A stretch of DNA of 63,981 nt, the filler included, from Stramenopiles sp. TOSAG23-2 (taxonomy: Eukaryota): NCBI GenBank assembly GCA_900128395.1. It is 3 parts of 3 records of this genome, joined end to end, with 100 filler letters (N's around TTAATTAATTAA, not from the genome) between each part and the next. Parts side by side here need not be neighbours in the genome. Positions count along the whole stretch, not along the records: positions 46,650 to 63,981 come from LT649648.1; 2 more parts are not named here. One strand, 5' to 3'. The position numbers and the translations under genes are program-made. Each line of letters starts with the position of its first letter. Within the stretch, counting starts at the first letter, position 1. This document shows, in pieces, positions 1 through 63,981 of this stretch. The notes beneath the pieces were generated by a model. The model ran no database searches. It saw only the letters and a list, made by a program, of their open reading frames with translations, and had not been told where the DNA came from.

Positions 1-445
1 CCAAGTTGGGGCAGTTTTACGGCCTATCTCCATGCTAATTTTAAAAAAAAAAGTCCAAATGGAACGCTTAGTGCTGTATACCTGCTATTTTGATAGGTCT
101 CCGTTTATAAACTAACAGCCTACTTGAGTGTAAGACATGAGCTGGCTTACCTCACACTCATACGAAGTGACGCTTCTCTTGTTTCTATTTTATATGTATT
201 CTTAGAGTAATTATAGTTCCTAAAGATAGTATTATATCTATGTATCATTTTCCATTATATTATGTCTATTTATTTCATTATTATTATTCTTTCTAGTACC
301 TTAATTATTACATATTATTTAAATTATTATTAGTTATATTTAGTTAGTAATTTTAAGTGATTCATAATTTTTAACTTATCAATTGTTGTTTTATAGTAAG
401 AACCTATTCGTAAGAATGTTTTGGGAAAAAGGATCACTGTGCTAT

Positions 446-748
446 TTACCCTATTATTATTGGTAATTGGTAATTCCGCAAAGGACCACACAAAACATAT
501 ACTTGGCCATTCACATCTGCAGCATAATGTCCTTGTTTTAGTTTATACACATTGCCGCATCCAGTTGTTGCTGGGACTCCTTTCATCAAATATCCGCTGT
601 TGGCACTGCCTTTACAGTTTGCAACTGCAATTGTATCAAATTCTCGTACGGAAATATTTTTTGGTTCTTCAACAACATCATAGCAATATTGAATTAATGT
701 AGCCTTTTTTCCACAAACATTGTTTATATACAACAGAATCATAAACAA
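446..748 (-). CDS. Possible small secreted Cys-containing protein
   Basis: 100-aa ORF with a hydrophobic N-terminus and 5 Cys, less AT-rich than its flanks. No family recognised; the true start is uncertain. Confidence 0.35.
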   Translation of the reverse strand: MFMILLYINNVCGKKATLIQYCYDVVEEPKNISVREFDTIAVANCKGSANSGYLMKGVPATTGCGNVYKLKQGHYAADVNGQVYVLCGPLRNYQLPIIIG

Positions 749-1313
749 TATAGATACAAATTGTATCTCTCAGAACAACAAGAGAATTATAATAAAAATG
801 AATACAAGAGTTTAGTCTGTGAAGACATAAACTATAACATCTTGAACAAAGATGAATGATTTACCAAATGTAATAAGCGAAACTGCTTTGCATTGTAATA
901 AACTGAGTATAAAAATATAAAATTACAGTTAAATTAGAGTTTATGAATAAGAAAATATCGTAAATCTAACTTTCAAAACATGAACTATTTGTATGAAAAT
1001 TTAAGTATAAAATGCAGAAAATTGTAGCTGCCTATGAACCATAAAAGGCAAGTGATAGTAGTTTAATTATAAATTAATAGTAGTCAATCCTGTACGTATA
1101 TTTCGTAAGCGTATTCAATCGTAATCCTCCCACATCGTTAAACATAGTATTTTAGTTGATGATGTTACAATGTTGTTATTATTATTAGCGAAAAAAATGA
1201 AAAACGTTATTACTTCTTTGAAAATTAAAAATATTTAAACTAGAATACGTAGTAACACATAACTACAAAAAGAAAAGTGATAAGAAAAACAATCAAATAG
1301 CAACAACAAAACC

Positions 1314-2531
1314 ATGGCTAGTAATGCATATAATAATCATATGAATAACCCAAGGCCACCGCCTGGTGCGTTGAAATTGTTGAAAAAAAAATTAAAGAGA
1401 AAAAAAACATTTTCACCATCACCGAAATTAACAACTTCCACTGTAAATGTACAAAGTTATAATAATAACAATAGCAGTAACGAAATCTCCAATAAAATAT
1501 CAGAAGATATCTTTCAAAAACCAAAAATGTCGGAATTAGACCAATTGCATATGGCTGGGGATAATAAATTTGGTAGACCAAGAGGTTATGTCCCACCAAT
1601 TCAACAAAGACAACCTATTCAACAACGACAAAAACAACCACAAAATAAAAGTAATTATGTTCCATCTATTCAACATCGACAACAACAAAGTAATTGCAAC
1701 TATGCTCCACATATTCAACAACGGCAACAACAACGAACACAATATAACCAACAACAAAATACTTATGCTCCACCTGTTCAACAGAAACAACAACATCGAA
1801 CACAATGTAACCAACTACAAAGTAGTTATGCTCCACTTATCCAACAAAAACATAAAAAACGGCCACAATATCGTCAACAAATACATGCTTCGTCTTTTAC
1901 CAATGCTAACAATCAAAATAATAAGGACACGTATAATCAAAACAACAGTAGTATGAATAATTATAATGATGATACCAATGTCACCACCCAAGAAAAAAAA
2001 AGTCCACCACCAAATGTAGTATTTAAAGACAAACTTGAAGTCTGTTGGACTTGTAATCATTGTAAACGTGAATGTATCCCTGTACGTGGTGAAAGTCGTT
2101 GTCTATGTGGTCATCGTTACAAAGAACATAAAGGAAAAAATTTTAGTTGTACACACCGAGGATGTAAATGCAACAAATTTTTCTTTGTTGTTGCTGAAGG
2201 AGCATGGGTATTAAGATGTCGTTGTAAACATAAACATACTGACCATGACCCGGTCACAAAAATGTGCAAAAAAAGAAATTGCAAAAATTGCACCGGTTTT
2301 GATTCGCCGTGGGTTTGTAATTGCGGTCATCCATGGAGTGAACATACACAAGGTACTAAAGTTCGAAAAATGGTTGTTGTTGATGGTAGAGAAATGCCTG
2401 CTTCGATGTTTGCAGCTATGATGGGTATGGATGATGAAGGAGGCATTGCACCTGAAATCAACAATGTCCAACGCGATCCAAATTTTGGCAAACAAATGTA
2501 TGGTAATATGAGAAATAACAATCAATTTTAA
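1314..2531 (+). CDS. FAM221-like (DUF4475) Cys/His-rich protein with a Q/N-rich repetitive N-terminus
   Basis: C-terminal SRCLCGHRYKEH...CRCKHKHTDHDP...C..CTGFDSPWVCNCGHPWSEH pattern matches FAM221A/B. Repeated Y(A/V)PxIQQ units lie upstream. Confidence 0.8.
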   Translation: MASNAYNNHMNNPRPPPGALKLLKKKLKRKKTFSPSPKLTTSTVNVQSYNNNNSSNEISNKISEDIFQKPKMSELDQLHMAGDNKFGRPRGYVPPIQQRQPIQQRQKQPQNKSNYVPSIQHRQQQSNCNYAPHIQQRQQQRTQYNQQQNTYAPPVQQKQQHRTQCNQLQSSYAPLIQQKHKKRPQYRQQIHASSFTNANNQNNKDTYNQNNSSMNNYNDDTNVTTQEKKSPPPNVVFKDKLEVCWTCNHCKRECIPVRGESRCLCGHRYKEHKGKNFSCTHRGCKCNKFFFVVAEGAWVLRCRCKHKHTDHDPVTKMCKKRNCKNCTGFDSPWVCNCGHPWSEHTQGTKVRKMVVVDGREMPASMFAAMMGMDDEGGIAPEINNVQRDPNFGKQMYGNMRNNNQF

Positions 2532-2824
2532 AAATTTATGTGAAATTATATTATATTACATTTGGTAAAAATATGTATTAGTATTAGTGTTTGTTGTGTT
2601 ATGCTGTAAAAATTTTGCTTTTCTATTAATACCTGCTATTTTTTGTCTTATAATATATAATACCCTGTATATACACGACGTCTCTCGACAAAAAAATACG
2701 GTACTACTACAGTTTATTATGATAAAAAAGATATTTTTTATTAATTTATATATAGATACCACAGGTATAAAGATGAAGAAAGACGCAAAAGAAAAACAAC
2801 AAAGATCCAATTATTAATAATACA

Positions 2825-3535
2825 ATGAAATTAATAGTAATCTTAGCAACGTTGACAATATTAATTGCAACAACTGCTGCTGCTACTACCTCCCCCAATG
2901 TAGTTGATACGTTTTGCAGTGACATTGTAGAAACACTTAAAATCAATGGAAAAGTGGAGCGAACAGATTCTTTTAAACTTTGCATGGATGTAAAAAGTTT
3001 AAGTTGGAGAAGGGATGATGTTGTTGGAGATATGACAAGATCACAAATATTTGCTAATAGTAATAACATGGTTTATGAAGTATTTTTTGATGATAAAATG
3101 AAAGCAATTAATTGCACTTCCATACCTCCACGTTCACCAACAACAGCAAATGATTTACCTTTCCGCTTTGCACAACTTGACGCTCTTGCGTCATTAAATG
3201 CTACAACTAAGGTTGACGGAGTAGAAGCTCTTGATTATCGCCATATGCGACCTGCAAAGAAAGTTGGTCCAGGACTTTTACCAGCAGAAGATATGAATTG
3301 GTTAATATCGAAAGAAGTTACAGACAATGCACAAGATTTATTGCAAACTAGTTGTGTTGAAACTGTGAAAGGTGAAGGAACAAGTGATGGCATCAGGAAT
3401 TTTCAAAAGAAATATACTCGGGATATCCCAACTGGTACATTTGAAGTTCCACAAGGTGTTAAATGTGTTCCAGCAAAACCTCCTAAAATGGGAGAGAAAT
3501 CGTACAGCGACGCACGATTCAATCTTGAATTTTAA
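2825..3535 (+). CDS. Secreted protein, possibly ependymin-related
   Basis: Clear signal peptide (MKLIVILATLTILIATTAA), spaced Cys, and a C-terminal F...IPTGTFEVPQGVKC resembling the ependymin F-x-x-P-x-x-C end. The family call is tentative. Confidence 0.6.
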   Translation: MKLIVILATLTILIATTAAATTSPNVVDTFCSDIVETLKINGKVERTDSFKLCMDVKSLSWRRDDVVGDMTRSQIFANSNNMVYEVFFDDKMKAINCTSIPPRSPTTANDLPFRFAQLDALASLNATTKVDGVEALDYRHMRPAKKVGPGLLPAEDMNWLISKEVTDNAQDLLQTSCVETVKGEGTSDGIRNFQKKYTRDIPTGTFEVPQGVKCVPAKPPKMGEKSYSDARFNLEF

Positions 3536-3641
3536 AATTATAAATGTGTGGTATATCATTAAATCAATTTGCTAAAAAAAAATATTTTTAGATACAATGA
3601 TATGCCACATATTAATAATATTTTTATAACCTTTTTTTATT

Positions 3642-5112
3642 TTATTCACCATTTCTATATTGTGATTTAACTTGGGACACTATCCGATCAGCATAATCTA
3701 ACACCGATTCTCTGGTTTTTCTATACATCGTAGGACGTATTTTATGTTTCAAACTTACAATTGGTGGTGCAAATTTTAGATAATGATGCTCTGAACTAGT
3801 ATCTAATTCTTCACGTTGCCTCATACTATCGTCTAAATGTGCGCGTCTATTATGCATCAATTCATGATGTGAATTTTGCACAGAATATAAAAATTTCAAT
3901 GCATTTGGCCTCAAAAACATTTTTAATTTTTTAACATCCTTGGTTGTGGATATGGGTTTGTAGTTCCAGGAAATGTTACTTTCATATTAAAAACTCTATT
4001 ACAAGCAGCACGCGCTTCAACAAAATTTCCTGCGCAAAACTGTGTGGTAAACTGTGCAGCAAATATGAACTGCTTACTTTCAGCTTTTTGGTCTATTAGT
4101 GCCTCACTATCAAATTGAACATTTTCTAGTCGAGTCAAATACCGTTTAGCCAACTCCATGTTTGCCAGTGAAATTGCAGCCACATTCAACTGTTGATAAT
4201 TAAGCACTTCATACCAAGAATATTTGATGTTGCCTCTAATCAACTCCACAGCATCTTCTGTGGCTTGAAAGGATTTTTTTACCATTTCAGGAGCAATCAT
4301 AGGGTACCATATGTGTGGAAAAGTCACGGCCTGTACACGGTAGTGCGCTTTTAATCGCGAGTCTTCACTGAGTATAAGAAGTCTTCGATACACTTTTTGC
4401 AATGCCAGGTAAAGATAAGAAAACTATGACCACTCGTCGTCTTTCATTTGCAAATGTTGAACTTCCTTTAGCTTTAACAATTGGTGGTATATATGCAGAT
4501 GCAACGTCAGTGCATACTGAACATTCTGAAACATATTTATCAGCAATAGTGGCACGTTTTGATGCTCTTCGTTTGACGACACTTGGATCTTCTTCTTCCA
4601 TGTTGAAATCAACATCTGCGTGTTTGGTATCCCGTGTAATTACCATGCCACCATAGACCATGATTTGGCCTGCTTTTGAACGATCCAACAACGAGCCAGC
4701 CATTTTAATTGGCCGACCTGCGATTAAAAACCATCTTTCCTTTGATCTTTCAAACTCAGCACGGGTCATAGATGCCTCATCCGCTTTTTTCATTCGTTGC
4801 CTTGCGCTATTAGACCTTGGTGAAGAACCTCTTAATTCTTTTAAATGTATACGCTGAACTGGCGCAGCACATGCCAAACCACCGTGTAAATCTAGTAAAG
4901 GATTTGCCATTTTAATGGCATGTAACATATCAATACTACATTTTTTTCCACGTGTAAAAACACCTTCACCACCATCATCATTTTCCACTTCTTCCTCCAG
5001 CTGTGTAAACATGCATATAACGCAATCTCCTGCAATTTTTACCACTTCGCCTTGATATTTGTGAACAACATTTACTAATACAGATATTGCACTAGATATG
5101 AAGGCAAATCGT
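3642..5112 (-). pseudogene. Fragmented soluble adenylyl cyclase (ADCY10/sAC)-like gene
   Basis: ISSAISVLVNVVHKYQGEVVKIAGDCVICMF, LDLHGGL, FLIAGRPI and ERRRVVIVFLSLPG are sAC class III cyclase motifs. Frame changes at ~4400 and at ~3922 (A-run). No start codon; an in-frame stop lies at ~5113. Confidence 0.65.
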
Positions 5113-5279
5113 CAAAAGTATTGACAGACGAAGAAAAGGAATTGACTGAGCATCGAATTACTGTTGCAGTTGAACTTTTAAAAGGAAAACGATACCCAGA
5201 AGAGAAAATCCGACTTGCTTTATCAAGTAAAGGTTTTTCCGACGACGAAATTGATGAAGTTTTAAGGCAAATATTGTGA
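5097..5279 (+). pseudogene. Orphan 3' fragment of a CDS (...YPEEKIRLALSSKGFSDDEIDEVLRQIL*)
   Basis: Protein-like frame lacking a start, abutting the cyclase fragment head-to-head. The LxSKGFSDDEIDE helix motif is reminiscent of Pex14-N/RecX-type helices. Confidence 0.45.
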
Positions 5280-5687
5280 AAAAATATTTTGTTATATTTT
5301 TTAATAAAAATAAGATTTACGAATGTAAATATTGAGGTTATCATTTTTTTAATAAGCTGTCTAATATAAAATGTTCTCTTACTCGTATATAAATAAGAGA
5401 ATTTTTTATATATATTAATCAAAATAAGAGAATTTTTTATATTATGATTTAATGTATATATATATAGACAGATGAACAATCTTTTGAATACTAAATTTTA
5501 ATTTTTACTAAACTTTATAAATCATTTTTGATTTGAGATGTTAATGAACGGGAGTAAAAGAAATTTATGATATATAATATATATATATGATATGAGTAAG
5601 AGAACATTTTTAATATATAATCATGGTATATATATATATATATAGAATTCGTACTTCGTATGATAATGTATTTTTTATTATATTTTT

Positions 5688-8600
5688 TTACATTGCCAAC
5701 AATTCTTCATATGTCTTCCCAGTAGCTTCTACCAATCGCTTGAATGGACCACGACCATCTTCACCTTTCTTGTTCAACAGGTCAATTGGTTTACCCTCCT
5801 CAATCACTTTACCACCACCCATGACAATAATATTATCACATGTTATAACCGTCTCTAGTCTATGTGCAATCACAAGCACAGTGCAACCTTTAAATTGTTC
5901 TTTTAAAATTTTTTGCATAAAACGATCGGTTTCTAAATCCAGTGCACTTGTAGCTTCATCCAATATTAATAATTTAGGCTGCCGTAACATGGCTCTTGCC
6001 AAGCATATTAATTGGCGTGTTCCAACACTTAAGTTGCTACCATTTTCAGCAATCATTGTCTTTAATATGGTTTGTCGATTCATATTCTTCTTACTTTCTG
6101 ATATTGGTGCACCAGCAGCAGAAGAAAGTTGTTCCATCATTTTATCAAGCTTCGTTTTTGTTAAGACATCCCAGATTTCTGCATCGCTATACTCATTGAA
6201 TGGGTCTAAATTCATTCTTGTCGTATCTGAAAATAAAAGAGGATTTTGTGGAACCTGCAGTGAGCGTTGTGTATAAAGAAGTATGGTATGTTAGAAGAGA
6301 TTTTTTCTACTAGTATTATAGATTTATGGGAATAAAGAAAAATGTAACTTACAATACTTAATTTGCGCCTAACATCCATTAATCCTAATTTTTGAATATC
6401 TACACCATCGATTAGGATTTTCCCAGACTCAATTTCAAATAGTCTGAATAAAGCAACTGCTAATGTACTTTTTCCTGCACCAGTTCGTCCCACTACGCCA
6501 GTGGATGTACCTTTATTTACTTTAAAAGTTGCATTTTTCAATGCCAAAGGCAAGTCTTTTCTGTATCGTAAGCACACATCCATAAACTGCACTTCCCCAT
6601 ATAATGGCCATTCATTTGAATTTTTTTTATTAAACGGTTCGACTACATATCTTGCAGCTTCCTGATCCATATCACAATATTCCCCAATTCGCTCCACAGA
6701 GGTTAAAAAGGCTTCTGATTCTGCTATTAAATATACCCAACCACCTAAATAAAAATTGATAATGATAGCAAAATTTATTACTAATCCAGCAATACCAGCA
6801 TTTGATGTTGTAAAGGAACAGACCAAACATGCAGTAAATGCGATTGCCGCGCCACAAAATTGAACTCTAATATGTTGCCAATATCCCATTTCTTTCATCA
6901 ACAATTCGCATCGACTGAATCCATCAAAATTTTTCCTAAGTAATTGTAAATTAAAATAAATATTCATTGGAATGTTAGAAACATTATTTACATCAACTAT
7001 TATATATGTATATATAACCCAAAATACTTACAAGAATAATAACTCATATTTCTTCTCCATTTGAAATGCGCGAATGATTTCCCTTCCGCTTATTGCCTCG
7101 CTGATTAGGGATGACATTGGTGATTGAGATAATGATTGCAATCGTTTTGTTTCGCGATTATTTGCAGAATATACTTTTTGCATATTAAAATAAAATATAA
7201 AAATTGGTATCAATCCAATAATAGTGTATGGAGCAAGGATGCACATTGTCAGCACGATTCCAATTATATGACTTAAACATAACCATGCATGTTCTAAGAA
7301 GTGTGGTAGCATAACTTCAATGTCAAAAAAATCACCAGCAAAACGTTGTATAATACGCCCAGCAGGGTTTACATCAAAGAACAGCACAGGTGCTGAAATC
7401 ACGGATTGTAAAATGCTATCATGGAATACGGTTGCAGCTCTTACCGTTCCAAAAGCAAAAATTGTAACTCTTACAACATTTGTAAACGCATTACATAATG
7501 CTAAGAAACCATAAATATGCAATGATTTACCTTCATCATATGTAAGCCACCAATCGCTGGTAGCAAAGCTAGCTTCAATTAATATCGAAGCTATTATAAT
7601 TGGCCCAAAATATTTCCATCCTCCAAAAGCAGTAAAATAACGAATCCATGTTTTAAACGTTACCATACCTTTCTCTCGATGCTCATCTACGATTAATTTT
7701 TTTCCAGCTGCAATTGTTTTTGTGTCCTTTTGTTTTTTTATGCGAATATTCACATTTTGTACATTTGTTACCTCTTTTTGTTCCTTTGTAGTAGCAAGAG
7801 TAGTAGTAGTAGTAGTAGTAGTAGTACATATCGATAATGTTGTTGAATCATTTTTTTTGTCATCTTTTGATGTTTGTTTTACTTCTTCTGTCCCTTTTTC
7901 TACATCCATATCTTGTGTCACAACATAATTGTTTATCATTTCATTTCCATTCTTTTTCAATTCATCGTACGTCCCACTTTCAATGATGGAACCTTCCTTC
8001 ATGACAAAAACACTAGAGCAATCTTGTAATAAATGCAAATAATGAGTAACTAATAAAATGGTTTTCTCTTTTAAAATACCAAGTATTAATTTTTCAAAGA
8101 CTTGTTTTGCAACTGATACATCCAATGCACTAAATGCATCATCAAAAACCATAATTTGGGCGGAGGAGTATGCACATCGTGCTAAAGCTAATCTTTGTTT
8201 CTGTCCTCCACTAAGATTCACTCCTTTTTCACCTATTTCCGTCTCATCTCCTGCTGGAAAAGTATTGATATCAATCAATAAACCACATGCATCAAGAACT
8301 TGATTATATTTCATTTTATTATATGTTTCTCCAAACAAAATGTTGTCCCGTATTGTTGCATTCATTATCCATGCTTGCTGCGGTGCATATGCAACAGTCC
8401 CATTAACTTTTATTTTTCCATTGTAAACTGTTGCGTCTCTCAATATGGTACTTAACAGTGTTGATTTGCCGCTTCCAACTTTTCCAATAATTCCATATAA
8501 TCCAGGCCCATCAATGTTAATATTTATATTCTTTAGAACAGCATCATCATCATTATCTTCGCATACAGAACCATTTATTTCGTTCCATCCTGACATTAAA

Positions 8601-9865
8601 TTGTTTAAAGATATGCATACATCCTTTGATGATTCAGCTACGATATAGTTTGGTTGTTCTTTTTCAATCGCTTCTAAATAAGCCTTGATTCTCCACAAAG
8701 ACGTTTTTCCTTTTGAAATTGCAGAAATCATCAAAGGTATAAATTGCAATGGTTGTCGCAATAAGTTAAAAAATGCAATTGCTGTAAATACATTTGATAT
8801 ATTAAATGTTGGGGAGACTATTGCGTAGGTAATAATAGCCAAGACACTTGCACCAACAGTAGCAATAGCAGCTAAAAATTCATTAATAGCCCATAGAGCC
8901 CGGAATCCAAAAAGAGAATTCATTTCTTTTCTTCTAATTTGATGTATACGATCCTCGGTTTGTTCTTCCCAACCGGAAAATTTGATGCCACGAATTGAAT
9001 TAATCATTTCACGAACCAATCCTAATCTTTGATCACTTTCGTATTGTTTCCGTTTTTGATATTTAGCTTGTTTACTTCCTACATACCATTGAAGGATTAA
9101 TAAAGTAATCAATGTAGTTACACCAACCAAGCCAGGGCCAACTCCTATTTCAAAAAAAAGCATTACTATAGAATATATAATCACACTTAAAAACCCAGGA
9201 AATCGAAAACTCCATAAAGATGTATCAGCTATTATTTTACAGTCACCAATAATTAAATTTAAACCATTGCTGCCACGTTTTGCATGGGATTTTAAAAGTT
9301 TGGAAAATATTAAAGAGGACAATGTTGCATTCCATCTTAAACCTAGTAAATTATTTGCTGCATTTAAATATTGTGAATGGCCAATTCCAACACAAATTGA
9401 TGCAATAAACATAGCAATAGAAAGTAATATTAATTTATTTGGATCTTTTTCATCACCATTGCTTATTTCCAACAAAATATTTTTTAAAATAATTGGCCGG
9501 AGTGCTTCAGCAAACATATCAAAAAAATTTAAACATATAGTGAACCATACTGTAGTTTTTTCTAATGATAATATTTTTGTAAAAAAATTAAATTTAGATA
9601 TCTTTTCATGGTTATTGATCAATTTACTGCCGTTTTTAAAAAGCTTTTCAGCATGATAATAAGGAGCTAAATAAACATCTTTAAAATTTAATGGCGGGTT
9701 ATAAAATCCATCTTTTGCAATGTTACTTAAATAGCTAAATGTAATTTTATTACAGCAATTGATATTAGGTTTTTTACGTTCAGGAAAAGGAATGAATTTA
9801 TAATTTCTCCAAGTAACACGTTGGTCGTTTTCCACTGCGGAGACATCATAATCGTTTTCTTCCAT
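5688..9865 (-). CDS. ABCC/MRP-type full ABC transporter, 3 exons (9865-7032, 6935-6353, 6254-5688)
   Basis: TMD-NBD-TMD-NBD. NBD1 has GKVGSGKS, LSGGQKQR and VFDD; NBD2 has GRTGAGKS, LSVGTRQ and ILDEATS. GT-AG introns 6936-7031 and 6255-6352 restore ...LFLKNFD... and ...LSIVPQNPLLFSDTTRMNLDP. Confidence 0.95.
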
Positions 9866-10290
9866 TATATCTGGTTGTCTTCTTCTTCTTCTTCTTCTTC
9901 TTTTAGAATTTGATTTGTAATATGGTCAACAACGCTTTACTACACTAATATAAATTAAAATGTTCTATGTTTTTTATCTTCTGCATATTTTCGAATTTCA
10001 AAGTCACGTCCGTTCATAAAAAAACCTTAACCTGGTGGCAAAAGAGCTGAGCTATTATAGGCCTAGTATACCACCTGGTGGTAGCTAGTGTGTTCCTATC
10101 ACAAATGACCGTAGAAGAAACCATGAAAACAACATGAAAATACAAATACAGTTGAAGTAGTATAATATGTATATATTGATAGATTTAAATTCCTAACTTG
10201 GTAAGACTAAGATAGAAGTTTGTACAAAAGACAAACAATATATACATATATATATATATATACATACATATATATGCAATTAATGGAAAT

Positions 10291-11364
10291 ATGAAAAAAC
10301 CTACTACTTCATTTCCAGAGCAAATATTTTATCTACTTGATACGGCTTTACATTTTGCCTCTTTAATTTATTTTTATTATTTAGCAATTCTGCATGATAA
10401 TATTTATTTCATATTTATTACAGCACTCAATGAATATAAGTTAGGGCTAATAGCACATGAAGGATGTCACTTAGCAATAAATAAAAATTATGGGATGTTA
10501 TATGATATCATGCTTGGTAGCTCAGCACAATGGAGTAAGTAAATTCTTTTCCCCCTAAACCAACCTGTGAAAGATGTATCCTCTCTAACTCCTTATTCTT
10601 TCATACGTTCTCACAGTTGAAAAACACAATAAAGGCCATCATCTCTATACTAATCATACAGATGATCCAGATGTAGATATGATGCCATTTTTACGTGTTA
10701 GGAACGAACAACCATTGAAATGGTATCATTTGTATCAGCAATATTATCAATATCTTTTATTTCCAATTGTAAGTAAATTCTATTCCCCTAAACCTAAAAA
10801 AAGAGACGCCCTCTAACACATCATCACTCATTGATACGCTACGCTCCACAGGCTGGTTTCACACTTCGATTAAACGGTATATATTTTGTTTTTTCAACAC
10901 AAACTATAAAAACATGTTTAATGCAAATGTTAATATATATTCCAGCATTTTCTTATTTTATATATTATCCAACAATTAAATATGGGTTTATTGGTGGTAT
11001 GAAATTTTATATATTACAAAATATGATTATTGGATTTATGTATGGAATTATATTTTTAGTTTCACATATCAATGAAAAAACACATTTCGATAATAAAATA
11101 AAAAAATTTGATGAAATTCAACTAGCAGAAACGGTAGATTGGTCTGCAAGTTCTGGTTTTTGGAATTATTTAACAAATGGTTTGAATCATCAAGTTGTAC
11201 ATCATTTGCATCCACATATATCCAGTTATCATTATCCAAATCTAGTCGCTCCAATCAAAACAAAATATGGTAAGAAATACAAAGAATTCCCAAATTTATT
11301 ACGTGCCATCCAATCTAATTATCTTTATATGGAAAGAATGGGGAGGAATTCTTCTTCAAATTGA
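10291..11364 (+). CDS. Front-end-type membrane fatty acid desaturase lacking a cytochrome b5 domain, 3 exons (10291-10534, 10617-10768, 10852-11364)
   Basis: His boxes HEGCH, HNKGHH (after splicing: WIEKHNKGHHLYTN) and QVVHH. Introns 10535-10616 and 10769-10851 are GT-AG and keep the frame. Confidence 0.88.
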
Positions 11365-11569
11365 ACTTTGTTGAATATTATATAATAGCCCCAGCTGGCC
11401 AGCCCTGGGCCAGGTTATAAGGAGGTGGTTGTGCATTTGTATATTTTAGAAGAAAAGTTTTTGAATGCCAGGAATGCCAGAAGAAAATTTTTTTTATTAT
11501 TATTATTATTATAATAATATTTTATATCGATAATATATATATATATTACGCCTCGTATATTTACAGATA

Positions 11570-11605
<36 letters not shown>

Positions 11606-11619
11606 CACACGCGCACAAC

Positions 11620-13503
11620 ATGACAGAACATATACCAAGACGACGACCAATAATATGCCATACTTGTAGCATTCTTACAATACCTATTGTTTTGATATTA
11701 CAAGCATTTCTTTCATTATATTTATGTTATAAAACATATGGATTATTTAATTATTACATAATCAATTTAGGATATATCTATCATTTTTTAATTTTTATAT
11801 TTACAAGTTGGGTCTTGAATACCCCACGATGGTTTTATCATTATATGTCATCTCACCCATCAATAGTTTTAACACTTATGTTTGGACCATCAGTACTTTC
11901 TAAAGTGTTATATACGAAATTCTTAAATTTTAAGAAATATAATAGTAATATCTCCATGATGTTGCCTAAGAAAAAGAATAATAATAACACCAATAAATTA
12001 TTGCAATTATCAGCAAGCGCATTATCAATTTTGATAAAAAAGAAAGAAGTGACTGTTGAAGCATTAACACGAATATGTATTCAAGAGGTAAAAGAAAAAA
12101 ATAAATATTTAAATGCAGTAGTAGCTACACGGTATATTGAAGCTATATTAGAGGCAAAAAAACTTGATAATTATCTTACGACGAAATGTAAAAGTAAAAA
12201 AGATATGGCAAAATTATCACCTTTATTTGGCATACCAATTGTTATTAAAGAATGTTTTGAAATGGAGGGAATGCCATATACTGGTGGCATTGTTGGTAGA
12301 ACTGGTATTGTTGGAAAAAAGATATCAACAACTGTTGAACAAGCAATAAACCATGGAATGATTGTTCTCGGCACGTCAAATATAAGTGAAGGTTGTATGT
12401 TTCATGAAAGTAATAATTTAATATATGGCCAAACAAATAATCCGTATAATTTATCACGTTCTCCTGGTGGATCATCAGGTGGATGCGCGGCTATTTGTGC
12501 AGCAGGTGCAGTGCCTTTGGTAATATGTAGTGATGTTGGGGGTAGTATACGTATTCCTTCCTTTTTTTGTGGTCTATTTGGTCATAAACCAACAGGTGGT
12601 ATGGTATCGAATGAAAATACGTACCCACTAACTGGTCCAGATGGCGTTGATCGATTTTGTCAATTAGGTCCAGTAGCAAGACATGCTGAAGATTTATATC
12701 CTTTTTTAAAAATATTAAAAAAACCATCAAAAAAACTTATGGATCCAAAGAACGTTGATTTGAAAAATATTACCATATTCGTAGTTGAAAAGCCATTGAC
12801 TAGTTATTTATTACGTTCGAAACTGGATCCAGAATTGAAATCTGCATGCGATTATGCTGTAAATGTATTAAAAGATCATGTAAAAGATGTGAAATATATT
12901 ACCATGGGTAATTTTGCATCTGGAATTAATAGTTTTAGCTGGTGGGGTGCGAATATGGATACTGAAAAACCCGAGCCATTTATTGATACAATTACGGAAG
13001 GTTTAGGAAATTGTGATAATGATATCATTGACGATGCAGATGATAATAACAATTATTATTATTACCCAACCATAGAAGTAGTGAAGGCGATGTTTGGTAT
13101 TACAAAAACGCATACAATGCCAGCAATTGGTTTAGGTGCTTTGGAAATGCTTCTTAATTTATTTCCAAATGAACGTGTACGTTTATTGAAAGAATTTAAA
13201 GAAGAGAAAAAAAAAATGGATGATTTATTAAACAATACAAATGCAGTACTAATATACCCAACATTACCAACAACTGCATTTTATCATCACGAAGGCTTAA
13301 TTCGTTTTTTTGATGTTGCAAATACATGCATTATGAATGCATTGGAGTACCCAGCTACAAATATACCCCTTGGTATCTCAAAAGAGAATGGTATGCCATT
13401 AGGTGTTCAATGTGCATCGACACAATGGAATGATCATAAAACTATTGCAATTGCAAAGTTTTTAGAGGAACAAGGTGTGGCATATTGGAGTTCTCCAAAT
13501 TGA
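11620..13503 (+). CDS. FAAH2: Amidase-signature enzyme, fatty-acid amide hydrolase 2-like, with N-terminal TM helices
   Basis: PLFGIPIVIKE (catalytic Lys), GGSSGG and SDVGGSIRIP (Ser-cisSer-Lys triad), GLFGHKPT, GMPLGVQ. Confidence 0.88.
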   Translation: MTEHIPRRRPIICHTCSILTIPIVLILQAFLSLYLCYKTYGLFNYYIINLGYIYHFLIFIFTSWVLNTPRWFYHYMSSHPSIVLTLMFGPSVLSKVLYTKFLNFKKYNSNISMMLPKKKNNNNTNKLLQLSASALSILIKKKEVTVEALTRICIQEVKEKNKYLNAVVATRYIEAILEAKKLDNYLTTKCKSKKDMAKLSPLFGIPIVIKECFEMEGMPYTGGIVGRTGIVGKKISTTVEQAINHGMIVLGTSNISEGCMFHESNNLIYGQTNNPYNLSRSPGGSSGGCAAICAAGAVPLVICSDVGGSIRIPSFFCGLFGHKPTGGMVSNENTYPLTGPDGVDRFCQLGPVARHAEDLYPFLKILKKPSKKLMDPKNVDLKNITIFVVEKPLTSYLLRSKLDPELKSACDYAVNVLKDHVKDVKYITMGNFASGINSFSWWGANMDTEKPEPFIDTITEGLGNCDNDIIDDADDNNNYYYYPTIEVVKAMFGITKTHTMPAIGLGALEMLLNLFPNERVRLLKEFKEEKKKMDDLLNNTNAVLIYPTLPTTAFYHHEGLIRFFDVANTCIMNALEYPATNIPLGISKENGMPLGVQCASTQWNDHKTIAIAKFLEEQGVAYWSSPN

Positions 13504-13728
13504 TACACATATGATACCGAATGTACGGGGGAAACTTGTCAATATGAGAGAGAGGGTTGGTAAAAAAATTAAAAAAAAAATAAAAACATACGTGTACACG
13601 AATATTTTTCTAAATCAGCATATCGTAAATTAATACGTTCGTAAAATATATATGCATAATATATCTCCCTGTACATATATTTTTCATATACTTCGTAAAT
13701 ATTACACACACACACACTTTTTTTTTTT

Positions 13729-16700
13729 TTACAATTTCTTTGTTCGATCTTTTAGTGTCATAATAAGACATGTAACAATTCTTATGAATATACCCCATGC
13801 AAACATGGCACAAAGATTTCTTTCAAAATTATCAAATGAATATCCAAATACTTCATCCATTGTGTCTTCCATACGCACTCCTAATGAATCGCTAACAGCT
13901 TGATGACGTGCGGCTTCCTTCAGATAGAAATTTTCACTAGCATATCTTAAGAAAGATAGGTTGTATAATATGTTCAGCGGGAAAACATCTTTTTGCATCA
14001 TTGGTATTGTGGATACGGCCCCACTATATAATTGATTCACAAATACAAAGACGAAACCACACAATTGAGCTAAATTTGGTTCCACGACAATCGATACAAA
14101 CATACCAACACCATATGCACAATAATAAACTGGCATTAAGCAGATAAATACCTCTGTATTATTCATTAGAGGCGATGCAATTGCTTTAAATATTAATTGG
14201 AAAAAAAAGGTTCCAAACATAATTTGTGGCAACGATGCTATATCTTTTGCACAAAAATATGCAATGCTTCCTCGTGGCTGGTCAATCCCCGCTGCCTCTC
14301 GAAAATACACTATCCTTTCTCTTCCAAAAATGCGGACTGCAGAGGCACATCCTGCTAACGACATTGCCATCAACGTCATGGATGCACGGGGTAAAATTTT
14401 GTCACTAACTCCGACAGTTAATTTTTGCAACATATCTTGTACAGGTTCTGGGCAACCTACGAAGTTACTTTTTGCGGCAGGAGGTTCCCACCAGGGTGTT
14501 GTTACAAATGAGATACCAAGGAAAAATGCAGCAACAACAACAAATAAATTGTCAATGGCAATATCAAATAGATGCCTTCCTTGTTGGGTAAATGCGCGTC
14601 TCATAAACAAATAGAACATTTTCCAAATGCTAGCTTGCTCTCTTTTTACTAAAACATTATCTTCAATTCCACCAACACTTGCATTGTTCGTACCTGGCAT
14701 TTTACGTTGTTGATGTTTGTTCCACATTTCAAATAGTCTTTCTGCATCAAATTTACCGCGTTCTCCTTTTCTCTTTACATCGCCAGCAATTACATCCATA
14801 AAAAAATCCGCAGGATTCGTTCTTGCTGGACAAAAAAAACCAATGCTTTCAAAATATTTTATAGCACCTTCCGACGGGCCCAGATACACCGTTTGACCGC
14901 CTTTGCCCAGTAGCAACACATCATGAAACATTGTAAAAATTTCATACCGTGGTTGATGAATAACAGTGATTACTGTTATTCCTGTATCTGCAATATCTCT
15001 TAAAGCTTTACAAACATCGAGGGAGCTAGTTGAATCTAATCCGCTAGTAGGCTCATCTAGAAATAATACAGAAGGTTCTGCTACCATCTCTAATCCGATG
15101 TTCACACGTTTTCGTTGCCCGCCACTAATACCCCTAGTATTTTCGTCACCAATGCGCGAATGTCTAATTTCTCGAAGGTCTAGCAAGTCTATACACTTTC
15201 GTATTTTTCTTCTTTTCTCAACAGCATTATATTTCGAACTTAGCCGAATGTTTCCAGAGTATTGCAAATTTTCTTTTACTGTCATATCTCGCATCATTAT
15301 ATCCTCTTGTGGAACAAATCCAACAATTCGTTTGTATTTCGATAAGCTTTCATTGACACCGTTAATCAAGACAGTTCCAGTTTGGTCGCCATAATATGCT
15401 TTTCCAGCTAATGTTGTCATAAATGTAGATTTTCCTGCACCTGATGGCCCCATCACTGCCGTAACCTTTCCATGCATGATTTCACCAGTTACCCCTTTCA
15501 AAACACTTTTTCCAGAGCCTTTAATATCTAAGCCCAAATTTTCAAATTTGAAATCGATTTTAAATTTAGTATCTGCAATTGCAGATAATTCTGACGAGGA
15601 TGCTATTGAAGACTCAGCACGTTGCTCTAATAATGATGAATGTCCTTTCTCTGCAATTTCCTTTACTTCTTCCTCACCAATATATCCAAAACTTTTCAAT
15701 TTATTTGCGTCATTTTCAGAAGTAGTTCGTTCTGCAATTGTTCTTTCAATTGCACTTTGTCGGGCAGGATTCAAAATTGCCATATCCATTTGCTTACGAT
15801 GATCCTCCCTCTTATCCCTCTCTTTATTCCGTATGTAGGTATACAATTTCGTCAAACAATATGCCCCAAGAGACACAGCCACCATCAGAACATACGGCCA
15901 GATAGGCAATGAAATGTTACTTCCCTCTTTACACACTTCAAACAATTTACATTTTATAGGTACCGTATTACCTTCTGGGCAATAATAACCTTGAGGACAT
16001 ATTTTCCTTACAGTTGGGTCGGAACAGTAATATCCAGCAGGGCATGGGTAAAAGTCATATGAACCAGCAGGACAATATAAAGTTAATGGGCATTCCACTG
16101 GTGGCTCAATACGTGTCCCATCTCCTGGTGCTTCACTGCCCAAATGTAGTTTGCACACATACCCAGCCTTGCAAGATTCTGGAACAATAGTTGCTTCTTT
16201 GCAGTATTGAACCCCTGGGCATTCATCGCAAATATGGTCTACATCATTTGGGCACTTGCATAATATATCTGGAAAACGACAAATCCGTGGTACGTAATCT
16301 GATGGAGTCAAACAATATGTTTGCGCCGGGCAGCTGATGTCATTGTATATACTGCTACCAATTGAACAGAATTCTCCAGGTGTACAATTTGTCAAGACAT
16401 TTTCTTTATGCATTACCATTTTCGGTGTCGAATCTTTCAAATGATACGTTTTTGCCAATACAATTTTCTGTTTCATCCCTGGCGAAGCTGGAAAAGGTGG
16501 CATGTATGGCGCAATTGATATTGTACCGTTTGGCGAATCGACATATTCTGTTAACCCTGTTGCAAAACAGTTACTTAACCCCCCTTGAGTCGTTTCACAT
16601 TTTTCTGGAACGCTCATTCCTTCCTTTCCACATTTAAATCCTATTGGACATGGATGCATGCCTTGCTTACAAAAATTACCCTTTTCGCATAATATTTTTT

Positions 16701-19158
16701 CAAAACCAAAATTATTATAATAACCATCTTCAACTTGACCCAACCGTTCCTCTGTTAATGATGGGCAAGTCATACCAGGCAAACATAATGTCGTAATTTG
16801 TAAAAAATCTTGTAATCCTGGCAACCTTGGCTGCTTTGCTCCTTCGGCCTTACAATCTAACTTGGATGCTATCTCACTTAATGTTTTATTTGTTGGATCC
16901 TTGTTGTACATTTTGCACAGATCAAATCTTCTAACCATGGTATCTAATTGCCATTTCTTTCGCTGCAATGATATGAAGACATAATGTGAATTATGACTTG
17001 TATAAAATGTCAACGCTTTTCCCACCAGTCGCAATGTATTAATCTGACCAATATACAAAATATTGCCATCAGAAGGTGAAGTGACATAATCATCGCCTTC
17101 AGCGTTGCATTGGTTCAACGTCTCATGTGCTTGAAATATATGCATCAAATAATCACCCGCTGTTGCGTATATCGTAAACACTTGTGCTTCCATTTGCGGA
17201 AGTGTGGCTATGTTTTCCAATGATACCCCGCTAAGCGATGCGTCGCCAGCATCGTGTCCTTGCTGTGCCGGTACGTCAGGTATATTCGCAGACTGTTCCG
17301 GGGATAAATTATTCCGAATATTGTTTTGTAATTGCTTTTGCACATCAGCTGGAGCATCAGGTCCAACACTAGATCTTACGATACAATTTGTATTATATGT
17401 ACTACAATTAGTCTCATCTGCTAATTTTTTGGCTTCATGATTAATTCCTCTCCATGCTATGTCAATTTCAGTAATTTGAGCAGTTGCAGATTTGTAGAAA
17501 TTTGTTTGCGGCCTTGTTTTGCAGACTTTCTCTATTTTATCGTAATACTGCGCATTGCTTTTCAAGACGCTGCAATTATTACTAACTACGCTAGGATTGG
17601 CATCACCTAGACTTGTTTCTACAATTTCAATCATATCCAATTTAAAAATATCACCTTTGTTGCTTTTTTTTGAGGATTCCAAGATCGCCCATAACTTTTG
17701 ATTGTATTTTATATTTGTATCTGGTATTGATGAATGTTGATTATGCGATGTATTTGTTAGTGGGTTTACAACGCTAATATTTGCTTTTTTCTCTTTATCA
17801 TTAATAGGTGGACCACCGAACATAAGCTTAACTAAACCAAATTCAAATTCATCATCTAATTGATAAAATATAAATTGGGTTGCAAATGATTCATCTTTTA
17901 CAACAATTGAGTTCTGAATGTTATAGGTTTCTACTTGTGAGAATCCACATCCAGCACAATTTGCATTTGCATTCCGTCCAATGAATTGAAACGTTTGTAT
18001 ATTATTACTTGGGCAATTCGTTGTACATTTTTCATTTACAATTTGACCACCACTTCCGGGATTCAAATATCCTTTCACTTGATCATATGCTGCTACAAAA
18101 AAATATTTAGATATGGTAAATGCCATCAGTTGTAGGTTATCACAACCATTTCCAGCTTTAAATGGATTGGCCGATTTTCGCTTAGTTGCCGGGCAGTTTA
18201 GAAAAACTTGTTCTACATCAATATTGACAGACGCACTCATAGGTGTGTCTATATCTATCCCCCATGCCTTGTTTACAATAACATCAGCTACTCCATCACC
18301 TGTAGCATTTAATACAACTGGATAAAACATAAATCGATGCTTGTTATTATTTCCTACTACATCAGTATTACTTGATTTATAATATATAACATGAGTCATT
18401 AAATATGCCATACTCTGATTGCGCATAAACCATACTAATGGATTTTTGCCACCACCATATTTTACCGCATCAAACCCACTTGCCTTGTTTGGTCTTGGTA
18501 TTATAATTTGACCGATTCGATTAATGTTCCATGATCGTGATGTACTAGTACCATTGTCCATTATTGGTAAACCAACGTGTAAAATATCAATTAACAATGG
18601 AGCTGCACTATTTTGATCTGTCGCAGTTCCAGCAAATGCAACTGTTTGAGAAGTAGGGTCGGGATTCGCAAGAACTTTTAACGAGCTTAATATATATTTT
18701 GATTCCATATTACTTGCTATATTTTGAAAATTATCTTCCATGAAGACTTGGTTCGATCCTTGGTTGTTTTTTAAATTTGCAGTGTACATTAAACTTAATT
18801 TGTGGTTTGACACTCCGCCCGGAAAGACATTGTACACCATCGTACAATCACTATCCCAATGATCACTATCACATTTGTATTTATTGCCAAACTCTGTTGA
18901 GTTTTGCGTATTAAAAATACCATTGGTTGGTATTCTTGGAATAATAAATGGATTGCGATACTTACACCACGACGGTGATAATGATGCAGATACATCACAT
19001 CTCGTCCTTTGACGTATTGAGTTACAAGTTGATTGTATTGTTTCGTTATCCAAATTATTATTATATGGCAGGGAAGATGCTGTATTACCTATATATAATA
19101 ATATGACCAATCCAAGGAACAATGTAAATTTTTTCATGGTAAATATATATCGATCCAT
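13729..19158 (-). CDS. ABCG half-transporter with a signal peptide and a ~1050-aa ectodomain ending in Cys-rich (CPAGYYC) repeats
   Basis: GPSGAGKS, ISGGQRKR, LFLDEPTSGLD, IHQPR and NPADF motifs, with a C-terminal TMD. A TM helix (IWPYVLMVAVSLGAYCL) precedes the NBD. Intronless. Confidence 0.93.
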   Translation of the reverse strand: MDRYIFTMKKFTLFLGLVILLYIGNTASSLPYNNNLDNETIQSTCNSIRQRTRCDVSASLSPSWCKYRNPFIIPRIPTNGIFNTQNSTEFGNKYKCDSDHWDSDCTMVYNVFPGGVSNHKLSLMYTANLKNNQGSNQVFMEDNFQNIASNMESKYILSSLKVLANPDPTSQTVAFAGTATDQNSAAPLLIDILHVGLPIMDNGTSTSRSWNINRIGQIIIPRPNKASGFDAVKYGGGKNPLVWFMRNQSMAYLMTHVIYYKSSNTDVVGNNNKHRFMFYPVVLNATGDGVADVIVNKAWGIDIDTPMSASVNIDVEQVFLNCPATKRKSANPFKAGNGCDNLQLMAFTISKYFFVAAYDQVKGYLNPGSGGQIVNEKCTTNCPSNNIQTFQFIGRNANANCAGCGFSQVETYNIQNSIVVKDESFATQFIFYQLDDEFEFGLVKLMFGGPPINDKEKKANISVVNPLTNTSHNQHSSIPDTNIKYNQKLWAILESSKKSNKGDIFKLDMIEIVETSLGDANPSVVSNNCSVLKSNAQYYDKIEKVCKTRPQTNFYKSATAQITEIDIAWRGINHEAKKLADETNCSTYNTNCIVRSSVGPDAPADVQKQLQNNIRNNLSPEQSANIPDVPAQQGHDAGDASLSGVSLENIATLPQMEAQVFTIYATAGDYLMHIFQAHETLNQCNAEGDDYVTSPSDGNILYIGQINTLRLVGKALTFYTSHNSHYVFISLQRKKWQLDTMVRRFDLCKMYNKDPTNKTLSEIASKLDCKAEGAKQPRLPGLQDFLQITTLCLPGMTCPSLTEERLGQVEDGYYNNFGFEKILCEKGNFCKQGMHPCPIGFKCGKEGMSVPEKCETTQGGLSNCFATGLTEYVDSPNGTISIAPYMPPFPASPGMKQKIVLAKTYHLKDSTPKMVMHKENVLTNCTPGEFCSIGSSIYNDISCPAQTYCLTPSDYVPRICRFPDILCKCPNDVDHICDECPGVQYCKEATIVPESCKAGYVCKLHLGSEAPGDGTRIEPPVECPLTLYCPAGSYDFYPCPAGYYCSDPTVRKICPQGYYCPEGNTVPIKCKLFEVCKEGSNISLPIWPYVLMVAVSLGAYCLTKLYTYIRNKERDKREDHRKQMDMAILNPARQSAIERTIAERTTSENDANKLKSFGYIGEEEVKEIAEKGHSSLLEQRAESSIASSSELSAIADTKFKIDFKFENLGLDIKGSGKSVLKGVTGEIMHGKVTAVMGPSGAGKSTFMTTLAGKAYYGDQTGTVLINGVNESLSKYKRIVGFVPQEDIMMRDMTVKENLQYSGNIRLSSKYNAVEKRRKIRKCIDLLDLREIRHSRIGDENTRGISGGQRKRVNIGLEMVAEPSVLFLDEPTSGLDSTSSLDVCKALRDIADTGITVITVIHQPRYEIFTMFHDVLLLGKGGQTVYLGPSEGAIKYFESIGFFCPARTNPADFFMDVIAGDVKRKGERGKFDAERLFEMWNKHQQRKMPGTNNASVGGIEDNVLVKREQASIWKMFYLFMRRAFTQQGRHLFDIAIDNLFVVVAAFFLGISFVTTPWWEPPAAKSNFVGCPEPVQDMLQKLTVGVSDKILPRASMTLMAMSLAGCASAVRIFGRERIVYFREAAGIDQPRGSIAYFCAKDIASLPQIMFGTFFFQLIFKAIASPLMNNTEVFICLMPVYYCAYGVGMFVSIVVEPNLAQLCGFVFVFVNQLYSGAVSTIPMMQKDVFPLNILYNLSFLRYASENFYLKEAARHQAVSDSLGVRMEDTMDEVFGYSFDNFERNLCAMFAWGIFIRIVTCLIMTLKDRTKKL

Positions 19159-19768
19159 CTACATATATAGCTTTAATTAATAATGAAATTGAATAAATAA
19201 TAGTAGCATACGTATAGATATATATGTTTGTTTGTTTGGATATATGTATGCATACTGTCCGTTATGGTGCATAATATGTGAATTGTTTGTGGCCAAGCTG
19301 GATCTTTCTTTGGATCTTTGTAGATGAAAAAATGTCAAATAATCACAACACTATACTATTTCCCTGTTAATAAGACATTTTATCTTGGCTGAAAATTTCC
19401 CCTACCACCAGTAGTGCGTAGTGGTATTTCTACATTCAAGCTGAATGTATAAAAACTTTAGTTTTCCTACGACATATGCACATATTATACTATATATTTG
19501 TACTTCATTATAATATTTTCATATACTTTTGGGAAAATATACATTTTGGAATTCGTATGTGAAAATTCTCTGTTTCTGTCCTTAAATGGATTTCAGGAGG
19601 GGTTCTCTCTGGTTCTTCCTCCAGCGGTCCGAGTTTTTGCGCACTCAAGGCACCCATTATTATTATTTAATATTTATATTTTTGTATTTATATTTACTAT
19701 GTGCAACATTAGAAAGGAAGAGAGAGGTACATAGAGAGAACTTTACAACGGTTGAACAATAGAAAATC

Positions 19769-20281
19769 ATGTCCCGTGCATTTTTACTACGTAGAAATAT
19801 ATTGTCATTGGCAAGAAATTTCACCTCCTCTTCATCTGGTGGATATGAAGCGTCGCAGCCATTTCATTTAGCAGTACCTGTTCACTCACTTAAAGCAGCA
19901 AAAGATTTTTACGGGGGAATTTTAAAATTACCAGAAGGTAGAAGTAGTACCAGTTGGCAAGATTATGATTTATATGGCAACCAATTAGTTTGTCATGTAG
20001 TTGGGGAGGATTATCGTAATACTGATTATTTTAACCCAGTCGACGATGATGAAGTGCCAGTAGCACATTTTGGTGCTTGTCTGTCATCAAGTGCGTTTGA
20101 TGAATTAGCGAATAATTTAAAAGAACATGGTGTAAAATTTATTATTGAACCACATTTGCGTTTTAAAGGGCAACCAGGTGAGCAAAAAACAATGTTTTTT
20201 AAAGATCCATCAAATAACAATCTGGAATTTAAATGCATGTCAAATCCATCTTATTTATTCGAAAGTGAAGGTAATTATTGA
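19769..20281 (+). CDS. VOC/glyoxalase-family protein (bacterial extradiol-dioxygenase-like) with a predicted mitochondrial presequence
   Basis: PFHLAVPV..L..AKDFYG, HFG, RFKGQPGEQKTMFFKDPSNNNLEFK. The N-terminus MSRAFLLRRNILSLARNFTSS is Arg/Ser-rich and has no acidic residues. Confidence 0.88.
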   Translation: MSRAFLLRRNILSLARNFTSSSSGGYEASQPFHLAVPVHSLKAAKDFYGGILKLPEGRSSTSWQDYDLYGNQLVCHVVGEDYRNTDYFNPVDDDEVPVAHFGACLSSSAFDELANNLKEHGVKFIIEPHLRFKGQPGEQKTMFFKDPSNNNLEFKCMSNPSYLFESEGNY

Positions 20282-20510
20282 AAAATGAAAAAAAGGTACG
20301 GAAAGAGTCTATAATATATGATATGTGATATATATATATATATTTTATATAAATGCATACATATATTTTTATTATATTTTTTAAATATCATATTTTAAAA
20401 TTTTTATTTACTAAAAAATAAAAATTATATTAAAAAATGCGCTGATATGATATCATATGACTATGATAGTTGTTATGGGGTACACAACACACCAAAACTC
20501 TCTTTTTTAA

Positions 20511-22451
20511 TTACGAGGAAGACAACAAACAACCTCTGAATATCTTCTCATACTTTTCCATTGTGTTATGTTTCAAATAATCGCGTTTAACTCTAGCTCT
20601 ACCACGTTGTCCAATTCTTTTTCTTTTTTGTTTATTCTGTATTAAATGCAACATAATATTCATGATTTTGTCCATAATAATAATAGATGATGATGATTTT
20701 GACGATGAAGAGGACAATGGAGTAGATAAATCAATTCCAACAGATGCTATATCATCGAGATATTCCATCGATCCACTTTCAAGTCCGAATGCAACTACAG
20801 GTATACCTAAAGCCATAGCTTCTACATTAGATATACAAAGAGTTTCTGTAAGCACAGTTGGATTTAAAAAGATATCAAATTTTGATAAATGTAAAGGTAA
20901 TTCTTTATTATCTACGAATCCTAGAAAGTTTATATCATCAATTACATCTAATTGCTTTGCTAAATATTTCAAATCATTCATCGCTGGGCCATTTCCAATA
21001 ATAACATATTTAGCTTTGATATTGTATTGTAGTTTCAAAACCGATGCTATTGTTATGAATAAACCAATATTTTTTCCATACGCTAAACGAGACACAACAC
21101 CAATTGTTACTAACTTGCCTTTATCTTTCTCATAGGCAGCATGCGTATTAAATTGTTTCTCTACCAATGATGAAGTTGGTGATTCGTCAATATTATTGTT
21201 ATAGTAGTTGATCATATCTCCAACAGATGGGGATATATGACATAATTCAAATGATTGTTGCTTTTTTAACATCATATATTTCTTTACTAAAGTATACGTA
21301 AAAATAGAAGGTGCAATTACTAAATCTATATCTTCGTCTTGCAAAGTCTCGAAATTCCAATGAGACATCTCAACAACAATTCGTTTCACACCAGCATATC
21401 GAGCAGCTCGTATATATATTTTCGTGGAAATATCATCTGGATTTGGAAAGACAGCAATATCTGTTGTCGTAAATACAGTGGTAATATTTTTCCAAACCTC
21501 GTTTAACCAATTTAATTTACTTGCTGGTGCTATGTGATTTTCAATCGTTTGTTCATTTACATGTTTTCTTTTAAAGTCGCTATACATTAATAACAAATTG
21601 GTCGTATATGTTTCATTCAATTGCCAATGTTTATTTACATTATCGATATTAATTCGTACATTTAGCAACGGTACATTGCGTTGATTTAAAGCCTTTTCTA
21701 AGTATTTTCCATTAACACTGTCTGTATTACCCCAAAAATTTAAATATTGAAATTTGAAATATTCATGATGATCATGATTGTTGTTCGTATTAATGTTTGA
21801 CATCTGTTCCAACCATATTATACGCTGACCATCCATTTTCAAATTTCCTAAATATGTGATTGTTTTTGCTTCATGATTACCGGATTTTGCTTGTTTATCA
21901 TTATTTTTTTGTTGTGATAACAATAAGGATGGACATGTTTTTTCAAATAAATCAAAATCTTCTTTGTTATAAGTGTCATATGGCTTTTTCCTAAATGCAT
22001 CAGGTCCAGGTAAAACTGAAAATATTCGCGTTTGTGTATCAATAATTTCGTTTGTACTTAATGAAATCAATTGTAATTCCAATTTGTATGTACCATATAT
22101 TGTGTATGTTACCCAAGCGTTTTTGTTATTAATATAGTCATAAATAATACTTTGTCTTCTTTCTCCTTTACGTAACTTATCAACAGAAGAGGTTGATTCT
22201 AGACTTAATTTTAAAAAATATTTTTTTTCCCGATGTTTGTTATTATTATCATCGTCGCGTACATTCCATTGTATGTTAAACTCGCTATTTTTTGATTGTA
22301 TAATATCTCCTTGCATTGGTGATAATAAAGATAGTTTCCCATCTTTACATTCTCTTTCTTTAGCATTGATAATTGAAAATAATAGTATTAATATAGTAAT
22401 TGTTGTTTTATAATATTTTACATTTGCGTAGGTACTATGTCGCAGTATCAT
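20511..22451 (-). CDS. GT4 (GT-B fold) glycosyltransferase, secretory pathway
   Basis: IGVVSRLAYGKN, IIGNGP, FLGFV, DIFLNPTVLTETLCISNVEAMALGIPVV (E-x7-E), and an N-terminal hydrophobic segment. Confidence 0.85.
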   Translation of the reverse strand: MILRHSTYANVKYYKTTITILILLFSIINAKERECKDGKLSLLSPMQGDIIQSKNSEFNIQWNVRDDDNNNKHREKKYFLKLSLESTSSVDKLRKGERRQSIIYDYINNKNAWVTYTIYGTYKLELQLISLSTNEIIDTQTRIFSVLPGPDAFRKKPYDTYNKEDFDLFEKTCPSLLLSQQKNNDKQAKSGNHEAKTITYLGNLKMDGQRIIWLEQMSNINTNNNHDHHEYFKFQYLNFWGNTDSVNGKYLEKALNQRNVPLLNVRINIDNVNKHWQLNETYTTNLLLMYSDFKRKHVNEQTIENHIAPASKLNWLNEVWKNITTVFTTTDIAVFPNPDDISTKIYIRAARYAGVKRIVVEMSHWNFETLQDEDIDLVIAPSIFTYTLVKKYMMLKKQQSFELCHISPSVGDMINYYNNNIDESPTSSLVEKQFNTHAAYEKDKGKLVTIGVVSRLAYGKNIGLFITIASVLKLQYNIKAKYVIIGNGPAMNDLKYLAKQLDVIDDINFLGFVDNKELPLHLSKFDIFLNPTVLTETLCISNVEAMALGIPVVAFGLESGSMEYLDDIASVGIDLSTPLSSSSSKSSSSIIIMDKIMNIMLHLIQNKQKRKRIGQRGRARVKRDYLKHNTMEKYEKIFRGCLLSSS

Positions 22452-23226
22452 ATTTCTACACTTTTATATATTGTGTGTGTGTGTGTGTGTGTGTATATAC
22501 ATAATATGAAAGGTGATACTAATACAGTGTTGTATATTTTTTAATAATTTAATTCGTAGGAGATATATTTGTGTAGATAGTTGCCTTTTAAGTTTGTTCT
22601 ATATTGCCTTGTTTTAATCTATTGGCAACAATGTTGAAAGGTAATAAAGTTAAAGTAGTCCAGTAGTAGTATTAATAGTTGTTGTTGTAAAGTATAATAT
22701 AGTTGTTTAATTCTAATAACTTGGTATTTTATACAAGTACCACCAGGTGCTAGTACAGTGCTACAAACATACCTGGTGGTAGCTCACAGCTATTAATACA
22801 TACAGTATGTAGCTCTAATCTGGTAATTGGTAATATTATACTGGATTACGTACGTGCGTATACAGCACACACAAGCTGGAAATCTCAGCTTCCCTGCCTC
22901 GTGATCTATGTATCAAATTCTTTAAATTAAGTATATAAGTTCTTGAATATTTAAGTATAATAAAACTAACTTTAATCAGTATATTTTTTGCTATCTAAAT
23001 TAAAAATGATACTATACAGTACTATCTACTATCTAAATCTCCATTAAATATATTACAAGCATAATTAAAATAATAAGGTGCACAAAGTAAAATATTATAG
23101 ATCGGTCCTCTCTATTAGCACAAAAAGTGTTATACTGTCCTTGTCGGCTAAAACAGAAAGTACATATAACAAGAAACGAAATGGCATATTATTTTCCAAT
23201 AGTGTGCCGTTTTAATAATATTATTT

Positions 23227-23326
23227 NNNNNNNNNNNNNNNNNNNNNNNNNNNNNNNNNNNNNNNNNNNNTTAATTAATTAANNNNNNNNNNNNNNNNNN
23301 NNNNNNNNNNNNNNNNNNNNNNNNNN
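23227..23326. other. Artificial scaffold linker (44 N + TTAATTAATTAA + 44 N)
   Basis: Exactly 100 bp with an all-frame-stop core; identical in structure to 46550-46649. Confidence 0.97.
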
Positions 23327-23804
23327 TTCTATCTAAATCTTCTACAAATTAATTCGAAATAAGACACATCTCTTAACACATCTCTAAATGAAAGAAGCGC
23401 ATGAATATTTTGATCTAAATATGTTTTAAATGAAACTGACAAGGTATTGAATTTTTTTCAAAATGCATAGGCTGGACTAAAAATGAAAAATTTGAAAATT
23501 ACAAAAGGTAGTTTATTGGATATAAATATACATTATTTAACAAAATAAGTATCCACGATCAATTTTGATATACTTGGTAATAAATACACGAGGTACATTA
23601 ATATTTCTATATCAACTTCACATTTGAATAACCGTTAAAAGTTGAAAAAAACGCGTAACCCTATAGCTGTAACACTACTTGATAGGTGGTTTTCACTTAT
23701 AGTGTCGGCTCTGTCTTACACTAATTAGTACAAAAATATTATACTAAATTATTGATAGGTATCAATATTCCAAAAACGATATTTACAATTTATATAAAAA
23801 ATGA

Positions 23805-24306
23805 TATTTCCATCTAAAATATGATATTTTGTATGATTTCATATTTCATAGTATTTATATCTAATTGTAAGAAGATGATGAAATTGTTAAAATGACAATG
23901 TAATTTTTATATGTATTTTGTGTTTTTAATAATGGATATTTTGATAATTTAATGATTTTAATAGATTTTATAATTTATTTTAGTCATTTCTGTAAATTAA
24001 TAATTTATTTAAGTACAAATTTTAATGTAAAAATTTGATGCAAGAAATTCTGCTATATTTCCATCTAAAATATGATATTTTGTATGATTTCATATTTCAT
24101 AGTATTTATATCTAATTGTAAGAAGATGATGAAATTGTTAAAATGACGATGTAATTTTTACATGTTTTTTGTGTGTTAAAAATGGATATTTTCATAATTT
24201 AATGATTTCTATGAATTTTATAATTTATTTTAGTCATTTCGGTAAATTAATAATTTATTTAAGTACAAATTTTAATGTATAAATTTGATGCCAGAAATTC
24301 TGCTAT
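23805..24306. repeat. Diverged tandem repeat, 2 x ~251 bp, very AT-rich
   Basis: TATTTCCATCTAAAATATGATATTTTG...GAAATTCTGCTA starts at 23805 and again at 24056, with scattered substitutions. Confidence 0.9.
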
Positions 24307-24838
24307 CCCTAATTTCTGAAAACAAGAAATGTCAAAATTATTTTGCCAATTGATAGGAAAAATGGTATACTAGTGGAGCCTAAGTTTAAAAAGGTATTTT
24401 CAATGTTTTTCCTTTGTTTTCATGTAATGAAATGAAAAATCCATCATCATAACAATGAATTAGAAGAATTTAGGTTGAAAAATACGATTTTAATGAAATT
24501 TGATGGAAAATATGCGCGATGTAATGGTATTGCCTTTTTAGCACGTGCTTTCGCAGCTTTCGGCGCATTAATTTGAGTGAAACTGTTCCAATACTATGGA
24601 TATAGCACATAATGAAAAAAAAGACGCATTGCCACTTTGCAACAAGTGTGCTAGTGTGCCAGTGTGTATCTATCTCACATGATGATATGGCCATATACCT
24701 TTAACCATTATATAAACGTAAATATATATTTAATAGAGAAGTATATCAAAACATATCAAAATATATAATACAAACAATACAAAAACAACCTATACAAAAC
24801 AAATCAAATACATTATTGCATATATAAAATATAAAAAG

Positions 24839-24950
24839 ATGCAATTTTTAGTACCGCATAAAATGAATTTTGGTGATAACAGCAATATTATAAATGCACC
24901 AGTTGTTACATCAGAGCCAACAGAAGAAGTTTTCATAAAAAACAACAATC

Positions 24951-24987
<37 letters not shown>

Positions 24988-26415
24988 GTTACTTGCAACC
25001 TCGTCACAGGAAGAAAACTTTAATGAAAACAAAAAGAAAAACAAGGATGTCATACCACGTCAGCGACAAGGATCACCATTATCTAGTTTGAATGAAAAGA
25101 AAGCATCACCAACCGTAGCTAGCATACGATCTAATAGTTCACAAAAAGGTTTGAAGCGTAGTGCAGAAAGATTTCTAGACGACACTTCCACATCATACAC
25201 TCCACATTCATATGACACTGGTGGCAACAACAATGTCAGTAACGACGACAGTATACGATCCATTGAAGGTGATATCAGAAGGCAACGTGTACGTAGAAGG
25301 ACAACAATTGTATCACCAGTAACACTTGAATTCCATAGCAGTAACAACAATAGCAGCAGTCACATGATAACTCCACCATCCTCAAATATGGTAGGAAATA
25401 ATGAGGTCGCTCCTCTGGATAATCAACATCAAACGCCAACATATGCAGGGCAACAAAATTTTGAAGCGGAAGATGGTATCCTTACATCTCCAGTAATAAT
25501 GAAGGAAATAATGAGGTCGCTCCTCTGGATAATCAACATCAAACGCCAACATATGCAGGGCAACAAAATTTTGAAGCGGAAGATGGTATCCTTACATCTC
25601 CAGTAATAATGAATAACAGCAATGATGCTGATAATGAAACGAAAGAAGATGATGATAGCAATAGTGATCACGTGGAGGAAGAGATGAGTGCAGAAGATGC
25701 AGAAGCGGCTTCGTTAAGACTTGCCATGCAATTACAGGAGCAAGAAAGTATGATGGTTTATCAACAAATGCAACAAATGCAAGCAGCGATGGCACAATCT
25801 GCAGCAGAAGCTCGTGCAAATGGTGAAGGTGATGGGGAAGAAGAAGATAGTGATCTAATGTATGCGTTAGAACTTGCAAGACAAGAACAAATAATGGGGG
25901 AACAACAACAAGTAGAACAAGGGGAGGAGGGAGAATCATTCGATTCAGAAGATATGGATTATGAACAATTACTTGCATTGGGCGAACGTATCGGGGATGT
26001 GGCTCAAGATCGTTGGAGACTTAGCGCACCTGAAAAAATTGCAGCGTTACCAACTACGAAGGTAACCAAGGAATACATAGAAAAAGCAGAAGGAAATGAT
26101 GGAATGTGTCAAGTTTGTCAATGTGATTATGAGGAAGGCGAAGAGATGAAAATTTTACCTTGTAAACATCATTTTCATAGTGAATGCATCGATCGTTGGC
26201 TTCAAGATCATCCAACTTGTTGTATATGTAAAAAAAGCATAATAGCAGATGAGGAAGATGATAATGTAAAACAAAGTGCTGATAATACAATTAGCTCAAC
26301 GAGTGATAGCAGTCATAATAGTAGTAGCACAGCAAACACAAATACCCATAATTTAACACCGGAAGGGACAACAATAAATAATAATACACGCTTACATCGA
26401 ACCCCTTCTTCGTAA
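24839..26415 (+). CDS. RING-H2 E3 ubiquitin ligase (BIG BROTHER-related type) with UIM-like motifs, split by a 110-bp duplication
   Basis: DMDYEQLLALGERIGDV and CQVCQ...LPCKHHFHSECIDRWL...CCICK. Removing one copy of the 25394/25504 duplicate joins both ORFs in frame (ILTSPVIMNNSND). Confidence 0.85.
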
Positions 26416-26906
26416 AGAGAAATGTTTCAAGGCAATTAGAAACTTTGTAGAGAGAGATTAGAAAAATGTACCTATCATATTTTTTATTTTTTAGCGAGTA
26501 AAAATAAAATTTGTTGTACCGAAGTAATACTTCGTACGTCATATTTAAAAAAAATGCTTTTTTTACTTAAATATAATTAATGTGAAAAATGTACTTTACG
26601 GTGATCGTATATTATATTACGAACGCTTTGTAATTGATAAAATATAATATAATATAATATATAATATACGTATTTATGCATTAATTGACGTATTTACGAC
26701 GTAATTATTATTTTTAAATTTACGCACATAATTTATTAATGTGTGATATCAATATCGATCTCATAAATAATAAATTAACATTTTTATAAAGATCCAGAAA
26801 TACACACACACACACACAGATATGCATACATACATGTACATACATACATTACATAAATACATACGCGTGTACGATCCTGTACGCACACCTAATTTCTTCC
26901 ATCTTC

Positions 26907-29900
26907 TTACAACTGTAAATTACCATCATCATCAACACTTGCATCATCAACTTCATCATCATCAACAAGATCCAGTACTTCTTCATCGACCTTCACATTA
27001 CCATTGTTAACTTCTTCTATTTCTTCATCTTCTTGTTTCGCTATCTTGTTTGCCTCTTCATTTTTTGCATCATCCTTTTCAACATCATTTGCCTCATCAC
27101 CTCCACCTTCATTATCTTTATTTTCTTTATCAATTACAACATACTCCTTTTCATTTTCTGTTTTTCCTACCTTTACTTTACGTTTTGCTAAAGTTTGACG
27201 CATTTTCAACAACTTTTTCGATGCAAGAGATGGCTTTTTATCTTTTGCATTATCAACAGCTCCTTCTGGAATATTCAATGTCCTAGCTGACCGATGATTT
27301 TGTCTTGCTTTCAATAAATTGCTAGATATACCTTGACCTTTCTTCCATTTCTTTTTTTTCCTTCTAGACCGACGTTTTTCACGCTTACTTTCATGTGTAC
27401 GTTCTAAATACGATTGATCATATACCTGTCTCTCAACACATGATATTCTCCATCTTTTAACCATCTCGCTCTTTTCATCTTTGACACGATGAGCATCTAG
27501 AACAAGTCTAAAGATACCTTTGGTACGTGCAATTCTACCATCGCGATGATTGTAAAGATCAGATTGAAACGCAAATGCGCGTTGACAATGTCTACAGACT
27601 GCACAAGGTTTATAGACAGCACGATAACGTGAAATTGCGCTTCTCCTTGCATGTCGTTTACTTTGCCCCATTATCGTTTTTTTAGCAATATCTTTGTATT
27701 TATTGGATGTCATTGTTTTCAAAAATTTAGAATTTGCTAGTTTTCTTTTTGCACGGGCATACACTTCCTTATTCATACTTGCTAATGATATTGATGATTT
27801 TGCAAATTTGTCTCTTTTTTCATTTGTTTCTGTTATTGGCCATCCATTCAATGTTGCATACCATGCATATACAGTTTCAAATGTTACATAGAAATATGGT
27901 GATAAATTCTTACGGAAACCATGCGGTATACTATCATCCATGATCAACGATAGCTCTTCAAATTCCTCCGGTACCATGGGAATGCATAATTCCTCTTCAA
28001 TAAATTTTCTAAACGTTGCCCTGTCTAAACGCCCAGTTCGCATGATATCATAATTTGAAAATATAGATGCAAAACGTGCTTTCCTCAATTTAAACTTAGA
28101 TGCACCCCACCACCACAGCCAAAATCGTTTTTTACGATATTGACGCTGTTGATTTGCAAGTCTTTTTGCAACTGAATTAATTATTACTTTTCCATTTTTT
28201 GTTGTTAAAAATTCATCAATAGTATCCAATGTATTTTCTTCAACGTATTCAATAAACTCCTGCTCATTTTCTACACGTTCGACTTCGTCCTCTGTTCGTT
28301 CTATTACCATTTGTGTAACTTCTTTTTTCGACTCTTTACGTCGCATAGCTGCTTGTAGCAATAAAATGGATTTATAATATTTTTTATAATTTCTACGAGC
28401 ACGTATAACGCGGAAAACTTTTTGAACTTTTGTAGACGCTTTTGTTTCTTTATGTATTCGCCATTTTCTAGCCCAGACAAAGCAGCGATAGTATTTTTGT
28501 ATAATAATACCAGCATTTCGTTTTTTTGTTATACGATTCATAAAGCATCCTAATTTGACTACATATCGCAATACGCGTATACGTAATTTAGCTAATTTCC
28601 AACATCTACGTCGCCACCACCCTCTCATCATTTTTTGTATCTCAATAGCTGCTAATCCATGTTCTTTGTCTAACTTTAAATCATATAATTTCCACATAGC
28701 TATACGACGTCGTACCATGCATTGCATTTTGACGATTGATATTTTCATTAATTTTAAATGTTCACGCCATATCATACCACGTGCTCTCTTCGCAATCTTA
28801 CTCTGTGCAATACTTTCTCGCTTTCGTTTTCGGTGCACTGCTAGTCTTATTGCATGTCCACGATACAAACGTTGCAATATAATAATATGTTTACTACGAT
28901 ATTTGTGACGAACTCGATATTGTTTTTGTATAATAAGCGCATTTTTATTTGCACGACTTCTTGCATCAGAGATACCTTCTCCCTCCTTTAAATCCATATA
29001 ATGCCAAAATGCAAATAATGGTGCTTCATGTGATGCAAGTTCACGATACATTGGATCATATAATTTCGACCGTGGTACTTTATGATTATAAAATGGTATA
29101 CGCCATGATTTTGGATTAGCGAAAAAAATCCAATCAGTAGTATACGATGGACCATATAAATATGTTCTAGATTTATGGGGCAAACGATCTATACAACGAT
29201 TATATAACATTTTTGCACTTGGATGGGATGGGTTTAATTTTAAAATTTTTCGTAAATTATCTGTACATTTCAACATTAAATCTTGACTTTGCTCCGTTTC
29301 AGTATTTTTTTTATGATTACGTAAATACATGCTTTGTCTATATAAAGCAGAACATAAATCCCATCTTAATTCATTTTCTCGTTCAATCCATATCTCGTGT
29401 TGTACATTGGTATTGTTATTATTAGTATTATTATTGTTATTATTCGTTTCTGGATTTGTATTATTATTATTATTATTATTATTTTCTATTGCAACTAGTT
29501 CTTGAGTTGTATTATTACTATTATTCTTATTATTTACATTGATTAATTTTTCATATTCTTCTTTTCGCTTTATCTCCGCTCCATCTACCTGGATACTTAA
29601 TATATAAATCATATTGTCTAAATTTCTACGTTCTTCTTCATCATAACTTGGATGATCTTTCGGTAAGCGTGTTGGGCTTGGATTTGGTTTACACATTTGA
29701 TACCACTCTGGTCGTTTATATTTTGGTTTTGGTTTGAAATGTTTAGTCGGTACATAAATAGTTCCCATTGCAACTTTTGTTAACGGATCTGGTGCATCTT
29801 CTTTTTCCCAATCACTATCATCATCTGTTGGATAATGAAAATCAAATGATAATTCACTTTCTGATCGCGGTGTATCTATTGGTGTTAATGGATGATGGTG

Positions 29901-30005
29901 TTTATGAAGATTTTTTTCTTTTCTAGGTTTATTTAATAATAATGGATTTGCATCTTCTACATACGAGACTAACGATTCTAACTCTGACATGGCATCATCA
30001 TCCAT
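26907..30005 (-). CDS. IQ-motif calmodulin-binding protein with an EF-hand-like region and a C2H2-like finger
   Basis: Multiple IQxxxRG motifs (IQKMMRGW, LQRLYRGH), EF-like FSNYDIMRTGRLDRATF, and CRHCQRAF...YNH. Likely start is MDDDAMSE at 30005, not the ORF-track start. Confidence 0.75.
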   Translation of the reverse strand: MDDDAMSELESLVSYVEDANPLLLNKPRKEKNLHKHHHPLTPIDTPRSESELSFDFHYPTDDDSDWEKEDAPDPLTKVAMGTIYVPTKHFKPKPKYKRPEWYQMCKPNPSPTRLPKDHPSYDEEERRNLDNMIYILSIQVDGAEIKRKEEYEKLINVNNKNNSNNTTQELVAIENNNNNNNNTNPETNNNNNNTNNNNTNVQHEIWIERENELRWDLCSALYRQSMYLRNHKKNTETEQSQDLMLKCTDNLRKILKLNPSHPSAKMLYNRCIDRLPHKSRTYLYGPSYTTDWIFFANPKSWRIPFYNHKVPRSKLYDPMYRELASHEAPLFAFWHYMDLKEGEGISDARSRANKNALIIQKQYRVRHKYRSKHIIILQRLYRGHAIRLAVHRKRKRESIAQSKIAKRARGMIWREHLKLMKISIVKMQCMVRRRIAMWKLYDLKLDKEHGLAAIEIQKMMRGWWRRRCWKLAKLRIRVLRYVVKLGCFMNRITKKRNAGIIIQKYYRCFVWARKWRIHKETKASTKVQKVFRVIRARRNYKKYYKSILLLQAAMRRKESKKEVTQMVIERTEDEVERVENEQEFIEYVEENTLDTIDEFLTTKNGKVIINSVAKRLANQQRQYRKKRFWLWWWGASKFKLRKARFASIFSNYDIMRTGRLDRATFRKFIEEELCIPMVPEEFEELSLIMDDSIPHGFRKNLSPYFYVTFETVYAWYATLNGWPITETNEKRDKFAKSSISLASMNKEVYARAKRKLANSKFLKTMTSNKYKDIAKKTIMGQSKRHARRSAISRYRAVYKPCAVCRHCQRAFAFQSDLYNHRDGRIARTKGIFRLVLDAHRVKDEKSEMVKRWRISCVERQVYDQSYLERTHESKREKRRSRRKKKKWKKGQGISSNLLKARQNHRSARTLNIPEGAVDNAKDKKPSLASKKLLKMRQTLAKRKVKVGKTENEKEYVVIDKENKDNEGGGDEANDVEKDDAKNEEANKIAKQEDEEIEEVNNGNVKVDEEVLDLVDDDEVDDASVDDDGNLQL

Positions 30006-30672
30006 TGTATATATATAGATTTTATTTACAAGTTTTTTTTTCCCTTTTTTAACTAAATATATTAATAATATGTTTTGTAGATGATGATGATGGTAACATA
30101 GGATGTTGATATATCCACTGGTTTGTATATACAATAAATATAAATATATATTGTATTTCTACATATATATATAATAAATATATATAATAAAAAAATGAAA
30201 CTTCGCGCAACAATTATTAGCAATTGTCTGTACTGGTACAGGTAATAGCTACTGTAGTATAATTAGTAATATAGTAATATGTTTTTTTCTTCCTGTGCCA
30301 ATTGCAACGTTATTAAGGCATCAATGTAATCAAAAAGTGTCTCATACTTTTTTTAAAATATTATAACTATGAATTTTGGTATACTATAACATTCCAATCT
30401 GACCAAAAATTTGATTTTTTCTCCCTTGCGACGAGGCTCTTGCGTAAGGCAGGGAGACCTGCCCAAACTGGCAAAGGCCTGGATTCGAACAAAATAAAAG
30501 TTATTATAGGATCTGGGGGATGTAACATCGGTAGAAACAAAATTAAGATATTGTTCATACTTGAATTTATAAAGAATTAGAATTACTTGATTGATTCATT
30601 AATTATTAAATTGTTTAAATACGTATACTGTGTGTTTTACATTTTTTTTTGTTTTTTAGTAATTAGCAGAGC

Positions 30673-30813
30673 ATGACAAAGGAAGTAATTGATCATACAG
30701 AACAAGTTTGGAATTCCTTATTAATTGCGGTTGGTATTATGGCATTAATCATTTTACCGCAATATTTTTTTACACTAACAACACCGAAAAGATATACTAA
30801 AAAAAACGACTGA
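30673..30813 (+). CDS. Putative 46-aa single-TM microprotein (not in the ORF track)
   Basis: MTKEVIDHTEQVWNSLLIAVGIMALIILPQYFFTLTTPKRYTKKND*: ATG to TGA, with a hydrophobic core and basic tail. Confidence 0.55.
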   Translation: MTKEVIDHTEQVWNSLLIAVGIMALIILPQYFFTLTTPKRYTKKND

Positions 30814-30899
30814 AAAAAAAAAAACAAAGAAGAAGACCGATTAATAACATTAACGTACAAGAGACATACAATTAAAAGAAAAGAGATATTTATATCACA

Positions 30900-31583
30900 A
30901 TGTCACCTACCGTATACGACTTGTTACGTGGCGCTTTATTTTGGATTATGTTTTATTTTGTTTCAAAATTTATAAGAGAGTGGTGGTATAATACCATCAA
31001 ACCAAAACCAAATCATATGTCCAAGAAAAAAAAGATTAGCGGCGAGAAAGACAAGGGTAATGATTCTAATGCTTTAATGAAAATGATTGAAAAGCAACAA
31101 GATGGTGGCATTGATATTAAAGCGACCGGAAATAAAACAGAACATTATTCATGGATTCAAACTTCAGAAGATGTAGAAGTAAAAATTCCGTTAGAACCAC
31201 TTTTTGATGAAGTGACGAAACATGATATACAAATTAGTATACAATATAATTTTTTAAAAGTAATAATAAAAGATAAAACGATAATGAACGATTTTACATA
31301 TGACGCATTAGATACAGAGGAATGTACGTGGACAGTTGAATCATTGAAAGATGATAATGATGATGATGTTAATAAAAGCAACACTAGTATGGAGAAAAAA
31401 TATTTATTTTTATATTTAAGAAAAAAATATGAAACCAAAGGGAAGGATAATTGGAATTGTGTTTTAAAACATGAAAAAAATAAAATTGATAATAGCTATT
31501 TAGGTGCACCAGTCAGTATACTTGATCCTAATGATCCTGATAGTATGAAAAATATTGTACAAAGTTTAAGAAGACGAGGTTAG
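30900..31583 (+). CDS. CS/p23 (NudC-like) domain protein with an N-terminal TM anchor
   Basis: YSWIQTSEDVEVKIP...DIQISI...ECTWTVE...LYLRK...W fits the NudC CS domain. Confidence 0.8.
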   Translation: MSPTVYDLLRGALFWIMFYFVSKFIREWWYNTIKPKPNHMSKKKKISGEKDKGNDSNALMKMIEKQQDGGIDIKATGNKTEHYSWIQTSEDVEVKIPLEPLFDEVTKHDIQISIQYNFLKVIIKDKTIMNDFTYDALDTEECTWTVESLKDDNDDDVNKSNTSMEKKYLFLYLRKKYETKGKDNWNCVLKHEKNKIDNSYLGAPVSILDPNDPDSMKNIVQSLRRRG

Positions 31584-31911
31584 AAAGACCAAACAGAAGG
31601 GAGTGTTTTATCTCTAGCCCGCTTTATCTAAAAAAATATGTAAAATATATTTATATGCATATTTTTTCTATAAAAATATTGTACAAAGTTTAAGAAGACG
31701 AGGTTAGAAAGACCAAACAGAAGGGATTGTTTTATCTCTAGCCCGCTTTATCTAAAAAAATATGTAAAATATATTTATATGCATATTTTTTCTATTTTAC
31801 ATGATAGAATTTTACGTATAAAAATTATGTGATTATCATACACCCAAAACGAATACGAAGTAAAATAAACACACACACACACACACTTTTGCAACTGCTG
31901 CATTTCCTCTT

Positions 31912-34050
31912 TCATGACAATACAACTTTTACTTTCTCTAAATTGTACCAATTATTGATATATTCTACATATCCACCATCCTTCAATAATCCTTCATATA
32001 TCATTTTATATGCCTCATATAATTCATTGGATACCATTGCTCTTGCTTTTTTTCTTAAATTTGAATCGTCAATTCTATTTAAATGGGTTGGATCTAATGA
32101 GGCCAACGCTTCATTTAATTTTAACATCTTCATATTTAAAGTTGCACCATCCATACCTTCAACAGAGGATACTGCACCAGATGTTGACAACCCAGCTTTT
32201 TGCATGCTTTCAATGGTACTATCAATGTCTTTTATAATTTGTAATGCTTTAATCAAATCGCATCCTTGTAAACACGTTTTCACTTGATATACGATCAAAG
32301 TTTCCATCCAACTTACTATTTGTTGTTCCAAGGAACTAGACCATTTTTTAGCAAACTTGTATGATGAAACACACAACCTTATCACATTTAGATTGTTCAT
32401 CATAAATACAGCCGTGTCCATATCATCTAAATGTTGTGAAGCAACTGTACATATATGACGCATCGGTTCAATCATCGACGTTAAAACGTCGGAAAAAATA
32501 GAGTTTTTAACATTTTCTGGAACAATGGATTGGTTATGAATTGTGCACATTTTCTTTAATTTTGATGCTGAATCGACAATTGGTGATACAACAGAAAGGT
32601 TTGTTGCAAAGGATGGTAAGTTTTCTCGTATATCATTTGCATATTTTTCTAATGAAACTTTAAAATGTTTTTGTGCTTTCACAGAACAATTTTCAAGCCC
32701 TTCAATAAATTTACACGATGGCGATAATAAATTGCGCAATGTATACAAATAAAATGACAGGACATCAATAATTTGAAAAATGCTAACCATATCATGAGTT
32801 TGACTTATTGATTGAATTATTCTAGATGATAAGGGTCTTGTCAATCCATTGAATATATTCGATAATGCATTTTTACGACTATATGCAGCTACTGCAGTAC
32901 TATCAAAATCGTTGTTCATATTCTCATTTCCATTAACATTATTATTATCATTTTTGCTGTTATCATTCTTATTATCATCATCTTCCACCAAATTAGTCAA
33001 AACATCTGTCTCTGTAGCAATTGATACATGTACCCATGCAAGCATATCGCTTAAATATCGAAAAACATCATGTGCATGCAATTCAATAGGACGAGAATTA
33101 CCATTTGGTCCACTGCTCCCGCGAGTCAACGCAACTATGAAACGTCTGCGTAAAGAAATTTGCCTAGTTTTAATGACAATTTGTACACAATCATTATAAT
33201 ACTCCGGACGATCTCGAAGTAGATTCAAAGCACGGCGTGTAATTATCATACCTTTTGCACCACTGCTACCATTATTAGTTGACAAGGATTGAATTTTTTT
33301 ATCAGAATATCCATCGCCAAGATTCTCACAATATTCTTTTACCCATTCATATAATCTTGCATAAACCACTTCTTGGACAGATGTTAACTCTTCCAAAGTT
33401 TCCAAACTTGCACGTTGAAATACACTTCCTAACAATGTTGAACTATTTTTTCGAATACGATTTAATTTTTCAACTGTTTGAAAAAATTTCATCCCACCAT
33501 CACTTTCACGTAATGGTTCATGCCGTAGCAGTTGGAGTTCCTCTCTTGATAATTGATAATTTGTTAAAAAATCATCTACTAATCCTTGTCGTTTTAATAG
33601 ATCTTCTTTTTCATCCTGAAGTTTTCGAGATTGCTTCATAAAAACAGCCGTAGTTCCTTCAGCATGTGTTATTTGTTTTTCTATATTTTGACAAGTATCA
33701 TCTAATGACTGTACAGTATTATATATATTTTCCAACCTATTTTTAAGTGGTTCAAAATGTTCTAAAAATTCTTTAATATTATTTAAGCCTTGTTCTTGTA
33801 AATTTTCACGTAAATTTCTACGTTCTTCAATTGTATTATTTATTTCATAATTGTCGTCTTCGAGTTTCTTATTATTTATAAAAAGCGGTTCATCAGCAAT
33901 ATTATTCTCAGAAATATCACCATCATCATGATTACTTTCCTCACCTTTACCATAAAATTCTGCAACCGCATCTAGTGCTTTTCTAAAATCTGGACCATCA
34001 AAACCATTATTTAAGACTGCCTCTAATTTTTTCTTTGTAATAATAGACAT
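31912..34050 (-). CDS. COG6: Conserved oligomeric Golgi complex subunit 6
   Basis: RRNLRENL, RRFIVALTRG...RPIELHAHDVFRYLSDMLAWVH (COG6 signature), and FMMNNL. Confidence 0.93.
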   Translation of the reverse strand: MSIITKKKLEAVLNNGFDGPDFRKALDAVAEFYGKGEESNHDDGDISENNIADEPLFINNKKLEDDNYEINNTIEERRNLRENLQEQGLNNIKEFLEHFEPLKNRLENIYNTVQSLDDTCQNIEKQITHAEGTTAVFMKQSRKLQDEKEDLLKRQGLVDDFLTNYQLSREELQLLRHEPLRESDGGMKFFQTVEKLNRIRKNSSTLLGSVFQRASLETLEELTSVQEVVYARLYEWVKEYCENLGDGYSDKKIQSLSTNNGSSGAKGMIITRRALNLLRDRPEYYNDCVQIVIKTRQISLRRRFIVALTRGSSGPNGNSRPIELHAHDVFRYLSDMLAWVHVSIATETDVLTNLVEDDDNKNDNSKNDNNNVNGNENMNNDFDSTAVAAYSRKNALSNIFNGLTRPLSSRIIQSISQTHDMVSIFQIIDVLSFYLYTLRNLLSPSCKFIEGLENCSVKAQKHFKVSLEKYANDIRENLPSFATNLSVVSPIVDSASKLKKMCTIHNQSIVPENVKNSIFSDVLTSMIEPMRHICTVASQHLDDMDTAVFMMNNLNVIRLCVSSYKFAKKWSSSLEQQIVSWMETLIVYQVKTCLQGCDLIKALQIIKDIDSTIESMQKAGLSTSGAVSSVEGMDGATLNMKMLKLNEALASLDPTHLNRIDDSNLRKKARAMVSNELYEAYKMIYEGLLKDGGYVEYINNWYNLEKVKVVLS

Positions 34051-34635
34051 TGGAATACTACTAGTAAAACTTTTATGTATACCGCGTTTATAGTTCTGTC
34101 TTGTATGTATTGATAATTGTTCTGGATTGGAGGGTCTGCCTTTGTTTTAAACTTTGTTTTCTTTTTGTATAATATCATCAATCACATCAATTTACATATA
34201 TGTATTAAAATAATTGAAATCCTAAATCATGATGATTCAATTCATTCATTTTTTTCTTCTTCATGCACTCCTCATGTGCTCATCAGTCAGTGTTTTTTCA
34301 TCCCTCATTGTTTCAGCCACTAGCATATATACAGCACCACCATCTTCAAAACCTTAATGTGGTATTATTATGTTGTTCATTGTTCATAATTTAATAATAT
34401 AAATTCTAAATATTTATCGTAGTCTGCGTCGTCAGACTCTTTCCGGATAATATTATTTTTACGTCCTACCACAACAACCACCCTTTCTTCATATGAAAAA
34501 GATAGATGCATAGATAAATTTGACAGACACAGCTGGACAGATAAATGTTGTTTATTAAAAAAGAACAAATATCAACATATATATTGTAAAAAAAACATAT
34601 TACGTTTCGACCACAGCAAGCTGCAAATTGTAAAC

Positions 34636-35529
34636 ATGACAGCCTCAATGTTTGATGCCAAGACCATGGTGGAATTGCCTTATTCTGAATCAAGTGAAAT
34701 TAAATATAATTTTCAAGACGTGTTATTGTATAATTTAGGAGTGGGTTGTACAGACTTGCAATTTATGCATGAAAAGCATCCAAATTTTAGTGTCTTCCCT
34801 ACATTTCCAATACGATTTGCAGGATCTGGTGCATGGGAAAGATTTCCTAGGACAACACCAGGATTAAATATTGATGGTGAGCGTTATATGGAATTATTAG
34901 CTCCATTACCAGTACCTAAAAGTAGAAAAGATACAGTGTCAGTTTTCGCCAGTGCAAAAGTATGTGGTTTACATGATAAAAAAACAGGTGCCTTATGTGA
35001 GTTTGAAACGTTGATTAAAGATAAAGATGGAAAGGATTTAGTCAAATTAATTAACGGTGAATTTTATCGTGGTATTAAAAAATTAGGTGATATTGGTCCA
35101 TTTCCATCTTATGGAAAAACATATTCTGAATCAGTCCCACCACCAAAAAGAATGCCTGATATGAATGTTCGCTTGGAAATTCCAAATAATGCAGCACATA
35201 TATACAGGTTATCTGGTGATTACCTTCCACATCATATTGATCCAGCTGCAGCAAAACTTGTTGGATATGATCGTGTTATATTACATGGATTATGTACATT
35301 GGGAAGAGTCACATCAGCTTTATTAACAACTTTATGTAGCAATCAAGTTAATCGTTTTAAAAGAGTAAAGATGAGATTCTCAGCACCAGTTTATATGGGT
35401 GAACAATTAAATATTCAGATTTGGTATGATGGACCTGGCAGAGTAATTTTTCAAGTTGTACCAAGAGAAAGAAATGAAATATGTGTAAGCCATGCATATT
35501 TTGAATTTAAAGTTGATGCGAAAATGTAA
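34636..35529 (+). CDS. Peroxisomal enoyl-CoA hydratase 2 (MaoC double hot-dog)
   Basis: DVLLYNLGVG, hydratase-2 motif IYRLSGDYLPHHIDP...ILHGLCTLG, RFSAPVYMG, and C-terminal PTS1 -AKM. Confidence 0.9.
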   Translation: MTASMFDAKTMVELPYSESSEIKYNFQDVLLYNLGVGCTDLQFMHEKHPNFSVFPTFPIRFAGSGAWERFPRTTPGLNIDGERYMELLAPLPVPKSRKDTVSVFASAKVCGLHDKKTGALCEFETLIKDKDGKDLVKLINGEFYRGIKKLGDIGPFPSYGKTYSESVPPPKRMPDMNVRLEIPNNAAHIYRLSGDYLPHHIDPAAAKLVGYDRVILHGLCTLGRVTSALLTTLCSNQVNRFKRVKMRFSAPVYMGEQLNIQIWYDGPGRVIFQVVPRERNEICVSHAYFEFKVDAKM

Positions 35530-36053
35530 AAGTGGAACGACAGAAACGTGTATAATATATATAGATATTATTATATTCGTCGTGTGTGTGTTATATAATA
35601 TTTTTATATAATATTTTGAAGGGTAAGAGAACATTTTATAAAGTTGATGCGAAAATGTAAAAGTGGAACGACAGAAACGTGTATAATATATATCTAGATA
35701 TTATTATATTCGTCGTGTGTGTGTTATACGAAGTAATATTTATATAAAATATTTTTATCATAGTGCCATATAAAAATATTTTTTCAAATTAATATTTTAA
35801 ATATTTACTCTTATAAAAACAAAAGATTATTTATCTCCTCTCTCAATATTTAGAATTTATTTTATACACATATATGTATAATGTAAAAAATATATTATAT
35901 ATTCTGTGTTTTACAAATTATTTCTCTTCTTATATGATTCCTCTCGTTGCTTTTTTTTAAAACAAAAGATTATTTATCTCCTCTCTCAATATTTAGAATT
36001 TATTTTATACACATATATGTATAATGTAAAAAATATATTATATATTCTGTGTT

Positions 36054-36452
36054 TTACAAATTATTTCTCTTCTTATATGATTCCTCTCGTTGCTTTTTTT
36101 TCAAAACTTGTACTTCTTTTCTAGCACATGTGGTAAAAAGTCTCCATCTATGAAAATCAACCTCACCAGGTTCTAACGGATCATCTCCATAAATTTTATC
36201 AAAACATTGAATCGAAGTACATTTATTGATACAATTATCATTTTCCTCTGGATGTATTAATTTACATTCTTCTGACGTGATACAATCACGCCGTTTTGCA
36301 CGCCACACACGATCTAATTTCTTCCTCTTCGTATGTGCATTTGCAGCTCGAATAAAGGAATTCTTATTATTTTCAACCAAAAAAATTGCTATTACTATTA
36401 TGAATAATTCAAATAATTTAAAAGATATTTTGAGTTTATGCCAATAATTCAT
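36054..36452 (-). CDS. Small secreted/membrane Cys protein (DUF4787-like)
   Basis: N-terminal hydrophobic stretch and NCINKCTSIQCFDKIYGDDPLEPGEVD..R...F..C. Confidence 0.75.
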   Translation of the reverse strand: MNYWHKLKISFKLFELFIIVIAIFLVENNKNSFIRAANAHTKRKKLDRVWRAKRRDCITSEECKLIHPEENDNCINKCTSIQCFDKIYGDDPLEPGEVDFHRWRLFTTCARKEVQVLKKKQREESYKKRNNL

Positions 36453-37396
36453 TTTTTTACATTAAATAATAATAATAATAATAATATGTATTCTCTCTTT
36501 TTCTTGCTTTTTTTTCTATCTTTTTTTTGTCTCTCATTAATTTCAAAAATAAATATACACCATATATACGAATATTGTACTCTTCAAGCTTTTACAACTA
36601 GATTTTATACTGTATTATTAAATGTATACATCCAATACTTCTATATGTATATAGACGACTATTTCAACTTATATTTAAAATACAATATTCAATAATAGTG
36701 TAAGTGCAATAATAAAAAATGTATATATCCTATAGGACTAGATTTTATACTGTATTATTAAATGTATACATCCAATACTTCTATATGTATATAGACGACT
36801 ATTTCAACTTATATTTAAAATACAATATTCAATAATAGTGCAATAATAATAAAAAAATGTATAGCTAAAGCACACGGGAAGAATACCAGAATACAGGTAC
36901 TGTATCAATCAAGAAAACTGGAAGTTGGATTCCTTAACCATCCACACACACCTTATACAGTAATACAACTTGATATATACCACTATAGCAGGTGAATACG
37001 ATGGCCCAGGTTTTTGCACCCCTATAGGAAAGCACACGGGAAGAATACCAGAATACTAATACAGGTACTGTATCAATCAAGAAAACTGGAAGTTGGATTC
37101 CTTAACCATCCACACACACCTTATAATACAACTTGATGTGGGCATGGTGGGCATATTTTTATTTTGATTTTGGACAACCACAGACAACAACAACACCACA
37201 AATAATCATCATGCAATTCGGCATCATGCACTCATCATTATTAAATATAAATGTATAGACGATCATATATCTGATATATATAGATGTACTTGATAACACG
37301 TCATACACTAATCATATTATAGCATTGGATACGAAACACATTGTATACAACACACATAAACACATATATACATAAACATATATATATATATATATC

Positions 37397-38407
37397 ATGT
37401 CCAGTCCCCCACCACTTGATTTAAATTTCATCAATACGTTCCTACACCAAGTATGGAAAGATGATTTAAAAGTAACACCAAAACAATTTCAACCAATACC
37501 ATCGTTTGATAATCATATGGATATTGTCAAGGAAGAACAACAAATTGTGAAAGAAGATGAAGCCTCTTCACGACGCACTGTGCTGGTGAATGAAAGAATT
37601 TTAAAATTGCAAATGAACAATCCAACAGATTTTGGTGGTCCAATTGATTGGAAATTTGAACTAAGTGCATTTAGAGTATTACCATATCCATCTTATTATA
37701 CAAAACCATTTCATAGCATACCAGGTGGTTGGTTATCAAAATTTGCAGCTGAAAACAATCGTATCGCAATGCAAGCTATTTATCAAGATGCGCACCCAGA
37801 AGCATGTGAAGGTGTACGTAAAGAATTGTCAAAGTTCGTACCAAAAAGCTCTACTCGAATTGTTGATTTAGGTAGCGGTGATGGCGATGGTCCTGCCATT
37901 ACTGCGCGTATGTTTCCGAGTGCAAAAGTCATTGCTATTGAAGCTTCTCCGTTTATGATTGTATGTGGTCGTAGACAAAATCGTGATTGTGTAAATTTAG
38001 AATTTCATCATCAATTAGCTGAAAACACTTATATACCATCTAATTCTATTGATACCGTGACTGTTACATTACTTTTGCATGAATGTTCTAATGAAGGCAA
38101 GAGAAATATATTAACTGAAGCATATAGAATATTAAAACCTAATGGTACAATAGTTTTAACTGATACGCCACAAACTGATTTATTTACTTACCGAGGATTT
38201 TATGAACCATGGAAACATCAATGGAAAGATTTTAATGCTACAAAATCATTATCAAATGTTGGATTTGTCAATATAATTGACCATGGAATTGTAGGTGGAG
38301 ATGGACATGTTAAATCCATTGAAGAACATAAGGAGACAAGTGTGGAAAGTACTGATAATCGTTTATTTGTCTTTACAGCAATGAAAAAAATGAAATCAAG
38401 TTTGTAA
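37397..38407 (+). CDS. Class I SAM-dependent methyltransferase
   Basis: YPSYYTKPFHS, RIVDLGSGDG, LLLHEC and EAYRILKPNGTI; ends in -SSL (possible PTS1). Confidence 0.88.
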   Translation: MSSPPPLDLNFINTFLHQVWKDDLKVTPKQFQPIPSFDNHMDIVKEEQQIVKEDEASSRRTVLVNERILKLQMNNPTDFGGPIDWKFELSAFRVLPYPSYYTKPFHSIPGGWLSKFAAENNRIAMQAIYQDAHPEACEGVRKELSKFVPKSSTRIVDLGSGDGDGPAITARMFPSAKVIAIEASPFMIVCGRRQNRDCVNLEFHHQLAENTYIPSNSIDTVTVTLLLHECSNEGKRNILTEAYRILKPNGTIVLTDTPQTDLFTYRGFYEPWKHQWKDFNATKSLSNVGFVNIIDHGIVGGDGHVKSIEEHKETSVESTDNRLFVFTAMKKMKSSL

Positions 38408-38714
38408 AAAAAAAAAAATACGCGGCTTCGTATCATATTATTCGAAATTTTAAATATATTTTAATTTAAATAAAAATAAAATGATGAATATAAAAAATGT
38501 ACGCTACACGAATATTTTAATTTTTTATTCCTACCCATTGACAATTCCTACTCTCAAAAGAATACATTGACGGAGCCAATATTAATATCTATAAATAAGA
38601 GAATTTTTAAATTAAGTATCTCTCTATTATTTTCCATGATACGAACGACATTACGAGTATATGATACGTACGTAACACTTCGTACCTGTTTTTCTTTTCT
38701 TCTTTTCTTAAATT

Positions 38715-41276
38715 TTACTTATTCAATGTTGGTGATACACTGCCTTTTTTAGCTTTCTTCTTTGGGGATCTTGGGATTCGTTGATTTGCTTTTTTCTTTT
38801 TTTCTTCTATACGCAATGTTTTTCTAGTTCGTTTTTTAATTTCATTGCGTTTATGTAAATTGACAGCTTTTAAAGTTTTCTCGATGATCAAATCATCTTT
38901 TGTAGCAACATCTTCGTCTACTCGTAATGCCTTTTCTACACGACTATTGTATCTTCCCATGTCTGTTCGTTCATGGACTTTTTCATCATATATCAAATGG
39001 CCTTCTTTGATTTTTGGACGATAGGTTGCATCTATATTTTCATTTAATCGTATTTCATTTTCAATTGATATTATCGCTTCCCGGAACAATTCCATTTGAT
39101 CAACAGGTGGCAATTGAGTTCCTCTTAACATTGCGCGCTGATTTGGTATTGGCAAATCCGATCTAGAAACTCGTGCTTGCAAACTTTGAATACCAATTTT
39201 TACCTTCGTCACTAAATTGTGAAAAAATGAAACTAAATTCTTACGCTGGTCTAATTCCACGTTTGCATCTCTTAATTTGTCTTGTAAATATTGTTCAACA
39301 TGAATGAAGTTGGTTGCCGATCTTGTTGCTTCATCAAGAGAGGGAGATGCCTTTGTTTCTCGATTGGAGGTATAATCATCCAATAATTCATTAGCTAAAG
39401 CTTCTGTAGCTTTACGTTGATTTTTATCAGGGCTTTCATATTGTCGTTTTTGTTCTTGACTTTCGATTTGTGTAGTATCATATGTATTTTCGTCGCCATC
39501 TTGTTTCTTGATTTGTTTTTGTTGTACACTGTTGTTGTTCTTATTATTGTTACTTTCTATACTGATTGCTAATGCTTTTGATTTCAATTTTTCTAACTCC
39601 TCTTGCTTTGATTTAATAGTTTTTTCATGTTTATCAATCGTAGTTTCCAATTCTGTTTTCGTTTGCTCTTGCCCATAAATGTCAACTAACCAAGCTTCTG
39701 GTGATATTTCACCAGATGAAAAATTGTGGACACGATGAATTTTTTTTAATATTCTTTCTAATTCCCTAAATTGAAAATATTGATTCCCATATCGTATTTG
39801 CACGGCGCTTGGATTTTCTACAAATATGGAACCAAAAATTCCAGTATTATGTCGTTTGCTATTTTCCTCTATTTGTCCTACTAATTTGTCAAATTCATGC
39901 CCAGCTGCTATTAATTTCCTATTATTTTTACGTTTCAGTACATTATCTTGAATCTTTATTATTTTTTTACTTTGTTCCATGTCTTTTTCTAGTTCAATAT
40001 TTAATTTATGTATTTGCTCCTTTGATTGCTCACGTAATTTCTCTAACTCTAATTTCACTTCGTTTCTCATACGTTTTGCTTCTAGACCTAACTCGTACAA
40101 TGAATTGTAATGTCGACGTACCGCTTTAATTTTTTGTGATATTTCGATTGATTTTTTCTTACTATCAACCATTAATATTTTTTCACGTTTCAACATATGT
40201 TCCAACGTTTGTTGATATGCTAAGACACGTGATGAATTTGCAGTCATAATATCACGTCTGGCATATAATTTTTTCTTTTTTTCTTCAATAATACTTAAAG
40301 ATGCAATTAACATAGCTATCTTTGATTCCATATTTCGATATGCAGTCTCCAAATGTACCAATTCCTGCTTTTTTAGATTTTCTTTTGTTAATAATGTATT
40401 TAATTCCAAACTTAACTCACTAATCTCTTTTTCTACTTTTGCAATGATTTTTTTGCTTTCCCGTTTCAATCCATAACGTGTATCAATGATATCATCTTGT
40501 TCCAACGTTGTTTTAATTCCAGCCATTGCTTGTTCTACAAAATCCTCCTTTTTTTTATCTCCGTCTCTACCAATACTCTTCTTTTTCTTTTTACCATTTT
40601 TGTTTCCATTTCCACGGATTCTTTTAATATTTTTTTGGCGTTCTTTCATTACTTTTGCTGATAAGTCAGATACCATTTTTTCCATTATATATGTTAATTT
40701 CTCGTTATTTTTGAAATATTTTTGCTCAACTGTCGCCGCTTCCAATGCTTTAAAATTATTATCATCGTCACTATCATCACTTTCATCAAGACTATTAAAT
40801 GAATCATCACTACGAGCAGTTGATAAAGTATTGCTTGGGCTGATATTTCCCCTTAGTTTTCGCCGTATTGGAGTTGGTCTTCTTCGTCCTTTTAAATTGT
40901 CTTTATTTACACTTGATGGACGTCGTGGTACTTTATTACTATTATGTATTTTCACTTTTAGACTTTTAAACTTGCGACTGTTATTATTATAATTATTAGA
41001 ACTTGTTATATTGTTTATATTAATCGGTGAAGTATTCGATGAACGTGGACTTCTTTTACGCGGTCTCCATTTTTTGCTAGGATTACTTATATATTGTCCA
41101 CTTTCTTTCCTTTGCTGTGTATGCCACCATACATCTTTATCTATTTTAGTTGCAAAAAAACTCTTTAAGTTTGGAGTATTATTAAATTTAATAGTTGACA
41201 ATGATGTATTAGCTTTCAAATGTTGTTTCAGATTCTTTGCAGCTGCTGTGTTAGATGTTGACAAAGATGGATTCAT
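38715..41276 (-). CDS. Long coiled-coil protein of unknown function
   Basis: 853-aa open frame with K/E/L heptad-rich central and C-terminal regions. Confidence 0.75.
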   Translation of the reverse strand: MNPSLSTSNTAAAKNLKQHLKANTSLSTIKFNNTPNLKSFFATKIDKDVWWHTQQRKESGQYISNPSKKWRPRKRSPRSSNTSPININNITSSNNYNNNSRKFKSLKVKIHNSNKVPRRPSSVNKDNLKGRRRPTPIRRKLRGNISPSNTLSTARSDDSFNSLDESDDSDDDNNFKALEAATVEQKYFKNNEKLTYIMEKMVSDLSAKVMKERQKNIKRIRGNGNKNGKKKKKSIGRDGDKKKEDFVEQAMAGIKTTLEQDDIIDTRYGLKRESKKIIAKVEKEISELSLELNTLLTKENLKKQELVHLETAYRNMESKIAMLIASLSIIEEKKKKLYARRDIMTANSSRVLAYQQTLEHMLKREKILMVDSKKKSIEISQKIKAVRRHYNSLYELGLEAKRMRNEVKLELEKLREQSKEQIHKLNIELEKDMEQSKKIIKIQDNVLKRKNNRKLIAAGHEFDKLVGQIEENSKRHNTGIFGSIFVENPSAVQIRYGNQYFQFRELERILKKIHRVHNFSSGEISPEAWLVDIYGQEQTKTELETTIDKHEKTIKSKQEELEKLKSKALAISIESNNNKNNNSVQQKQIKKQDGDENTYDTTQIESQEQKRQYESPDKNQRKATEALANELLDDYTSNRETKASPSLDEATRSATNFIHVEQYLQDKLRDANVELDQRKNLVSFFHNLVTKVKIGIQSLQARVSRSDLPIPNQRAMLRGTQLPPVDQMELFREAIISIENEIRLNENIDATYRPKIKEGHLIYDEKVHERTDMGRYNSRVEKALRVDEDVATKDDLIIEKTLKAVNLHKRNEIKKRTRKTLRIEEKKKKANQRIPRSPKKKAKKGSVSPTLNK

Positions 41277-41981
41277 TTTTTAATACATACATATATATAT
41301 ATATTTATATACATAAATTAGTTAAATAAACTTAATACATTTCTTAGGTAAAGTTTCATATATAAATATTCTATACAGTGTGAAAATATCTATGCATATA
41401 TTGATAATAAATAATACTACAGGATTAATTTATATTATTAAAAAAACACTTGATGTAACTGCTAATAGCCCAGCCAGCTTGTGCTCTTGTGGTTATTATT
41501 ATTATTATACTACTATTATAGTACCAGGTACAATGTACTATAATGTATTAATTTAACTGCCAGCTGTAGCAGCTGTCCAGCTGTCCTCGTAGATAGTCTA
41601 GCAGCACAAAAACATGTATACTGTACCGTATGCAGCGTTTAACTTTAGCAACTTTATACCAGGTAGTGGCATAAAAAAAAGTTTCTTTTTTTTCTTTTTT
41701 TATTTAATCTATTTTGTCCTATCAAAATTATAGCTTAGTATAGTTTGTTATATAGTTATTATTCAATTTATATAGCTGTTATAAAGACAAAGATACACAT
41801 CACCACACACACATGTGTGTGGGATTATTATATTTTATGTGTACATCATTATACATGTATATTACATCAATTACACAAATGTAAACAAGAGGAAAATATA
41901 TATAGAATAAATGCATATACAAATATTAATTTTAGATACGGATTGCCTAATACAGAAACATAAAAAAGAAACAACAATAAC

Positions 41982-42300
41982 ATGGCGCTTGCAAAAACGA
42001 TGATTTTTACTCAGACAGTAGCTCGAGCGAAGATGATGATGATGATGACGATGAGGGGGAAGAAAAGGATGGGAATATCGATGAATTCGGGAACATTATT
42101 GAGAAAAAGAAAAAAGATAGTTTGGAAGCATCTTCCGAAATAGATAGAGATTCTTTAGTCATAATACCTACCATTGAAGTTTCGTTTGAAGTTGTATTGT
42201 GGATTGTGTACGCCGTATTATTTTTTTTAATTAAAAATGCTCTACTCATATCTTTTGATTCTTTATATAATTATTATACAGTATGTGTATATATTATTTA
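41982..42300 (+). pseudogene. Acidic N-terminus + TM gene fragment with an apparent frameshift just after the ATG
   Basis: One extra A in the A5 run after ATGGCGCTTGC gives MALAKNDDFYSDSSSSEDDDDDDDEGEE...VVLWIVYAVLFFLIK. A GTATGT donor-like site sits at 42281. Confidence 0.4.
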
Positions 42301-42462
42301 ATGTATTTTTGAAGAGAGAGAGAGAGAGGTGTTGTCTAACCTAAAAACCAATGTTTTTATATGATAATTATATATTGTGCAAAATTGTGCATTGCAAATT
42401 GAAGGAGGAGGACGGAGTAGTAAAAATTGTGCAATTCATTTACTGTATCTTTTTTCCCACAG

Positions 42463-42850
42463 CTCTTGTTGGTCATTAATCACGATTGCTCACCCGCAAA
42501 ATTGGATCGTAGGCGATGCTGTGTCTATGATAGATATATGCTAGCATTGTACTACGCTTAAAACCAATAGCATAGACACAGGGGGTGTTATTTTCAATTT
42601 GGCATTTCGAGTTGGAATTTCCTCACCGAGAGGATGAAAGTAGTACAACAATTAGTAGATAAATCCAACTTTTATTACTATCAAACTGAGTTTATTCCAA
42701 ATCCAAATGCGAAATTGAAAATAACACCCCCTGTGTCTATGCTATTGGTTTTCAGGCGTAGTACTATGCTAGCATATATCTACCATGGACACAGCATGGC
42801 CTACGATCCAATTTTGCGGGTGAGGAATCGTGATTAATGACCAACAAGAG
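42463..42850. repeat. Long imperfect inverted repeat (arms 42463-42618 and 42694-42850, 75-nt spacer)
   Basis: CTCTTGTTGGTCATTAATCACGATT...TTGGAAT is the reverse complement of ATTCCAA...AATCGTGATTAATGACCAACAAGAG, with about 10 differences over ~156 bp. Confidence 0.95.
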
Positions 42851-43136
42851 GATAGAGCTATTACCAGAATACCATCACTAACCCTATCAAATATTTATAG
42901 TATACTAAATCTATACTTATTTGACCCCACTATTTGGGGAGGTTTTAATCCGTCTTCTCTTCTTATTATCAAGGAAAAAAGGAAAAAGGGGGAAAGCCAA
43001 TGTGCAATTAACTGAAAAGGATGTACAGATCATAAACCATAACAGTTCATCAACTCAAAGATAGAGCATTCCACGAAATACAAAACAAATCAGCATAACC
43101 TTAATTTCATTAATCAATCAGTCGTGTGTAACAAAT

Positions 43137-45212
43137 ATGGCTAAGTTGACAATAAAGATTATTGCAATTTTCTTTCTGATTCTATTAGTTAACCATGAGT
43201 GTATAAATGTTGTAAATGCTATTGAATCAAGTAAAACTTCGCTTCGGTTGTTTAGAACAAACTCACAATCGTCCATGAAACGTTCGTTGGCTAAATTAAG
43301 TATAGCCTCGAAGTCACAGATTTCCCAGTCTAAATCCAAAAGCAGGGCTGGTTCTTTAGTTGCTTTTGGTATTTTTTTCGGAATCGTTCTTTTCGATATA
43401 GCTGTGAAAAAGCATCGACACAAGTTCGAAGCATTTAACAGAAATGTTAAAATATTTAAGGATCAAACTTATGAAGAAGAAAAGCTACAAAACGCAGTGA
43501 CTAAACTCGCATTCTGTTGTAATGCTAGGAAGAAAAAAAAATGCAAGAAAATGTTTGGTGACGAGCCATTTGTGAGGTATAGCAACAAAGAAAAATTTGG
43601 TAAATGTGATGAAACCTTGACAAATTTTTATTCTGTTTACTTTACCTTTGTTTCAGACGTAAATAACACAGCGTACAAGGAATCAAAAGTACACGAGAAA
43701 CCTGAAACAGATTTTGAGAATGAAAATGACTCCTTGCTTGAAACGCATTTGTTGGGATCACTTAAGAGTAATCCAAGTCTGATAGACTTGATCAGCAAAT
43801 ATCTTGGTGCCGCTATATATGGTTTGTTTAATGGGCTTACACTTGGAATGTTGAATGAAAAAATAAAAGACGATTTACAAAACATTATTGGAGATTACAT
43901 TACACTGGCTGAATATATTCTTCAGCTTGTTTGGTCCGCTGTTAAAATAGTTAAACATTTGGTGGAATGTACTCGAAATACCATCGACCCAGTGAAGGTT
44001 TTTTGGGATTGGTATTATGGCAACTCTGATGCTGACATGAGGGAATTAGCGAAGGCTATACAAAATTTTGTGGCGACGTTCGAATTGTTTCTTGAAGCTT
44101 TGTATAAAACTCTTGTGGATACATGGTATATGACCAAGGACGGGTGCTTGATAATTATTTCTGTTTTGCTCATAACTTTAGCAGTTGTAGCATTCATTAA
44201 ATCAGTGTCTATGCTAGGTGGACCATATGCATGGGGTGTGCAGCTTCTTGCTATGCTTGCAAGTAGCTATTTTGTTGCAAAATTTATTCTAGTAAGATTT
44301 TATAAATTTGGTAAGGCCATTGTAACTAAGAACATAAATGGCGAAAAATTGGTAATTCTTGCATGTGAGCTTGTTGGTGCAGTTTTAAATCTTGTATTTT
44401 TTTCTGGGCTTAGCGAAATAGAAAAGCTTGCTGCAAAAGCTGGATTTGGAACAAACAATATTGTTTTTAAAGTAGCAAAGAGCATTTCAACACGTGCAGA
44501 AATTACAGACAAATGGCTTGATCAGTTCAAGTCAGTTGAAGCAGGGAAATATTTTATTAATTTAGTAAAATCTAATTTCAAAAAAGCTGCTATGAAAGCC
44601 GCACAGTCCGGAAATCAGGGTCCTGGAGTAAGCATCTTTTCTACTAATCGAGGTCTGCCTCCTGGAAAAACAGGAGTAATGGATGCTACCAAATTTAAAG
44701 CTGGTGTTCGTGACAAATCCGATGAGTTGTTTAAAGGAGAGAAATTAGAAGAAGGAACAAAAATATTAAAAAAAAGAGGTTGGGATTTCATGGGCCGGAC
44801 TGAGGATTGGAAGAAGGAATTGCTTATAGTTGTCCCGTCAAAATACAATAATAAAGAAGTTTTAAAACTTGCTCGAGAACAAGTGTCAAAAAAGTGGAAG
44901 GGTGTTACCGTAGTTCTAAGAAGCTCGAAAGTTGGAGACATGTATTTTAAAGCTATTGGTATTAATCCCACGATGCGTGGGAACTATGCAGAAGAACATA
45001 CGTTAGCGCGCGATCCTACGTTAATGCCGCTCAATTTTATAAGGCGTCACTTTCCTATTTTCGATGCTGTTAGAATAAATAAAGGGACCTTTAATTGGCA
45101 AATGATTGTGCCAAAACTCGCATATTTTGTATGTGTTATCTTTTTTGGTATTGTTAATTGGAATGATGATGATGATGAAACGTTACTTTTACAGACTCAA
45201 GTGATACAGTAG
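43137..45212 (+). CDS. Orphan multi-pass membrane protein with a signal peptide
   Basis: 691-aa intronless ORF with a hydrophobic N-terminus and several TM-like segments. No family recognised. Confidence 0.7.
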   Translation: MAKLTIKIIAIFFLILLVNHECINVVNAIESSKTSLRLFRTNSQSSMKRSLAKLSIASKSQISQSKSKSRAGSLVAFGIFFGIVLFDIAVKKHRHKFEAFNRNVKIFKDQTYEEEKLQNAVTKLAFCCNARKKKKCKKMFGDEPFVRYSNKEKFGKCDETLTNFYSVYFTFVSDVNNTAYKESKVHEKPETDFENENDSLLETHLLGSLKSNPSLIDLISKYLGAAIYGLFNGLTLGMLNEKIKDDLQNIIGDYITLAEYILQLVWSAVKIVKHLVECTRNTIDPVKVFWDWYYGNSDADMRELAKAIQNFVATFELFLEALYKTLVDTWYMTKDGCLIIISVLLITLAVVAFIKSVSMLGGPYAWGVQLLAMLASSYFVAKFILVRFYKFGKAIVTKNINGEKLVILACELVGAVLNLVFFSGLSEIEKLAAKAGFGTNNIVFKVAKSISTRAEITDKWLDQFKSVEAGKYFINLVKSNFKKAAMKAAQSGNQGPGVSIFSTNRGLPPGKTGVMDATKFKAGVRDKSDELFKGEKLEEGTKILKKRGWDFMGRTEDWKKELLIVVPSKYNNKEVLKLAREQVSKKWKGVTVVLRSSKVGDMYFKAIGINPTMRGNYAEEHTLARDPTLMPLNFIRRHFPIFDAVRINKGTFNWQMIVPKLAYFVCVIFFGIVNWNDDDDETLLLQTQVIQ

Positions 45213-46549
45213 TTGATTTAGCTGGTAACTACTCCAGCAACTTCCAAAAAGAAGCGTAAGAACAATGGAAAAAATGGACGAAATGCAACAAAATTTAGAA
45301 GAAGAATTCAGAAATCTAATTCAGAAACAAATCGCAAATTTGGAAATGCAGTGAATGTGATGTATGGTTATGCTAGTCTTTCTGGGAAAACGTAGATTTG
45401 GACCTGGAAGATCTATGGTGTCCAGAGAATGGTTATGCGAGAAGCGAGACAGTTTCACAACTTGTTATTGTTGGGGCGATGGACATGAAATTGGAGTAAA
45501 ACTTAGAAAAAGTCTAAATCGTGAGACGAAGGTATGAATGAATAATATCAAATTGAAACAGTAGTAATACAAAAAAGTATTTTTATACAGAGTGCTTATT
45601 TAAGCGGTTTAGCTCGACATGGTCGAGCACTTAATCAAACAGAGACTGGGAAAGGGCTTAGCATGGACATAACATTACGAAAGTGTGTGTAGGGATATCG
45701 CTTATCAAACACTTTGATTTTTATTATTTTTTTACCTTTTCTCATATAGTATAGTCATAGCAGCTAACTAAATAGTAAATGAAATATTGATTGTACCCCT
45801 GTTTTTTAATCAAACAGGATTTAAGAGTTTGATTAATTAATCAAAACTTAATCAAATTAAAATAAATATTTATTTAATATTAAAAATACCCATAATATGA
45901 CTATACTTTTAACATATAAATAGTATTAAATTTTAACTATTTTTTGAAAATTAAAATACAAAATGTTAAATTTTTTTTGCTGCCGCACAAAAAAAAAGAG
46001 AAACAAATAACCTTAATAATAAATAAACAAGAAAAATTATATAGTTCTCCTCCTTTCTCTTTGCCAGTTTGCCAGTTTGCCCTGTGATGATACAAAAGTT
46101 GTATTATATAATATCATATGCTCAATATACTAATACTCGTATCCGTATCTCTCAGAAATATATTTTTAATGACTATGCGCATGATTCATGTATAGAGCCA
46201 AACCTAAGAGTAAGTTGATGACAACTGAACGTTAGGAACATACTTTACTAACGACGTTTCAATTGCATGTTAAAGTACCCCTACTATGGAATAGGCTTGT
46301 AAAACCTTAATAAAAGTGTCCAAAAATGAGCATTTTTTAGTAAAAATTCACTTTGGGTCTAGCGTTTCATGTAAATGTAATATTTATTTTGGTTGGAGTT
46401 TAGAGATCCAAGTTATATATATAAAGAAAGGATGTGGAGCTTTATATGGATTAAAACTGTTGGAAATGATGTTGTGAGACGTAATGCAAATTTTATATTT
46501 CAGATGAAATTTCTCAATTTTCGTACCCACTTTGGCGGAACTTTTAAAA

Positions 46550-46649
46550 NNNNNNNNNNNNNNNNNNNNNNNNNNNNNNNNNNNNNNNNNNNNTTAATTA
46601 ATTAANNNNNNNNNNNNNNNNNNNNNNNNNNNNNNNNNNNNNNNNNNNN
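46550..46649. other. Artificial scaffold linker (N + TTAATTAATTAA + N)
   Basis: Same 100-bp structure as 23227-23326. Confidence 0.97.
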
Positions 46650-47179
46650 ATCCACTTGCCATCTTGTGACTTTTTTATATGTGTTTAAATGTATATATAT
46701 ATATATATGTCTTGTATATCTCTCTCTATTCGAATATATATATAGCTTTATTATTCATTCAATTTCCTATTCCGAAACCGAAGGTTCGACGATAAACCGT
46801 AGACTATCTATTTAGATGTGTTTGGTGAACAGAGAGATCTGAGGAAGAATATTTTACGAAATGAAATAGTAAATCAGCGTAAAGATTATATGTACGAAGA
46901 ATTTCTACGTATAAAAGTATTAAAAAATATTATCTTTTTTTCACACTTTCCGCGCTCCTCTTGTTGCAGCGCAGGCTGGCAGGTACGAACACACAGCTTG
47001 AGAGGCATCCTTCTCCCTTTTTTTAGTTGAGAAGATAAATTTTATTTTTACTCATCATTTTCAACACATGATACTTTAACTTGTTTTCTTCCAGGTAAAA
47101 GATGACGAATAGTAAGACTTACACGACGATAATTATGATCACGCTGTATCAATTTTAGTTGAGAAGATAAATTTTATTT

Positions 47180-48295
47180 TTACTCATCATTTTCAACACA
47201 TGATACTTTAACTTGTTTTCTTCCAGGTAAAAGATGACGAATAGTAAGACTTACACGACGATAATTATGATCACGCTGTATCAATTTAAATTTTGTTTTA
47301 TCATTTGGATTATCAATGTTATTATTATTATTATCACTTCCTTCTTCTGAGATTACCGTAGGTACTTTGTGATGCCTTGTAATTGCATGGCGCCAATGAT
47401 ATCTACAATCATCACTCATAATAAATAATGAATTTTTTTCCAATAAAACTTTAGTTTGACCTAAATATTTATCACATGAATTATTATGTACAATTGGCTT
47501 TTCAAGTGTCATATAAATTGGATTCAATAAACTAATAGTAGCAATTACTGGACCAAATGCTTCTTCATCTTCAAAATGAGAAGATATACCAACATTATCT
47601 ACATATTCATTTACAAGTATTTGTGTTGGAAATGTAGATTTATCATTTCCAAATATTTCATTATTAGTATTATTAGTTAAAAAAAAATCTGTATAAAATT
47701 TGTCAATTAAAAATTGAAATGGTGACATATCTAAATCGACATTGGATGGTTTAATAGGTTGTTTCACATTGTTGTTGTTATTGGCATTGGCATTATCGTT
47801 ACTATTATCAAATGTAGGCTGTATTTCAGCAACATCATGTATTGTATGGTAATATATTTCACCATAAAATTGTTGCCGCCGTCTAACTGCATTTCTCCAA
47901 GGATTTGAATCTAATATATTCATAATTTTAGTCACATCATCATCTGTTAAAAAATTCTGATAATAACGAAAACCTGAAATTGGTAAAACTGATGGATTTG
48001 AGACATAAACACGATTACTTTTCATTGTATTTATTACATTATTATCATTTGTTATCTTATCGTCGCTATTTTCATTACCATCTGGCATTGTACCAGTGAT
48101 ATGATCTAACATGATTTTTACTGGTAATTTATTATTATCTTGTTTTTCTTTCATCGAACATTCATAACATACCACTGGCCTTCCATTTTTAAAATTTTTA
48201 ATTTGTCGTACTGAAAAATTATCCACACAACATTCTTTACTAATTTGACATACACGGCATTTCACGGATTGAAATTTTTTCACAAATTTACTCAT
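47180..48295 (-). CDS. AlkB-family 2OG-Fe(II) dioxygenase with an N-terminal C4 (Stc1-like) zinc finger
   Basis: QILVNEY..GISSHFED (HxD), GPVIATISL, YHWRHAI and RRVSLTIR (RxxxxxR). N-terminal CRVC...FSVRQ...CYEC. Confidence 0.85.
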   Translation of the reverse strand: MSKFVKKFQSVKCRVCQISKECCVDNFSVRQIKNFKNGRPVVCYECSMKEKQDNNKLPVKIMLDHITGTMPDGNENSDDKITNDNNVINTMKSNRVYVSNPSVLPISGFRYYQNFLTDDDVTKIMNILDSNPWRNAVRRRQQFYGEIYYHTIHDVAEIQPTFDNSNDNANANNNNNVKQPIKPSNVDLDMSPFQFLIDKFYTDFFLTNNTNNEIFGNDKSTFPTQILVNEYVDNVGISSHFEDEEAFGPVIATISLLNPIYMTLEKPIVHNNSCDKYLGQTKVLLEKNSLFIMSDDCRYHWRHAITRHHKVPTVISEEGSDNNNNNIDNPNDKTKFKLIQRDHNYRRVSLTIRHLLPGRKQVKVSCVENDE

Positions 48296-48375
48296 ATTTA
48301 TGTTTATATGAATATAGACAGTCGTTATTGGTCGTTAAACTAATGATTCGATATATATTATGAAATTTTGATATT

Positions 48376-48609
48376 NNNNNNNNNNNNNNNNNNNNNNNNN
48401 NNNNNNNNNNNNNNNNNNNNNNNNNNNNNNNNNNNNNNNNNNNNNNNNNNNNNNNNNNNNNNNNNNNNNNNNNNNNNNNNNNNNNNNNNNNNNNNNNNNN
48501 NNNNNNNNNNNNNNNNNNNNNNNNNNNNNNNNNNNNNNNNNNNNNNNNNNNNNNNNNNNNNNNNNNNNNNNNNNNNNNNNNNNNNNNNNNNNNNNNNNNN
48601 NNNNNNNNN
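48376..48609. other. Scaffold gap (Ns)
   Basis: Run of N with no linker core. Confidence 0.98.
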
Positions 48610-48937
48610 AATGCTATTTATATCCTATTTCTATTAATAGAGATATTACCAATAATTAGTCTATTACAATTAATGTACTAAAAATAAATTTCAAAAAACA
48701 AATGAAAAATAATGAATATCAAAAATTATAAAAAAACGAAAAATAAAACTATTCACTATGGGAAAAATTATAACAAAATAAATATATTGAATTAGATTTG
48801 TTTTAGATGTGTAAGGAAGTGAACATTTGACAAGAGACATATCGATATTACTGTTCAAACTACATATATATATATATATATAGATAAATATATTCATATC
48901 ATATTACAGTAGATATAACATAACAACATATATAGCA

Positions 48938-49680
48938 ATGGATTCAATTTTTGGTTTTGTTTGTAAAGAGTAAGTTATTTTTTATAATATCATTCATATT
49001 CTTACTTTGTTAAATATATATAATAATATCTAACTAACCACCAATTTAAATACACACACACACACACACACACAAATAAAAGCTTTGTATTAACATGTGC
49101 AGATACGTCTCAAATACGATCTGTTATGAATTTGAAACAAGATGAGAACAAACTTTACAAAATTTCAGGTAATAAAATTTTAGGTTTATCAGGACCACAT
49201 GCAGATCGTGCTAGTTTTGCTGAATATGTGGAAAAAAATTTAACTTTGGATAAATTACGACGTGGCACGGTACAATCATCATGGGCAACAGCAAATTGGA
49301 TAGCAGAGCAACTAGCATATGCATTGCGTAAAGGGCCGTACCAGGTACAATGTCTATTCGCTGGATATGACGCCCCATTAGCCGACACCGAGGAAAGTGA
49401 TGGCGCAACTGCTGGACCTCAATTATATTGGATGGATTACATGGGGTCGATGCAAAAATGTAATTTTGGTGCACAAGGATATTGTGGTTTCTTCTTATGG
49501 GCTTTATTTGATGCAAATTGGAAACCAGATATGACGTTGGATGAAGCGTTAGATTTGGTTGAAATTTGTAAAACACAATTAAAGACACGCTTCATGGTCA
49601 ATTCAAATGCATTTATTGTTAAAGTTATTGATAAAGATGGTGTTCGTATTGTTGAACAAAAATCAAATACTACACCGTAA
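48938..49680 (+). CDS. PSMB2: 20S proteasome subunit beta type-2 (beta4), 2 exons (48938-48969, 49083-49680)
   Basis: Splicing intron 48970-49082 gives MDSIFGFVCKDFVLTCAD; also LRKGPYQVQCLFAGYD, PQLYWMDYMG and FIVKVIDKDG. Confidence 0.93.
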
Positions 49681-50088
49681 ACAGAAAAAAAAAATGATGG
49701 GTGTGAATATATATATTTCAGTGTTTAAAAATGAATTGCATTTATCTAATCAGAGAGACGCAAGAAGGGAGGGTGAGAAGACAGATGATGATATATGTGA
49801 TGTAATCCTTGGCTTCTTCCATTTAATTTTTAATATTATATGGTATAATATATATATAAATATATATAATAAAAAATATACTAATAGTTTTTGAAAGAAC
49901 ACACATACGAAATATTTTACACACTCCCCTAAAAGTTTCCTATTAACCCGACGTGTACAACGATTTTAGAAATACAAGACGACGCCATTTGTAGCTTCGT
50001 ACACAAAGAAATACACCGGTTTTAACCATGTCTTGGATTTCATCATCTATCACATACTACACATATATATATATATATAAACAATCTA

Positions 50089-50376
50089 TTAATTCTTCTT
50101 TGGTTTTTCATCCTTCTCAACATCTTCAGAAAATGCTACTACAACATATACACATAAAATGATGTTCACAGCTACCACTGCAACAACTGCACTAAACGTT
50201 AATAAATATGGTGAATCATCACCTAAAGCCATGCCTGCTAATCCACCTTTCCAAAATGTAAAAAATAAAGTTAATGGTATAAATACCATACATAATGTCG
50301 CTATTAATAATTTTCTAATGACTGGTTTATTTTCCGGGACTTGCGATATCCTTTTTAATCCTGATGCTTGCCTCAT
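50089..50376 (-). CDS. VMA21: V-ATPase assembly factor VMA21-like
   Basis: VIRKLL..T..M...P...FF, SAVVAVVAVNIILCVYVVVAFSED, two TM helices, and a Lys-rich ER-retrieval-like tail. Confidence 0.82.
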   Translation of the reverse strand: MRQASGLKRISQVPENKPVIRKLLIATLCMVFIPLTLFFTFWKGGLAGMALGDDSPYLLTFSAVVAVVAVNIILCVYVVVAFSEDVEKDEKPKKN

Positions 50377-50594
50377 GTTTACAAATAACTATATATTTTT
50401 ATATTTTGTTTTCTTTATGTTTATCTTTTATATTTTCAGTATATACATTTCTTTCTATTTATTATATATATTGTTTTCTTCTATGAAGAACATTCGATTT
50501 TATAGCATTATACAGACACTATATATAACAACTATAATAATAATACCGAAAAATATAGGACAAATGGAACAAAATCAATTTATAACATCACAAC

Positions 50595-51911
50595 ATGAAA
50601 TTCTTAACAATACCTAGATCGTCCTTCAAAAAAGTAGATAAAGGGTTATTAAATTATGCAAGTGGATTAATAGAAAAAAATCGAGATACATATCGTGAAC
50701 TACCAGTAAGAAAAGAAAATAATAATGAATTAAAGTCTCCGTTACATGATATTATTCCGAAAAAAATGCCATTAGAAGGAATTGCTGATTCAAAAGATGT
50801 TTTAGATATATTAACACATGATGTTTTAGAAACAAATGCACAGATAAATCATCCCGGTTTTATTGCACATATGGATCCACCAACCCCATCTATTGCAATA
50901 GCTGCCGGTATGATGCAAATTGCTACAAATCAAAATTTATTGCATCCAGACGTTGCTCCGAAAGCTCGACAAATTGAACAAAGAGTTATAGATTGGTTAG
51001 CATCATATTTTCATATGAACGGTGGGCATTTTGTTCCTGGTAGTACAATAGCAAATTTGACTGCATTATGGGCAGCTCGTGAAACGCGTGATATCACCAC
51101 TATTATAGCATCGAATAAATCTCATTTATCTGTTAAAAAAGCTGCAAATTTATTGAATTTAAATTATATTGAATGTAAAACAAATGAAAAAGATGAAATG
51201 ATAATCAATGAATTATTAAATGTGAAAGATTTAAATCAATCCGCCGTTGTTTTAACAGCAGGCACTGTTGCCTGTGGTGCATTTGATCCAATTGATGAAT
51301 ATTTTGACAAGGTAGGAAAAATGAATGGCAGTGGTACAGCTGCTAAATGGGTCCATATTGATTCAGCATGGGCTGGACCTTTGCAATTATCATCTAAATA
51401 TAATCATATTTTTAATGGTATTGAATATGCCGATTCATTTGGATTTTCTGCGCATAAATGGATGTATCAACCAAAAGGAACTGCTTTATGTTTATTTAAA
51501 AATGTAGATGAAGCACATGAAGCTTTAAGTTATGGAGGTGGTTATTTAAGTGCACCAAATATTGGATTACTTGGAACGGCACCTGCATCTGCTATCCCAT
51601 TATGCGCAACATTATTAAAATATGGATTAAATGGAATGGTTGATTTAATTGAAAATGATATGAACAAAGCTAATGAATTGATTGAATTGATTCAAGCAAA
51701 TGATAATAAATTTGAGTTATTTAATTCAAATGTATGTGGTGTAGTGGTATGGAGAGCAAAAAATAAATGTGCAGGAACTATTCGTGGTTCATTAAAAAAT
51801 GGTTGGGTATCACTATGTGAAATAAATGGTGAATTTTGGTTTCGTAGTGTCTTTTCGAACCCAAATGCAGATCCAAAATTGTTATTTGATGAAGTTTCAA
51901 AGGTGTGTTGA
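50595..51911 (+). CDS. Group II PLP-dependent amino-acid decarboxylase, bacterial-like
   Basis: HPGFIAHMDPP, PGSTIANLTALWAAR, SHLSVKKAA, TAGTVACGAFDP, WVHIDSAWAG and SAHKW (PLP Lys). Confidence 0.9.
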   Translation: MKFLTIPRSSFKKVDKGLLNYASGLIEKNRDTYRELPVRKENNNELKSPLHDIIPKKMPLEGIADSKDVLDILTHDVLETNAQINHPGFIAHMDPPTPSIAIAAGMMQIATNQNLLHPDVAPKARQIEQRVIDWLASYFHMNGGHFVPGSTIANLTALWAARETRDITTIIASNKSHLSVKKAANLLNLNYIECKTNEKDEMIINELLNVKDLNQSAVVLTAGTVACGAFDPIDEYFDKVGKMNGSGTAAKWVHIDSAWAGPLQLSSKYNHIFNGIEYADSFGFSAHKWMYQPKGTALCLFKNVDEAHEALSYGGGYLSAPNIGLLGTAPASAIPLCATLLKYGLNGMVDLIENDMNKANELIELIQANDNKFELFNSNVCGVVVWRAKNKCAGTIRGSLKNGWVSLCEINGEFWFRSVFSNPNADPKLLFDEVSKVC

Positions 51912-52170
51912 GAAGTGGTGTGTTGAGGACGAATTACAGACGGACCGCGCCGGACCAAGAGAGTGTGTGATGAGATGTGTTTAATACGACGAGATGTGTT
52001 TAAAATTTCGTACAAAAGATGAAAAATGTACCAATTTACATTAATGTAGTAATAATATTTTTATGTCCCTGACATTTTTTTTTAATTAATGATTAACTCT
52101 CTCTCAAGATATTATATCTCGCTCTCACGGGCGCTTCATAATTTTATACGAAGTATACATTATTTTCTCT

Positions 52171-53163
52171 CTACATTGTTGTGGTTAAAAAGATATGTTT
52201 TAATTGTAAAAATATTTTTCGCATTGCTTCCATTTTCGTAGTATCAATTTGCAATGGCTCCTCTTGTTGATGTCCACCACGTTTACGCATCATTTCTTGC
52301 ATTTCCTCAATTGCATCTGCACTTGGTTGAGCTAAACGTGTACTATCACTGATTGCTTTATTTTGTTGAATTTCTTTTATTTTCGATGCAATTAAATTTT
52401 CATCTGTAACTAATGTACATGACTTTGCTACAAATTTTTCTAACATACGTAATTCTTGATTTGTTAATCCATATTCTTTCTGTATTATACCAGCATCTAC
52501 AGCACCATGATCGACTAATTGTTCAAATAAAGCTTCAAATGCAAAACCAAATTCAGCTAGAAATAATAAATTATATGTATCTTTTTGTTTTCCTAATAAT
52601 GCCCATGCAGCTGCATTTTTACCAAATCGATCGCATACTTTAACATATGGTGCACTGAAAAGTTCTTGTTTACCATTTCTAGCTGGTATACGAGTTGTCG
52701 TTGCACGCAATAATGCTTGTACGGATTCTTGAACACCAGCATGTGCCGCTAAATGCAATGGACATATTCCGGAATTATCGCGTACCATAGGATTCGCACC
52801 ATGTGATAATAAATCTTCTAAAATTCTAATTTTTGACTGCAATATTTCTGCAGCAAGTCTAGTCGCTTTTGTATCTATTTCATTCCCTTCATCATCCATT
52901 TGCCGTGGTTTTCTCATTAAGCAACATATATGCAATGCTGTTACGCCATTGTTCGTTTTTGCATTTACATCTGCACCATGATCCACTAATACTGTTACAA
53001 TATTTTCCATTTTTATTTTATCTGAACGACATGCATAATGCAGTGCTGTATATCCTAACTCATCTTTATCATCTACTTTTATACCAGCATTTAAATTTGC
53101 CAATACAACTTCCGCATCACCTGCTGCCGATGCACGTCGCAATGTTGTACCACTGTATGACAT
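52171..53163 (-). CDS. Ankyrin-repeat protein
   Basis: GYTALHYAC, GVTALHICC, GICPLHLAA and GADVNAK repeats. Confidence 0.88.
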   Translation of the reverse strand: MSYSGTTLRRASAAGDAEVVLANLNAGIKVDDKDELGYTALHYACRSDKIKMENIVTVLVDHGADVNAKTNNGVTALHICCLMRKPRQMDDEGNEIDTKATRLAAEILQSKIRILEDLLSHGANPMVRDNSGICPLHLAAHAGVQESVQALLRATTTRIPARNGKQELFSAPYVKVCDRFGKNAAAWALLGKQKDTYNLLFLAEFGFAFEALFEQLVDHGAVDAGIIQKEYGLTNQELRMLEKFVAKSCTLVTDENLIASKIKEIQQNKAISDSTRLAQPSADAIEEMQEMMRKRGGHQQEEPLQIDTTKMEAMRKIFLQLKHIFLTTTM

Positions 53164-53985
53164 GACTCTTTTTTTGTTTGATACAAAATCTATATATATA
53201 TATATACAAAAATTAATTGTTAAAAATAGATGGAAACATATGTATAACTGCTACATATATTATCCTTCTCATTGTTGTATTTCTCTTTATTACTTTTTAT
53301 ACATGTTGTTTTTTTTAGAGATTTTTTAGTAGTTTTTTGTTGTTGTTTTTTTGTTTTTATTTTTTGGTTGTTCCTCCATTTGCAACATTTGATACAGTAG
53401 GGGAAAATCGTGACGATGAGTATCATTTTTGATATTCTACTCTAGATCTATTCCTTTTCATCATCAAGGAAAGTTTAAGTTTTGGCCATATGTTAGTCAT
53501 TTTAAGGTACATATTTATTATGATGATAATGAGTATTAATTAGAAATATATTTTGATATTCAACTGTAATTTATACCTTTCAATCCATTCAAGTATAAAA
53601 TTCTTGGTCATTTGTTAGGTGAAATCTGAACTGAGACGAGATATTCTAATTTAGTTTAAGGTATATATTATGATGATGTTATTTTTTTCTGATATATATT
53701 TATATTCTAATTTCACTTTCAAGTATAACTTATGAGTCATTTGATAGACGACTCAAACCCAATCTCCCAAAATTCTCTCGATCGACGAGGTTTGAATTTG
53801 TCATTTATTAATATATATATAGAATTATAATTTGTTGAACGATGGGAAGGATGATCAAAAGTAAACAAAAAATAAATATCCAAACAATTTTTTGTACAGC
53901 ATATATCTTATATCTAAAAGAAGATAAGATATAACCCAATATACATAATATATATATATATATATAATAAATATATATAATAAAT

Positions 53986-54648
53986 ATGGCATCTTCATGG
54001 GAGGAAGCACGTCGTCGTTCAAGAAAATTGGAAAAGCATTTAGAGAAAAAAATTGAAGAATTAAGAAGTTTGAATGCAAATTTATCACACGATAGTGGTG
54101 GTTATGATCAAGAAAGTGCATCGTTTCCAAATGAAATGAAGCTTGTAAATGCGATAGATGATGCCTTTAAGGATTTAAATCAATCCATCGTTGCGATGGA
54201 ACAATTTGCACATGAACGTAGTAAATCACAACAAGTTAATAGATATCGTCAAATTATCCAGGAAAATAATGTGGAATATAAACGTATAGCACGTAGTTTA
54301 CGTGAAAAACGAGCTAGTGCTGAATTATTTAGTGATATGGTAAATACATCTAGGGATAATAGCGATACTGCACATTTATTACGTGAACGAAAAGGTTTGG
54401 AATCTGGTTTACGAACTGCTGATATGTTATTAGATCAAGCAGATAGTACAAAAAAAGAATTAGAAAACCAACGAAATACATTTCAAGGTACTGGACAACG
54501 ATTGTTAAGTGGTGTTTTAAGTACATTTCCTGTTTTAGGAACATGGATTGAAAAAGTTAAACGGAGAAAACAACGTGATCAATTAGTATTAGCAGCTGTC
54601 ATTGCAGTATTACTTTTGTTTTTATGTTGGTATTTATTTAAACGATGA
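53986..54648 (+). CDS. GOSR1: Golgi Qb-SNARE Gos1/GS28
   Basis: SWEEARRRSRKLE N-terminus, LLRERKGL SNARE motif, FP..., RRKQRDQLVLAAVIA and a C-terminal TM. Confidence 0.9.
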   Translation: MASSWEEARRRSRKLEKHLEKKIEELRSLNANLSHDSGGYDQESASFPNEMKLVNAIDDAFKDLNQSIVAMEQFAHERSKSQQVNRYRQIIQENNVEYKRIARSLREKRASAELFSDMVNTSRDNSDTAHLLRERKGLESGLRTADMLLDQADSTKKELENQRNTFQGTGQRLLSGVLSTFPVLGTWIEKVKRRKQRDQLVLAAVIAVLLLFLCWYLFKR

Positions 54649-54920
54649 TGCTTTTTGTGTAAAAATAAAACAGATATATAATATACTTTTTAATTTTGTA
54701 AAAAAAATAAATTTTTATATATACTATAGTTATATTACTTAACCAGTTAACACGAGAAGTGTAAAATTGTTATAACTTAAATATTTTAAACACATTTTAT
54801 ATACTCGTTTTATATTTTACTAATACGAAGTATTATCATACATACACACACAACACTTTCACTGAAAAAAAAATATTTTTATTTTAAAATACAAGGAAGA
54901 TAGGTGGGGTGTGTGAAAAT

Positions 54921-56315
54921 TTAAAAGTAATATGGATCTCTACCACGACCATTATTACTATTGTTATTATAACGATCATCAACACGATAATTTCGTTCAC
55001 GACGACCATTTCCATTATTATTATTTTGATTATTATTATTGTAATAATCAAATTTACTATTACCATTATTATACATGTAACTATTACTATTACTTCTTCT
55101 ATTTCCTCTTGCTGATGTTGTAGCACTATATTTATTAATATTATCATTACTTCCACTACTACTATCGCTTAATTTACTAACAATATTACCAGTAATAGTA
55201 TTACTACCATCCGCTTTATCATACATAGCGTTGTAATATGCTAATATCATTCCAACAAATTCCAATCCTAATGAAACAAACCATTCAATTACACCAAATG
55301 CATTTCCTTTTTCTGGTTGAAATAATGTTTTTTGCAAGGAAATACCTAGAATTAATGTTACTAAAAATACTATAAGTAACGATATTGCATAACCATACAA
55401 CATATCACGACGACGTTTCGATGCAGCGATCCATCCACCGATCGATACAATGATAACATACAAACCAACACCGACACGTAAATAGGAAACCCAATTATTT
55501 TTTATATGTTCATCACTTGGATATTCTTTCGAAGGATGCGATAAACCATTTACAATTTGCAATGCACCAAATATTAAATTACAAAATGCTATTAATTGTA
55601 AAATAATAGAACATGCACCAGCAGGACTTAAATTGTCGGTATCAGCATTGTTCCAACCTTCTTTTTCATATATGGAGGACAACAAAGTATGAAAGCTTTC
55701 TTCAACATTTTTATTCGTCTTTGCAGATACTTCCAGGAAATCGCATCCCATCTCTTGTGCAACTTGTTCACCTTCTTCATAAGATACTTGACGGCGACTA
55801 TTGACATCACATTTATTTCCAACTAATAAACGAGGTATAAATTCTGCGGAACCCATCATCGTTGTTAAAATTTTATCGTTGATATAACGCGCCATTTCAA
55901 ACGAATGCCTCGATGTTACATCATATACTACAATGTAACCATGTACACCAATATAATATCTTGCGGAGAATACTGTTAACTCATCTTGCCCAGTAGTGTC
56001 ATGAATAGTCAAAGTTAAACTTTCATGTCCATATTGTATACGTTTTCTATATGTACTTTCAATAGTTGGATTGTATTCTTTATCAAAGACATGGTTTACA
56101 AAACGCCCAACAATCGATGATTTACCAACACCACGGAAACCTAATACCACGATTTCACGTTGTTTTTTAGATCTAGTAGCAGTTTGTCGTAATATATCTG
56201 GTGAGTTTGGATTCGAAAATTCACTATATGGTAACATATTTTCATAGTCATTATTGGTGTACATGGAAGTTTTATTAGAAATATTTGTAGCAGTAGCAGT
56301 AGTAGTATTATACAT
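54921..56315 (-). CDS. RHEB: Rheb-family GTPase with four C-terminal TM helices (Rheb-TM)
   Basis: G1 LGFRGVGKSS with the Rheb-specific Arg, effector YNPTIEST, DTTGQDE, IGVHGYIVVY, NKCD, SAK; then 4 hydrophobic helices and an Asn-rich tail. Confidence 0.88.
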   Translation of the reverse strand: MYNTTTATATNISNKTSMYTNNDYENMLPYSEFSNPNSPDILRQTATRSKKQREIVVLGFRGVGKSSIVGRFVNHVFDKEYNPTIESTYRKRIQYGHESLTLTIHDTTGQDELTVFSARYYIGVHGYIVVYDVTSRHSFEMARYINDKILTTMMGSAEFIPRLLVGNKCDVNSRRQVSYEEGEQVAQEMGCDFLEVSAKTNKNVEESFHTLLSSIYEKEGWNNADTDNLSPAGACSIILQLIAFCNLIFGALQIVNGLSHPSKEYPSDEHIKNNWVSYLRVGVGLYVIIVSIGGWIAASKRRRDMLYGYAISLLIVFLVTLILGISLQKTLFQPEKGNAFGVIEWFVSLGLEFVGMILAYYNAMYDKADGSNTITGNIVSKLSDSSSGSNDNINKYSATTSARGNRRSNSNSYMYNNGNSKFDYYNNNNQNNNNGNGRRERNYRVDDRYNNNSNNGRGRDPYYF

Positions 56316-56683
56316 CTTGTTTCACACCGTCGACACACTTGTATACACAAACGCACACAGCGTAAAGTATTCTATATGTATATATATATGTAGAGAGAGA
56401 GAGAGAGACAGAATGTGAGTGGTATAATATATTTCTATTTGTACAAATAGATAGACAGACGTTCTTTGTCTTCTTCATATCGATAGTTGTTTTAGTTCAT
56501 TTTATGGGTAATTTTTTAAATTATAAATAATTGTGGAGAGGCTTGTTCGATTTGAAATCTTCCTATCAAAAATGACTATTAGAATATTAGAGATAATAAT
56601 TCATCAATTCATCCATCCGAATTTAGAATAATTGTGCAATTATTTTTTTATAGTCGATAGGCACCATAGCACGACGAAGAAGA

Positions 56684-59600
56684 ATGCAGTATTTCAATGA
56701 AAAAAAAATTATTAAAAACAACAATTGTAAACAAATAATACGATACCACGCACGGAGATTGTCATCCGTGAATGTGTTTATTGCTGTGCCAAGATCCTGC
56801 GCGCAAGTGAGTTTTATGATATACTGTATGTTAGCTATTTAAAGGAATATAATCGTTTTGACCACCCACAGAAGCTTGTTTCTCAGTTGTTAAAAGAAAT
56901 GATATCTCCAACCAGAAAACGTGTTTCTAGTGGGAAAAATAAATTCGTTACCTTTCACCGCAAGACTGGTGTTTTTGAGTTAAGGCCTGGTAACATGTTA
57001 TATGCATTTTGTATAAATGCTGGCGGCCATTTGGAACATTTATACTGGGGTCCTAATATTGTAGAAAATGCGTCATTATCTTACCTGCAAAGTTCAAATG
57101 TAAAATTAGCCTTTCAAACTGAAGCTCCACCGATAGATGTCAAACACAAGCAAAAAGAATTTGTACAGCAACTTATTGAACGGGAAAAAAGAAAAGATAT
57201 TAGGCCGCAACAAGTGTGGAAAAATTTTCGTGGCTCCAACGACGTATATCGTAAACGAACAGAAAATATTTCATGGAGAATGTGGACGAGAAATCGAACG
57301 AAAGGTATTAGTGAAGGAGGAAAACTAGTTGATGATATGGTAACTGCACTGCCTCGAGTAGACTTTAAAAAACAAAATGTAATGGCAAAAAGAGCTTTGT
57401 CAAAAGAATACGGAGCCACTGAAAGTGAAAAACGAAGGAGTGAAAATCCACTTATTAAAGACGGCACCGATTCCAAAAATATATATATTACGGCAATAAA
57501 TAATGGCAACATTAGTAAGTCCAATAACAGCACAAAACACGATAGTAGTGAAAATGGTACTGGAAGGAGTCCAGGTGGTAAACGCGGTGGCCGACAATCA
57601 CCAACCTTAACATTTAGTAAAAACTTTAGCGTGTCAAATCTACAAGATTTGTGGGAAGGTGAAGACCCGGGACAAAACCAGCATATCAATTCATTTTTAA
57701 TTTCTGAAATATATCGTCGGAAAAAGTCCATTGTCGGGAAAGGTGCTATAAAACACGAATATTCTGATTTTGGCACGGGTGATTTTCGAAGTCCGAGTTT
57801 TCGTTTGTCATACACGTCTGATGGTTCTCATATTTCTCCAATACTGTATAAAAGTCATCGAATCATTCCAGGAAAAGTGGAAATGAAGGACAAATGTATG
57901 CCACATATTCGTTCATGGGCAAAGACGCCTGCTGAAGAGAAAAAATTTGCTACCACTCTTATTATTACAATGAGTGATAAACATACGGGATTTGAAATCG
58001 ATTTAATTTACACGGTCATTCACAATCATGATGTCATTGTGCGTAGCACCGTTTTTAGAAATCCATTATCAGTAAACGGGAGGCAGGGAAACAATTATGG
58101 CAAAGGCAATAACCCAATAAGATATAGTGCACGTTTGCACCGTGTAATGAGTGCAACAGTTGATTTTGAAAATGAGCGCGGGGGGTATTATTGTACATAT
58201 TTAAGCGGTTCGTGGGCCAGAGAGCGTATTGTAGAGGAAACTAAGTTGCAACCAGGAACTTTTTCGATTGGCTCTACGCGTGGCACAAGTTCACATGTTC
58301 ACAACCCTTTTTTTGCTATATCAAGGGGTGGACCTTCCAATGAAAATAATGGAGATATATTTGGTTTTGCATTGGTGTACAGCGGAAATCATGTTATGGA
58401 AGCGGAACGGAATGAAGTTGGGCGAATACGTATAAATGCTGGTATCAACCCAATGTGCTTTTCATGGGCATTAAATCCTGGAGATGAGTTTCAAACTCCT
58501 GAATGTGTTATGGTATACTCATCGACTGGAATTGGTGGCATGAGCCGCGCATTTCATACCTTATTCCTTGATCATTTATTGCCCAAGGAATGGTCACATA
58601 TGCATCCACCTATATTACTGAATTCATGGGAAGCAAAATACTTTGATGTGTCACATGATAACATTATTCAAATGGCTACGCAGGCAAGTAATTTAGGTAT
58701 TGAAATGATCGTTTTAGACGATGGTTGGTTTGGTGAACGAAATGATGCAAACACATCATTGGGAGATTGGGAAGCTAATCGGAAAAAATTTCCATATGGT
58801 ATACGTGGCTGTGCACAAGCAGTGAATAGCGTAGGATTAAAAATGGGCTTATGGTTCGAGCCAGAAATGATTTCAGTGAATTCAAAGCTGTATCAGCAAC
58901 ATCCAGATTGGTGTTTACATGTGCCTGGCCGACCAATGCAACGAGGTAGAAATCAATTGGTACTCAACATGGGAAGAACGGATGTTCGGGATTATCTTTA
59001 CAAATGTATCTCAAAAATTATTGAAAAGGCCAACATTGCATACATTAAATGGGATATGAACCGTTATTTGACAGAAGTTTTTTCAGTGGAATTGGAAAAT
59101 TCAAGGCAAGGCGAAACAAGTCATAGATTTATGTTGGGGACGTATGATTTATTGAACCGAATCGTAAACCAATTTCCACATGTGTTGCTTGAAACATGTT
59201 CCGGTGGTGGAGGTAGATTTGACCCTGGAATGTTGTATTTTTCACCCCAAATTTGGACTAGTGATAATACAGACGCTCTGAACCGCGTCGATATTCAGTA
59301 TGGAACATCACTATTATATCCTGCCCGTGCCATGGGATCTCATTATTCAATGTCGCCAAATCATATAACAATGCGACAGTGTCGATCTCGGACTAGAGCG
59401 TTTGTCGCCATGTGTGGAACGTTTGGTTTTGAATTAAATTTAGGGACAATATCAGTAGAGGAGCGTGGGTATGTAAGTAAATTTATCGACATGTACAAAG
59501 AAGTAAGGGATGTTGTTGCGTTTGGTAATTTATATCGTTTGTGGGATCCTAAGGAAGATTTCTGTGCTGCGTGGATGTATGTTTCATATGATCGTCAAAA

Positions 59601-60006
59601 CGCTGCCGTGTTTGTATTTAATACTGGTATGAGACATTGGTCTGATTTGATGCCAACATTGAGGTTGCAGGGTCTAGCGAAAAATACACTTTACGAAATT
59701 ACGGAACCTATGCCTAATGAATTTACGCGAAAGGAAGACAATTTGCAAGTTGTTCGTGCAACTGAGCCCAGCTATCAGTTATCATCGAAGGTGGTTTACC
59801 TTCGTGGGTCAACCTTAATGTTAGCAGGTATTCCGGTCAAATTTTTTGCCGCGGATGATGCTGTTTGTTTCAAACTAACTGCAAAACAGTCGTCACACGA
59901 AGCTGATGCGGACAACGCCATGTCCCCATCGAATTCTTATTTAAACTTACAGCTTCTTGAACCACGTAGTGAAGAGAGCCAACAGAACCAAGCATTATTC
60001 TTCTAA
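56684..60006 (+). CDS. GH36 alpha-galactosidase (bacterial-type melibiase); probable first exon 56684-56806, intron 56807-56886
   Basis: EYSDFGTGDFRSP, PILLNSWEAKYFD, VLDDGWFG, GLWFEPEM, YIKWDMNR (nucleophile), CSGGGGRFDPG, WTSDNTD (acid/base). The GTGAGT...TCTCAG intron is in frame with an upstream ATG; the first exon is less certain. Confidence 0.93.
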
Positions 60007-60758
60007 AAACCCGCACATATATAAAAAAATATCACCAAGTACGTTTCATAAGTACAATATACTTGGTGGGGTATATATACTCGTATAAAATTACATTCTC
60101 TCACTCATGTAAATTTTTCATATATATTTTTTCATAAAATAGAGATATAATTTAATGAGTAAAGAAAATAATATACTGAGAGTATATAATTTAATTTGTA
60201 GTGCGCACTAAAGTGGGTATTTGGAGGAGAATGCAAATTTTTAATCAACAGAGGATTGAAAACATCGATGTACCTCCATCGGCACTCTTCCTTTATTCGG
60301 CTGTACTGACACTTACGGTAACTTAAAATCGATTATCTAGGAACTCAGCTATTTTGCATTCTTTTTGAGAGTAAGAATTTAAAATCATGAGTAAAAATAA
60401 AAAAATAAAATTACGCACACGTACAAAATTTTAATTTTTATAAATTTTTATTTAAATTAATCAACGAACGCGCATGGAAGGATAGAAACCTACACTTGTG
60501 CTTGTAGAGTATTAGTTTGCAGAGGTGCATTAGAGCTTTACTATAGTAGGATAGCATATTATTCTTGCGATTGAGTATTGAGCATATTACTTAACACGAG
60601 AAGTGTAAAATTATTATGATATAACTTAGATTTTAACCATCACTTTTAAATTAATTTATATAAATTTATTCAATATCTACAATAAAACTGTAAACACTCG
60701 AAGAATGCAAAATAAGTTTCATTAATACCGTCGTATATCTCTTATATAGATTCAAGAT

Positions 60759-63002
60759 CTAGTTTAAAGATAACACGTTTCGCCATTCACTCCACTTTTT
60801 CAATGCTACACCATTGCATTCTTTTTCCACAATATCTTGATTATACGATTGCATAAAATGTATATGTTGCCACGTCGGAGCTGCATTTGCACCACTTATC
60901 TTAGGCTTGTCATCAATTATAAAGTCACCAGAGATAACAGTTTTATCCCTGGCAATAATCAATTTATCAACCCATGATTTTCCAAGATGCTTTACTACAA
61001 ATTCGTATTTTTCATTCGAGCATTGCCCTGGGCATGTTGGATGAGGAGATGTAACAATTTTTACATCAATGTTTGGATCGGCGGCCATTTCTTTCAGAGC
61101 TTCAATTGCACCAGGGTATGGCTCGAGGGAAGCGTAAAAAGTAGGTTCTGCTACTACATCTAACACCGTAGCTTGTACATTTTCATCAAAATTTTTCTCG
61201 ATTTCGTAAGAACTTCGATTTTGCACAATGTTCAGAATCTTTTCGTTTGATAATATGTCACGTTTTGAAAATCGTGCGATAAATTCCTTGTCCCAATCGA
61301 CAACCGTATTGTCAAGATCAATAAGCAACCTCAATTTACCACCATAACGGCCATTTTTATCTTTAGACTTTTCGTGTTGTGACTTAAACATATCATAATA
61401 TAGCGCATTCATTTTATCATAAGAAAATTGACGAAGTACGCGTTCTCTACCGGCAGATGCAAATTTTCGACGCAATCCATTGTTGTTGTATAATTTCGAG
61501 ATCGCACCCTTCAACGCGGCGTCGTTTGCAGGCGGTATCAAAAAACCCTCGACATTATCACTGACCGCCTCTGGAATGGCATCAATGCGGCTACAAATTA
61601 CTGGCCTTTCAAATGCCATTGCCTCACATATGACCAGTGGTAATACCTCATTCAATGATGGTACCACAACAACATCAGCTGCCATGTAAAAGCGGAGGAC
61701 GTTCTTTTGAATATCCATAAGAGTAAAATCTGTTGATCCTTTAACTGTTTGTTCCTCATATCGCCCCCACGTGCACCCATATGTTTCAATGGTTTCTTTA
61801 ATTTTGTCAATGTAAGCTATTTCATGATCCCGGATGTATCGCGCACCAACCATTAGGACTTTTAAGTTCGATAGCGACTCTTCTTTTATCAACGATGAAC
61901 AAGCTTTTGCAGTATATATTTGGCCTTTTCTCCCACAAATCGTTCCAATGTGTAAAACTAAGAAGTCTGATTTGTTGTAACCCAACGCGCGCCGGGTCTT
62001 TTCTCTTGAATGTGATTTTTTGAATGCATCCAGGTTTTTTAATGGCTTCAAGATCAAGATAGGAAGGTAAGTGAGAAAGATATGCAATGATAAGGAAGCT
62101 TGTTAGTCAAACTAAATCTTGAAAAAGTTATCAAAAATATATCCCTGGCGTATGTACACGTTTTACATGTCTATACTTACTATGCCATTGTATACAGTAA
62201 TCGCAGCATCGTCTTGATAAAGGCCTTTATACAACAACTTTTGCATTGTCGATGGAAATACAATTCTGCTACACACTCGAAATGCTTCTTTAATTTTTTT
62301 TGCGGTCAAATTTTTTCTTAGGAATACTTCTTGAGCGTAATATTCCAATTTATCTTGTGGCCAACTTTCATGTATCACCCAAATAGATGGTATATTGATT
62401 TTATCCAATTTAACAATAACGTCGCATCTCATAATTGTATTTGCAAGCATGACAGAAACCTGTTTTTGTTTTATGTGGTCCTCTAAGGTATTTAAAAAGT
62501 AGTCATCATTAGGATTAATTATAATAACTTCAACATCTGTACAAAGGCTCTCAAAATCGCCTTTCATAGGACCGTCTTTTGGCGCAAATACAATATATTT
62601 ATTGCTTCTGACTAAAGCGCGCAGAAGAAACAAACAGAAATTATTTGCACCATTTCGTTCCATCGAATGCAGAAATATAGCAAACGTTTTTCGCAAACTT
62701 TGTACGCCCTGGGAACTACCGTTTGCACGAGGCAAAGTTACTTTTGATATAGGCTGATCAAACAATTCTAAGCTATTTTCTGGTAAATATAAATCGTTAT
62801 TATTCTTGTTGTTTTTTGATATTTTTTTTACTGCTTGTATGATATCGTTCACGCAACTAGCACTTAACTTATGTTGTTTTCTAAGCTCTTGAAATGCTAA
62901 GAACGATGCAGTTTTCAAGTCTGACTCTGTTGGTCTATCAAATGCTGTTATAGGTTTATTTAAATTGATAACATTTGATCCTGTATTATCGTCTGAATCA
63001 TA
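60759..63002 (-). CDS. GT4 glycosyltransferase fused to an NT5C/NT5M-type HAD phosphatase; intron 62046-62180; 5' end missing
   Basis: Splicing gives VYNGI|PLKNLD. GT4 motifs: WVIHES, IGTICGRKGQ, PSLNEVLPLVICEAMA. HAD motifs: LLIDLDNT, DKTVISGDFIIDDKP...PTWQHIHF..SYN. The frame is open to ~63002, where a stop appears with no upstream ATG. Confidence 0.88.
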
Positions 63003-63118
63003 TCAGAGATAAATTACTATCACAAGGTGCAGCACCTGAATTATTTGATATAAATGCAATAACTGTTGATGAAGGTGCTTCATCTAGTAATAATAATAAT
63101 AATCAACAGTTTGTATAA
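63002..63118 (+). pseudogene. Orphan 3' CDS fragment (IRDKLLSQGAAPELFDINAITVDEGASSSNNNNNQQFV*)
   Basis: Protein-like frame with no ATG, head-to-head with the truncated GT4-HAD gene. Confidence 0.4.
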
Positions 63119-63522
63119 TAAGATAAAGTGCTAACAGCTTATTTTATTATTTTACCATACATATTATACATATAACTTTGTACTTGTTAGTATAACCAAC
63201 AATCGGTATTTTGCCGATCACCGAAAATCGGTATTTGCACATTTTGCCGATCTAGATCACCGATCATAAAGAAATTCTGAATTTTGAACATTAGCATAGG
63301 AATACCATTCAATATGTACTTTGTTTGTATTCTATAAATAAGAGTTTCTACATAAAACGATCTAAATTTTACACTATATATTTTTATACTTATTGACATT
63401 ACTTTAATATTTTTTAACCCTTAATATTACTTTACTGTATGCCTTATATGATAGGAAGTTAGTCTATATTTAATATTTTGAGTTAAGTGATAGTTAAAAT
63501 AACCACTTTTTTACTATTTTCT

Positions 63523-63668
63523 TATTGGGTCCAGTCAACTGGACCCAATAGCAACGATATTGGAGTATCGAAAATATTGCAATGCTATGCGATGCTAGCG
63601 GAATTCGAAGATATTGACTATTAGGTCCAGTTAACTGGACTCAATAAGCAAAAAACTGGACCCAATAG
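63523..63668. repeat. Cluster of related palindromes
   Basis: TATTGGGTCCAGT-CA-ACTGGACCCAATA at 63523-63550, an imperfect copy TATTAGGTCCAGTTAACTGGACTCAATA at ~63619-63646, and a half copy ACTGGACCCAATA at ~63655-63667. Confidence 0.8.
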
Positions 63669-63981
63669 TGGCGGAATCAGGGATTTCTCCCTGATGAAAT
63701 CTATCGTTCGTGGTGGTATAGATGATTAAAACACCCACCATACATGTTAGAAAACTTATATTTTGATTTGGTAGAAGAAATATATACAGGAAAAATATTT
63801 AATATGTGTCGTTGTGTGTAATCATTAAATTATGTTTCTACTAAATATTAATAGGTTGTGTAATATAAAGAAATTAAAGTTAATTCAATATATACTATTT
63901 TATCATTTTTATAAAACGTATTTAATTTAAAGCTGTCGATTTATCTTGTTATACGTGTTAATTTAATGCTAAGCCCATGCA

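Follow-up and report, generated by a model that had tools for sequence, protein, structure and literature searches.

A GT4–NT5C fusion gene beside a GH36 alpha-galactosidase gene in a marine stramenopile: a candidate pair for making and breaking a small alpha-galactoside

What does a glycosyltransferase fused to a phosphatase make, and does the alpha-galactosidase encoded beside it break the same compound? Two genes in the window, the 63,981-nt stretch of Stramenopiles sp. TOSAG23-2 DNA analysed here, raise these questions. An initial annotation had described a single spliced frame joining a GT4 domain to a HAD phosphatase (DLDNT...DD), and Pfam, the motifs and an RNA contig across the intron bear this out: a GT4 glycosyltransferase and an NT5C-type HAD phosphatase form one fused minus-strand gene. 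Glycos_transf_1 (91.4 bits; cut-off 26.4) and NT5C (56.7 bits; cut-off 24.8) match the same ORF at 60759-62102(-), and Glyco_transf_4 matches the ORF at 62163-63002(-) with 26.1 bits, slightly under its cut-off of 28.5 (E = 1e-5), and the relative P0004 with 43.2 bits. A metatranscriptome contig (run X15, record 5, 1571 nt) spans 60841-62045 and 62181-62546 and omits 135 nt, the ends of which read CT..AC on the plus strand, that is, GT..AG on the strand of the gene. Because this contig crosses a GT..AG intron (62046..62180, minus strand, phase 0; 255 nt on the shorter side of the joint), the GT4 half and the NT5C half lie on a single mRNA.

The last exon (60759..62045, minus strand), delimited by Pfam, an alignment of 14 GT4-family sequences and the RNA joint at 62045, encodes the C-terminal Rossmann half of GT4, a linker and the NT5C phosphatase (60762-61349, minus strand, from Pfam and the same alignment), and ends in the stop codon at 60759-60761. 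The upstream exon (62181..62991, minus strand) is 5'-truncated and, from Glyco_transf_4 and homology to same-species contigs, encodes an N-terminal helical region and the N-terminal Rossmann half (HSMERNGANNF...). The EX7E and GxxxxRKG motifs and HAD motifs I-IV are kept in 14/14 aligned family members. Within them, E133 and E141 of the GT4 E-X7-E motif (NEVLPLVICEA; 61623..61649, minus strand) are invariant, as are G34, R39 and K40 of the G..RKG nucleotide-binding loop. Among the conserved HAD residues D243, D245, K346, D378 and D379, the invariant D243 and D245 are the nucleophile Asp and Asp+2 of motif I (DLDNT; 61305..61319, minus strand), aligned with DMDGV of human mdN, and the nearly invariant D378 and D379 form motif IV (DD; 60909..60914, minus strand), aligned with mdN IDDRP.

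The neighbouring plus-strand gene is a single exon of 1035 aa plus stop (56899..60006). Its Pfam domains (GH36N, 205.9 bits; Melibiase, 478.1; GH36C, 39.7), its similarity over the catalytic core to AgaA of Geobacillus stearothermophilus (GH36 subgroup I, 4fnr; E = 8e-188) and its catalytic motifs, the same as those of AgaA, identify the predicted product as a GH36 subgroup I alpha-galactosidase. Unlike AgaA, it carries an extra ~200-aa insertion and a C-terminal tail. KWDMNR, SDNTD, DDGWF and GGGGRFD are invariant in the GH36 alignment, with D719, D789 and D792 of the KWD and SDNTD motifs, which we take to hold the catalytic Asp residues, invariant in 11/11 sequences. The N-terminus shows no signal-peptide-like sequence. 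The gene had been described as an intact alpha-galactosidase ~750 bp tail-to-tail from the fusion, and it does lie convergent to it across a 752-nt spacer (60007..60758, from the gene coordinates) as one ORF with its catalytic motifs present. RNA contigs cover 58662-60096 over the GH36 gene and 62181-62969 over the upstream exon of the fusion, and contigs of both genes are present in 3/3 RNA runs; both genes are transcribed in the sea, and both products look catalytically competent from their sequences.

The window copy of the fusion gene lacks its first ~105 codons. These are present in two same-species contigs (L001 and L002, 98-99% identical DNA), to which the upstream exon is 98.9% identical up to 62991, where the homology ends with no in-frame start codon beyond. 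The 5' end that the initial annotation had called missing is thus recovered, its PF08550 module included. The sequence in its place (62992..63981) has no L001/L002 homology except for 63694-63921, which matches L002 2585-2809 in inverted orientation, and has a DNA depth of 24-268 versus about 1-8 over both genes; a repeat or mobile element may have inserted here, or the sequence may reflect a rearrangement or a join made during assembly. The spacer, about 550 nt long in L001, contains a dispersed repeat of about 185 nt (60462..60646) flanked by ATTAATTTAAA-like direct repeats. This insertion is missing from L001 and L002, copies of the repeat lie at L001 4884-5351, its read depth is extreme in three RNA runs and one DNA run, and it matches neither Rfam nor tRNA models. 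A window that is rearranged or broken at 62991, carries repeat insertions and derives from an uncultured marine organism might hold its two genes side by side by chimeric assembly. Against this stands the same convergent pair, contiguous in L001 (15,018 nt) and L002 (9,735 nt), which are 98-99% identical to the window and have different accession prefixes, although one of the two contigs could derive in part from the reads behind the window. Since other lineages have the pair as well, we regard a chimeric adjacency as very improbable.

The search for homologues of the fusion returned 139 matches, with Klebsormidium, Bryopsis and Stygamoeba among the named members, and a metagenome search for GT4 relatives returned 64 loci; on these matches the GT4–NT5C fusion is a widely conserved eukaryotic family. 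Linkage to GH36 in related genomes had been proposed as a test of the pairing, and such linkage was seen in several deep lineages, with the genes in one of three orientations (convergent, divergent or tandem). A GH36 gene stands beside the GT4 relative in 7 of the 24 metagenome loci with enough flank (at least 2.5 kb on one side of the GT4 locus) and at one short locus (L035), and no GH36 was seen at the other 17 of the 24. The linked loci belong to the same species (L001, L002), to a MAST-4 stramenopile (L010, its GH36 99.9% identical to P0122), to Cyanidioschyzon merolae (L028, its GH36 100% identical to P0179) and to three further lineages (L016, L060, L035). In C. merolae the GH36 and GT4 genes are orthologous to those in the window and both carry PF08550; their adjacency is drawn from L027 and L028. 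They point away from each other, their start codons about 3.1 kb apart, whereas the window genes are convergent. In Cyanidiococcus the two have consecutive locus tags (GT4, CCYA18G4579; GH36, CCYA18G4580), and in Galdieria phlegrea their gene numbers are far apart. Unlike the fused window gene, the red-algal GT4 orthologues lack the phosphatase domain, and the C. merolae locus contains no NT5C elsewhere either. The GH36 clade has members among the red algae and cryptophytes, as well as in one haptophyte and one chrysophyte. The homologue search gave no named chrysophyte, cryptophyte or haptophyte GT4–NT5C, though GH36s of these groups matched, and no named GT4 match for Chlorochromonas danica, Guillardia, Prymnesium or Chromera, though same-clade GH36s occur there. 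A literature search for the GT4–NT5C fusion found no paper.

GT4 is a retaining GT-B glycosyltransferase family (CAZy), and the Pfam domains, the E-X7-E and G..RKG motifs and a predicted GT-B two-Rossmann fold place the transferase half within it. An AF2 model of L003, a relative that is 70% identical, has a pLDDT of 85.3 and Foldseek TM scores to GT4 structures of 0.73-0.84, with HepE as the top match followed by others that include sucrose-phosphate synthase (SPS, rank 5), MshA and BshA. By profile, the best solved relatives are BshA (1e-27), SPS (6e-24) and MshA (1e-23), all with small soluble acceptors, most of them anionic. The domain falls in no family defined by NCBIfam, with all scores far under the cut-offs. 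Sucrose-phosphate synthase itself was rejected (TIGR02472, 20.9 bits versus a cut-off of 576; S6PP absent among the Pfam matches), as was a TPS/TPP-like GT20 floridoside-phosphate synthase (neither Glyco_transf_20 nor TPP in Pfam at E up to 0.01). The SPS/SPP system (solved GT4 domain 6kih, Tll1590) likewise combines a retaining GT4, whose acceptor is small and phosphorylated, with a HAD phosphatase that acts next, and in many organisms the two are fused. Its HAD, however, is of the S6PP rather than the NT5C type, and the gene neighbour here encodes an alpha-galactosidase instead of an invertase or sucrose synthase. MshA and BshA, the closest solved GT4s by score, transfer from UDP-GlcNAc to the small anionic soluble acceptors inositol-1-phosphate or L-malate; identity to them is 15-20%, TIGR03449 and TIGR03999 score far under their cut-offs, and these enzymes lack a fused phosphatase and probably use a different donor. 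The MshA product is dephosphorylated at a later step.

The same searches lend something to a quite different role: the GT4 would assemble a polymer or glycoconjugate, and the GH36 would either trim it or have no functional tie to its neighbour. HepE is a polysaccharide glucosyltransferase, relatives are labelled 'CapM' or 'cell wall biosynthesis' in the databases, and there are weak matches to generic EPS GT4 models. Those names are automatic, however, the NCBIfam scores fall well short, inspection of the translations by eye found no membrane segment or signal peptide, and a polymer would explain neither why a soluble phosphatase is fused to the transferase nor why linkage to GH36 recurs. We consider this role improbable.

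The motifs and Pfam score of the phosphatase half assign it to the NT5C family (PF06941), and it aligns near full-length with the human deoxyribonucleotidases cdN and mdN (2i7d and 1mh9; profile E = 1.8e-49; 31-35% identity), end to end with mdN, sharing their fold and four HAD motifs; a predicted model superposes on their structures with an rmsd of 1.6-2.2 Å and TM of 0.88-0.90 (Foldseek). In contrast to cdN and mdN, it is fused to GT4. Other NT5C relatives are fused to GT2 transferases, a 51%-identical copy (P0050) to a NUDIX domain, and more distant copies to dNMP kinase or dGTP diphosphohydrolase, the last three partners pointing to nucleotides. At the mdN positions F49, F75, W76 and W96, which we take to be the base-stacking residues, an aromatic is kept at the first two (F49 to W, F75 to Y) and lost at the others (W76 to E, W96 to V), at odds with the aromatic stacking expected of a 5'(3')-deoxyribonucleotidase; the mdN S78 position also reads E. 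A conserved (F/Y)ExE replaces FWVS across the core fused clade and is limited to that clade and its nearest stand-alone relatives. The substrate is probably not a nucleotide.

The identity to human deoxyribonucleotidases leaves some probability for a nucleotide role. The domain would then be a genuine nucleotidase that either clears away a by-product nucleotide or has a glycosylated nucleotide as its substrate, and the GT4 product would be phosphate-free, with no synthase/phosphatase at all. The close resemblance to cdN and mdN over the full length, the NUDIX, kinase and diphosphohydrolase fusions and a red-algal GT4 that works without NT5C fit such a role, against which the altered base-stacking positions and the clade-specific (F/Y)ExE must be set. 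A GT4 releases NDP, which is no substrate of 5'-nucleotidases, and every GT-HAD fusion studied is, to our knowledge, a synthase/phosphatase, the characterised ones (SPS-SPP, TPS-TPP and floridoside-P synthase/phosphatase) all being two-step solute synthases. A true nucleotidase thus seems unlikely, though clearly less so than a polymer-building role.

The two proteins also appear to share a short module. The N-terminal domain of the GH36 is interrupted by the ~200-aa insertion, which is missing entirely from the bacterial reference in the alignment and contains an AreA-N/DUF1752-like module (VW...RTENISWRMW; 57217..57291, plus strand). This scores 18.2 bits with PF08550, under the cut-off of 20.9 (E = 0.0023), and its residues W107, R120, E122, N123, W126 and R127 vary little or not at all across the eukaryotic GH36s. 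PF08550 also matches the GH36 N-terminal piece of L035 (22.7 bits) and the same-species GT4–NT5C in L001 (25.1 bits), in a region missing from the window copy. Because both proteins appear to carry the module, they probably respond, in opposite senses, to a single upstream signal.

Our preferred reading, to which we give a probability of roughly 0.45, is that the fusion both synthesises and dephosphorylates an alpha-galactoside phosphate while the GH36 hydrolyses what results, the two forming a cytosolic pair that would make and break one small alpha-galactoside. The GT4 would move galactose from UDP-galactose onto a small phosphorylated acceptor, with sn-glycerol-3-phosphate, giving floridoside or isofloridoside phosphate, as the prime candidate; the NT5C-type HAD would strip the phosphate and make synthesis irreversible; and the AgaA-like GH36 would split the product back into galactose and acceptor. 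Since GT4 enzymes are retaining, a UDP-alpha-sugar would yield an alpha-glycoside, the bond type cut by GH36, and because the pairing recurs in distant relatives and red algae the two enzymes probably act on one compound. We infer the donor, acceptor, product, direction of regulation and physiological role, as osmolyte or carbon buffer, and (iso)floridoside is the leading guess for the product. The make-and-break proposal of the initial annotation thus keeps its conserved architecture, intact motifs and recurrent GH36 linkage, and is weakened by the deoxyribonucleotidase-like HAD and its NUDIX-fused copy, the red-algal GT4 without a phosphatase, GH36 clade members in taxa without a named GT4 match, the 17 of 24 loci without GH36 and the separated G. 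phlegrea genes.

Should the enzymes be coupled through another sugar or acceptor, the pair would serve carbon storage or signalling rather than osmotic balance, and the product could be an alpha-galactoside of glycerate or of an inositol or sugar phosphate; a short precursor of oligosaccharides is another candidate. Linkage, motifs and the apparently shared module fit this too, and the NCBIfam, profile and Foldseek matches fix no acceptor. The taxa of the GH36 clade match the groups known to contain (iso)floridoside, and we know of no other cytosolic alpha-galactoside from stramenopiles or Cyanidiales; both points count against a different product, which is possible but doubtful, and slightly less so than a nucleotidase. 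The red-algal floridoside enzymes, in agreement with the initial annotation, are TPS-like (PMC6642608, PMC8703398, PMC5559212). Those of Galdieria (Gasu_26940, Gasu_10960) and Pyropia (PhTPS) share the chemistry proposed here, UDP-Gal plus glycerol-3-P, dephosphorylation and degradation by alpha-galactosidase (PMC6642608, PMC8703398, PMC5559212), the last being the accepted floridoside-degrading enzyme (PMC8703398), but they are GT20 plus TPP, so that both the glycosyltransferase and the phosphatase families differ. Such (iso)floridoside synthases are proven in red algae (PMC6642608; Pade 2015 cited in PMC5559212), which favours another product and weighs against our preferred reading: because TPS-like enzymes already make (iso)floridoside there, the red-algal GT4 may make something else.

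The two genes also stand slightly apart in base composition. They had been described as more GC-rich than their neighbours, and their GC3 values (0.319 and 0.349) are the highest among 32 ORFs of at least 180 aa, the next being 0.308 if an antisense ORF within GH36 is left aside. The effect is real but small, and their GC of 0.39 is equalled by two other ORFs.

The GT4–NT5C gene is read from two segments of the minus strand: 62181–62991 (-) codes for the N-terminal region and the N-terminal half of the GT4 domain, and 60759–62045 (-) for the C-terminal half of GT4 and an NT5C-type HAD phosphatase, as assigned with Pfam. A 1571-nt metatranscriptome contig connects 62045 with 62181, skipping 135 nt with GT..AG ends, so the fusion is encoded by one spliced mRNA, as the initial annotation had proposed. 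The EX7E motif, the G..RKG loop and HAD motifs I–IV are kept in 14 of the 14 family members that we aligned. The window copy lacks a start codon. Six-frame reading of 62000–63981 and tblastn with the N terminus of L003, an intronless relative with 70% identity, found no 5′ exon in the window; the ATG that lies in frame at 63083 runs into a stop, and small-intron models for the 5′ end were dropped because RNA coverage is absent past 62969. The missing codons were recovered instead from two metagenome contigs of the same species, L001 (15,018 nt) and L002 (9,735 nt), both 98–99% identical to the window at the DNA level. Their match to the window gene ends at 62991, and from there the frame extends about 105 codons further, up to a Met. 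This added N terminus carries a PF08550 module (AreA-N, formerly DUF1752; LRQNWRVY...RRLENASWRV) that scores 25.1 bits where the cut-off is 20.9. At 804 residues, the complete protein of this species is laid out as module, helical region, GT4 and NT5C.

The GH36 gene at 56899–60006 (+) is a single open frame of 1035 codons with three GH36 domains (Melibiase 478 bits, Pfam). Its nearest solved structure is Geobacillus AgaA (E 8e-188), and ten relatives aligned with it share the DDGWF, KWDMNR, GGGGRFD and SDNTD motifs without change, in line with the intact α-galactosidase of the initial annotation. The two genes indeed lie tail to tail, with stop codons 752 nt apart where about 750 bp had been estimated. 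The elevated GC content also noted for them holds in rank but is slight in size: their GC3 values of 0.32 and 0.35 are the highest among 32 ORFs of at least 180 aa, with the others at 0.31 at most.

The sequence at 62992–63981 is unrelated to the gene start in L001 and L002, has high depth in a DNA metagenome and contains palindromic ATTGGGTCCAGTTGACTGGACCCAAT-type repeats at 63523–63550 and around 63640–63690. It could have arisen by a repeat or mobile insertion, by rearrangement or by an assembly join. A 228-nt piece of it (63694–63921) is found in inverted orientation ahead of the gene in L002, but not in L001, so the region upstream of GT4–NT5C differs structurally among strains or assemblies. 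The spacer between the two genes holds a further element of about 185 nt at 60462–60646, flanked by ATTAATTTAAA-like direct repeats and absent from the spacer of L001 and L002. As a candidate RNA gene it was ruled out: Rfam returned no match, whether by the gathering score or by the looser limit of E ≤ 1, and there is no tRNA in it. It has copies elsewhere (L001 4884–5351) and is a dispersed repeat. Its very high depth in both DNA and RNA runs reflects the match of the same sequence to other places in L001. It may represent a mobile element, SINE- or MITE-like, of marine stramenopiles.

To establish how widely the two genes are linked, we used 64 metagenome loci with GT4 relatives, 24 of them with 2.5 kb or more of flanking sequence on one side. 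GH36 is present at 7 of these 24. The genes are convergent in L001 and L002, as in the window. In L010, where the GH36 is 99.9% identical to a MAST-4 entry, they are divergent with about 600 nt between them, and they are divergent again, about 3.1 kb from start to start, in L027 and L028, where the GH36 is 99.9–100% identical to the α-galactosidase of Cyanidioschyzon merolae 10D; in L028 the GT4 occupies 8810–10663. They stand in tandem in L016 and, with introns, in L060. In addition, at L035, a short locus of a distant fused clade, a divergently oriented ORF resembles the N terminus of GH36 and scores 22.7 bits for PF08550, and in Cyanidiococcus the GH36 and GT4 proteins are on one contig with consecutive locus tags. 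GH36 was not seen at the remaining 17 of 24 loci, including a Pyropia-like group (L017–L022) and L015, some of them flanked on one side only. Among the contigs listed for DNA metagenome run X2, none spans both genes, which is neutral on adjacency. Adjacency in six or seven lineages and three orientations is far above chance for two given genes. The linkage anticipated in the initial annotation is thus found in related genomes, and the chimeric join that it had raised as an alternative is excluded by this recurrence and by the convergent pair in L001 and L002. Conservation of metabolic gene pairs is uncommon among eukaryotes.

The two enzymes also appear to share a short module. Eukaryotic GH36s of the window clade, which takes in red algae, Guillardia, Prymnesium, Chlorochromonas danica and MAST-4, have in alignment an insertion directly after the LEHLYWG strand with the motif VW...RR.EN.SWR.W, and the bacterial GH36 reference lacks it. 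In the window GH36 this motif scores 18.2 bits for PF08550, slightly below the Pfam cut-off; many red-algal GH36s have the PF08550 annotation. With PF08550 at the N terminus of the same-species GT4–NT5C, both members of the pair therefore probably carry the same module. According to a recent preprint, the domain also occurs in Reg1 and Reg2, which regulate Snf1/AMPK in yeast (bioRxiv 10.1101/2025.06.23.660305). The pair provides two client enzymes for measuring what the DUF1752 module does.

Many protists have the GT4–NT5C architecture, at 41–56% identity, the named members being Klebsormidium nitens, Bryopsis sp. and Stygamoeba. The nearest GT4s that lack the phosphatase are about 600 aa long and carry PF08550, and such proteins occur in every red-algal class sampled (Galdieria, Cyanidiococcus, Porphyridium, Pyropia and Gracilaria). 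In a quick maximum-likelihood tree of 116 GT4 domains, with an uncertain root and long branches flagged, the red-algal proteins group in a single clade (SH-aLRT 89), which rooting on cyanobacterial-like GT4s places within the fused forms, suggesting that red algae lost the phosphatase. Scans of genome contigs gave no bacterial orthologue, one Leptolyngbyaceae MAG apart, and a family-alignment scan of genome contigs gave zero relatives. With the cyanobacterial GT4 P0107 as query, the sole close match was its own MAG contig, L065, where the gene lies beside PepSY_TM, DctP and PPDK but neither a GH36 nor a HAD; the remaining 79 loci are generic GT4s with partial matches at 40% identity or less. 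A bacterial origin or context was rejected, given the empty genome-contig scan and the lack of GH36 or HAD beside the L065 gene. The ESM Atlas returned generic bacterial GT4 fragments only (0.90–0.91) and was uninformative.

Our literature search, which covered few subscription journals, found nothing on the GT4–NT5C fusion or the gene pair, nor on a chrysophyte isofloridoside-phosphate synthase gene or on GH36 in MAST genomes; the main text of PMC8237690 mentions neither GH36 nor osmolytes. What we regard as new is the fusion with NT5C and how widely it is distributed, the gene model confirmed by RNA, the recovered 5′ end, and a linkage that extends over stramenopiles and other lineages.

The phosphatase domain resembles nucleotidases. 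The family profile matches the human cytosolic and mitochondrial 5′(3′)-deoxyribonucleotidases (cdN and mdN) at E 1.8e-49, and an AF2 model of L003 (pLDDT 85.3, pTM 0.58) superposes on them with an rmsd of 1.6–2.2 Å at 31–35% identity. Where mdN has F75-W76-V77-S78 and W96, residues that we take to hold the nucleotide base, the window protein has Y-E-I-E and V. An (F/Y)ExE signature extends across the core fused clade and to some stand-alone proteins of 180–250 aa; a word-index search for stand-alone NT5C gave nine matches, mostly fragments. Relatives of this domain are also paired with NUDIX (51% identity), GT2, dNMP kinase and dGTP diphosphohydrolase. P0050, a 340 aa fragment from a JGI metagenome, joins NUDIX directly to an NT5C domain with 51% identity to that of the window and with the same FEMEKNF signature, a third architecture of the phosphatase subfamily that bears on its substrate. 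The GT4 part is nearest to BshA, SPS, MshA and HepE, at 15–20% identity, and falls below every NCBIfam cut-off.

The best-supported general mechanism, to which we give a probability of about 0.45, is that GT4 and NT5C would act as a two-step synthase/phosphatase making an α-linked glycoside, which the partner GH36 would hydrolyse, with synthesis and hydrolysis coupled under one regulatory input. The glycoside is most likely a galactoside because the GH36 partner recurs. Galactosylglycerol leads the candidates for this product, albeit at long odds. It is favoured because the GH36 clade tracks lineages that contain (iso)floridoside, and because the outline of a glycosylglycerol-3-phosphate, by our own reckoning, resembles a 5′-nucleotide. 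A further reason is that α-galactosidase is the accepted floridoside-degrading enzyme (PMC8703398). Four main cautions apply to this reading as a whole: red algae already have a proven (iso)floridoside route through TPS-like enzymes, as PMC6642608 and PMC5559212 describe and as the initial annotation had stated; their GT4 orthologues have no phosphatase, the relatives of the HAD domain are of nucleotide type, and there are no named chrysophyte members of GT4–NT5C among the matches.

A bolder but improbable reading is that galactosylglycerol (floridoside or isofloridoside) has a second route of synthesis, independent of TPS, in GT4–NT5C, which would form with GH36 an ancient, module-switched two-gene cassette setting the main organic solute of MAST-4-type flagellates. 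GT4–NT5C would then be a chrysophyte-type UDP-Gal:glycerol-3-P galactosyltransferase, the cassette would have been kept linked, or relinked, from red algae to stramenopiles, and the shared AreA-N/DUF1752 module would switch both enzymes. The biochemistry of the chrysophyte galactosyltransferase is decades old, and to our knowledge the enzyme has no assigned gene. MAST-4-type flagellates count among the most common bacterivores in surface ocean waters, and the pair points to a possible major organic solute of uncultured marine flagellates. More generally, it joins a probable synthase to a matching hydrolase with apparently the same regulatory module on both, and so offers a testable unit for on/off control of a protist sugar solute. 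The candidate enzyme family, on which we found no paper, spans stramenopiles, green algae, an amoebozoan and red algae, and suggests a role for the red-algal GT4 that adjoins an α-galactosidase gene; as C. merolae is genetically tractable, this prediction can be tested directly.

Other GH36 loci gave two minor observations. The MAST-4-like contig L010 has a GH79-like gene at 144–1772 (-), about 2 kb past its GH36. Under the EukProt naming scheme for Chlorochromonas danica, from which alone the organism of P0127 is taken, the GH36 paralogues P0127 and P0259 are numbered consecutively (gene2519 and gene2520) and at least three further GH36 proteins occur, which suggests a tandem GH36 expansion in a chrysophyte.

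The window is AT-rich (about 31% GC) and reads with the standard code, with ordinary eukaryotic genes for ABC transporters, COG6, a proteasome subunit, a SNARE and a Ras-like GTPase. The closest named relative of its GH36 is the EukProt entry Stramenopile-MAST_4 (58% identity) and the stretch is present in many marine metagenomes, which together point to an uncultured, MAST-4-related marine stramenopile. The ORF at 20514–22463 (-), 650 aa with a Glycos_transf_1 domain, was set aside as no kin of the GT4–NT5C family (23% identity over 113 aa). A pyridoxal-dependent decarboxylase at 50586–51908 (+) and an amidase at 11518–13500 (+) are among the neighbours, with no link to the pair seen. At 54924–56321 (-) the architecture is unusual: a GTPase domain of the Ras family (158 bits) is fused with a membrane region resembling tetraspanins (35 bits) and with a long tail rich in Asn. 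Two-copy tandem duplications are numerous; their units measure 110–143 nt at 93–100% identity, and they lie at 23804–24306, 25385–25604, 31548–31795, 35811–36096, 36597–36857 and 47021–47284. Finally, inverted repeats are nested at 42463–42850; their arms measure 101 nt (93% complementary) and 69 nt (90% complementary), and the structure may be an element that forms a hairpin or is MITE-like.
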